A stretch of DNA of 63,496 bases, filler included, from Intoshia linei (Eukaryota; Animalia; Orthonectida): assembly GCA_001642005.1 (NCBI GenBank). It is 8 parts of 8 records of this genome, joined end to end, with 100 filler letters (N's around TTAATTAATTAA, not from the genome) between each part and the next. Parts side by side here need not be neighbours in the genome. Positions count along the whole stretch, not along the records: positions 13,186 to 32,643 come from LWCA01000731.1; 7 more parts are not named here. One strand, written 5' to 3'. Made by a program: the position numbers and the translations under genes. Of this stretch, positions 1-63,496 are shown in pieces. Position 1 is the first letter of the stretch; each line of letters begins with the position of its first letter. The notes below the pieces were generated by a model. It ran no database searches. It had not been told where the DNA came from and saw nothing but the letters and a program-made list of their open reading frames with translations.

Positions 1-1341
1 CTGGAGAATTTCCTACATTAGGAGATTGTATAGCATCCTCAACTAATGAATTATTAGAATTAGTTAATTCGATCTGTACAGGAGATTCTTTGGGACAATT
101 ATCCTGACAGATATATTGTTGTTGTAATTTTGAAGTAATTAAATCATTTCGTTTAAAAAATCGGGAATGAAAAGTAGGTTGTTTTGGTACATGTTTATCA
201 AAATTTCGTTTAACCCTAGATTGGTATTTACGCTGATTTGATTTTGCTGAGTTTATAAATCTATTTCGAGTATTATTGATTAATATTGAACGAGGGATAA
301 ATGGTAAAGACAAAGAGCGTCCGTATAATAATTCAGCCGGTGATTGCTTATTCTTAGAAGTAGGCATATTACGAATATCCGTAAGAATTTTAAATATTTG
401 CAAATCCCAATCATTTTTGNGAACGTTTTCGTGATCCCTACAGCTGAACATAAATTTTTGACAATAGCTGAATCAAATTGGGTACCTTGATCGGTGTGAA
501 TTTGATTTGGAACACCATACCGTGCGACAATATTATTTAGTATGTTATACGCCACACAATTAGCGGTCATATCTTCAATAGGAAAGATTTCAGGCCAACC
601 TGACAAATGATCGACCATAACCAATAAATAACGATTACCATTTTTTGTAACAGGCAATGGACCAGTAAAATCAACTTGCCACAATTCGTTAAATTTAGAT
701 GAAATAACTTGCTTTAATGGATGATTATAACGTCGCCTACCAGTTTTAAATAAATTACATTTAAAACATTTCCTAATAAAATCTGTAACGGCCTTTTTCA
801 ATCCCGTACAATAAAAATCCTGTTTAATTTTCATCACTATTTGAATAATGCCTGAATGGGAGTTGCAATGTAATTTGTCTATCAATTTATCTCGTAATAA
901 ATTAGGCGTAACAATAAGCATATTTCCATTATTCTGACTAAAATAAAGCAGATTATTTTTAATGGTGAATTTACGTAAGTTTTTATAGTACTTGTTTGAT
1001 GAGTCAACGGTTTTATGGTTGCGTAAGAATTAAATAACTTCTCTACAATGAGGATCATTTGATTGAAATTTTTGAAAATTTAACTCATCATTAGCATGTA
1101 TAATAGCATTACACCTGGAAAGTTGATCAGCCATTTTATTCATTGGCCCGGGTCTATATTTTATTACATAATCATAACTTTGTAAATCTTGAAACCATCT
1201 GAGTTTCATACCCCGCAATTTGGCTGAATTAGCTATTGTAGTTGAATTAAATTGATATTTTGTGAGTGATGATATAAATTGATGATAATTGTAGTTAAAG
1301 GATTGTGATCAGTTAATATAGTAAATTGTTTTCCAATTAAA
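1..1341 (-). mobile_element. Ty3/gypsy LTR retrotransposon pol remnant (RNase H, integrase)
   Basis: Minus strand reads LIGKQFTILTDHNPL and RWFQDLQSYDYVIKYRPGPMNKMADQLSR (RNase H end), then integrase HHCC (H..SHSG...CFKC) and core WQVDFTGP / VDHLSGWPE / HTDQGTQF. Stops and frameshifts present; the catalytic-E segment is missing at the single N at 420. Confidence 0.9.
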
Positions 1342-1441
1342 NNNNNNNNNNNNNNNNNNNNNNNNNNNNNNNNNNNNNNNNNNNNTTAATTAATTAANNN
1401 NNNNNNNNNNNNNNNNNNNNNNNNNNNNNNNNNNNNNNNNN
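1342..1441. other. Artificial contig spacer (44N-TTAATTAATTAA-44N). Identical spacers at 13086-13185, 32644-32743, 44881-44980, 46805-46904, 54541-54640, 57925-58024
   Basis: Seven identical 100-nt gaps, each carrying a palindromic 12-mer with stops in all six frames. Confidence 0.97.
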
Positions 1442-1975
1442 CACATTTCCAATGAAGACATATGGGTGAAAATCTATATAATTCATTCCTTCGGATTTTT
1501 TTATCATTTCTACGCAATTTTTATATTTCAAATTTTCATTTTCCAAACATTTTTTATAATCTTCAAATTTTAACACTACAGCAACGAATTTATAAAATTA
1601 CTGTGGAATCCACTTATAAGAGACATCCGGATATAAGGGACAAAAATCCGCTTATATTTGGCAATTTGTTTTTTAAAATGAATATTCAAGATTTTTTTAA
1701 AATAAATTATTACATTTTTGTAAAAAATGATTTTTGAAACTAATATTTTGACTAATTGTTTTAGTAATAAAGTTTAACCTCCAAAATGGCATTAAAAAGA
1801 AAATCACTAAAATTAGAAGAAAAAATAATTATTTTGGACAATATTTTAATAATTATTATTCTTACAACAGTACCAAATCTTATCGAGAATTATCGAATAT
1901 CCTGTCAGTTCCAAAACTTAAAATCAATTTTCAAAAAAAAATCTTAAAAACTCAATCAACAAAACATAACAAAGG

Positions 1976-2104
1976 ATTGATAATAGTTAATAGTAGAATT
2001 TTTAAGTTAGATTTTCAACGTGAATTTATTTTTTTGGTATAATAAAAAAGTGCCCTTGGCAGAGCTAGGTGTTGTTTGTACGTAGTACAAAACTGCCAAG
2101 CTAG
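1976..2104 (+). mobile_element. Putative non-autonomous Helitron 3' end
   Basis: Nested hairpin CTTGGCAG...TTGTAC-GTA-GTACAA...CTGCCAAG followed by CTAG|T; a homologous copy lies at 51416-51533. Confidence 0.55.
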
Positions 2105-2141
2105 TATATTATAATATGTATATTTAGTAAGTATATTATAC

Positions 2142-5100
2142 CAATATTGCAATCAAGTGGAGACCCTGATCCGATATCGGGTGTAGTAAATGCAATGGGA
2201 CATTTAATACATTTAACATTCTGAAATTTATTTCTATAATATCCACGCTCACACTCAACACATTTATCTTCATTGTCACTCTTTTCATATCCGGTATCAC
2301 AGTCATCTATAAATTCATAAATATTGACTACAAAAAAAATATACATATGCAATCAGATTCACTATCCTGACCAATTTTTAGTGTAGTATAATTTACAGGG
2401 CATTTTTCACATTTCGTTTGCCATTTTTTAGTTTGGTAATATCCAATTTGACATTTTTCACAAAGATCATCATTTATTCGTCTAGTACCGGGTTCGCATT
2501 TTACTAAATTAAATATAATTATATTATGATATTTAATTTCATGATACATAATAAATTATTGATAATTTAAAAAAAAGAGTATATAGTCAATAATTATTGA
2601 ATGTTAACTCAATAAAAATTAAACTCAAATAATATTGGATAAACCCAACTACAAGAAGAAAAATTTTAGAAAAAAAAAGAATTAATTATGTTTGGTGTAA
2701 AATATTAGAATAACGAGACCATATATACAAAATTATTTTACAAAGATGTAAGAATACAAATACACTTATTACTGTCTTAATTTTTAAAAAAAATAAAAAT
2801 ATTTCCGTTCAAAAAAAAACTCACAAAAACTAAAAAAATATGTATTTTTTTTGAATGATATACTTATGTATGTATATGTATATATATATGAATGGTATTA
2901 ATTAGTTCTACAATCATAATTAAAAAAATAAAATAGATAAATTAAAATTACCAATATTGCAATCATTATAAGATACAGATCCTTCATATTCTGTTATCAA
3001 GTCATTATTACATTTTTCGCACTTTAGAGCATCACCATCTGACTCTCTATACTCACCAATATCACATATAGTACACAATTTTCTATCCATGTTATAATAT
3101 TTACCAGCTCCGCACGATTCTATTTAAATAATTAATAAATCGTTAGACAAAGATTGTTTAATACAAAATTTATAAGTCTAATTTTCACTTCGCAGCAATC
3201 TCTGACTAATGTCGGTTTGCATTTAATGACTAAATGAGCGGTTCCCAAATGTCAGTTCGTAAAATAATTTTACCGGCCGTAGAAAAATTTTTTGAATATA
3301 TTTAAAATAAAAATATAATAATTATTAAATTTACATTATCGTATTTTTTTTTGAAAAGTCATTTTATAAAGAAATTTTATATTAAATTACCGCTGCGTGA
3401 TGAAGAAAGTGTGGGAACCTCTCACTTAAATACGATTAACAATTAATCGGTAAATGTCAATATGAAAAATTAACATTTAAATATAAAAAAACATCTTAGT
3501 ATACTACAACGGTATCCAAAATTTAATCAAAAAAATGTTTCAAGCGATCCAGAATATACAGAATATTCTTTAAATGATAATATAAAAATTTACCTACAGT
3601 ACAATTTGAAATTGAAGTGGAAGCAGAGTTTATAGTAAGCCTTTCATTGTAGCATTTTTTACAAAGTGAATGGTCATCACTATCTTTATAGAACCCAACT
3701 TTACATGGATAGCATTGCAAATTAATATTTTCGTAGCCCTCAGGGCAATTTTTGACATTACAATCGCTATCCGAAGTAGAACCAATACGTTTCGTGAAAA
3801 TTCCAATGGGACAGGGTTTACAATCTTCCTTGGAATTAGTACCTTTATAGTAACCAATTTTACAAGATTGGCATATTCCTTGAATAGATTCTTGACCAAG
3901 TGGACATATGTGTTCGGAGCAATCAAAAATGGACTGAGAACCCATTTTAACTGTTGAATATTCATTGGGACATTTAGTACATTCATATAAAGATCCATCT
4001 ACTGTTCTAAAATAACCAATTTGACAATAAATACATTTAGAATATTTAGAGTATTGTCCCGCGGGACATTTTTGAATATTACAATCACTTGCTAATATTG
4101 ATCCAGTAAATTTAGTCATAAATGTAGGTGGACATTTTATGCACCTACTTTCAGGAATTTCATTTTCTTTGTATGAACCAATTTCACAGGCGACACAAGT
4201 TCCTTTAATTTCTTCATAGCCTTTTTGACATATAAGTAAATTACAATCATTAATTGATTCAGAACTCATCTTTTCGGTTATGAAAGTGGAAGGACATTTG
4301 GCACATACTTTCAAAGGAAGGTTGTTATCTTTATAATATCCAATTTTACAAGGAGAACATCTTCCATCGTTTTCTTCGAAACCTTCATCACACTGTAGCA
4401 AATTGCAGTCGTTGATTGAAGTGGAAGCTGTAAAGTGTGTTAAATATGTTGATGGACAGTCACTGCACATTTCAGCATAATTGTTGTTATCTTTATATTT
4501 ATTGAGAGGACAAGGGGAGCATAAATTATTAATACTTTCGTAACCAGGTTCACATTTTTGGAGTTTACAATCGGTAATATACTTTGATGCCATAGTGGCC
4601 GTCACAAATGTAGCTGGACATTTATAACATTTTTGGGAAGGATAATTATTATTTTTGTAATATCCAACAGAACAAGGAGAACACTGATCATTAATGCTCT
4701 CATAACCAGCATCACATTTATGAACACTACAATCTTCAACTTTTTGAGATCCTGTATTTTCTGTAATAAACGTAATGGGACAAGCAACACATTTTGTGTT
4801 TGTTAAATCATTATTTTTATAAAAGCCAACCTTACATGGGGTACACATTTGAGCCACTTCTTCAAACCCTTTGGGGCATAGCTTTAAATTACAATCCTCA
4901 ACTTTAGTAGCACCTATACTATACGTAGAAAACGTTGCAGGGCATATTTTGCATACTTCCAAAGGATCTTCATTATCTTTATAATAACCAAGTTTACACG
5001 GTGTACATTTATCGTTTAAATTCTCAAATCCTTTAGGACAAATGTGAAGAATACAATCTGATTTATAAATTGATCCAGTTTTGACGGTAGTATATGAATC

Positions 5101-8100
5101 TGGACAGTGCTTACACTCATCGCCAGCATTTGTATTATCTTTATAATATCCTTGAATGCAAGCAACACACACACCGTTTATATCTTCTTGTCCCAATTCA
5201 CATCTCAAAACATTACAATCAGATAAACTATCTGATCCAATATTTTTTGTAGAATGCGTTATAGGGCAAATTGAACATTTTACATTTGCTGTGGTAATAT
5301 CTTTGTAATACCCTATCTTACATGGATTGCATTGATAATTTTCTTCTTCGTATCCTTTTGGACAAATGTGAACGTTACAATCATTTGAAGACGTAGATCC
5401 CGTAGTCTTAGTCACATGAGAAGAAGGACATTTAACACACAACTTTGTGGGTAATTCATTGTCTTTATAATATCCAATAATACAAGGTACGCATATTTGG
5501 GCAACTTCATGATAACCCTTTTGGCAAATCAATAATTTACAATCCAATAAAGACTTCGATCCTACACCAATTGTAGTGTAAGATACAGGACAATTCACAC
5601 AAAATGATTTGGGAGTATCCACACTTTTGAAATAAGCGACTGGGCAATCTGTACAAACTCCAAATATTTCTTGTTTTCCCTTTGGACATTTCAGCAAGTT
5701 ACAATCAGTATTACTAGTTGCCCCAGTAACGGCTGTTGCATAATTAATTGGACAGACAATACAGACATCAAGTGGTCCTACTGTAGACTTGTAAAATCCA
5801 ACTTTACAAGGTTGGCAAATACCATCAATATTTTCATAACCTATTTTACAAATTGGAATGTTACAATCTGTTGACGCTATAGAGCCTGTTGATATAGTTA
5901 CATGAGTTTTTGGGCAAGCCACACACATTTGGTTTACATTTTCATTATCCTTATAGAACCCAATTTGACATGGTATACATTTGTCTACTTTTCCTTCATT
6001 TCCTTTTGGACATTTCAAAACGTTACAATCAGTTATTAATTTTGACGCAGTTGAAGCCGTCACAAATGGTGAAATACATGCAGTACATTCTTTTTTAGGA
6101 ATATCATTGTCTTTGAAAAAACCAACAAGACACGGACTACAAGTTTCTACTGCCAAGTCAGCTTGATATGATCCGGGTGCACAATAAAACAGACAATTAG
6201 TTAATGCTGTTGATGCAGTACCAACAGTTGTTTTTCCAGCAGGACATGAAATACAAGACGTTTGCCATATTGCAGGTTGATATTGCCCACGAGGACAAGC
6301 AATGCATACATTTGTGGCTACATTTCTATAATTTCCGGCCGCACAGGCGGATATGGTACATTCAGCAGCAATTTTAGCACCTGGCGCAGTAGCAATAAAG
6401 TTTGCAGGACAAGAAACGCAATTAAAGTTTACTCCGGTAGTACGATATCGATCGATTGGACAATCTTTACAACTAGTCATGATGTACTCCTGGCCACTAG
6501 GGCAAATAATATAACACGAGGTAATCGTAGTTGAACCCAAATTTTGTGTTGTTTTATCAGCATCACAATATTTACATACTGTTTGACCAATCAAATCTTG
6601 ATAGCTTCCTTTTGGACAATCTATACAAACTGGAACTTGTATACCATTCACCAAATTAAATCCGTGATATTTTCCAATTGGACATTTATCAATACAATCC
6701 GTTAATGCGATCGATCCGGTATTCATTGTAATTTGATTTACAGGACATGATAGACATAAAGTTTGCTTAGTCAATGGTTGATACGTATTTATCGGACAAT
6801 TAAAGCATTCTCCCGCAACGAAATAAGTACCAATAGGACAGTCATAACAATTGTTATTTTGTAAGGTTTGACCTTCCAAACATGATGGTATTGTGTTTAA
6901 AGTAATAAATGTGGGATTCCCATTAACCAATAACTTAGTCAAATCACTTGCACCCAAATCTAACAAAAAATGATAAATCAAATTTTGCGCTTCCTGAGAA
7001 AGAGTTGAGTCATATACAATTAAAGGTATACCATCAATTGATAGTGTAATTAATGCAGAATTCTGTGATTGAGTTTGACGTCTTCTACGTTTTATAGCAT
7101 TTACTGAATTTGCAAGTAATAAATCCAAATTACTTGGAGTATGACAAGAAATCACCAATTTTACATTGCTACTTGTACAACAATCTCCATTAGGGCACAG
7201 TGCATTCTTTCCACCCAATGTCTTACCCCATTTCTGATTCACAGTATTCATAATTTTACAAAAATGATCCTTTATTGTATTAGTATTCAGTAATTGAAGA
7301 CATGCAGTGATACTGTCATATCGAATTAATACTTTTGCATTTAAATTTTCTTGCTTTACAACTAAAAATTAAATATTGATTAAAAAATATTATATATAAA
7401 TCTTTCTTGTTCATATGGGGTCGAGAGGTATAAAAGGTTGAGAACCACTCCCATATAACATTTTATTATACGATAATTTTGGTATACTTACGAAATTTTC
7501 CAACATTACCTAATAATAAATTAAAAAAGTAGGCCCTCATGATTGTAGAACCGGGCTATATTGTCCCTCTTCACGGACCTGGGTACTACCGACTTTTTCA
7601 GAGTGGTTCTCCTCTTCTAGCTACATATCTCTACTCCATTTTTCTAATATAAAAATGACATATAGAAAATGAGCGCCGCTTATTTTGCTGCAGAATGATA
7701 TTAATATTTTTAATATTTATTCAAAAAACCCCCGCGTCTTGAAGTTTAAAGTTTTCATTTTATGATTTCTCATTTAGTTTATTAAAAATTTTAATAATTC
7801 GTTGTCGTGTTAATAAATTTAAATAACAATTTTCAATCTGAATTTATAAAACTTTTAAAAATGACGAATATTGAAATGATTTAATCATTCGAAAGTTTAC
7901 AATAAAGATCCGAAATATTTTCATATTTTGTTGAATCAAACGGTATAATAAATAATTATTGAACCTTGTGAAAGATCATTTTCGACATTAATTAATGTTA
8001 GTAAATGAACTATTATAGTTGAAAATATATATGTTCAAAAACTATGAAGAAATGTAATTTATATTTTATTTGTTAAATTTAATTTAATTTAAATTCCTAC

Positions 8101-11100
8101 AAATTTTTTTAAACTAATGTACAAAAATAGTTAAGAAATATAAATAGTATCTACGGTAATAAAATATTCTACAAAGTGATGAATTAAATTTATCATTTTT
8201 AAATTCGTTTTACTGTTTTGCTTACAATAGTACTTAAAAAATATTTGAGTGGAAGCATTTAAAACATTTTGACCCAGTTTATATAAATTCATGTCTTTTT
8301 TTGAAATTATATAATTTTTTTAAAAATGACGAAAAGTTTGTCTGTGAACTGTGTCTAAAATAAACGATTTTTTATTGATTTATTTTAATTAATGTGATTA
8401 GTGTCTCATGATCTATGTTATATCTCATAATTATATCAAATGTAAAGTAACTATGGAAAAACAATGTTGCCATATTTTATTACTATGAAAAATGTTAGGA
8501 AAACAGAAAAAGGTAAAGATGCGGGGGTTTTTTGTGACAAAAATAAAAAAATTATATCATTCTGTAGCAAAATTAAATAAAGACTATTATCTATATGTGT
8601 TTTTAAAATTTCAAAAAAAAGTCAAAATTGGAATAGCCCTAATGTGGATCATAAATATATTCATGTGCCCCATGGATAGTGAGAAATGTGCCGCTGGACA
8701 ATAATAAAATAATTACTTTCACATTTTGGATATGTTACAGTCAATGTATTCCTATAACTGAACGATCCTTGTGTTCCGCATGTGTATATATTTGGACTTG
8801 CAACAAGAAAAGCAGAATTTTTTGGACATTTTGGTGCGCAGTGTTTAACTGGATAATATCCAGTTGAACAAAATTGAGTAGCAAATTTATCAGCAACATT
8901 CAGTTTAGGAGTTAGACAAAGCAATTCTGAATAATAATGTTATGAAAATAAGTTATGCATATATAATATGTATATTTACCTTGTACGGTATAATAAAATG
9001 AACATATCGCAGCATTTTTTGAAGCATCATATGCAATGTAAACAATATTATAGGTATCAGGGTTAAGAGAAGCACCGAGTGCATAATTTGATTGTGGTGT
9101 AGTTGTCGCTCCTTCAACTATTGGTATATCCCAACTACTTTGAACTTTTCCAGTAGATGTAGTGTGTATTTTATTACTGGGACAGGATTTAAATATGGGA
9201 GAGATTTTATCTAAAAAAATGAATTATACCGATAAAAAGTCATTATAAATAATCAATTCGCGACATTATCCATTTTTTGGATAAAATCAAAGCCAAGAAC
9301 TATAAAATTAATTTTATTTGCTAACCTTTTAGTGGCGTCTTGCAATTTGCGCCAGTAAATCCAACAGGGCAGACTGACACTACTTCGGTAACTTTACTTG
9401 GTCTTATAACGGATACACCACTACCAATCATATATTGTCCCCAATGTACCATCAAATTAGGTACAACAGTACTAGTAGGTGAACCAGATAAAGTCGAAAT
9501 TTCAGTATGAGTCAACTGTTTTGACCAACCAGTGACTCTTGTTATTGAACCAGTAATTTTAGTATTTGCAGTGAAATCATGATTATTTGGTGTATAAGCC
9601 GCTCCAAGAGAAACAGTCCCACTAAATCAATTATAAAAACTAAACATTTAACACTGTACTATTTCGCCAATTTTTTATTTAATGCATAGTTATTCATAGT
9701 ATATTCTTTAGCTGAATTTACATAAATTTCCAAATTTCCAGCTACATTGTCCCAAGCAATAACAACATAATACCATTTTTCAATAGAAAATAGATTAGCG
9801 TTAAATGTGTAAGATACTGATGATGCAGGATCAATTGAAACTGTAATCTTCTTTACATCAAAATCAATAATTTTACGAGCATCAACAATAGAAAAAGAAG
9901 ATCTAAATGAATTTATAAAATGAATTTTAATTTAATCATACGTCAATTCAAATAATTGAAACAATGTGCCACTTATCGTGTCCAATTTAAACCATAATCC
10001 AAACGTTAATGCACTTGAATCCATTAAAAATGGATGTAAACTTCGAACTCCTTGATTTTGTCCATTTGAAAAGAATTTCAAATCAAAATCAGGGTTGGCT
10101 TCTGTTAAATATATTACATTATTAAGGTTGACAATATATTTAGTTACCCAAAAGTATTCACAAAATAATTAATAATATAATAGTTATCATAATGGTTGTA
10201 AAATAATCATTTTTATATTTATCTCAATTATAAATGTAAAAAATAATAATAATGTATTGAATTTACTTGACTTGCAATCACTGCTTTCATAACCAGGAGG
10301 GCATAATATATAATATGTTCCAATTCCATCAATACATTTGGCTGGAACCACAATATTGACATTTAAACAATTATCTTTACTTTTTTCACATAAAGTGCCT
10401 TCAAAATCTAAAAATTAATATTAGTAGTTTTAAAGGTTAATATTATACCCAATTGACATTGGCACACATACTTATTACCATCATGCACCAATTTTCCATT
10501 GTTTTCGCATACAATTTTTGCACAAGCCTTTTTATTATATTCACAATATGATCCAGAGTAATCTAGATATACATGATATAGGTATAAACAAGATAATATG
10601 TATTTTATAGTAAGAAATAAAACTACCTCCGACACAGGTGCATGTATATTTGTTAACGGCTTCGACGCATGTGCTACCAGCTCCTAAACATGAATTGGCA
10701 TCACAATAAGTCAGTTTTGTTTCACAGACATTTCCAGAATAACCAGTTGTACACCTGTAATAAATTTTGTATTTTTTTATTACAAATATATAATAGTATA
10801 CATTAATATATAATTTTATACTAATTAATATTAATATTAGTAATAAGTCATTATAATACTTACGCACAGTAAATATCGTTAAAAATAGTATTGCATACGC
10901 CGCTATTTTGACATGTTTTTGTTAAACATATATTCAGTGGCTCGTCACAATTTTTTCCAGACCAACCAGCTGTGCAACTGCACGAATATGCATTTAAAGA
11001 ACTTGTACAGGCACCATTAACGCACGGATTGTGATTGCAATTGTTGTGAATAACCTGAAATAAAATAATTAAAGAGTAGTTAAATTAATTACATATTAGT

Positions 11101-12892
11101 CATACCTCAAAATGGATTTAATTGGTTATATTATAACAAAAGGGAATAAAGATACATAATTAAGATTTACTCATTTTTAAATCAACCCTTTAACAATTTT
11201 TTTTAAATGGGCCTAATTAAACTTTTTTAGCATGGTGGAAAATTGTTTTCATATTTTCCACGAAATTTAGAACTCTCTGAATTACACGTAAAAAAGTGCT
11301 ATCTAAATACTTTAATGTAATGGTGTAGTTATACTTACACTACATAAATTGCTATAATAACCAACTTTGCATATACATTGGAAAAGTAACTGAGATTCAA
11401 TTTCATTACATCCTTTATTAGGCAAAGTGACGTCCGTTCCAATTGCCGAGCATTTATTAGATGCACAACCAGCAATATATTTACTACAATCCTTACCGCT
11501 GTAATCAGTGCCACAAGCACATGAAAAATCATTAACCAGGTCAGTACATTTTTTTTTATTTTTGCAAGGATTTGGAATACAATTATCAATATTTACATTG
11601 CACGTTGCACCTTTATAACCTGTAGCACACGTACAAACAAACGTATATGTTCCCTCTTTACAAGTTCCACCATTCAAGCATGGATTTTGAGCACAATATA
11701 ATTTAACTCCACATTTTCCCAAATTTAACGAAGTAATTGAATAACCATTTCGAGCAGAAGTATAAACAGCCGGTGCTGAAATTTGAAATATTATTAAAAA
11801 TTAGATTAATATTACCGGAATTATAATCGCTGGGACAAACACAATATGCTTTACTTCCTTTGTAAGAATCAATGCACATTTCTGTAGCAGTGGTACATGT
11901 ATTTAAGCCACAATACTTTGGAACTGTAAAGCAGAACGTTCCAGTATAAGACTCTATACATGTACATGTAGCTCCGTTAGTGGTAGATGCACATGTTCCT
12001 TTTGGTCCACACGGTTTTTCCAGACAATAATCTAATTAATATATTACATGTATGATATGATATGATAGTATATAATAAATATAATAAATGAAAAACAAAC
12101 GATGATGTACTAAGTAGATTATACTTAAACAATAATAATTAAATAATTATTTTACATACGAATGATTAACATATAATTAATATCTATTATAATAAAATAT
12201 AAAATTATCTAAAAATATATTATAGAAATAGGCGTATTGAAGGAATAATAAATAAATACATTGAATATTTATATATGTAATATTTTACAATTTAATGTTA
12301 ATGGGTTAACTAATTATTTACCTATTTTTGTCGCACATTTATCACCATTATAACCTTTTGGACAATTACATATGGATCTAATACCGTATGAAACGCAGGT
12401 ACCAGCATTGCTACATGTTACTTTTGTGCAATAATCAAATTTAGTAGCGCATCTAAATAATAATTATATTTACAAATAAACTATTTTATTCACAAAAATT
12501 TATATTAAATTACATAATTATCATATACGAAAGTTCTTTTGTAAAATAATGGATATTAAATAAGTTTATTAATTTTTCATATATTAATAAATGGGGTGAC
12601 AATGTGAAAGATTTTTTATAGGGATTATGCATTTCAAAAAGTGTGAACCGTCAATAATTAATGGGTTCATAATTTTAATTTTCCGTAATTTTTCCGGAAG
12701 CGTTTAATGACATCAGTATTCTCTTATCGAATTGTAATTTAATTTTTATAATGTATTACGTTGCACCAGTAAATCCATCACGACATATACAAGTAAACCC
12801 AACAAGGGCATCAATGCATGATCCACCATTTGAACAAGGCGCTGCAGCACAATTGTTTGTAGTTTTAGTTTCACAGTTTACTCCAGTGTAAC
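2142..12892 (-). CDS. Large extracellular multidomain protein (EGF repeats, pentraxin/LamG, HYR, ~23 Cys-rich ephrin-receptor-like/GCC repeats); SVEP1/Uninflatable-like architecture; partial at both ends
   Basis: GT-AG EGF exons at 12760-12892, 12322-12452, 11816-12031, 11339-11775, 10864-11054, 10627-10754, 10449-10562 and 10267-10407. LamG/pentraxin-like exons ~9325-10101, HYR ~8980-9210, a further exon ~8715-8925, giant exon 3594-7361 with 20 ~54-aa CxxCxxGxYK repeats, and single-repeat exons ~2952-3119, ~2348-2503, ~2142-2307. Confidence 0.9.
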
Positions 12893-12926
12893 CTATTTAA
12901 ATAAATGAATATATATCATATATATT

Positions 12927-13085
12927 AGGGGTGTGAATTTTTTCACTTTTTTGCGAAAATATAAAAGTGCCACCTCATACGTGGAATATGGGGTTGAATG
13001 ATACACAATTATCTAAAAATTATATAAAAATGATTAAAAAAAACCCTGGGGCAAAGCACTTCAAAATATGAATAATGAGCAAAAT
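12927..13085 (+). mobile_element. hAT-type MITE left end (same family as 52588-53123), truncated by the gap
   Basis: Near-identical over ~155 nt to 52588-52745; starts TAGGG. Confidence 0.8.
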
Positions 13086-14384
13086 NNNNNNNNNNNNNNN
13101 NNNNNNNNNNNNNNNNNNNNNNNNNNNNNTTAATTAATTAANNNNNNNNNNNNNNNNNNNNNNNNNNNNNNNNNNNNNNNNNNNNGTCTTTTTTGATTTC
13201 AAATATTTTCAAATGGATATTCGTAACATACACAAAATTTCTCATCTTTTCCCGTGGGCTATTTTTTGTTTAATCAAAAAAAGGTGTTTTTGGACACAGG
13301 TTAACGAAAAATGATCAATAGTAGAAAATAATAGAGTGAATACCTGGTATAATCGCTCAAAATTTAATAGCCCATCAAATTTTATAAGCAGTCCAGTAAA
13401 ATAATCTAATTTTTCAGTATACTTTTCCTGGTCTAAATACAATAATAAACGTTAATAATAATTAAAATGCAAAATGACTATATCACGTATAGACAATATA
13501 CCCGTGAGCTGTTTACATCCAGACCGTTATAATTTTTATAATAAAAAGTATTTTTTACTTAATTAATTTAACATTCTAAATTGTACAATGTACATTATAT
13601 AGCTGTTCTCTATTTATATAATTATGTTTGTAAAATGAAAGTCCTGTTTGCATTTATTATAGTCATTTTTTAAAATTAACGGTAATGGTCGGAAATCATA
13701 GGAAATGAATATTAACTATGCCTTAACTACATCTGAGACTTTGAGTACCTTCAACCATTGCTCATAAACAGTATTATAAAATAAAATTTATAATATTTTA
13801 CGATTTTTAACATTATTTTTTATTGCATTCAAATATGAACTCAAATTTTCTTAAATTATTTAAATTGTATTGTTAATTATTTAATGTAATTTTAAAAATA
13901 TAAATCAAATATTTTCCATTATTGAAACATTAAAGATCGCAACTTTCCTTAATATTGTATTTTTATTGGAGATAATAATTTTAAATTTAATTTTATTTTT
14001 ATGAATGTCACGTATTAGTATCATATACGTCATTTCCGCAAATTATTATTTTTATACATTTATTTATTTACTTAATCATGCCAGGAAATTCTATTCATAA
14101 TAGAACATTAATCTAGTCAAGTGTTTCTTATTTAAATATCTACCGACTTTATATCATTATTGATGAAATTATATAATGATTCGATATTATTCGTAATAGC
14201 TAAGTAATTTTCCTAACTACAAGGAATTTGTAAGTTTATTACGTTTCATATTGAATTTAGTGTATAATTAGATTATTCATCCAATATATAATTTAGATTT
14301 AAAAAAAGTTCAGTTACATTAATTGTATCGTTACAAGTTTGTATTTTTTCAATTTAATATTTTGTGAGCCTTTAAAAATAAACA

Positions 14385-15630
14385 AATACGAGTTGCGTTA
14401 TTTTTGAAATGGAGTGTACTACACATAAAAATAAATCCATTGTCGTAGATAGTATAGTATCCGACTTCCCACTACATAAAAAGGCGATCAACACTTATTA
14501 TTTATCAATAAAAAAGATTCCCAAACCTAATCTCACGCTAACTACGTTGTCTTTATATGCTACCTTGCAAACAATAGTATTCCATTCGAAAGACATTAAT
14601 GCCGTATTTTGCTCAAAGTTCATGGAGTTGAAGCGACGCATTATATATTATCTAAAAGATCATGTCAAATTGTATTGCGACATGTCACCGAAAGAATTTG
14701 CACATGAATTGACAAAGATAGATACAGACGTGAAGTACCTGTTTAGCGGTGATGATTCTATTTTGATAAATAAGCATAGTCATGTCGAGGTCGATAAATA
14801 AAATACGATAAATCACAGAGAACTGTTGCACTAAAGTTTGACTATGTTGTTAAAATATTACGGCATTCCACAATACTATATTAATTTGTAGTACAACAAT
14901 CATTTCTTGTCAATAATTTACAAACCTTTGATAAAATTGAAGTGAATGGTACCGTCCCAGCGTAAATCCAGTCATGCGTCCACTTTCATACTTGATACTA
15001 GTGTGTACAACTACTGTGTTTTTTTTACTCAATACGGTACTAAGTACTTTTTTTTGCTTAAAAAAACTCGGTACAGTACAACTAAGTACTTTTTAAATTT
15101 TTAAAACTCAGTAAGTACTTAAGTACTTTAAAAAAAAGTCAGTAAAAAGTACTTTAAAATTTACAATACATCACAAACAATTACATAATAATCTTTATAC
15201 CATTAATAATTATTTATTATATTATACATATTAATAAATTATTGATGTACAAATATTGGTGTATATTATATAGGTATTTAACAATAAGTGAATATAAGTG
15301 TAAATAAATAACCATATATAATACAAGTGTATAACAAAAATGTTCCATCACTATAATGTAATTTAAAACTTATAAAATATTTACAAATACAAATACATAA
15401 ATTCAACGTAATTAAAAAAATTAGAATCAAAATATATATCAAATAATTAAGTTAATTAAAAAGTACTTTTAAAAAATTTAAACACCCTAATTAATACTAC
15501 GTTTCTAATGGGTATATTATCAAACTAGACAAGGTTTAATGATTTTACGATTGACATAAGTAATGGTTTTAATGTTGATTACTCCTCGTCGAAATATGCT
15601 TTGAAACTTGTATAAAATCAAATAAATTAG
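14385..15630 (+). pseudogene. Endogenous viral element: virga/nege-like (Martellivirales-type) RdRp with permuted motif order C-A-B
   Basis: IKKIPKPNLT...YATLQTIVFHSKDINAVFCSKFMELKRRI resembles tobamovirus-type ALQTIVYHSKKINAIF. Motif C FSGDDS at 14742-14759; motif A EVDxxKYDKSQ at 14787-14818 (frameshifted); motif B QRKSSHASTFI at 14958-14990, resuming as NTTFLMGILS after the MITE at 15490. Confidence 0.9.
14999..15489. mobile_element. hAT MITE inserted into motif B of the viral RdRp
   Basis: TIRs TAGTGTGT / ACACCCTA, internal AAGTACT(T) repeats, and a degenerate 8-bp TSD CTTGATAC (14991-14998) / ATTAATAC (15490-15497). Confidence 0.8.
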
Positions 15631-16739
15631 AGGGATCATCCCATTATTTCCCTCGTTAAACACTTGCAACAAAAGTAGATATCTATTTAGCAGTAGCTAA
15701 CAAAAAGGAAATATATTGGATGACGCAGCAATCGAATATTACCTCTCAGGTCATAAAGGACGTGATCACTCCATAATTAGGACTGTGACCTGTACAATGA
15801 GGAGATCTCAGTGAGTGATTTGTCAATGATTGCTGAATAATTTGCAGGCTGGAATTTAAAAAACATTTACAGATTTGTTAGCTCCATCTTGTTAACAGAC
15901 ATATAAAGGAAACACAACAACATCATGTCCAAGGATAAAATCAAAATGTTTGACTCACGGTCAATAATATGATACCACATGTCATTTGAATTGGGCAAGA
16001 AGAGTGCTTACCCTTCTAGAGCACTATCTCACCTTTACACGTTTTTCATCACGTATCTGGCTTCATGACTCTACAATGCAATACTCTTTGCAATATACTT
16101 GTTTGTGTATTGTTTGCTCATTGATATCTTAAGCAGATACCAATAATTTCAAAATCTAAATCAAAAAGTATTTCAAAACAAAGTTATGTTGGTTGGTTGG
16201 TCTTTCTAACGAAGAATTCACCATATAAGAAATGAAAGAAAACAATACCAAATTAAAACATCTCATAATTTGTAATGATATTACTCAGCTTGTACAGAGA
16301 CTTAAAAAAATATAAAAATTGGAATGGAAATGGAGTTTTTTTTACATTCAATTTTGAATTAAACAAAATTTATCGTGTCATGTAGATTTATTTGAATTTG
16401 ATCAATATCAATAATATAAAAATAGCAAATATAGTAAAAATAGCAAACCGCTTTTACATAAAATTTACATTTCTTGCAATTAAAAAGATACGCTATCAAA
16501 TATTTTTACATATGTTTACATACTTTCATACCATACGCCCATTAAATGTTAAAATATAGAATAATTACAGTAGTTATTGTCGTATTCCAAAAGTACACTA
16601 AACCAAAAATGACTTTAAGATGAATCCATCAGTTTACATTATTATGTCATCCATCAATTCAAATTCACAATATTATTATAAATACATAAATATTATGATT
16701 TATGTTTATTATTATGCTAATCAAAATTTAGTATAATTA

Positions 16740-17380
16740 TGCACAATTCAACATCACTTAATGTTGACAAAACGATAAAATCATGAAAATGTTGAATAAC
16801 GAAACATCAATAAATAAAATAGCTTTAAATTTAAAACGCGATCATCGCACAATCCGTTGATATATAGAAAACCCCTCCAACAAAAAAAAAAAGCAAAAAG
16901 ATCATTCCAAAAAGTATCTGTTAAAGATATATCCCATATTAAACTAAAAATGGTTCGAAATCCTCTTAGCACTTCTTTATAGATATTTACTTAATCAGGC
17001 TTAACTAATATACCCAAAACTACGAAATATAGAATATTAAAAACGTTTGGTAATGTCAGGCATGCTAAAAATAAACCAGGTTTAATCAAACGACACCTGG
17101 AATTGCGACTATCATGAGTTAAAAATCACATAAAGATAAATTTTTCAAATGTAATTTTTACCGATGAAACCAGAATATCTTTAGATGGGCCAGATTCGTA
17201 AAGTAAGGGTTGGTTACTAAATAACTAATCACCACCAAACCGTTTAAGGCGTCATCAAGTGGGTGAGAGTATAATAATTAAAGCAGGCATTGTGAAAAAC
17301 ACTATTATTGGACCTTTCAAATTAAATGATGAAGTCAAAATTCATTCTGAAACATACTGCGCGTTTTTAAAAAATTTAAT
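16740..17380 (+). mobile_element. Tc1 transposase remnant
   Basis: KPGLIKRH...NVIFTDETRISLDGPD...AGIVKNTIIGPF...SETYCAFL with stops and frameshifts. Confidence 0.8.
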
Positions 17381-19039
17381 ATGTAAAGTTTATTTACATT
17401 TTTTTTGCTTGCATTTAGTTTGAAATACAATAGACTATATAATTTAAATATTTTAAAAAATTTATTTATTCGTATTAACATTGAAATTATTGTTTAATAT
17501 TGATTTGCATAATAATTTGGCACACCAAAAATCACAAAATTTTCTTAAACCTTCGTGTATTCATTTTTTTTGAATACATAACAGTTTTCTATAGACGTTA
17601 AAGTATTATTAGTTGAATAAATAAATATTATAAAAAAATTAATAGAATGAAGTGACTCCTTTTTAAATTATTAATGTTTTTAATGTTTGCATGATAACTT
17701 GAAACGCAGTGTATAATTATGTAATAAAGACAAAGAGATTTGATACGATATAAATACGATATAAAGTTATATTCATTCTAGAAAGGACTGTAGTGCATTT
17801 TACACGAAAATTCTTCGTTAGATAGATCGAAGCTTCAACAGCAAATATATATAAAATAAAATGTTATTATTAATTACATAATTAACACAAAATTATAAAT
17901 TAATAAAATTTGTTATTTTTGTAAATGACTCGACTAATCTTCATCGACCTTTAAAAAAAATAATTAATTGCAACATATACTTATTTCAACTCGTCAATAG
18001 AAATTGAATAAATATTAATAGTTATTGCATAAATAATAAAATATTTTGACATATAGTGCCGGTCAAAACACTTGGAACCGCCCAGATAATGTTCATTAAA
18101 ACTTAGTTAGATTTTCAAATATCAGCAAAATACATCAAAACCTTAAAATGGTGGACTTTAATGTAGAGGGAAATACAGATGTGGACAGACTACCTGCTCC
18201 ACAACAAGCTCGCACTCACGTAACCGACGGATCTAAGGCTAAACAATCGGCAATAATGGAAAGATATACCAATCAATGTACGAACGTGGACATACAAAAC
18301 AAAAAAAATATAACAGGAACTGGAAAAAATCTAACAACCGGTAATCCGCCAACGAATATCGAGCAGCTATGCAATCCAAAATCATCTTCTCAGTCAGACA
18401 CTAATACGTTGAGAAGGGACAACAGACATTAGCGACCTCTAGTACATCCAATCAAACTCAGAAAAAGCATTGGCACAAAAAGTGGTCCGGGATGCGTAAT
18501 ATAAATACAAACTCTATGTGTAGCGGTAGATCAAATATGAGTTACTCCAATCGGGTGAGCGGCGTGAAAACAGAAATAGGCAGGGATCTATTCAATGTCT
18601 TCCGTAAATAGAGAAGGAATACCCCCATGCCGCCATAGTATTTCGAGATAACAGGAAGATTCTTTCTTCTTTATCTAGGGAACAACAAATAATATTTTCT
18701 TCTTACATAGACATGGTAAGGTACACTGTGAAAAGATTGGCTGGGTTTGTTAACCAAGATCACTTACCACGGAACATTGTATCGGAAATAATAAACCATG
18801 GTATAGATAAACGCGTGTTCACCAGAGAAGTCACAGACTTCTCCAATGTCAAATTTACAACAAATGTTAAAGACAAGTATTCGAGACAAGCGAAAACTCT
18901 CAAAATACTATGTAATAGCAAACTGATGAAACGTACACTAAATCTTTGACAGAGATAATTAAAAACGTGAAAAAGTGGACTGGTTTGTACTCCGGACAAT
19001 GGAATATGATGTGGCCATACTAGTTGTTAAGAGAAATAA

Positions 19040-20257
19040 GGTAGAAAAATGAATAAATAGCGTTAAATGTTTTGTTTGTGATCTTGACATTATTATGGGG
19101 TTACAAAAGTGAAAGATAAAATATCCATGTATATTTTGTCTTTTTTATGCGACGACTAGAATCCATCATTATTCAACCCTAGTTTAGCGACTAGAAATGA
19201 AAATGTTATTGGTAAATATAATGCCAAATTTCCTATTCTTATTCCATCAAAAAACATCATCCCTCCTCCGATCCTTATTAAATTTGGACTTGCTAGACCA
19301 TTTATTTGTAAAATTCAAAGAAACCCTCTTAATTTTCCTACAGTAAATCATGTTATAAAACATTTGTTTCCACATATATTCGATGCAAAAATATTAAATA
19401 GAATTTTTAGCGGACCACAAATAAAAAAATTTTTAAATGTAAAGAAATTGATATTTCTATACAAAAATTCAATTACGTGCTTGGAAATCGTTTAAAAATG
19501 TTGTAAGCAATTTTTTATATAATAAACGGGTTACTAATTACCGTTCCCTCGATACTAAATTAATGGATGCGTATTGTGCAATGGGATGTCTTCTAAGTCC
19601 AAAAATGTATTATTTACAATATAATTTAAATATGTTTCCTTATAATTGCGGAGCCTGGTCCGATTAGCATGGTGAGAGGTTCCACCAGCAGCTCCTCATT
19701 TAATAAAATTATTTATAAAATGCAAAAAATTTTATTTTATTTGTTTATTATATAAATTTTTACTTTAATTAAATTTTATATTCATCTATCTATATTTTCA
19801 AATTTCGATCTCATTATTATCATTATTAAAAATGACGGTATTATTAAATACACAAAAAAAATATCTATATGATCAATTTTAAAACTATCTGCTATAATTT
19901 TTATTAATAAATTGTACTAATTTAATGTAACTTGTGTTTTATGAAAATGTATTTCTTTTCATATATTTTATTTTTTTAATTTTTTAAAATAAAGACAATG
20001 TCTAATAACACAGAATTACGTAACAAAATTGTGTAATTGTACTGTTAATTCATTCTTAATTACAATTTTAAAAATTAGAAAATGTATAATGTTTATAGTT
20101 ACTTAGTTATTTACACATTTTAATTACTAATTTAACAACGATTTCGATCTGGAAACATTCCAAAAATTATATCAATCTAATTTTCTCAGTTTATATTTCA
20201 ATGGTACATAAAATTATCGATGCTATAATTAAAAAATTTTTATTTTTTGACCCAGTG
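19040..20257 (+). mobile_element. Chapaev3-like (CMC) DNA transposon remnant with right terminus
   Basis: MGLQK.KIKYPCIFCLF, IIPPP..IKFGL, IFSGPQI, AMGCLLSPKMYYL, WSD*HGERFHQ; ends ...TTTTTTGACCCAGTG|TAA. The superfamily name is from recall. Confidence 0.65.
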
Positions 20258-22213
20258 TAATATTATAAATAAATTATATCAAAATTAATTTAGTCACAAT
20301 TCGATTGCCATTGTTGTAATACAACAATAACCCCTAATATTGAAGAATTTTGAATGTCTAGTAAATCTTCAAATTTTGGTGGGCCCTAGAACGGACCGGC
20401 TAATTATTCTTTTTTTTTGATTTGTATCAAAAGAAACGCAGTTATTTATAAATGTGAACAAAGTAATCTCAAACAATTCACAATAGACAATGATGCAAAT
20501 ATAAGCGACTTAGTGATAGCTAACAAAATCTAACAAAATTCTAAATTTAATTTGTGTTTAAAAGTTTTTGAATGAAGCGTATAATGAGATAAACGACACT
20601 GCTGATTTAGATAGAGTTTTGACCAACATCATTTTCGAATATTATTACACCCAAGTTGGACTTGATTTTGAAATAACAAGTAATAATACATATATTCATA
20701 AAGGACTATAAACATTGATCCTATTATGCTACTCCTATAACGATATTCAAACAGATTCTTAAATGCACTAGGGCGAACAGAGTCAATTATCATAGCTAAA
20801 TTAATAATTTTTTAGCATTATAAAGCATTTTTACTAATTATATTTGTTTAAATTAGTGCTACCATAAGTACTACTAAGTTAATAAGTACTACTGTTTCGT
20901 TAAAGTACCAGTTTCGAAATTGTAACAGTGACACTAAGTGGCACTCAACCAAAGTTTATACTTAATTCAATGTAATTCAATTTGAAAAAATTGAAAACTT
21001 TTAATTATTTATGCAAACACTTATATAAACAACCATTTTATCCTTTTTTTTATATCATTGATAGAAAGGAATTTAGTTTTATCTCGTCAAAAAAATGTAC
21101 TATTATATATAACAATGTCGGTAGGTATGCGTATCGAGCCTTTACTTAATATCAACTTAACTGTTTTCAATGTAATAAAATTATCAATAATATCAAAGAT
21201 TTCTAATTAAACATATTGATATAATAATATTTGTTAGTCCAAAAATGATTGGATATATCATTCACACTATAGGCATCGCATATATAGTTAATAGCACAAA
21301 TAATTGAAATAATGATTAAGTAAAGTAACTTAGACCAAAAAGTTAAATCATTTCACTTTTTCATATGATTTTTTAAAGTTACGATTTCATTTTATTTATT
21401 ATTTGTTACCGAATTCTGAAATGCATGGAGAATTCAAACATCTTTAAAAACCAAAAATGACCAAACCAAGCTAAAAATAAATTTAAAAAACAAAACGGTT
21501 CACAAAGAAAGATAAACACACCAAATGGCAGTAATTACCAACATAATTATCCATAGATACAAAATAAAAACTGATTATATATAGAATAGTTATGTTTTAA
21601 ATTTATCTTAACATTTTTATATAAATTTCAATAATTACATTTGAGAAATTAATATTAACCGATTTTATTTTTTTTAAGTGATAAATGCTTCAAATCACAA
21701 AGGCATCCACATGCAAAATTGGTTTTCTAATAAAAAAAACATCAAAAGTGGACACCCTAATGTATAATGTATGAAAGACAGTAGTAAAATTTTTAAATTA
21801 TAAACGAAATTTTTCGTTTCGTGGGTTTATGTTTTACCGTCTAAGACTTAATTTATGTTCTTAACCCAGTTTAAAGATTATATAAAGCTGCATATACAGT
21901 TCATGGTAGTAAAACTATTAATATAATTACATAGAGTCTGTAACATTTTCTTATTTCCATCGGCGGTATATTGTTTATTCTTATAAACACTAAAATAAAT
22001 ATCTATAATAATTTAATGAAATAAACCAGATTAGATGTGTCGAAAGTACCAAACGAAAAAAATGATAAGTTCAATTTATAAATTAATATAGAAATTTTCA
22101 ATCTAATAAATTAACTTATTCCTCGTCAAAAACAATCAATATTTTATCTCTTATCAGCCATGTGTGCTACATTTGCAAAAGAAGATCAACAAATAAGTCC
22201 TATAAAAATAGAT

Positions 22214-22509
22214 CAGCGGTTCTCAAATGGGGGTACTGGTACCATAGGGGGTACCATAAATTATTTTGGGGTACCAATTCGTCTATCCTATGACTCACAC
22301 TTAATGATTCATAAATTATAAATATTTTTATAATTTCATAATAAAATTATGCATCTATTTTTGACGAAGTAGAGTTTAACTAACTATTTATTTAATTTGA
22401 TTTTTTTAATTCACATATAATAGTTACAATAAATAAAAATTATTATGGGGTACTAAATTATTTTTTTTTAGTTTAGGGTACCAACTGCGAAGTATGTTAA
22501 AAACCGCTG
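22214..22509. mobile_element. hAT MITE
   Basis: TIR CAGCGGTT / AACCGCTG with a perfect 8-bp TSD AAATAGAT on both sides. Confidence 0.9.
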
Positions 22510-23049
22510 AAATAGATACAGGGAAAGCTCCGTCAATAATATAAAGACAATTTAATATCTAAAATCAGGTTAATTTCTATCAATACCCCGTCATTCTTGA
22601 AAATAATGCATATAATACAAACGTTTTAATCAAAAAATTTCAAGTTTCGGTGAGGTTTAAAAAGCAAAGTATAAAGAGAGGTATAAAATTACTAATATAT
22701 TTTCTTGTTCTCCCTACGTAAGATTCTACTGATTAAACCCATTTCAACCAAAATCTCAACATTTTCCATTTTATTCAAATTACATGCATCTATTGGAGCC
22801 TAAATATAAATTTAAAAATATATTTGACATAAAAATACATATAATGCTGAAGATAGGTTTTTTCTTGTGCACCCACTTATACCACAACATTGTATATGAT
22901 AATACAAAGTCATAAAATACGGTAAGCCATATGGGTGTATGTCAACACATTTTATTAATATTTGAGATATGGATTTTATTGGGTCTTGGCTGTGGGTTTC
23001 CACAATTTCTAGAATATATGTATTCGATAAAAATAATAGTAACTACTAA

Positions 23050-23400
23050 TAATACTTTAGTCAATATAATTACTACAGTAAAATTATTAAACTAAATTTC
23101 AAAAAATCTTTGATAAATATAATCCGTCAAAAATTTTCCATACAGAAAATAGTCGAGACTTTAAAAATAGTAAACTAGAAGCTTGTAACAAAATATTGGT
23201 TTGTATCGTTCACGGTCAGCCTAGACCCCCAGTCACGAGGACAAGTAGAACGGTTTGTTTTAATGTCATTTTTATTTTATCAAATGTAGTGGCAATCAAA
23301 CCTTAAAGATGTGGATCGGTAAAATGTTGGATGGTTATAAAAAATAGATAAACGTAATAGATGCAGTCGTATTGGTTGATTAACTGAATATGTGATAGAT
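23050..23400 (+). mobile_element. Integrase-like remnant (Ginger/SCAND3-KRBA2 type)
   Basis: PSKIFHTEN..., then HGQPRP/QSRGQVER, resembling HGRPRHPQSQGSVER. Confidence 0.55.
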
Positions 23401-24399
23401 GAATAAGTGTCTTGGTTGAAATCTCAAGTAAATCGATGTAATTTTGTGAATATGTCAGAATCAATTAAAAATAATGGAAGAATTGCGATGTAACATAATT
23501 ATGTCATATACATAAGTAAGATAAATTTCACTATGTCAAAATGCATTCAATTAAATTTATTTATATAAATGTATAATAGTTATAGTGATATACAGACATG
23601 ATGATAGTGATAACAATATAGATGACATGGTTTCTATTATTTTGAAATTAAACGAGCTATTTCATTATCAATCAGTTGTATTTTCAAATTTTCAATATGC
23701 ATATAAAATTAAACGGTTCATGCAAGAAAAAAACTGAAAATAAAATTGTAGAGGTACATGAAGAAGGTGTAATCATACAACTTGATCAAAGAAGTAATAA
23801 ACAGTGCATGTTTCGATATTTTCAAAAAAGACAATTTCTTTTTTGCAACACTTGAATTTCACAAAAGAATAAATTCTTGTACTTCATCACGGCGTCGAAA
23901 GTAAATACACTACATTTACTTTTTTAATTGTTATAGTTACATTGTCTCAAAAAAAAAAACAAGAACGAATTCCAACATTGTGTAGTTTTGGATGATGTTA
24001 TTATTATACTTTATTTGTTAGTAAAATTATTCGTATATAACAGTCTAGGCTTAAACATAGTCAAAAATTCAAGCTGATATCCAAAATATTTGGAATTAAT
24101 GCGAATTTCAATTAATTCAAAAAACAATAGAAAGAATGAGTATTGCATTTTTGGAACTTTTGTCGGAAAAATTGTAGAGCAACATGATACGACCACAAAA
24201 ACTTGATGTAAATTTCCCATTTACATTACTGGCCGTAGATATAACTTATCTAAAGATGTTTAAGTATTATACTATTAATTTTACTTATCTTATTGACATT
24301 TTAGACCACATGGGGTAAAATTAAATGCCAAAAAGATGTACGATAGTAAGAATAAGATGAATGCTTTGAAAAAAGCGGTAGCTGTAATGGCCACTCCAC

Positions 24400-25960
24400 T
24401 TCACTATGCGTTATTTTCTCAGGATGCTTTTTTATGTAGTGAACAAAACTCAGCATTTAAAAGAAATTTTAAGTTATCGTGGCTACCCAAAAACACTTCC
24501 AATTTCAATCAAACACAACGTCTATTATTCAACCGTGTGATCAAAGCATAATACGAACTTTTAAGTCATATTACCGAAAAGAAATCAGAGCTCAAATAAT
24601 AACACAAATTGATAATTGTGATAGTTATAATGCAAATGTACTTGCTAAAAAAATATCGGTTCTTATTGGAGTTCATATGGTAGCAAGTTATTGGGTGCAA
24701 GTGTCTATACAAACAATACAAAATTGCTTTAAAAAAGGAGGATTCAATTAAATAAATACCATAAATCTACATCTCAAATAGATAATAACAATGACAGTGA
24801 ACTATATGATACGGAATTTCAACAATGGGTGGATATTAGGGTGTCACATCGTTTTTAAATTTCTATATTTTTAAAGACGTACCATGTGGACTAGATGTAT
24901 TTTTAAATGCAAACCAAGATATAAAAGACCATTTTTGAAAAATGTAAGTAACGACGTTGCGGTGATGAATTAAGTAATTAGATAAAATATTTGTAAATTT
25001 AAGTTTATTTTTGTATATTTCTAATAAAGTCATCAAAATTTATTCAAAACTGACACTATATTTTGGATTTCTACTTCGTTTTTAAACACATTTGAGGCTT
25101 GTTTAAATTTTTGTAAAGCTCTTTCGGTTGCATTATTCACAATTGGAGCAATACCAATATTTATTAAATTTTTATTTATATAATAATTGTAATTATTATA
25201 CTTTTCTTTAGCTGCTCGAACTATACCTTTGAGATGAATTGATTCAATAGCCATTATTTCCCAAACTTGCAACATTTTTTTGTCATTTTTAGAAGCAACC
25301 TTGGCATCTCCACAGTTTAACCAATATATTATGTAACCATAATATATAAATACTATAAATGACTTCATATTTTTCGATTTGTTTATACCAAAAATGTATG
25401 ATTTTAAACAATAAATAATTTTTGCCATCCATCTGGCCTGAGATGCTGCACCAAGTTTTAGTAATTTCATTGGAGTACCATTAAAAATGCTTGACAAAAG
25501 TTTGCAGCATTCACTAATTTATAATTATATATTATATAATAAGTAAATTATAAACAGAAATATACAAAAATAAACTTAAATTTAAAAATATTTTATCTAA
25601 TTACTTAATTGATCACCGCAACGTCGTTACTTACTTTTTTCAAAAATGGTCTTTTACATCTTGGTTTGCATTTAAAAATACATCTAGTCCACATATTACG
25701 TCTTTAAAAATATCAAAATTTAAAAACGATGTGACACCCTAATGGATATAGATGCAAATATATAAATTATCTCTGATATTAATGTTTTGGACGTGTACCA
25801 GGTAAATAATGACAAAGGTGATTTGTTAGAAAATGAAACTGAAAATCATAGATATTTTACATCTACAATTTTATTATTTTTAAAGTATATTTTTATTTTT
25901 AGAGACACCAGTAACCGATCGTAAGTTACAAGCAGCCTTGAATGTACTACGTCGCGGTGT
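24400..25960 (+). mobile_element. pogo/Tigger (CENP-B-like DDE_1) transposase remnant, interrupted by a hAT element
   Basis: NTTSIIQPCDQSIIRTFKSYYRK...VSIQTIQNCFKKGGF; EFQQWVD|IDAN is rejoined when 24838-25741 and one TSD are removed. Confidence 0.85.
24838..25741 (-). mobile_element. Internally deleted hAT (hATm-like) element with ~187-bp TIRs
   Basis: Long inverted repeats 24838-25023 / 25556-25741 starting TAGGGTGTCAC; flanks GTGGATAT / ATGGATAT; internal ORF 25033-25497 with GAASQARWMAKIIYCLK and VNNATERAL. Confidence 0.85.
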
Positions 25961-26379
25961 ACCACAAAAATCTAAAAGCTTTGAAAACCATTACGAGAGT
26001 AACGTGTAAACACGTAACCTACTTAAAACTATTTCTAATACATAAACATAACTTTAAACTGACAACAACGTTTTACGAAAATATCCAAAATACAAGTTTA
26101 AAATACTTTGTTAATAAAACTATTATATCAATTATTGTTTATACATTGCAACTTTACTACGAGTATGATCGATTCATTCAAAAATTATTACATGCAAATA
26201 CAATACAATCCAAAATTGATGATTATTTCTAGTCCAAATAAATGTTATTCAAGTATTTTTATGTAATATTTTGTATCCATACATTTCAAAAAACCGCTTA
26301 TAGTGATCAAAACTGCTCTGTCCCAATATGATCAATATCAGCGGCGTATACTGTACATATTTTATTAAACTACTTAAAA

Positions 26380-27175
26380 TATTACAAAATGTAAAGCCAA
26401 AACTACTTACCTATGATGACAAATAAAAATTTTCGGCTTTCTTTATTTAAAATTTATTCCAAATAAACTAAAAGTGATAGTACCTATTTTTAAGACAGTT
26501 AAGAAAAAAGGAAAAATCTCAAATGTTAGTAAGATATTCTAATGGTTGAAATCAAAAAAGGTTTGCACACTTTTATGATAAAAATCAAGGTACCAAATAA
26601 CGAATATCAAAATTAATAAAACTTTCCATCGTATAAAAGGTAGTGGACGTCCTCAAATTATCTTGAATGCTGATTTGACTAGAATTCAAAGTGAATTGGA
26701 GCAAATCCAAAAATGGGGTGTACTAAATTGTCAAATATCATGAAAGATCAAGGTAATAAAATTGTTTCACCTCAAACACGAAAAATAATAAGTATGTTTC
26801 GCTAATGACCTTAAAGCATATTCAGTTTGCAAGAAACCAAATTTAAGAAATAGGCATATTGATGCAAGGTTTATATTTGCAAAAAATTACTTGTGGAGTG
26901 GGATAAACTATTGTAAAAACGTTATTTGGTCTGATGAATGCAAAACCAACCATTTCTGGTCCGATGGCAAGCAGTATGTTGGTAGAAAAAAACGAATTCG
27001 ATTCAATTTAAAAAACATTCTCTCCAAAATTAAATTTAACGGAAGTCATTTAATAAATTAGCCATCTTCCAACAAGATAATGACAATAAGCACAAAGCTA
27101 AAATAACCGAATTTTCCAGCACAAGGGAATATACGTGATGGAATGGCCAGCACAGAGTCCAGAGCACTGAGAAAT
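26380..27175 (+). mobile_element. Tc1 transposase remnant
   Basis: GSGRP; KKPNLRNRHIDARFIFAK; NVIWSDECK; IFQQDND.KH; MEWPAQSP. Confidence 0.85.
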
Positions 27176-27199
27176 TTCTCTATCTGATAACAAACTAAC

Positions 27200-27660
27200 A
27201 GAAAGCAAGATATTGGCCATTAAAAATAAATAAGTAAATTATTCTTAATAACTCTAATCAAACTGTTTGAGAAGAATTATAAAAATGTTCAGATTTTAGA
27301 CAAGATTCATGTATTCATATGTTTCTCCATCAATTATCCTAAATCACAACAAAATAAAAACCTTTTCAATGTTATCTCTAGAATTAGCAGAATTTACAAA
27401 ATTAAATATTATTTAAAGTCAACGGAAAAGGTTAATTAATGTAAATTAGTGTGATGAGTTGGGAACGGATAGGCTACCAAACGTTCTACTTTTTGGAAAA
27501 TGGTTTTAGCTTATAGGGATTCTGAACGAGTCTTAGAATTTAAAGAGTTAGCACTTTTTGCACTTAAAGTGTATTGCATCCCAATATGTAATGTTGTAGT
27601 AAAAACAGTTTTTTCTGATCTAAATAATGTCAAAACCAATCAGTTCAAGTTATTCAACAA
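27200..27660 (+). mobile_element. hAT transposase C-terminal (dimerisation domain) remnant
   Basis: FWKMVLAYRDSERVLEFKELALFALKVYCIPICNVVVKTVFSDLNNVKT. Confidence 0.7.
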
Positions 27661-28762
27661 GTTACGTGCTATTGATAATGGTTGTTCATTGGTGGGTAAC
27701 ATGTCAGCAGTATTTATTCAACGACTTAACCAATTATTTACCATGTTACAGTACGATAGATTTTTAAGGTTTAGGACAATCCAATAACAACACATAACTA
27801 ATAGAAATTTGATCGCAAATGTACAAAGAACAGTTTATAAAGTTGTTTTTATAAAAATTCACAATTACGTTGCACAATATGCAAATAATGGAAACACACT
27901 GGTAGTGAATTTTGGGGACGACGATGACATAAATATCGACAATATTAATGAAGAAGATAATGGAAAGAATAGACGCGGTGATTTAAATTTGAATCTTGAC
28001 GATATCCCATACATTGAGACGTATACTTAAAGACTGGAAAATAATAAATGAATCTAATATATCAAATGAAATAGATGGTACCTTCACATGTGCTCGTTCA
28101 TTAAATAGCAACACTAGAGACATCATTATTATCCGAGAAGCAGGTTCACAGTTGGATACATAGGTGCGTAACGCTGGAATAGGAGATGGGCTGGTTAACG
28201 CCACTAAAGATAGATCTTTACACGTTATTAATTTTACCATAGCCGAACAAGAAATTGAATTGACACAAAATTTTTTATACCAACAATAGACTAGGTGGGC
28301 TAACATATATCCAGATGTTAATCTTAAATTAAATACACAAGAATTTTTGAACTTAGTACAGTTAACTGTTTACACCAAAGAAACTAAAGTTTATACCATA
28401 TTCATATAATTTAAATCATCTAGAAGTTAAGCCTGTAATTTCATCAAAAATGGGAACTCAGTCTTAGTTTATTACTATGCTCTACCAAGGCGGTTTCTTC
28501 GTTATGCAAAACCATTCGACAGTAGATATCATTGATCCTTTAACATATAACAAATTTTGTTATGATATATTTAAAGACACCGAAAAATAAAGAATATTTA
28601 AAAAAATAAATCGCCAGAATATCAATCGAGCTAACAACCCAATCTGGGAAAGAGTAAGCCCGGGGTGTAACAAACCTTCTTCAATATGGTCTAAGTACCG
28701 AGATGTATTTGGCTACACTATAAACCGCGTTAATTACGATGAAACACGAGCCGAAGCAATGA

Positions 28763-29331
28763 ATGTATGGGGGCAAGATAAAATATTCATGTATATTTTG
28801 TCTTTTTGATGCAACAATAAGAAAAAATTACTATACAACCGAAGTTTGGCCAACTAGAAAACAATATACTATTGGCGAATATAATGTAAATAGCCTAAAC
28901 TCATTCCATCTAAAAATATTATTCATCCTCTTCTTCATATTAAACTTCAGTTTGTTCGAGAACCCTTCTACTGTAAACCAAATAATTAAAAATTATTTCC
29001 TCACAAACCTAATGCAAAAATATTAAATGGTATTTTTACCGACTCACAGATGAATAAAATGTTTAAATGTGCAAAATTTTATCACTCTATCACAGAAATT
29101 CAACTAGATGCTTGGAATTTGTTCAAAAACATTGTGTAATTTCTGACATTTAAACATTTCTTGGTAACAAACGGGGCCCTAATTACCGTTCGCTTCTAAT
29201 CCAATTAATGAGTGCTTATGGTGCTGCTATGGGATGTCTATTGAGTCCCAAAATACATTATGTACAATGTCATTTAAATATATTTCCTGATAATTGCGGA
29301 GCATGGTGAGAGGTTCCACCAGCAGCTCCTC
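28763..29331 (+). mobile_element. Second Chapaev3-like transposase remnant
   Basis: Clear nucleotide similarity to 19090-19698; GGKIKYSCIFCLFDA...FLGNK...MGCLLSPKIHY...EHGERFHQ. Confidence 0.7.
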
Positions 29332-30100
29332 AGGATACAAATCAAAAATTACCACAACTGAGTTTGAGAAATTTATAGAATTGGTACTATATTTTAAAAT
29401 TATTAGAATTCCAGAGTATATGGAATTTTATTACAAAAGATCCTTAATGTATCAACCACTAATTGCTAATATTATGACATACAAAAAATTGTTAACAATT
29501 AACAAAAATATAAGTTTTCGAAGTTCAGATACAAATTCAAATGGAGAAGAATGTATGTTGAATGTAATAATATATCTAAATGCCTTATTTTCTTCGGTTT
29601 ACTTTGGAGGGTGAAATGATTTGCATTGATAAAGTATTGTATGGTAAAATTTTCAGAAATGGTTAGATTTAAAACATATCTTCCCCAAAAACATATAAGG
29701 AAAGGTATGAAAGTTTATATTATGGCAAATTCAAAAACTGGGTTTGTTTCATCTTTGAAGCTTCACCAAAAATCTGGCTATACAAATAAAAATATCTTAC
29801 CAAAGACTATCAACATAAAAATCGGAAATTGTACATGAACAATTTCTATAACAGCATAGTATTACAAAAACTATGAGGAATATAGGGATTTACTGTTGTG
29901 GAACAATTCGACAGAACAGAAACATCCCAAAAATATTTAATAAAATGAAAAAATTACTAAAAAAAAAAAATGATTAAATATCAAAAGGATAAAATAAACA
30001 CAATTATATGGCATGATAAGAGATTAGTATCTCTAATATCTTCTTTCCACGATATTCCAACTAAAATTATTGGTAAAATTACAAAAATTAATGCTAAGAT
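29332..30100 (+). mobile_element. piggyBac transposase remnant
   Basis: EFEKFIELVLYF...; ICID..MVKF..RFKTYLPQK..KGMKVY; LYMNNFYNS; GIYCCGTIRQNR; WHDKRLVSLISSFH. Confidence 0.85.
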
Positions 30101-30345
30101 ACCACTATCAAAGATGCACATGAAAATACACACTGAGATCAAAGATATAACATGCAAATTTTGCAGAAAGGGTAATCAAATCATTTTATAATTCATTAAA
30201 GGATATTTAGGATTTAATCAACAAGGTAATTTTCAGTCATTCACTTACACATATCGGGAATAGAAAATTTTGCTGTCCTTTTTGTGAAAAAAAAATTTTA
30301 ACAAAACACTTTATCAAATACCACCAAAAACGCATTGTAAAAATT
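30100..30345 (+). pseudogene. C2H2 zinc-finger gene fragment retaining a 39-nt intron
   Basis: KMHMKIHTEIKDITCKFCRKG | intron 30172-30210 (GT..AG) | FNQQGN...CPFCEKKF...H, with frameshifts. Confidence 0.6.
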
Positions 30346-30419
30346 CTAAATAAATGAATACTTATTATTATACTTTTATTTATTTTGTTTTATTTTCAAT
30401 TTTTGTTAACTATATCGAA

Positions 30420-31300
30420 AAAATCAGAAAACGTATGGAAATAATTGAATAAGAAAGGATACGATATTCCTACTCCTTCACAATCAAGTATATGTAGGAG
30501 AGTCATTGCAGATGGTAAAAAAATGGAGAATATGATAACGAATCATTTAAAGGGTAATGAAATGTACTCTTTCATTTTGATGGCATAAAGTTGGGCGGCG
30601 TAAAATACCAAGTCTTATGTTTTAAGAATTGTAAATAAGAAATTCGTGTAGGTGTCATTTCCTTGTTGAATTCAAAAGCATCAACAATTTCTGATGGTAT
30701 TATAAATATACTAGAATCTTATAACTACTGGAAATCCATCAAAATGATAATATGTGATACAACTAACACGAATAGTGGAAGATTTGATGAAAAAATTTGA
30801 GAATCGTTCTCTAGATAAACCCCAATATATTGGGTGTCAACGTCATATCTTGGATCGCATTATGAAACACTATAGATTATGTAGCAGGATGCCCAAGTAG
30901 TTCCCCTAATTTAAATCATCAATTTGTAAAGGATATAACTTTTAATTATAATAATCTTGTAGAAAATTATAAATTTACAGCAACAATGATAGTTGACATA
31001 GAAAATCCGGGATAGATAGCGGATTTCAACTTTTATATAAATTAACAAATACTTTTAAATTTTTCGAAAAATACAATTGTTTTCCAAAAAGTCTGTGGCG
31101 TAAATTGCCGTCAATTTCTATAGCTAAATGGAACCTAAAGCAAAAAATTGTTTTTTATATCATTGGAATTTAGAATCTTCCATTATTAAAATTCCTGAAC
31201 CAAATATTGTTGCCGAGCGAGGTATAAAGGTGATGACAGTACTATGGGACGCTTCTAGGAGTAATATATTTGAATTACAAATTTATTCTGACCAATATGT
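30420..31300 (+). mobile_element. hATm-like transposase remnant
   Basis: LFHFDG, MIICDTTNTNSG, YIGCQRHILDRIMK, SSPNL, VAERGIKVM. Confidence 0.75.
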
Positions 31301-31533
31301 TATAACTATATACAGTTTTGGCCACAAAAAACGCATATATTAACCTTTTCACTGTCTGTATATTCTATACTATACACAGCAATTTCACTTCACACGTCGT
31401 GTATTCTATGATATACACAGCATAATTTTGAAAAACTTTATTCTTTTATTATCATACATTTTCACATAGGTAATTTAAAAATAATACAAGTTAAAATTAA
31501 AACATAAATTCCATACGTGTGATGAATGTACAT

Positions 31534-32643
31534 TAGGGTGTTAACCTAGTTAACGAGAAAAAAAGCATTTTTGCCATATGAGTTCATTTTGTATTCTCTA
31601 CAAGTATGTAAAATTTCAGACTCCAATTATTGACGTAACACACGCGCAAAAAAATTAAAGTTTATATAATATCTTTAAAAATCCTTAAATCAATAAAATG
31701 ATAATCAATTTAAAAAATTAATTAAATCACTTAAGTACATGCAATAAAGAAAGAAAAGAGTTTACGGTGGCCTAATCGATAAGGATTTAAATAAAATGAC
31801 AAGATTACCATCTAAGAATAAGGTGTTTGGAAGATATCACCACCTTATTATGGTGAATTCGGGAGTTTCTAAGACTATTATTTTAAATATATTGGCGAAA
31901 GAAATTAATGATTTATGGACTCGTTTTTCATTGGAACCTATCAGTTTAGGATTAATCAACTTAAAACTGAAAAAAATTATCGTTAGTTACAAGAAGTTAA
32001 TAAAAAACATAAATAGAAATAAAACAAAACCTAATTGGGCTGAAATCCTCAACATCAGAGATTATAAAATCAAATTGAAAAGTGAGGATAAAGTTTTCTT
32101 TAACAATCAAGAAGATAAGACAATTTTATATATATATTAATATATTTTCAGTTATACAAGGGAAAAAACCGAGAAAGAGCCTACAAGTGGCCAATTTTCA
32201 ATATGAAAGATATAAAGATGATGAAGGAATTGAAAACGATTTATCTGATATTAATTATGTAAATTTACCCAATAAACTTGTTCCTACAATGTTGGAGTTT
32301 ATAAATCACAACTAAGAGATTTATAAAAAGTCAAAGGTAACTTCATATCATTATATTGGGCACCTGCATGGTTCACTTCACGTTTTAAAAAAAAGCCTCT
32401 TGGTGTGAATTAGAAGTTTTCCTAAAATCTCATCATTATTTCAAGGCTTAAAATGGTATAAGGAGACATTGGACGAAGAAGGAACACCCATTTGATGTAG
32501 CAGATACAATTGAAATTGCCGAAAGAAGTTTGGCCACTATGGGTAGCTACATCAATAGTGTTAAGAGTAACACTATGTTGAAGTCAAAAACTATGTTAAA
32601 GTTTAATTCCATTTTTGATAACAATTAAAGTATAACTATTTTT
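31534..32643 (+). mobile_element. hATm-like element left end plus transposase fragments
   Basis: Starts TAGGGTGTTAAC; RLPSKNKVFGRY N-terminus; later EIAERSLATM. Confidence 0.6.
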
Positions 32644-32752
32644 NNNNNNNNNNNNNNNNNNNNNNNNNNNNNNNNNNNNNNNNNNNNTTAATTAATTAAN
32701 NNNNNNNNNNNNNNNNNNNNNNNNNNNNNNNNNNNNNNNNNNNATTCCAATC

Positions 32753-33024
32753 CAGTGCTTCTCAAAATACTGAACGTCGTGGTCCACGACTAGTGGACCC
32801 TAAAATATTTATATGTAAACATTGTTTTCATCGTGTTAATTTATTTATTTTTTTGTTCTTTAATTATAAACATTGTAAATATTAATTATATTTTTATTTG
32901 GTAAATTTTCAAAAAAAAATTAGAAAAAGGGTTTTCTCCTTTATGATATTCAATTATTCATGAAATAATAAATTACTTTAGAGGTTGCCCCTGTTGTATA
33001 GCATGGACCCTTTGAGAAGCACTG
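32753..33024. mobile_element. hAT-type MITE
   Basis: TIR CAGTGCTTCTCAAA / TTTGAGAAGCACTG; no clear TSD. Confidence 0.7.
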
Positions 33025-33095
33025 TGCTACTGAATATACAGAAATATAATTTATAAATTTTCTATAAATAGAAGTAATTCTGTAAATTGTTATGC

Positions 33096-35550
33096 TTAAC
33101 ATGAAATTTGTCTTTCCCTAATAACAATTTTGTAATGAATTACATAACAACTTATAGGAATTGAATGAAAAACAATAAAATGATTAAATTTGCAATGCTT
33201 TCCAACATTAGGGATTGTGAAAGCTATTTTCATTAATATATTAAATAATTCTTCAGTTTCTGGACTTCGCAAACAAAATTGACGACTAGGTATGTGGTAC
33301 GTATCAAATAAAAGAGTAGACAAAATTTCTACAAGTTGAACAATGATTCTAAATTAGTAATAATGTAAATATATAGACAGCTACTCCATTCGGTATGCAA
33401 ATATTGTAGATTTTTTATTTTCCATTTCCTCAATTTCATCATCCTCACCGATATCATATATTTCATCATCATTAAAATTATTTTCTTCCCAAAAAAATGA
33501 TTTTAATATATAAATTAACGATTTGAAACATTCAATATTCTAAATAATCATGTATATAGTAATATATGATAGTACATAATATATAAATTATGAATATATA
33601 CGCTATTATGAAATGCATAAAATTACATTCCAAAATAAGTGTTTAAATATGTAATTTTGTTGAATTAATAATTTTATATCGAAGAATGTGTCGTATAAGC
33701 TTCGTAAAGATCCATCTATTTTTACAGATAATATCCTTTGTTTAACTTGGTTGAACATATTTGATTGTCTCGGACTAAATTATCAGTTATTTGTAAAATT
33801 TTAGTCTTAATCGTTTTTTAAAGTGATTCAAATACACCAACAATGTGACCATAACTTATGGACAATTTAAAAGTGATGAAAATGAAATAACATTATATCC
33901 ACAACGTTATACATTTTTTTAAAAAAATTTATTTTAATAGGGGAATGTTAACCAATGTATAAAAAATTAATAATATTATGTATATATGGTTTCTATTTTT
34001 CGTTTCTCTATGTCTAAATTATCAAAGTTCCAAGATTGTAAACTATAAAGAGAATACTGTCTTGAATTAAAATAAAATACATTTCAATTTTGTATTTTTG
34101 TGTTAAGCATTCATCGTCATATAGCGTTTTATCTGTTGATTCTTGCTATAAAAATAGTTATAATAAATGGTAAATCAATATTAATACTATATACATTGTA
34201 TCTCGGTAGAAAATATATAAATGGAAACTCTACAACAAACCTAGTGCAATCTTTTTATACCGTGGTCAAGGCGTGAACCACCCAAACATTTTTTTTAAAA
34301 AATTTCCAGTGATCCATTTGTGGTATATGTGGAAGACATTGCCCATTGCTGTTGTAAAACATACATGCAATCGATATGATGTTGAAATTGGTTTTAAATG
34401 TTCTTCTATTTATAACAAAATTACACCCAAAATTAGGGTTGTGGAGAGGGGCTAGGGTAATATGACGGGTCCACAATTCAAAATACATAGGTGATGTTAG
34501 AAAAAAATTTCGTACAGTGGGTTGAAATTTTTTTACTCCAGTCAGTAAACGCTAAAAAAAGTTAAACAATGCATATCTGAACCGTAAAAATATTTTTTAA
34601 ATTTTAATTTAATTTAATTAAAAATATTTCTGACCCGATCCTACCATTTGCTCTCTACAGCCCTGCCAAGACTAGATTATTTATTATATTTATTAATTAT
34701 AATTACAATTTTAAATATCATTAAAGAACATTTTGCATACTCCATAAACTTTGTTTGTTTATTTAAAATATACAAATCTAATGAATTTTCTAAAACATCA
34801 ACTGTATCTCTAAAATTTGTTATAATTAAATCGATATTTCAACTATTCGTAGGTCTAACGTTATATGAAAAATGTCCATTAGACATACCATTCGGAAATT
34901 TACTATAGTTGCATCGTGACTCTGTTTTTACTTATTGTTATAATATACGATATATAAAAAAATATACGATTTTTGATTTTTCTTTAATTTTTTTCGCATT
35001 GTCAATTTACTAAACATTGTCCGCAAAGATGATTTTCTAAATATTTAATTCTTTATTAATATAAACTTTAATGTAATTTTAAAACATAAAAATAAACAAT
35101 AAAATTACGGTTTCGGATCAATATCGGATAAATGTTCGAAATTTTCAAACAAAGTCATTTTAGTTAGTTCTTTGGGTTTCTTTTTATATTTTATACGAAT
35201 ATGTACAGTGTTTTCTCTTTCTGATCCACTCAAAAATGAAGGATATTCATTTATCTATAACAAGTATACTACTACCCTGATCCAACCACAAAAGAGGTAT
35301 AACCAATAATGTAATTTTTGTCATAAATTACCAAATTTATAGATGAAACTTGGCCAAAACTGATAAAAGGGCATATTGATTTAGGAGGGTTTTCAGTAAG
35401 ATAGATGAATTCATCATCAACGAAAGTATACATAAAATCTTTATCACGCTTTGGTGAACATACGAGACAAGCTTCAAAAGCATGTGACCTTTGGAAAGAT
35501 TCCGGGTTCATATGATTTTTCAAAAAATGAATCAACTTTGAATGTTTCAT
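33096..35550 (-). CDS. C12orf56: C12orf56-like (DUF4551) protein, multi-exon
   Basis: SKLIHFLKNHMNPESFQRSHAFEACLVCS...DEFIYLTENPPKSI, then next exon INEYPSFLSGSERENTVHIRI, match my recall of the C12orf56 N-terminus. Start codon and internal exons are approximate. Confidence 0.75.
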
Positions 35551-35691
35551 TCCAATTGATATAACATTTTCACTATTAAACAATTAGTTAATTTAAAAAT
35601 ATTGATTCAACATGTTGCTACAAACATAACCAATATTAATGTTCCATTTAATTTACAAAAAATAACACGTTAAAATACTTTTCTTTAATAT

Positions 35692-38600
35692 TTAATATAT
35701 ACTTCTTTTAACAAAATGTTTAGCATACTTTTTCATAGACGGGTGATTCATAACAATAGTGGATACAATTTTTGGATTTAATTTAAATTTGTTTTCTTTT
35801 AGTATAATTCCAATGCAAGAGTTTACAAATTTTTTATACTTTGAATTTGTCAATGTTAAACTCTAATTTTATTAATTACGATATACATTGTTAATGTTCA
35901 TGTATTACTTGTAAATTATCAGCTATCCATTTTTCACAAATACTTTCGATTCTATTCATATCGTTGATCATTGTTAATTTATTATCTTCAATATGGGTTT
36001 TAACATTTTTAATTTTATTTTTTCCAATTTTTCCGAGAATCTAGATACATATAATGTATATCCTAACTTATATAAAACTTTTTGTGTATCTGTGTCACCG
36101 TTTATTTCAATAACTAAAAGTTCTAGAATTTTAACAAAAACAAATTCCAAGTCAGTTTTTTCCGGGGGAGAAAGTAATATAAATTTTAATCTCAAAAATT
36201 TACACCTTCCCAGTCAAAAAGTAAAAAAAACCCGAGTCCTAGAACGTAAAAAAATATAGTCACTTTTATACAGATTTTAAAATCATGAAGATTATCATAA
36301 ATTTCAATTTCAAAAAGTCATGATTTCAGGGAAAAAATCACAAATTGCCCTTTTATTTAAAAATTAAAATAGTCCTAGAATTTAAAAATTTTTTTTAATC
36401 TTCCAAGCAGAGGTCAAAAAAGCACTTTGATTTTTTTTATTTGGCAACTACTTGTATTTTATTAAAACAAAACATTTCAAATACGATGATTATTATAATA
36501 ATTAAATAATAAATATAATTTAATAGTCCTAAGTTTAAAAAAAGATTATTCTAATAAGGTTTATTCCTCTTGATGTAAATAAAAAATGTCAAAACCATAA
36601 ATATACGTATTCTCGGTAATAATACAATAATATAAGATCAACTTTAATTTTAATTAGTAAACATTAACCAACACTCAAATTAAATTTTATATAAGTAAAG
36701 ATGTCATACCTAAAATTTAGAAAATTTGTAAAAATAGTCAGGCTTAGTAATATCATTAATTCTATAAAATAAATATTATAATTAGCTCAACTTACGATAT
36801 AAAAACTTTCGATTTGTAATATACATATATTAGAAAATTATAGTGTTAATTTATTAATTCCACTACGGTGTAATATTTCAGATACTGACTAAGAATTACC
36901 AAATGTAACGATTCTAAATAATAATTTTCCCTCTTTTAAAAAAAGTGTCAAAGTGGACACCCTATTAAATATGTAAATAAAAGTCTGCAATGCAGCCATC
37001 ATTTCCATTATAATTGAAGGGGGTTTCTAACCCTTGACATATATAACATAATATTTTATAATGTAAATAAGTTACCTCACAGAATACATAATAGGTAATT
37101 ATTTCATCTTTATAAATATTTATTGCGTCTCGAATCAAATCGGTTAACGTAGTAATATCAATTCTATGTAAACAATATATTTATTAGTTAAAAATAGGCA
37201 TACACATATAAAAAAGGGCTCATAAACCTTTTTTGATCTAACGCCCTTAAAAAAGATGATGGATCAATGGATACATACGCAATTTATTTGAAACAATTCA
37301 AAAGTTGAAAGATTTTTAAGAAAAATTTTTTGGTAAACTTTATAGTGCAGGATGTACACAATATAAAAAAAATTGACACTAAGATGTAGCGGGTCAGCAA
37401 TCTAGGAGCAGTTGAGTTTATTTTTACTACTGAATTGCTCATAATTAAAACTAAAAAAAATTTTAAGATTTTTTTAGCCACATCTTTCCTAGCACAATCA
37501 CTAAGCTCATATTCCATAATTTGCTTATATAAGAAATTAACATTCTCTAATTATAAATAAAATAAACCTATCATTACAATTCGTGTTTACATATTCCTTA
37601 TAAAAAAGAGATGATATATATTTATATACTGTACGAAAGTTTGGCGTTTGATTATTTCTAGTAAACGATTCAATGGTTGACAAATATATAGTCAAAAACG
37701 TTGGTTCCTTCTACTCAAATAAATTGATATCAACGTGAAAAAATTACCAAACATGAATAAATTTCATCTTTACATAAACCATGTTTATAAAATAAATCAG
37801 AAATAATTTCATTGATTTTATATTGAATTTTTTTTTTTATGTCATTTTTTTCATAGGATAAATTCATTGCATCCAAATCTATCCATCCAATATTATGTTC
37901 TGGTATAAACCGATAATCTAATTTATTTCGTGGTTTTATTGTTTTCCTATATAATATTATAAAGTATAGTTTATGGTTAATAGTATCACATGTTAAAAAT
38001 ACACCATTTATGATAGACGAAACAAGGCATGATAGGGAGTGCGAAAAGAGATTACTTTGAAAATATGATAATTGACTTTAGTATATTTCAATATAAACAG
38101 ATATTATCTCTAAGCAGAACTGTGGAGAAGGAACCAGGATACATATGTCGGCCCGACATTGTCGGTTAACAATCACCACCGGTCTACTATTATAAATGTA
38201 TAGGTCTGATTTCCCCAAATTCGGCTCCGAAGACCAGTACTGATCTGTAAAAAATTTTTTACTAAATTAAAATCAATTTATTACGGTTTTTATCAAATTT
38301 TTTTAATGCTGCCTAGTAATTTCGCTTTAATGGTCCGCGATAAATTTTATAATTTATTACTGGTCTACAGTGAAAAAAATATTGGAACCCCTGGTACAGG
38401 TAATTTAAGAAAATTTCTTAATTGTGTCAAAATTATTTTATATATTACAATATTCTATTGATCATAATTATGAATTCAATTTAGCCCTAAAACAGCGTTT
38501 CCTAATAGTCGGCTAAGCACCACTGGCGAGGCCTTGGAAATTTCACGAATTTATTGGAATTATGAAAACTTAATATTAATGTAATATTACTTTTGTCAAT

Positions 38601-40599
38601 ACTAGATTGATTGTTATGTTCTTCGTACAAACAACAGTTAGCTCTACCGAGGACAGAATTTTTAATTTAAACACTGTTTTTAAATTTGTTTTAGGTTTTT
38701 GTGGTTGCAATTTATGATGATGCTCATAATTTAAAAAATTATACATAATTTATGTCTTATAAAATTCTGTGATTTTTTTAAATTTTTAAATGGTTTATGC
38801 ATAAATTTGTAAGTTTCTGAGGTTGAGATTTTCGACAATAATAATAATGTTAAAACGCGTCCCACAATTTATGTTCTTTAAAATTCTAAGACTGATAACA
38901 CTGATCTAAAGATTGCTCAAAAATATACCACGTATGTGTATGTGACTAATCAATATAAATTATTACATGGTATTACTATCGAACATTCTACTTTCAGTGT
39001 ACAGTTTTTCTCCTTTATTTAAAATAGTTTTCTGTCGATCAATTTCATACTCTACATATATTTGTTATTAAAATTTAAAATAAGTTCTTTACATCAATCG
39101 AACCAATCATTCATATGAACTGATTCAGTGTCAGAATATTTTTTTGAGTCAACATTTGTTTTTATCAACAGATCATTAAAAAATAATAATAATATATGTA
39201 ATGAAAACTTTTTAAAACGAAACTAACCCAAAATCTATCTATCCCTATCGACAGATACGAACCTACCATGGTGAGGTCACAGTTAAATTAAAAATGTGGT
39301 CTAAAAATTTTGTGTGTGGATGCATAACGTCATATCACTTCTAATCACCTCCATAGCCAATGATTCTAGTATCATGTGTAAAATATAATGATGCTAAAAT
39401 TTAAAAATTGAAATGATGTCTTCACACGTTTGTGAATCACCCTTTAAAAGTTTGGTAATAGTGAATAGTAGCATTTTCAAGCAAGATTTGATTTTTTGGG
39501 TAGAATTAAAAACGTCCGCCCTCGGCAGATTACGAAAAAAAGAAGGAATATTAAAATATGTAGTAAATATTGTCAAGCTAGTATATAATAAATATAATCA
39601 TTAGATTCATTAGTAATTAATAATTAATTCTGTAAATTATAATTACCTAAAGCTTGTTGTATTTCTTTAGTCAAACTTAAATTTTTAATTTCTATTCTGT
39701 AATCAGTTAAATCAAGTTGATGAGGTTTGTGAAGTGAAACAGACAAGTCTGCACGGAATTGTCCATCTTAAAAAAAATTAATAAATAAGGTTAATTAAAA
39801 AAAAGTTATTTATTAGTAATAAACCTGAAATATTAAGTTTAGATATACAATGATTCCAGAGATCAATTCGAATAGATTTAATAAAATCGGTCACATGAGA
39901 AATTTTATAAAAGTCTGGTGCTGTTACAATTTCAAATAAAGCTTCACCTAATAAATAAATTAATTGTAATTACGTCCCAGTCATACCACACCTATCAAAA
40001 TTGACCAAATGTTTATTTTTTTTATCATCAATAATTATCTGACCGGTATCTTGTTCGATTTGTAATTGAATAATACCAACTTTTTTAATAATTGGTTGAC
40101 CATTATTACCCCAATGAATATAATTATATACCCCTTGTTTAGCGATAGGGAAATGCTTTTGCGTAATTTGATATCCAGCCTACAATATATACAAATGTAT
40201 TAGAAAATAAACAAAAATAAACTAAAATTAATAATTTACAGGTAAATCTGAGTAAAAGTAATGTTTCCGTTCGAATAAAGATTTTTTTTGAATTTGACAT
40301 TTTAACATTTCCGAACAATTAACTGCTAACTTTAAAATCTTTCTATTCAAAATCTAATTAAATTAAAATTAAATGGGTATTGTAAATATTTCTCACTGGT
40401 AAAGTGCCGGGCACAGCCAAGTCATGCATGGAAATGTTATTTATATTTGAATATTGAGTAGATAATGATTTAGAAAACAATTTTGATTTTAATTCAGGGC
40501 GCACATGTATTTCTATTCCTATTTTAGGAATTAAATCACAAGTATAATGATGTAGTTTCGCAGATACATTTCCCCATTTACACTTGGATAATTTTTTCA
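35692..40599 (-). CDS. GATB: Mitochondrial Glu-tRNA(Gln) amidotransferase subunit B (PET112), multi-exon
   Basis: IGIEIH..SKLFS; DLAVPGTLP; FERKHYFYSDLP/AGYQITQ; LQIEQDTG; FEIVTAPD; GQFRADLSVS; RIEIKNL; EYEIDRQ...ESRMFD; DYRFIPEHN; Yqey-like tail ending CIGIILKENKFKLNPKIV. Exons between ~36.0 and 37.6 kb are uncertain. Confidence 0.88.
36061..36450 (+). mobile_element. Non-autonomous Helitron-like repeat (intronic)
   Basis: A|TCCTAACTTATATAAAA 5' end plus TGTG tract; shares blocks with 45480, 51904, 58330-58605 and 62490-63152. Confidence 0.55.
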
Positions 40600-41037
40600 T
40601 GCTATATAATAAAATAAACTTTATTTCTAAATATTTCTTTTTTATATATTGACATAAAAGTTGAGGTGAATGTTTTTTATATGATTTTAAATCGGACAAG
40701 CGAATGGGGAGTGGCAAAAATATAAAACAAAGAGAAATGTGGAAATGATGTAAAAATTTAAAAAATTAGTATAATTAAAATTAGTTACAAATAAATTTGT
40801 TCATCCTGAGCCGAACCCACCATGCTCGAGGAATCCGAAAATTAATAAATCTAATGAAAATCGAAACGATGTGTCATGCCATCGGTTCACCCTGTTAATT
40901 CATTTGTTAATAAAATAATTGATAAAATAAATTCTATATTTGAATAAATTCTAACTTGTACATCCTGTATTTTTCGTCAAATTACATGACAACAAGTCGT
41001 TATTGTCAATTAATAAACTAAAATTTTTATATTTGAA

Positions 41038-42834
41038 ATGGAAACAAATAGTAATGCGGAAGTCAGTGAAATAAAAAATACAATTGGAGAAGTTATTTTG
41101 AATAAAACAAATGATACATCTTCCGAAGCTATTAATTCACGTCTATTCCTAGGAGGTATTGATACAGAAGCTATGACTAGCGAAGATGTGTTAAAAACAT
41201 TTTCATCGTACGGACAAGTGAAAGGTAAAGTAAAATAGTAACGCATTGCATATATGTGAATGTAGGTATAACGTTATTGAAAGGTTATGGTTTCGTACAA
41301 ATGAGCAACGCAGAGCAAGCCCTACATGCTTTTGAAGATATGAAGGGGAAATCTATAAATGGATCTACCATAGGTTTAATGTTTCATATTTTTATTTTAA
41401 CTGTGTATTAGATGTCAAATTAATGAATAAACAAAAATTAAACAAGGATGTAGAAATTGGTGAAGATGTTAAAGCGTAAATTCTATTTAAAATAATATAA
41501 TATGAATAATGATATAATATATTGAAATTAAAAGAAATTCTGTAACATTATTTTAATAGAAAAAATTGTATTGACTTGTTTGAGCTACTATAACATAATT
41601 ATCCCCAACGCGGATTTTTTAGCAATTTTCCCTACCCTACCATTTTTTCGGATGTAGAAGGTTCGTATCATATTTTTGATAAACTTTTATAATTGTATAA
41701 TTATTTAAATTGTTTCAATTAATTTTTTTTAGAATGGTAGTCAACTTGCACGTTGCCATTATATCCACAAATCGAAGTTTAAGGTATTGAATTAACACAA
41801 CATTTATATTTAAATTTTTAAAATTTTATTTATTATTTATTTGCGTTATTAATTCAACTTTATATCCTTCACGCTTGGATTCTTTGTAAATTTTTAAATG
41901 TAAATGTATATTATTGTTTATGTATTATTATTATTAATAAAATAGGAAGTACAGTGATTATGTAAACTCGCAGATAATTCAACTTGGTTTAAAATCTCAT
42001 TACTTTAAAACTTCAAGTGAGCGGGACACAAAAAACCACTTAGATTTATTTTCAGAAGCTAATATTTCCTTTACGATAATATTGTTTGAGAAAAATAAGG
42101 AACATAATTCAGTTCACTTAAAGGACAATGTTGGTGGATTAGGTATTGAGAAACCAATTTTATTTTTTTATATTTACATGTTAATAATATATTTACAATT
42201 TTAATTAGAGTATAAACATTTTCCATTGAACAACGCCTTGTCTGTTATAAAGAATTATTTTAATAATAAACAAATGATGAACCTGTATGGTGGAGGTTAA
42301 TAACTTAATCAAAATTTATATATACATTTTAGACTCTAATTCTAATTTTGGTGGAATGACTCCAGATTCATCAACCTTAGTGTGTTTGAATCTACTGATT
42401 GCTGGAAAAGAACTTTCACGGGAACAATTTAAACTAATTTCAAATTATATTGATAAAAGAATATCTAATATATCTATTCAGCCAGGTTTTATAGTTTGTT
42501 CTATTTTATATTATTTTAAGCTGCTTCTAATATGAATCAATTTATGAATATGTTAATGATGATTAACCAACAAAATAAAACACCCACTTATCCGACTCCA
42601 GCTCCTTATGTTAATAACATTTCTCAAATGACCACTCCATATGCTAGAATGAACACAGGAAACAACTCTGATGCAACTGGACGAAGTAATTATGTACCAA
42701 ATCAAAATCCTAGAAGCAATTTTTCCACAACAGCTTCAAAAAACAGTTATGACAGCCGATCGTTTTATTCATCTTTGGTTGGATATCCTACTACCTACAA
42801 CTACGGTTATCAATCTAATAATAAAAATATTTAA
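41038..42834 (+). CDS. NCOA5: NCOA5/Neosin-like RRM + anticodon-binding-like domain protein
   Basis: RRM SRLFLGGI...YGQVK|GITLLKGYGFVQM; then CHVAIISTNRSL|KYSDYV...IILFEKNKEHNSV...EYKHFPLNNAL; low-complexity N/Y/S tail; tiny introns. Confidence 0.7.
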
Positions 42835-42978
42835 TTGTTTGTTTGGTTAAATACTTATTGCTGTCATCATCCTTTATGTTTTGGGTGGACAATATACATA
42901 AATATTGTCCGTATAGTTCACTTTGTATACTTTACTTATTTTATTGTGATGGGAAAGGACTCTTTGTATTTTAAAATA

Positions 42979-43137
42979 CAGTAATACCTCGATTAACGAA
43001 CAAATTAAAAAACACAAAAAAATAGAAAAATGGGCGAAAATTATTCTTCAAATATGCCAAAACGAACGAAGAATGATACTCTCGCTTAAAGAACAAAATT
43101 TCGGAACGAATTGGTTCGTTATAGTGAGGTATTACCG
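42979..43137. mobile_element. Tc1/pogo-type MITE
   Basis: TA|CAGTAATACCTC..AACGAAC ... GTTCGTT..GAGGTATTACCG|TA. Confidence 0.75.
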
Positions 43138-43533
43138 TACTAATAATGTTAAAAATTAATTTTACATCTAAAATGTATAAGTAAGAAAAAAGCATAAAAG
43201 AAATATTTTTTACGAGTAAACAAGTTTGAGTTACAAGTTACAGTTATTATTGCAAAAACACAAAACTTAAATTAAGTCAAAAAACTTTCCTTATAGACTC
43301 TTTGTAATAGCACATTCACCAAAATATATTATTATTTATATACATATGTACTACTATTCACAATAACACCTTATACCCACTGATAATTGATTGATTGAAA
43401 AGAATATATTAATTTTAAAAATAAAAATATAATATATGTTATATTTAATAGGACAGCGTATACTGTTTTTAATATGTTTATTTATAAATACATGTTTGAA
43501 ATTGATGTAAAGATACAATTTATTAACTATACT

Positions 43534-44880
43534 TTATATGTCTCGTATCAAATTTCGAATATTATCTATAAAATTTCGAAATGCTGCCTTAATCGAATCG
43601 AATATTGATTCATTATTTTCATTTGGTTCCTAAATACATATTATTTATAAATAATGCAACAATTATCAGATATATCATTTATATGGTATGGCATCGAGCC
43701 GAGTATGCCGCCTAGTCAATCCTTTTAGTCATTTATACCACTGTAAATGTAAAACAGTGTAAAAAATATCAGATTTTGTAATTTTATGATATATTTAAAT
43801 ATTTAATGCTATTTTATAAAAATTTACATCTAAATTGTATACATTACCATTTATATAACCTGCATGAAATAAAAATATGATTAATACCTTCAAGACTATC
43901 AGTTTCAATGTATAGACTAGTATTTAGTAGAACGGGAGGAGAATTAAAAACCACTGTGTTTGGCTGTTGATTTTGATTTGAGTTTTCTCGTGATTTTGTC
44001 AGTTTCAATTTATTAATACGATCAGTCATTAGCACTTTTTCTGAAAATTTTCTTTCCAATTCATATTCTGAATCAGTACTCTCTCTTTTCGGAACTTTTA
44101 TATTTGCATTATCTTGTTTTTGAAAAATTTCTTCTACGTGTATTTTTTGATTGTAAGCTTTTTGTTGTAAATTATTTATTTCATTAAATTTGTCATTTGA
44201 TACAGTGTTTGTATTTGCTTTATTCATGTGGTGTTGCAATGCATCATTGTTGTTTATTATATCTTGCATTGGTCCATTTTCTAGTTGGTGTTCTTGTTTT
44301 TTTAATTGTGCCAATAAAATTCTATCAGATTCATTTTCAATTTTCTTTTTATTTTTTTGTTCCAAGTCTGCCATTGCAATTCCATCAAATTCAGTTTGTT
44401 GTATGCGTCCAATTTCAAATGAATCTTTTCTTTTTTTCAACATTTCAATTTCTTCTATTCGTTTTTGTTCAAGTATTTTTTGTTGTTCTATTTTTATTTG
44501 TCTATCAACTTCTTCCTTCTTTTTTTGTTTTGTCATTTCTTGTTTTTCAATTTTTCTTAGTTTTTCAACTTCCACTAATCTTTCTTGTTCCTCAATTTTT
44601 CTTAGTATTTCTGCTTCCTCTAATCTTTTCTCTTCAAGTAGTTCTTTTTCCTCAATTTTTCGTAGTCTTTCAGCTTCTAATTTTTTTTGTTCCAGAATTT
44701 CTTTTTCCTCAATTTTTCTTAGTACTTCAGCGTCTTCTAATCTTTTTTGTTCAAAAATTTCTTGTTCCTCAATTTTTCTTATTCTTTCAGCTTCTAATTT
44801 TTTTTGTTCCAGAATTTCTTTTTCCGTAATTTTTCTTAGTATTTCAGCTTCTTCTAATTTTTTTTGTTCAAGAATTTCTT
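43534..44880 (-). CDS. 3' part of an E/K-rich coiled-coil repeat protein
   Basis: Open frame from the gap with ~19-20-aa EEKEILEQKKLEAE(I/R)LRKI repeats; donor near 43887 and a probable last exon ~43534-43629. Confidence 0.6.
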
Positions 44881-44980
44881 NNNNNNNNNNNNNNNNNNNN
44901 NNNNNNNNNNNNNNNNNNNNNNNNTTAATTAATTAANNNNNNNNNNNNNNNNNNNNNNNNNNNNNNNNNNNNNNNNNNNN

Positions 44981-45360
44981 CTTTACACACTTGCTGCTTG
45001 TGGTGCCGCAGGCGTAACTACCCATTAATTTAGTTACGCTAAAATTTCTTTTACTAACGGACTTCGGTAAGTTCGATAAGATAAGTAATTTAGATGTGTA
45101 ATATTTTGTCAATTAACATGTGCGGTTTAATGGTATAATTATCATTGTTCAAATACACCGTTTCATTCCTATTCATGTATTTGTCCAATAGATAATCGCC
45201 AGTATAAATAGGTGGTAGAAACTAATCATATATGCACTGTAAGTAGTTGACATTAATTTTAGTGTTAATAGAGTTTTTTTCGTAATATAAATTTGGGTAA
45301 GATATGTCCATAGTATACGATTCGCTGCGGATCTCTGTGTTTGTGAAATTACTGATCAAA
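44981..45360 (-). pseudogene. Probable second EVE fragment: virga/nege-like replicase region just upstream of the RdRp core
   Basis: NVNYLQCIYD*FLPPIYTGDYLLDKYM..VYLN and, after a frameshift, KSVSKRNFSVTKLMG. These resemble tobamovirus-type MQFYYDKCLPG..D and AMIKRNFNAPEL. The fragment runs into the gap. Confidence 0.6.
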
Positions 45361-45479
45361 TAACAATTGTGCACTTTAACATTTTATGGCATGTCATAAA
45401 ATATCTTTGGTATTCAATTAGATTGCACTATTGCATGTTTTTCCAAATATGACACTGTGTCAACATTCCTTTTGGTCAA

Positions 45480-46021
45480 TCCTAACTTATATAAAAGGCT
45501 ACGTGATATTGGTTTGTGTGTGTGTGTGTCTGTGAATTTAATGAAATAACTACCACTTTTAGAATTTTTTTAAGACAACATTTCAATTACAAATTTTTTC
45601 GAGGCGTATAATAAGATCAATTTCAACCTCCTAATTTTACATCTTACGAGTCAAAAACCCCTGTTGTCCCTCTTTTTTGAAAATTAAACGAGTTTGAGAA
45701 TTTAAATTGTCATAACATAAATACATAACATAAAATTGGAGAATTTAAAAAAATTATATCGTCAGGGCCAAAACCCAAAATTCCCCTTCATTTTTTTTTG
45801 AAAACAGCCCTAGAATTTTAAAAAATTTACAGGTGGTACAATTGTATCCTGTTAACACACATAAAAATTTTCAATTCAAATAAGTAACGACTTCACGGTC
45901 AAAAAGCATGTTAGTATTCACATATATTTTTTTCAAAATATTTTATTAAAACAAAAAATTTGAAAAATTAACAGTTCGACAATTATAAAAAAAAAATTAT
46001 TCTGATAGAGCTTATTCCAGT
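45480..46021 (+). mobile_element. Non-autonomous Helitron-like repeat, 5' portion
   Basis: A|TCCTAACTTATATAAA followed by (TG)n; colinear with the reverse complement of 62490-63152. Confidence 0.65.
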
Positions 46022-46032
46022 AGATATAAATA

Positions 46033-46737
46033 CAGTGCGCGCAATAAACATAGGTCCAACCAATTTATATTATTATTTAGTCTATTAAAATTAATTTCCA
46101 TAAATATTTCATCTCTATTAAAAAGGTATTAAATAATACGCTTGTTGATACCATTATTTTTCTTCTGCCACCTTTTTATGAAATATTATCACACAAATCG
46201 CTAATTAGCCGCGAAATAAAGATAAGCCCAACAGTTTTTTGTTAATAGTTTATTAAATATGATAGATAAAAATCAAAAATATGAAAATATAAAGAGATAT
46301 AAAGTCATAAAGTCATCAGACTTAAATCCAATTGAAAACTTTTGGCGATGTCTGTTTACAAAAATGGGAGGCAGTTTAGTATTATTGAGGCACTGACAAA
46401 ATTAATTATACTGGAATGGAATAAAATTCATCAAAATCTTTTACAAAGATTAATAACGTCTATGAAAAATAGATGTCTTGATGTTGTACAAAATAAAAGA
46501 GAAAAAACACTATTAAATATGTAAATGAATATACTAAATTGCTTTTATGCATTGGACTTATGTTTATTTCGCTTATTATAATAGATGTTTTGTAATAACT
46601 TTGTTGAAAAAAGATATAATTATAATAGATATATCATCAAGTGTCGCTTCTTTTGTATATCTTAGTGTGAAAATTTCACCTTTCAATCACAATTATTAAC
46701 AAAAACTATAAGGCTTATCTTTATTTCGTGCACTTTA
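46033..46737 (+). mobile_element. Internally deleted Tc1 element
   Basis: TA|CAGTGCGCGCAATAAA ... TTTATTTCGTGCACTT|TA termini; SSDLNPIENFW...EWNKI...SMKNRCLDVV. Confidence 0.75.
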
Positions 46738-47039
46738 GGACACCTCAAACTAAAATAATGTATTTACAATTTAATAATGTGTCTTTTCTCCTTTATTGAT
46801 CACANNNNNNNNNNNNNNNNNNNNNNNNNNNNNNNNNNNNNNNNNNNNTTAATTAATTAANNNNNNNNNNNNNNNNNNNNNNNNNNNNNNNNNNNNNNNN
46901 NNNNAAATATATCAAAATCTTCCGTTTACAATGTTATAAAGTCAAACCAAAATATCATTCTTGTTAAAATTAAATGCACCAATGAGAAAAGTAACATTGT
47001 GGCTGAATTGGTGGAAAGGTTGTGCACCCCTGTCATAGA

Positions 47040-47340
47040 GGATCATATACTGGAGAGGATTGTCAAAATTGGTTCAGAAGATTAATAAACGAATGCCTTG
47101 AATCTGGTGTATTATCTCCCACATTTGTAATAGATAATGCTACAATTCATCACAGATTAAAATCAGTTATAAATTAAAATGAAGACGTTGAATTGATTAC
47201 ATTGGCTCCTTACTCCTTTCTGTTAAATCCTATCGAATTGGCGTGAAGTAGCTTCAAAAGCGAAATAAAAAGACATTAAATCGAGGATGTCAGAAATGAT
47301 TGGGTATAGAAGGATTAATGGCATATCCATATGCGAATAC
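47040..47340 (+). mobile_element. Tc1/IS630-type transposase remnant
   Basis: VIDNATIHH...LAPYSFLLNPIELA*SSFK. Confidence 0.7.
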
Positions 47341-47849
47341 GAAACAATTGCACAAGAATCTGTAATTTTTAAATTATATTATAATATACATATTTTAACA
47401 AATCTACATTTGATATTTTATTTTAGATATCTGTCCTCATTCCAATATAATTACTTGGATTTACAAATCATATAGAACGCTATTATCCAGCAATTAGCCG
47501 AGGTGAACATTTGATGGAACATTAAAACTGTACAATTATAAATTGTATAACTGTATTACAATAAATATTTTTATACATTATTGTATGCAACATAATATCC
47601 TCTGATAGCATAGAATTCAACTCAAAATATATTTCAAATGATGCTATAAGTTAGCAATGATATCAAGTTCATATATTCTCTGATCACACCTCGCACCAGT
47701 GGAAACTTTCTAGCTGACTATAAGAGGATATCAGATGTCTTATTCTGCTATCGAATCGGGTATATAAGGATATCATATCGGAGGATGTAATGAATATGAG
47801 TAAATAATGTTAATACAAATATTTATCAGTATGTTAGTCCGTTATTGTA

Positions 47850-48140
47850 TGTCATGATTTTTATCTGACAAATAGCAACTAAGATATTAGTTGATACGGG
47901 GCCCGAAAGGACATTAATTCCATTTAATTTAATTGCCAATATTAAGCTAAACAAATATACTGGTCCCAAAATGACATCGGTTAATAACTCTTAAATCAGA
48001 GTAACTGCAACTAAAATTTTAAATTACAAACTAAATTCTAAAATTACCGTAAAACTTAAAACATAAGTGGTACACGAAATTTCAACCCCTACTATAGGAA
48101 TGGATTTCATATTAAAACATTCAATACCAACATAACATAA
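47850..48140 (+). mobile_element. LTR-retrotransposon aspartic protease remnant
   Basis: ILVDTGPERTLIP ... TIGMDFI. Confidence 0.65.
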
Positions 48141-48289
48141 TCCTAGCAGATTACAATTACAGTCAAACCTCAATTTAACGAATAATATAATAAACCTATC
48201 TTTTAACGAACAAACAAAATATTAATAATTTATGGGTATACTGGTACTATAAAAAATTAAATTTATTAACGAACAAACTCAACTATTAA

Positions 48290-48560
48290 TGCAGGTTGCA
48301 CGGTGCTACGCTTCGGTTGTATATTTAGGAAAACACATTTACGTCTTATATATTAGGGTATAATTCTAATGATCGGCTTAAATCAGTGGAAAAATACAAC
48401 ATTAATACAAATACGTGGTCATATTGCACAAGTATGAATTATATTTGCAGTGATGCTGCTGAAGTGGTCTATATGAACAAAATTTACGTGTGTGGCGGCT
48501 TTGATGGTACATCCATTCTGAATCTAGTTAATTTTACAATCCTAAGCAGGATAAATAGCT
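48290..48560 (+). pseudogene. Kelch-repeat gene fragment
   Basis: KIYVCGGFDGTSILN..YNPKQDK and LKSVEKYN..TNTW, disrupted. Confidence 0.65.
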
Positions 48561-48889
48561 AAATTAATATTCTATATCACACAAAATAATTCGGTATATG
48601 ATTCAATCATCATGAAAAATTTATTAAAATATTTTTAAATTGTTGTTATTAATTTTAAATAATAAATATATTTATGTTATATTTATTAATAAACCATATG
48701 GTCATTAATAATCATATTACTTAATCATTAAGACCATATGGTCACATGAAATAACTACAATTGGTAATTACCTAATATTTTATATGGTGAAAAATAGGTA
48801 AGTATGTATTAACTTCCCAAATTTTTGTAAAAATCGAAGTCAAAAAATTTGAAAATTTATTTATTATTGTTTCATTTTAATTTACATTT

Positions 48890-50280
48890 TAAAAATGGCT
48901 TGCAACATTTCTAAATTTGTGAATATAAGAACAAAAAAACTTTATGATTATGTTGAAGAAGAGAGTTTACAACTCCTGTCAAAAATTCCAACACTTGCGA
49001 ATGTTCTTGGAAGATACAATTACATTCAGAATTGTTCTTCCTCACAATGATTGAAGTATTTATTGTTCTGATATTGTTTCAATTAAACTTAATTCATTAT
49101 GGAAAAAATTATCTATGAGATATTTTTAATATCCGAAATAACAATATAATTCTAAAGTTTAGATTTAGAATCTAAACGAAGATGAGAAATTCAACTAGAG
49201 ACTAAAAGCAAGGTTGGTCAATGTTCTAATTCCATTTTTTTTAACGGACCTAAGTCTAAAATTGAAAAGATTAAAAACAGAAATCAATAATATAATTTTC
49301 AATGTGAATCAATTGTAGAAGAACACGTAGACGACTCTGATGACGAGTCTCTAATGAGAGAAGTTTCAGTGTGCTGAAGAGGATAAAATCTTACATACGC
49401 TATTCAATTAGCCAGGATAGCCTGAATGGATTGGCAATATTAAATATTAATTCTGATAAAGCAAAACTAATTGATTTTTCAGATGTAATAATAAATTTAC
49501 CAAAAAAAGGCTCGCAAAGCATTTATTAAGTGAAACGGTAATATTTATAATATTACTAATTATAATTATTGATATTTAGAATTTGTCCTATTTTATTAAA
49601 TTGTTGTTAATTAAAATACGTATATATTAATTTATAATAAATTGAGTATATATTTATACTGTATAATAAACCATTACGTAGTGTATATTAACATGTTACA
49701 TATTTACTATTTTTATCTTAATGACCACCAATGCGATTTCCAACGGTTATTTTTAATTTTTAAGTAATCAACTATCGCTTAAGGCTTAAGCCATGTATAG
49801 ATGTTCCATTTTTTTAAACAATTTTATAGGGGCCTACAATTTTCATCTGGCCGGGCCTACTGCTGGCTCTCCACGGCCCTCTACTCTTAAACCAAGTTGA
49901 AGAATACACAGGTGATGTATGTTTGTACTTCGACGGAAAGAGAACAAAAAGTTATGAAAACCGGTGTAGTTTTGTAGAAAAGTTTGCGGTATGTATTAAA
50001 GGCAAAAATAAGTTTTCCAAATGCCTGGCCATTAAAACCCTTCCAGATGCAAAAGGGTTAACAATGTTTAATTGTGTGAAACAAGTGATAGATTATTTTG
50101 GTATCAAAGGTAGGATTTTAGTTATTGTAACCGATACTACAAGTTCTAATACAGGTAAACTAAAATGAGCAGTTACATTCTTAATATTCGGAAATTCATC
50201 TCTAAGTCCAAATCTACATTACAGTTTTATAGATAAACTAATCAAAAATTTTAATTATCTCGTGGACAATTAGAATTGAT
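48890..50280 (+). mobile_element. hATm-like transposase remnant containing a nested hAT 3' end (~49380-49880)
   Basis: KIPTLANVLGRY; LYFDGKR; IVTDTTSSNTG; SLSPNLHYSF; nested SLNGLAILNIN...IDFSDVI. Confidence 0.7.
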
Positions 50281-50389
50281 GGCGAAATATTTTGTGTTTT
50301 AAATCATAATTATTAACTATAATACTATTTTGTAATTATAATAAATTACAGTAATAAAATAAAATAATCGTTAGAATCACCATCACCAA

Positions 50390-51410
50390 TAATCCTGATG
50401 GTGAAAAATACTTTTTCATCTTTGAAAAAAATATGCAAAAGTGATCATCCTAATGTGCAGTGTGCCAAAAAGTACTTTCCAATGAAAGTATGAAACCATG
50501 CAAACTCAAAAACCATCGTAAAACGTTTCATATCACTAATATTGATAAACCACTATCATATTACAAAATATACCAGCTTAAAGAACAATTTCTTAACCAA
50601 AAAAAGTTATCAACTATATTAATTACCAAATAATTTAAAAAGAGAACTTAAAGCTTCTTATAAAGTTAGCAAACTCATAGGAAAGTCTAAAAAGTCACAT
50701 AACATTTGTGAATCTCTTATTTTACTTTCCATTTCAATTATATCAAAGATTATGAACATTAAAATATATTCATTTTAGTAACAATACTGTTTCTCAAAGG
50801 ATTGATGAAATAGCAGATGATATTGAAGAAAAATGGGTTCTTCTATTCAGGATAAACAAATTTTCTTTGCAGCTGGACGAAACCACCATTATGAATATCA
50901 ACGCTATTTTAATGGCTTATGTAAGATTGTGGAATGAAAATAAGTTGATGGAAGAAATGGTATTTACCAATAAAATAATCACGGATACAAAGATGTGTAC
51001 ACTTTATGAAATGGTCAGATCATATTTACGTGAAAAAGAAATACCATTTGAAAAGGTGATTTGAAATTTCACTGATGATGCAGCAGAAATGATAAAAGAA
51101 TACAGGGGATTCATAGCTTTCTTAAACGAAAGTATACCTTCCATATTTACCATGCATTGCATTATCTATAGACAGCACTTGTAGCCATAAAGTTAGGATT
51201 AAGATTTAATGATTTTTTATAAATTGTTATAAAAACCATGTTCCAATAACTATGTGAAACGAATAATAAGGGATTTATGAAATTATTAATGCACACAAAC
51301 GTGAGGTGGTTTTCCAAGGGAAACTGTCTTAAACGCTTTATTAGTTTGTGAAATTCAATTATTGAATTTATGTCTGATAGTGATATTGGTAATATAATAA
51401 TTTATAATAA
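50390..51410 (+). mobile_element. hAT Buster/Charlie (ZBED8-like) transposase remnant
   Basis: CAVCQKVLSNESMKPCKLKNH; ASYKVS; SNNTVSQRIDE; FSLQLDETT; HCIIYRQHL; VRWFSKGNCLKRF. Confidence 0.9.
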
Positions 51411-51415
51411 AAATG

Positions 51416-51978
51416 TTCCCTCGGCAGAGCTAGGTGCTGTTTGTACGTAGTACATAACAATCAACCTAGTTATTCATTATACCAAAAAAATAAATTCACG
51501 TTTAAAATTCTACTATTCACTATTATCAATCATTTAAAGGAGTGGTTCCCAAACTTGTTTCAGGTGGAACTATCATATCACATTACTTTTTACTTAAAGT
51601 GAATTATTCCATCTTAATTTTTTTTTGTTAACATTTGACAATTTTTTTAAATTTAAATATATGATAATGTTTATGATTTTAAAATCCATATCAGCGTATA
51701 TATTTTTTTAAATTCTCCAACTCGTTTAATTTTTAAAAAAAAGGACAATTGGAGTTTTTGACCCGTAAGTTTAGTAGGTTGAAATTTATTTTGCTAACAC
51801 CCGAAAAAAAACTGTAATTGAAATGTAGATTTTATAAAATTCTAATACTGATAGTTATTGAAATAAAGTAGAACAAACACACACAAACAAATATTGCGTA
51901 GCATCCTTACTTATATAATATGATACGCGATTGTTGTTTGTGTGTGTTCCATTTTATTTAAATAACTACCCGTCTTAA
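51416..51978. mobile_element. Helitron-like element with fold-back duplications of both ends
   Basis: Plus-strand 3' hairpin+CTAG (51416-51469), minus-strand body (~51466-51903), plus-strand 5' end TCCTTACTTATATAAT (51904-51978). Confidence 0.55.
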
Positions 51979-52076
51979 TCTTTTATTAGGGTGCTCTTCC
52001 GATTTGGCGCGGGCGTAACAAAAAATGCAAATAATAATTACAAAGCAATTTTTTTTAAAAAAATTAATAAAAAATA

Positions 52077-54065
52077 TTAACCTTCTTCAAGTTCCAAGTG
52101 ATTAGGAACTGCTTTAAAATTTACAAGAGAAGATTCTTCAAAATTTTGTAAAATGGATTCATTGGATGAAGACGCATCGGTACTAGAAACGTAATTTTCA
52201 AGATAGTGGTCATTTTTTTGATTTACATTCTGATAGCAATACTGTACAATATTGATTGGTTTAACTTGTTTTACCTTTCCCGTATTATAATGAACATCAT
52301 TCAGTTTTTCAAATTTCATTTTCAATAAAACAGATTTTGATGTAGACATAACTATTGCATTTCGTAAATGTTCAAATTTTTTTAGTGTCTGTAATCGATA
52401 CATTTCTTCATAGTTCAGTGTATCTTTATATTTATTGATTAAGGGAAATATTCTTTCATTCGACTTGTGGCTACCCTCAATAAGTTCATCTAAATAAAAA
52501 ATCAAATTTAAAAGACAGCAGAGTGATAGTCATTTAAATTGAGAAAATTATACATATTATAATAAGAATATACATATAAGTGTATATTAGGGTTGTGAAT
52601 TTATTCACTTTTTTGCGAAAATACAAAAGTGCCATCACATACGTGGAAGATGGGGTTGAATGATACACAATTATCTAAAAATTATATAAAAATAATTAAA
52701 AAAAACCCTGGGGCAAAGCACTTCAAAATATGAATAATGGCAAAATTTAATTTATTTTGTATAGTAAATTTCATAGTAATAATTATTTCCATAACAATTA
52801 ATTTTCAATTTATTTTTACTATTTATTCAGTTTTCTCATTGGAATCAGTTTTTTTATCAATTCGGCGTTCATGATTCGCTAGACGATAATTTTGCGCATC
52901 TTTATAGGTATTTGTATAGAAATTTTTATATTTAAAATAATATTTTTAAGAAAATTGTCATATATTAGTTACTGTGAGCGATATAATGTTCAAAACTTTA
53001 GAGGAAATACCCCAGGTTTTTTTTAACAGTTGAGAGGTAAGATTGGGTGCAAATTGAATATTTTCAAAATGTTCATATGGTGAAAAGGTGCACTTTTGAT
53101 ATAAAAATTCGTTCACACTCCTAATATATATACCGAAAGTACCTTGGATATATATTCGAGTCTTTCTCAATGGATATCTCACGGGTTTATAATTATATAG
53201 TAGTCTGGCTGAATTAAAATGATTAATATAAAAATTAACGGAAGCCCCTCCTTGAGGTTCCAAAGTTAGTGAAGTTTTGTCACTACAACAATGCGCTGCA
53301 CATTTTTGTAGTTTTTTTAGATCGTGTTTATATAATTTATAACAAACCTAAAATTGTAGATAAAATTTTGATTTCTTGATTGTAATTTTGTAATTTTTTC
53401 CCACATTCAAAAATATTGAATATTTCAGAAATGTAATTTTCTTGGTCTTTTTCTGGTATAGTTGAAATATAATTTAAAATATTCTTGTTATTAAACAAAC
53501 TGTCCTTGTCGCCATTAATAAAATTAAATATTTTTCCAAATTTATCACTAGAAAAATGTTCATTTTCATACAGACGTTCAGGTATATATTTTTCCCATAC
53601 AGGTTGATTTCCACAATTTAAATTATCATTTGGATCGACTGTTGAACATGCATTAAAGCTTGCCAAATCTAATTTAGTTTTAACTGAAACAGGTAGGGCT
53701 ATGTTGATCATTTTTTCAATTTGTTCTTTTCTCGATAAACATTCTTTCATACAATATTTAACAAATTTGTTGAAATTTTGAAAATTATACAAATTTACAA
53801 TAGGATATTTTACATTATTTTTTAGACTAGAAATACACATGAAAATGTAGTTATATAGAGGATTTATGATAAAATCAGATGGCTTCAAAAAATGTTTTTT
53901 GGAAAAAGGACTCTTGGTTCTTTCAGACACAGCAAATACCACAAAATTTTCTTTAATCTTTAAAGAATGTGATAACTTGTTGATAAGGTTCTGACATGTT
54001 GTATATTTTGTGATACCATTACAAATTATTGGATATCCATTAAAATATATTTTCAATTGCTTCAT
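52077..54065 (-). CDS. N-terminal Ras-association-domain protein, RASSF7/8-like
   Basis: MKQLKIYFNGYPIICNGITKYTTCQNLINKL resembles RASSF7-10 MELKVWVDG..VCGVT..TTCQ; a later exon at 52077-~52490 follows a MITE-containing intron. Confidence 0.65.
52588..53123. mobile_element. hAT-type MITE in intron
   Basis: TAGGGTTGTGAA ... TTCACACTCCTA termini; flanks GTGTATAT / ATATATAT; second copy at 12927. Confidence 0.8.
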
Positions 54066-54640
54066 TCTTTAATAGTAATTTTTTGGTTTGCAATTCATTT
54101 GTCTAGGATGAATTTTATGTGATGCATGGTTGGAGATTTGTTTTCATGTGACAAATGTACATTTGAATTATTCGAGTAATTACTGTTTTCAAGAATTTTG
54201 ATATAGTAACAAAATGGGAATAAACATTGCTATAACAAAAAATATATTATAGTATCACTATTCGATTAAGCAATTATAAATTAATTATTCCACAATAAAT
54301 TGTTGTTTTGATTGTCATGTGACCTTGGCACAATTAATTTAAATGTAGTGTTTTTATTTTCAATGACCGTAATATATGAACCATGACAAGTTGTCATTGG
54401 ACCATGAGATAGAGGTATTAGGTCGTTTCATAAGTAATGTCGTTTTTTTAACAAAATTAAAAAGTTTATTTATTACATTAAAAATGAAGTTATATTATAA
54501 AATATTCACCATTGCTTTCCACAGTCTTTTTCCAACATTCNNNNNNNNNNNNNNNNNNNNNNNNNNNNNNNNNNNNNNNNNNNNTTAATTAATTAANNNN
54601 NNNNNNNNNNNNNNNNNNNNNNNNNNNNNNNNNNNNNNNN

Positions 54641-55379
54641 AATTTTTCGTCCGAAAACCAAACATTTTCCCAATCGGTATTATTAGTAATCATTTCTTTA
54701 CAGTATTTGACTCGAGTTTCCTTATGCTTTTGATTTAAATTTGGTTTTTCCATTAAAAATCGATACCTAATAGTTGTTTCCTTCTTTAAAATTTTCCAAA
54801 TTGATGTCTTAGAAATTCCACAAAGCCAGGCAGTGACCTTTAGAGATTTTTTGTCTTTAATTATATTTTTTTACACTTCTTATCGTTCTTGAGTCTATTT
54901 TACTTGTTTTACCACAATTAGACATATTTTTATTATAATCTGTATTATTTTCTAAAAAATTGAACATATTTTGGATTACGTTCACCGATCTTATAACCAC
55001 ATTTTTTGATCGATTATCATTTATCATTTTCCTTCTAACTTCTAATGGAGTATAATTATCATTGTACATAATTTCAATGAATGTTTGGTCTTCTTTAGTT
55101 AACTTTGTACCTCGTCCCGTTGTATGTGAATTTTTTTGACAGTTAATGAATTAATAAAGTTTTTATTAGATAATTCCTATTTTTAATGAACGACAATAAA
55201 TTTTATCAAATTTTAATAATGATTTTTACAATTAATTATGTTTGTTTTTTAAACCTTAAATTTATATCTTGTGTTCTAGTCATATTTTCATACTTATTAC
55301 GGATTTTCAATATTTTATGTCTGTTAATAACTATTAAAAATGAAATTAATTAAACTTCCTATTATTCTTGAACGGAGTG
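54641..55379 (-). mobile_element. Tc1 element 5' half
   Basis: Terminus ...GAACGGAGTG|TA; GRGTKLT N-terminus; EKPNLNQKHKETR; WENVWFSDEK at the gap. Confidence 0.8.
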
Positions 55380-55739
55380 TAGTAAATTTTATAAAATTTG
55401 TTTCTCGGTGATCACTGATTAGTTAGAAATTGTTAATTGAACTATATTATTATTTTACGTTTTAACAAGTCATTAGTTTGTAAATATATATTATATAATG
55501 TTTATATATTTTATTAAACTATTGATTATTATTAAAATTTTATCTGGCATGATTAAACCTATTTATATGTCCCGATGTTATGCATTTTTAACCAGTTTAA
55601 TTATAATTTGTTATAAATAATTATTTATATTGGTAAATAAATCAAATGATTAAATATGCATCGTTAAACGATTAGCTCCAATTTTGAGATGTATGCAATG
55701 CATATATAATGATCAATTGTATAAAAATGTGAAATTTAG

Positions 55740-56110
55740 AGACTGATATTATTTCAAAGTTTGCTCACTTGGAGTTCAAATACGGTGATTCCGGAAGAGG
55801 TCGAACCATGTTTGAAAATCTGTTAGCCTCTTACCCTAAACGACTGGATGTTTGGTATGTTTACGTGGACCAAGTAATCACCAGCAAGGATTACGACTCT
55901 GCGCGGTATTTCTTAAATGTACCTATTATTATAACCCCTTCATAGTAAAATTTTCGATCGAATGGTGCGAATCAAAGTGTCTACTAAAAATAAACGACAA
56001 ATTTTTAAAAAGTATATTGAATTTTCTAAAACCCACGGATCACCTGTGGAATGTGCCAAAATTAATACAGAAATGTCGAAATCCTTATCAATTGACAATA
56101 TAATGGAATA
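55740..56110 (+). CDS. RRP5: RRP5/PDCD11 C-terminal HAT repeats (3' exons only)
   Basis: IISKFAHLEFKYGDSGRGRTMFENLLASYPKRLDVWYVYVDQ | IFDRMVRIKVSTKNKRQIFKKYIEFSKTHG. Upstream exons are not evident. Confidence 0.8.
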
Positions 56111-56561
56111 AAAATGTACATTTGTAAATAATTCCACGAATTAAAATTTAAATAATCAATTTTTTATAAATTAAACATTAACTTGAAATATGAAATTTAT
56201 CGAGAAAATAATGAATTGAATAATTGCTTACCATCTGTCTTGAATATATTTGCTTTGAAAAGTATTGATTAAGAAAGAATTTTACCTTTAATTCGTTATT
56301 GTCTTTTTTAGCAGATGCCTTGCAACGATCTGTTCTATACAAACATGTACTATTAAATTTCTGTTTTATCCATTTTGGCATAGGTTCCAGTAATGACAGG
56401 ATGATATTATTTATATTCTCAACTTTTATTTTTGTTTTTTTAAAAAGTGCATTACGCGTACAATTCGGCACAACAAATTGAACGCATAGATGTACTTTTT
56501 AAAGAAACAATGAAACCCGTTTTAGTATATTTTAATAAGCTTTTAATTTTTAAAGATACGG

Positions 56562-56813
56562 ATGGTTCGCGATATTAATTCTACAAGCATCATAGTTCGG
56601 CCAGTTTCTGGAGGTCAAGACATGGTAATACGAGTCTATCCATATGAACATCTCAGTGTTATTCGACAACAAGTTCAATTAAGAATTGGCCCAACGATGG
56701 AATCATCAAAATTAATGTGCAACGGAGAAGAATTGAGCGACGATCTTACTTTAAATGATTATAGTCTGGATAACTATCAAATTTTAATGATTGAAATATT
56801 TAAAAAAAATTAA
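56562..56813 (+). CDS. Small single-exon ubiquitin-like protein
   Basis: 83 aa with beta-grasp pattern IIVRPVSG...KLMCNGEELSDDLTLNDYSL; no C-terminal GG. Confidence 0.7.
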   Translation: MVRDINSTSIIVRPVSGGQDMVIRVYPYEHLSVIRQQVQLRIGPTMESSKLMCNGEELSDDLTLNDYSLDNYQILMIEIFKKN

Positions 56814-56850
56814 TTTTAAATAGTAATCGTTTTAATAAATATTTTACATT

Positions 56851-57790
56851 TTAAACATCTATAACTGAATATTTTTCTCCTCTCGAAATTGTAATGTCTG
56901 AGAAAGTGGTTGATTGTTGGGTATCAATGCAAGTATGTTTTGATAGGACCAAAAGGTCGTAGAATAGTAACGACGCAGTTTTTCTGCTTGTTCGACGTGT
57001 AAAAGTTGAAAACTTTATCGAATTTTGCGATTTTAAATTTTCTGATATTGACATTGCCATTTTTTTTGTAGAGCTACGCCAATAAGATGTTTCAGTGTTC
57101 ATTCCAATTTTTTCAAATTTATCCAATTGTAAATCCTAAAATATACGTTAATAAAACAAGTCAAGATGGTAAATACATTGGTATTTTCGCAATAATCTAC
57201 TGTTGAATCAAATCTTGCCATTTTACTAGCATCAAAGGTAAGAGTTGCTTCCGATAAATTATCCATCGGGTTCATTATGGTGCTCACTATAAGTAATGTA
57301 ATTAACAAAAATTAACAAGAATAACCTTCATCGAATCGCATTTTTTCGTCTTCAATTTCAGGTAAATGGCTAGTCATCAAAGTATTGTTGAAATCGGAAA
57401 TCATGTTGATTTTAGAATAGTTTTGACCCACAAAGGTCATTTTTTGAAACATCTAAAAGATTCTGGTCAATGGTTTTAATTATCTGACATATTCTCAAAA
57501 AATATTTCCGGATATTTTGTAGCTTCATCATAATATGAATGAAATTTTCATTTCATTGAAAACACCAAAATTCAGTATTACATATTGTAAATGATAAACT
57601 TGACAATTACGCATTGTTTCTAATTGTGCTTTGAAAAAAACTGAGACAAAATTTACGGTAATTAATTTTCCCAGAATTTCCCGAAAAAAATTGAAACATA
57701 CCTGTATTTGATTTATGCTTGTTATTACTATGAAAATATGATTATATTATAATATTTAAAATTTACCATTTCAAAGATCCCACCACTAAT
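56851..57790 (-). CDS. Rad21/Rec8 kleisin, C-terminal winged-helix end (partial)
   Basis: FSTFTRRTSRKTASLLFYDLLVLSKHTCIDTQQSTTFSDITISRG matches the Rad21_Rec8 C-terminal consensus. Upstream exon limits are approximate. Confidence 0.75.
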
Positions 57791-58710
57791 AAAATTTAAT
57801 CAAAAACACCATTTCAAGCCCTCATAGAAAAATTGACTTATAGTGTAAGTCTTACACCGATATTCTTTTCAAAAATCCACTTCATCAAACCACAAATAAA
57901 AAATCTAATTTTCCAGTCCTTAATNNNNNNNNNNNNNNNNNNNNNNNNNNNNNNNNNNNNNNNNNNNNTTAATTAATTAANNNNNNNNNNNNNNNNNNNN
58001 NNNNNNNNNNNNNNNNNNNNNNNNGTTACACTGACTAATATTATTTTATTTGTATTCCGAATCGGATCAACATAACATACCTTTTTTTACATCTAAAAAA
58101 CATAATACAAAATGATCACATTTACTGTTTTCTGTATTGACAATATTTTAAATTTTGATAAAAAGTTATAATAGGTTTACTGATTTATTGTATCCTTAGT
58201 GAGGATTCATCAAAATACGATAAAATATATTAAGTATTCTTGTCGAAGAGTCAAAAATATTTTTTATCAATAATTAATAGATTCAGTCTATTTAAAAACA
58301 TTTTTCTAGTAAGTGAAGGAATGTTACCAATCCTTCACTTATATTTAATAAAACATAAATTCTGGGACGCGTTTTAAAATCATTAACATTTTCATAAATC
58401 TTAGCATTAGAAACGCATACCTTTACTGTCAAAACCACAAATTACCATTGGTTTTAAAAATAAATCATGTCTTAAACTTTTATAAAACATTAATTTTAAA
58501 ATCATGAGCATTATCATGAATAGCAATCTCACAAAAGTTTATTTTCACGATAAAGCCCATATTACCTTTTTTTAAATGAAAATAGTCCTAGAATTTAAAA
58601 AAAAACACAGTTCATCAATCAATGTACATAAAAGTAATTTATTCATGTAATTTGACAAAAATATTTAATTAGAAACTATCTAAATCGCAATTAAATATTT
58701 CCATTAATAA

Positions 58711-59942
58711 CCCTTTGAAAAATTTTGGATAAATTTTTAAAAATATAAAATATTTATTTGAACATTTGTAGTAAAAATCATCAATTAAATAATAAATTAC
58801 ACAATGTATGTAAATGCAAAAAAAAAGCATAAATTTACTAAAATGGCATGATAGAAAAGTGCTTTGTTATATATCCACATTCCACAACATCAAAAATGTT
58901 CATAAAACTTCAACAATAACAAAACCAGTTATGATTACTCAATCTGATAAAAATATGGGTGGGGTTGATAGATTCGATCAAATGTTGAAGTCATATTTTT
59001 CTAAACATCGAAATAAAAAATGGACAGTTAAATTTTCAATTTATATTATACATATGTTAATTCATAATTCATATGTATTATATAAAGAATACTCTAAAGA
59101 CCCCGAAAAAGTAAAAAAACATTTTCAATACAGGATGGATTTAAGTGAATATTTGAATGAGTTCAATGAATTCAATTTCAATTACGAACACTGTACCCTT
59201 ACTTTTGGATCATAAAATAAGTAAATTTAACATTAAAAGACACAATTGTAGTTTATGTTATTCAAAGAATATAAGAAAGACAACGTGTTACCACTGTGTA
59301 GTGTGTTTAAAGTCATTATGTGCCTACTTTTGTTTTTTTGAATATCATACATTAATTTGGCGTGATATGAACATATCCGAAGAATCATCTGAAAATTGTT
59401 AATAAATAATATGTATATTGTAAATTTAATCTAATTTCAATATCTATCAGTTTAAAATATATATAAAACCCTTTTGGTATTTTTGTCATATTCTTCATTA
59501 AAACACCCTTTCGTATTTGTAAAATATTTTGAATACATTTATGTACGTTTTGTTTGAAATTTTCAGATATTTTGAATCCACCTATATACGTATCGGCTGA
59601 AATCTACTGATTTCATAAATACGTGTATACGTAAAACTTGAAATTTGCTTATTTCATCATTACATCTTTCAAGAATTGACACAATAGGGTAAAATATATC
59701 AAAATATAAAAATTCAATCATTCTAATTATTACAAAATTAATGTAAAAAACCCTTTATAAAATGGTGGAATGGATAAATTTACATTTATATGTGGAATGG
59801 ATAAAAAATTAAAGTAAAAAAACCCTTTATAAAACAATGGAATGGATAAATTTCGTAAAATTAAATTTACATGTATATGTGTAATGAATCAATCTCGTAA
59901 AAATAAATTTACATGTATATGTGTAATGCATTCCTCAAAGGG
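58711..59942 (+). mobile_element. Internally deleted piggyBac element
   Basis: ATAA|CCCTTTGA ... TCAAAGGG|TTAA; KWHDRK..ISTFH, NMGGVDRFDQ, Cys-rich tail CSLC..CVVCLKSLC..CFFEYH; subterminal direct repeats at 59740-59930. Confidence 0.88.
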
Positions 59943-60558
59943 TTAAGTTATTTTTGTTTTCCATAGATACATAGAAACTGTTTGGCCTATATTTTCCTTC
60001 AACGAACTGTTTGGAAAAAAATAAAACATTATTTGTTGGCCCATACGATCGTGCTATATTTTTATCTAGGCGTATTCAAGATGTCGAAAAGTTACGATTT
60101 GTCGTCTAATGTAATCAATTAAAAAGTGCATCTTCTGCAGATTTACCTGATTTTTATACCAACTTGGTATTATGTAACATAAGAAAGTACATACCTTTCA
60201 ATCTAGTTACGTTACATACGTAACGATTACCCATAAAATCTTTTTTTTATTTTTATTTTTACAAAATTAATCAACTTTATTTCCTTTGTAAACAATATAT
60301 AGTTAAATTGATGTTAAAAGTTTAACAAAAATAGACGAAACTATTCTTACAAATTGTATTCATAGGCACCATTTATTGCGCTGAAATTGTATTTCAAATT
60401 AGGTGTTACTTTATAAATTTCTTTCTGCCACTGAACTAACTATACAAACAGCTATACAAACAATAATTGGCAAATATTTGCTTATCAATACATTTTATAG
60501 AAAAATACAAATTGAAGTAAGTTTTTATTGCAATTTAATCTTGTAGCAAATTATTTAG

Positions 60559-61498
60559 ATGGAGGAAGAAAATTCTGAAGATGCTTCATACAAAATCCCA
60601 GTTCACGTTTCACTCAATGAACTTGTAAATAAAGACAAAGAGGACGAATCGTTGAATTTATATAAAAAAAAACTATTGGGTGAAAACTATGATTGTCCTC
60701 CAGTCAGTACGTTTCAATTTATCAAATTTTAATGCTAATGCTTAATAACTTAATAATTTGGCCCATTAACTAAAATTTATATAGGACCCAACGATCAGCG
60801 TATCTGCATTCCTGTATCCTTGAAAATTATCGTACCATTCGACAATGCAAAGTATAAAGAGGGTAAAGGTTTAGTTTTTTTGTTATTAAAAAAATATATA
60901 CTTTTTAGATTATCGCAGCATTCGAGATATCGAACACAAAGTCCATTATGAATTAACACTAGATCAACGTAATAAATAAATATTATTAATAATTTTCGCA
61001 TTTAATCAATTTTAGCCGATACCACGGAGATTGTTAATGATAAGGTTGTTGAGATGAAGGAAGGAACGTTTTATTGTACTGAACTTTCATTCTACGTTCA
61101 ACGAGAAATTGGTAATTTTTTTAAATATATATATAATTTCGAAATTTTGAAAGGTACTTTACATTCACATTTAGTTCATGGCCTACAATGTAAAACACAC
61201 TTTTATCGAAAAGGAATTAAAGGTTTTTTATTTTTTTAGTAAAATGACTGTTAAAAGTGCAAAAACAATTATAAAAACACTATATTATCAATGGATTAAT
61301 TTAGTTCCCGGTGAATCCGTATCAAGTGTTATGGGTAGTTATGGACCTAAACCGGACTTACAAGTCTTTACGTCAAAAACTACAATGATACCCAATGGTT
61401 GGCTGTGTCATGGAAAGTACAAAGTCATCAACAAGATTATAGACGATGATAATAACAATATTCTAACTATTAAATGGTATATCGATGTTAAGAAATAA
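60559..61498 (+). CDS. RhoGDI: Rho GDP-dissociation inhibitor
   Basis: KDKEDESLNLYKKKLLG; MKEG..Y..SFYVQREI|VHGL...RKGIK; MGSYGPK; PNGWLCHGKY; DDD...W; five short introns. Confidence 0.92.
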
Positions 61499-61530
61499 TT
61501 TTCTACTTACAAGTAGTTTTAATAAATCTT

Positions 61531-61906
61531 TCACATTGATTCAAATATTTCTAAAATGTTTAAATTTTCTTTCTAAATAATAATGTTAATTTTTTAAATG
61601 TGGTGTTCTTACAACTGAACATTCGAAATAATCTAAATTGTTGTTAGTAGAAAATTCCGATATACATTCAGAGTTTACTCGTCCCAAATAATTGTCCAAA
61701 TCAGATTTATTTCCAATTAAATAACCTATTTTTATGTTTAACATTAATATCAAATAAATAATGTATAGTTGGAAGTATTCCATTATTTTACCTTTATTTA
61801 GGTTCGGATAATTTGTTTTTAATTCGTTTAGCCACGTTTTGCAGTTTTTGAATGATTCTTCATCGGTAATATCAAAGATTAAAACGAAAATTTGAGGGTT
61901 TTGACA
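61531..61906 (-). CDS. Rab-like small GTPase C-terminal exons, IFT27/RABL4-like
   Basis: PQIFVLIFDITDEESFKNCKTWL | GYLIGNKSDL...YFECSV | KENLN. The 5' exons are unclear. Confidence 0.6.
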
Positions 61907-61933
61907 CTAATTTTGGTTATTATAAATTTATAA

Positions 61934-63152
61934 TCTTTTACTAATATAAAATTGAATGTCTGTGTGTGTTTGTTACCGTTAATTTAAAGAATTGACAGTC
62001 GTAGAATTTAAAATAATTTAAAAAACCAAACTTCTAAGACAATTTTGCCCAGAGCGTGTCTATATTTCTTGCAGATTCCAAATTTGGATCCTTCAAGGTC
62101 AAAAACTCAATTTTCTTTTTTCTTTAAAAAATGACTCAGCACAAAAATTTAATAAAACATACATTCTGGGACGCGTTTTAAAATCAACCACAAATTAACT
62201 TTGGTTTTAAAAAGTAATTAATGTCCTAAAATGTTATCAAACATAAATTTATAAATTGCGTAGCAATGAAAAAAAGTCCGAAGGAATAAATTATATAGAT
62301 TTACATCCATATTTCTTTATTGGAAATGTGTAGACGTTCAATGCACATTTTTTTTAAAATTAGTAATATTTACATTTTCAATTTTTATTTTAACCGAAAT
62401 ATTTGAAAAATATTGGTTGATAATATATTAAAAATTATTTTTCACTGGGAATGCGTAGATTTCTGGTGTCAAAATTTTACATTTATATCAACTGGAATAA
62501 GGTCTATCAGAATAATCTTTTTTTTTCATTTTCGGACCGTTAATTATTTCACATTTTTTGTTTTAATAAAATATTTTGGAAATATATGAATATTAAAATG
62601 CTTTTTTGACCGTGAAGTCGTCACTTATTCGGATTGAGACCTTTAATTATTTCACATTTTTTGTTTTAATAAAATATTTCGGAAAAAAAATATATGAAAA
62701 TTAAATGCACTTTTTCGACCGTGAAGTCGTCACTTATTCACATTAAAAATTTTTTGTGTGTATTAACAGGATACAACTGTACATACTGTCAATTTTTTTA
62801 AAATTCTAGGGCTGTTTTCATTAAAAAAAGAAGGATCATTTGGTGTTTTGGCTCTGAAGATATAATTTTTTTAAATTTAAATGTATGATAATGATTATGA
62901 TTTTAAAATCCGTATCAGCATATATATTTTTTTAAATTCTTCAACTCGTTTGATTTTCAAAAAAAAGACAATTGGGGTTTTTGACTTGTAAGATGTGGGT
63001 TTTTTAGGTTGAAATTTATTTTGCTAACACCCCCAGTAAAAACTGTAATTGAAATTTATGGATTTTATAAAATTCTAAGACTGGTAGTTATTGAAATAAA
63101 GTGGAACACACACACAAACAAATATTGTGTAGCATATTATATAAGTAAGGAT
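61934..63152. mobile_element. Two opposed Helitron-like repeats (plus from 61934; minus from ~63152)
   Basis: TC..TACTAATATAAAA+(TG)n 5' end on plus; TCCTTACTTATATAAT+(TG)n 5' end on minus; internal ~120-nt tandem duplication at 62536-62745. Confidence 0.6.
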
Positions 63153-63496
63153 TTGGTTACCATATTTTCCCATAGTCAATGTTAATAGAAAAATATTTTT
63201 ATAAATAAACAGACTTAATTTTTGTATAAGCGACCAAGATATCAACTCATTATGGTAACGTCTATTCATAAATGTATGGGAAAAAATTTCAAAATTCAAT
63301 TCAAAATTCATCAAAATTTTTAATTTAGTTACTAAAATAAATAAAAGCATAACATAAAATTTAAATATTTATAGTAAATAAGTGGAAGGGTTAAATGGTG
63401 TAGAAATTAAATTTTAAATTGTTTCACAAGATTAAATCACTGTTCATGAATAATTGCATTAAAGTAAAATTTTTGTAAATTTAAGCTTAAATTTCG

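Follow-up and report, generated by a model that had tools for sequence, protein, structure and literature searches.

Uni-strand piRNA clusters with antisense viral pieces have been described in insects (10.1101/2022.08.22.504762). In the mosquito core clusters presented there, pieces of RNA viruses and of transposons share one orientation within an intergenic tract; these clusters are rich in antisense viral elements, and their piRNAs and readthrough transcription were measured. In the uni-strand clusters of Trichoplusia ni, transposon pieces are biased against the precursor strand, for 57.1% of insertions and 79.7% of nucleotides (PMC5844692). Drosophila flamenco and flam-like clusters also contain strand-biased transposon fragments, and clusters predicted from this property were confirmed by small RNAs (PMC10643416). 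The locus analysed here is an entire 19,458-nt contig of Intoshia linei (LWCA01000731.1), which occupies positions 13186-32643 of the window, i.e., the whole 63,496-nt stretch of joined parts and filler, and is flanked by 100-nt spacers.

The contig resembles the mosquito core clusters in that RNA-virus and transposon pieces lie in one orientation, but it has a single viral piece, the remainder being DNA transposons, and it is known from sequence alone (10.1101/2022.08.22.504762). Its count bias is stronger than that of T. ni, but it comes from 10-15 pieces read from the assembly only (PMC5844692). With at least 19.5 kb, it is set against flam-syntenic clusters of 227-1,085 kb, and the flam-like bias is Gypsy-specific, whereas no Gypsy piece was found in 13186-32643, which places the contig outside the strict flam-like definition (PMC10643416).

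A sequence-only reading of this DNA had described a tract without any recognisable intact gene, containing fragments of a virus, transposons and genes. Indeed, an intact host gene was not found anywhere in 13186-32643, and the fragments are present at the positions it gave (Table 1). An Rfam search of the contig gave no matches. Three annotated ORFs are recorded for it, all of them on the plus strand. Repeat families common to the other seven window pieces cover 0 of 19,458 nt here versus 3,715 of 43,338 nt there (E 1e-5). Five transposon types have search support in the contig, each as short pieces, and the fragments are heavily decayed.

Table 1. Features of the contig, in window coordinates (".", no strand given).
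Feature	Position	Strand	Evidence
Virga/kita-like viral RdRp fragment, broken (endogenous viral element)	14406..15606	+	Pfam RdRP_2, tblastn
Non-coding insertion within viral fragment	14999..15489	.	6/8 target duplication; interrupts tblastn match
Tc1-like transposase piece (a)	16740..17400	+	HTH_38 at 16768, E 5e-5; HTH_Tnp_Tc3_1 E 0.09
Segment A, ORF-like, with two gene models annotated	18148..18946	+	Both ORFs on record as proteins
Chapaev3-like transposase 3' piece, 3' end and terminus	19083..20257	+	Terminus motif at 20257
MITE, short TIRs, perfect 8-nt target duplication	22214..22509	.	TIRs; target duplication
Integrase-core-like piece	22950..23340	+	Codon model: z+ 2.2, z- 0.9
Possible eIF3i-derived host-gene piece, decayed (weak)	23703..23960	+	Pfam EIF3I E 0.019, 0.01
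Pogo/Tigger-type transposase piece	24170..24836	+	DDE_1 at 24473, E 1.8e-11
hATm-like element, young, internally deleted	24837..25741	-	188-nt TIRs (8 mismatches); 7/8 target duplication
Tc1-like transposase piece (b)	26490..27200	+	HTH_Tnp_Tc3_2 at 26792, E 6.8e-5
hAT dimerisation-domain piece (weak)	27473..27700	+	Dimer_Tnp_hAT E 0.014
ORF-like segment B	27790..28765	+	Codon model: z+ 1.9, z- 1.2
Second Chapaev3-like piece	28763..29332	+	69% DNA identity to first
PiggyBac transposase piece	29333..30075	+	DDE_Tnp_1_7 in three ORFs (29294, 29620, 29852), best E 1.9e-5
C2H2 zinc-finger piece	30076..30330	+	zf-H2C2_2 in ORFs at 29961, 30211, E 3.7e-4 and 4.6e-4
hATm-like transposase piece	30445..31300	+	Weak match to window ORF 49830-50280, E 0.001
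hATm-like 5' terminus and N-terminal piece	31534..32300	+	Codon model: z+ 1.8, z- 0.6

A blind Pfam scan was performed on all stop-to-stop ORFs of at least 30 aa, 139 on each strand. On the plus strand it identified six pieces of viral or transposon type, together with one zinc-finger piece; the 139 minus ORFs gave no matches of transposon or virus type. The viral fragment was recovered as an RdRP_2 match on the plus ORF at 14382 (E 9.5e-19). It contains in-frame stops and is split by a later insertion, whose right terminus is presumably of hATm type. The best relative of the fragment is A3Q56_05216 of I. linei (72%), followed by Citrus leprosis virus C and Hubei virga-like virus 13, and identity to its viral relatives is 25-41%. 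With its RNA-virus homology, its decay and the host transposons alongside, it is a non-retroviral endogenous viral element. Five related viral contigs match the contig at the RdRp piece only, with segments A and B unmatched. Viral-family RdRp genes, probably virus-derived, had already been noted in I. linei (PMC6396948), in a passage that does not mention their genomic setting or orientation. Apart from that mention, a literature search returned no publication on endogenous viral elements or piRNA clusters of Intoshia.

The two Tc1 pieces are similar at the protein level (score 64, null maximum 43). The first Chapaev-like piece (~19080-19700) was missed by a word-based homolog search and a metagenome scan and was recovered by an exhaustive HMMER search, which returned 534 relatives at E<=0.001. 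The same piece gave a tblastn E of 1.5e-35. Both Chapaev-like pieces, read on plus, match intact ORFs of 579-608 aa, a ~580-aa family that we take to be Chapaev3. The alignment common to the pair stops at an identical codon. An old tandem duplication of ~9.7 kb (Tc1, unnamed segment and Chapaev-like piece, twice) was considered and dropped, DNA likeness being confined to the Chapaev-like pair (z 66 vs 0.2 and 1.6). The two plus-strand hATm-like pieces owe their name to motifs; Pfam gave nothing for the upstream one, and neither Pfam nor Atlas gave a match for the downstream one. The integrase-like piece, recognised by a motif and assumed by us to be a Ginger-like integrase core, had no match in Pfam or PDB, and no RT, RNase H or rve match was obtained in the tract. 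PDB searches also gave no significant match for 15481-16260, 20282-20800, 23091-23303 and 23481-24200, and none for the eIF3i-like piece. Segment A is preceded by a Tc1-type terminus motif at 18052 and is weakly plus in the codon model described below; it has no family or relative in Pfam, IMG/VR or Atlas (best Atlas score 0.88), and segment B has none in Pfam, IMG/VR or PDB (one frame for PDB).

The young hATm with TIRs that had been singled out as the exception to the common orientation is the single minus element with tool support, and it is the youngest coding element in the contig. Its protein relatives are an I. linei protein (75%) and L006 (34%); the name hATm-like is our assumption here as well, as is the hAT/Buster type of the MITE. 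This element breaks the pogo/Tigger-type piece. Thus, elements with termini and target duplications are nested in both the viral and the pogo pieces, which indicates insertion at the DNA level. Of the two further minus-strand traces mentioned in the sequence-only reading (~15.9 and ~22.9 kb), a family search returned no match for either.

Co-orientation of the fragments holds for nearly all of them. The polarity is 9:1 plus to minus for tool-supported pieces (binomial p=0.021, 9 of 10), 12:1 when motif-based calls are included (p=0.0034, 12 of 13) and 12:3 should both weak minus traces be genuine (p=0.035, 12 of 15), and these values of 0.003-0.035 overstate the case because the tract was chosen by eye among many windows. 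A composition-controlled test on 600-nt blocks was not significant (21/32, p=0.11). An annotation-free codon model, which was correct for 54 of 56 cases in leave-one-out, called 36 of 129 windows strongly plus and 7 strongly minus; with composition controlled, the numbers were 27 versus 12 (p=0.024), neighbouring windows not being independent. Among 22 other segments the model called seven minus, including Tc1 piece a and the hAT piece, both plus according to Pfam. The AATAAA motif is not depleted on the minus strand (49 observed vs 37.5 +/- 5.5 expected). Altogether, the strand bias is real, just moderately above chance.

What could have produced this bias? One answer, which we regard as rather unlikely, is an ordinary transposon graveyard with a chance skew, striking because a scan selects striking windows. 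A 42-Mb genome with ~42% repeats offers many candidate tracts (PMC7943196 supplement), the tool-supported count reaches only p=0.021, and the block test fell short of significance. Chance sits less well with the unnamed coding-like segments at 18148, 23480, 25900 and 27790, which likewise lean plus in the codon model, with the excess of A over T on the plus strand, seen in each of the ten 2-kb windows spanning 14001-34000, and with a make-up unlike that of the other window pieces, no shared-repeat nucleotide being present. It is also unlikely that the tract belongs to a very long intron, a readthrough zone or a long non-coding minus transcript, from which sense inserts would have been purged for their splice or polyadenylation signals and which would yield no small RNAs. 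Antisense bias within introns is known, chicken and fly DNA transposons being a reported case (PMC2911107), and the possible eIF3i-like host-gene piece and the zinc-finger piece are plus too. If the window pieces adjoin, the genes on either side are minus, with an EGF gene lacking its 5' end at 13085. However, the 19.5-kb exon-free stretch far exceeds the gaps elsewhere in the window, the longest gap without a Pfam-supported exon being 3.6 kb in the other three gene-bearing pieces measured, and I. linei introns are described as reduced (PMC6736024). Moreover, no EGF-type exon is present inside 13186-32643, and none resumes in or past the tract. Adjacency of the flanking pieces is itself doubtful because three genes enter spacers and none visibly resumes; the window pieces are separate contig records that may be unlinked, and flanking genes were dropped as context.

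Very unlikely, in our view, is joint capture in one orientation, whether by template switching into joined cDNAs or aboard a large mobile element. Between 27.4 and 31.3 kb, six pieces adjoin almost or entirely without spacer, and the virus piece was necessarily reverse transcribed; but several pieces retain DNA termini and target duplications, neither a carrier enzyme nor carrier ends were found, and Helitrons (0.005%) and Penelope elements (0.002%) are almost absent from I. linei (PMC7943196 supplement).

To the reading of the contig as a candidate minus-strand, uni-strand piRNA-type cluster we give a little less than an even chance. The layout underlying this proposal has stood: many unrelated coding fragments share one strand with a single fragment of an RNA virus, as in uni-strand clusters. 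The proposal itself stays a candidate. The contig would serve as a small-RNA source locus with a candidate precursor on the minus strand. Elements may have inserted in both orientations; copies antisense to the precursor would have been retained, with deletions cutting them down to short coding remnants, sense copies would have been lost, and the young minus element would still be awaiting its purge. Given how decayed the pieces are, a large share of the archive would by now be a poor match to living elements, and a present-day "memory" is doubtful for the same reason even if the locus yields piRNAs. For the protein machinery, the source data of Fig 7 of PMC7943196 list three PAZ-PIWI proteins and one Dicer for I. 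linei and do not give the Piwi/Ago subfamily. A literature search found no statement on the subfamily of I. linei Argonautes, and there is no Intoshia entry in supplement files 16 and 17 of PMC7943196 or in the supplements of PMC6396948.

We hold more tentatively, as a rather doubtful possibility, that this is a compact uni-strand piRNA cluster, built nearly wholly of DNA-transposon coding remnants with RNA-virus and possibly host-gene pieces, that provides a mosquito-like memory against viruses and transposons in a highly reduced animal of a parasitic annelid lineage and is detectable by strand bias alone. If the piRNA reading is false, the contig amounts to an ordinary graveyard that includes a single viral fossil. 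If it is true, the arrangement would extend to a highly reduced spiralian parasite, with DNA transposons, and not Gypsy elements, under strong antisense selection, and the contig offers a precise locus with a precise prediction, namely minus-strand small RNAs with 1U.

In the sequence-only reading, the coding fragments of the tract (the contig 13186-32643) were described as co-oriented on the plus strand. A blind Pfam scan took in all 278 stop-to-stop ORFs of at least 30 aa in the tract, 139 per strand. Plus-strand matches were RdRP_2, two Tc1 HTH pieces, DDE_1, piggyBac (three ORFs), C2H2 fingers and, weakly, a hAT dimerisation domain; none of the 139 minus-strand ORFs matched a virus or transposon family. 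Queried with 19452-19664, an exhaustive HMMER search yielded 534 relatives; the best 150 of these matched the tract only at two plus-strand pieces, which are presumably Chapaev3-like. The hATm-like element with terminal inverted repeats (TIRs), named earlier as the minus exception, was confirmed; it is the sole tool-supported minus element and interrupts the pogo piece. Counted over tool-supported pieces, the co-orientation is 9:1. A putative integrase piece and a further pair of hATm-like pieces on plus are presumed from motifs; one of this pair weakly matches another ORF in the window. Two weak minus traces (~15.9 and ~22.9 kb) gave no family match. Six pieces closely adjoin one another at 27.4-31.3 kb, and no repeat family recurring among the other seven window pieces was found in the tract at E 1e-5.

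Principal features of the tract and of the other window pieces
Position	Strand	Feature	Details
421-1340	-	Gypsy-type integrase and RNase H	almost intact as far as spacer
2104-12896	-	large multi-exon extracellular gene	EGF, LamG, HYR, >20 Ephrin_rec_like repeats; 5' end missing at spacer
14406-15606	+	viral piece, RdRP_2 family	in-frame stops; divided by later 490-nt insertion
15780-15960	+	faint resemblance to FtsH-type AAA-ATPase lid	PDB E 0.52, not significant
18148-18946	+	GC-richer ORF-like segment	immediately upstream of Chapaev-like piece
18972-19700	+	Chapaev-like piece	DNA match to the other Chapaev-like piece ends at 19698
22786-23085	-	two adjacent codon-model windows	in region of one minus trace
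23703-23960		possible eIF3i remnant	weak (E 0.01-0.02), without PDB support
24170-24836	+	pogo piece	
24837-25741	-	hATm-like element	188-nt TIRs, 8 mismatches; 7/8 target duplication
27790-28765	+	GC-richer ORF-like segment	immediately upstream of Chapaev-like piece
28763-29444	+	Chapaev-like piece	DNA match to the other Chapaev-like piece ends at 29332
29333-30075	+	piggyBac piece	
30076-30330	+	zinc-finger piece	
33609-63496		ordinary host genes	DUF4551, GatB, RRM, coiled-coil repeat, HAT/TPR, ubiquitin-like, Rad21 C-terminus, RhoGDI, Ras
46905-50300	+	smaller series of pieces	Tc1, Kelch, hAT, hATm-like
52080-54068	-	ORFs	same contig as 46905-50300 series

The viral piece is closest to virga- and kita-like viruses. 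Viral-type RdRp genes had already been noted in I. linei (accessible text of PMC6396948). A further fragment of the viral RdRP_2 type, P0001, shares 72% identity and lies on a different Intoshia contig, 18,950 nt long. The Chapaev-like pair is 69% identical at the DNA level, and this DNA match ends at the same codon in both, which suggests a shared deleted derivative. An old tandem duplication (Tc1, unknown segment, Chapaev-like, twice) was tested and rejected. The ORF-like segments (~0.8-1 kb), for which no relatives were found, could be more viral remnants.

The window has a GC content of 27%, and seven 100-nt spacers join its eight pieces, the tract occupying one entire piece. Recorded proteins matched four of nine window ORFs tried, three from the tract and one from the last piece; since they are recorded on distinct contigs (19,458 and 5,472 nt), each piece is a contig record of its own. 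Among named sequences, the closest relatives of window proteins come from Intoshia linei (72% and 75% identity, one within the same 90% cluster), which makes Intoshia the probable host. Spacers cut an EGF/HYR/Ephrin-repeat gene (13085), a coiled-coil gene (44880) and Rad21 (57924), and none visibly continues elsewhere in the window. For both reasons, neighbours are not taken as physical context of the tract. Among these neighbours, one 3.8-kb exon of the extracellular gene holds 20 Ephrin_rec_like repeats, and a 3.6-kb gap separates Pfam-supported exons of GatB. The 46905-50300 series, downstream of and antisense to the minus-strand ORFs, is possibly a small echo of the one-way pattern.

Chance skew combined with the selection of a striking contig is a rather unlikely explanation. 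Binomial p values were 0.021 for 9:1, 0.0034 when motif-only calls were added (12:1) and 0.035 when the two minus traces were also counted (12:3). A codon model, for which 18 stretches of coding sequence lying outside the tract served as training set, was correct on 54 of 56 test windows; of 129 tract windows it scored 36 as strong plus and 7 as strong minus. With composition controlled, the excess shrank: 27 windows were plus and 12 minus (p=0.024), and among 32 blocks 21 were plus (p=0.11). The controlled model miscalled two Pfam-oriented pieces, and is therefore weak on decayed sequence. Four unnamed segments leaned plus. AT skew was 0.12 in fragments versus 0.041 in the remainder. Within this contig the bias is genuine, but the contig had been picked for its striking look.

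That the tract lies within a long intron or readthrough zone is also unlikely; antisense bias in introns favours it (accessible text of PMC2911107 and PMC3088655). The introns of I. linei are described as reduced (accessible text of PMC6736024). Joint capture of the pieces, as cDNA or cargo, is highly improbable. Several transposon pieces retain termini or target duplications, and so arrived as DNA and were trimmed afterwards.

We tentatively prefer, at somewhat less than an even chance, a candidate uni-strand small-RNA source transcribed on the minus strand, with a putative precursor, small RNAs and Piwi. Coding remnants in antisense would be retained while copies in sense disappear, and the young minus element would still await removal. 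I. linei has three PAZ-PIWI proteins, a count not split by subfamily, and one Dicer (PMC7943196). AATAAA is not depleted on the minus strand of the tract, which counts against such a source, as does the heavy decay of the pieces.

The layout resembles that of core clusters in mosquitoes, where viral elements lie antisense (bioRxiv 10.1101/2022.08.22.504762), and that of the uni-strand clusters of T. ni (PMC5844692), as far as the accessible texts describe them. In flam-like clusters the bias is Gypsy-driven (accessible text of PMC10643416), so the tract falls outside the flam-like class, strictly defined. Literature searches on Intoshia that covered Piwi/Argonaute, piRNA, transposable elements and endogenous viral elements, with most subscription papers beyond their reach, turned up no such locus. 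Because strand bias is the only feature of the class found, membership among piRNA clusters is unproven; the tract is a reasonable candidate for this already known kind of locus. Its fragments, their polarity and their nesting are directly observed, and together they form a real, moderately significant island of one-way pieces that includes a genuine viral fossil.
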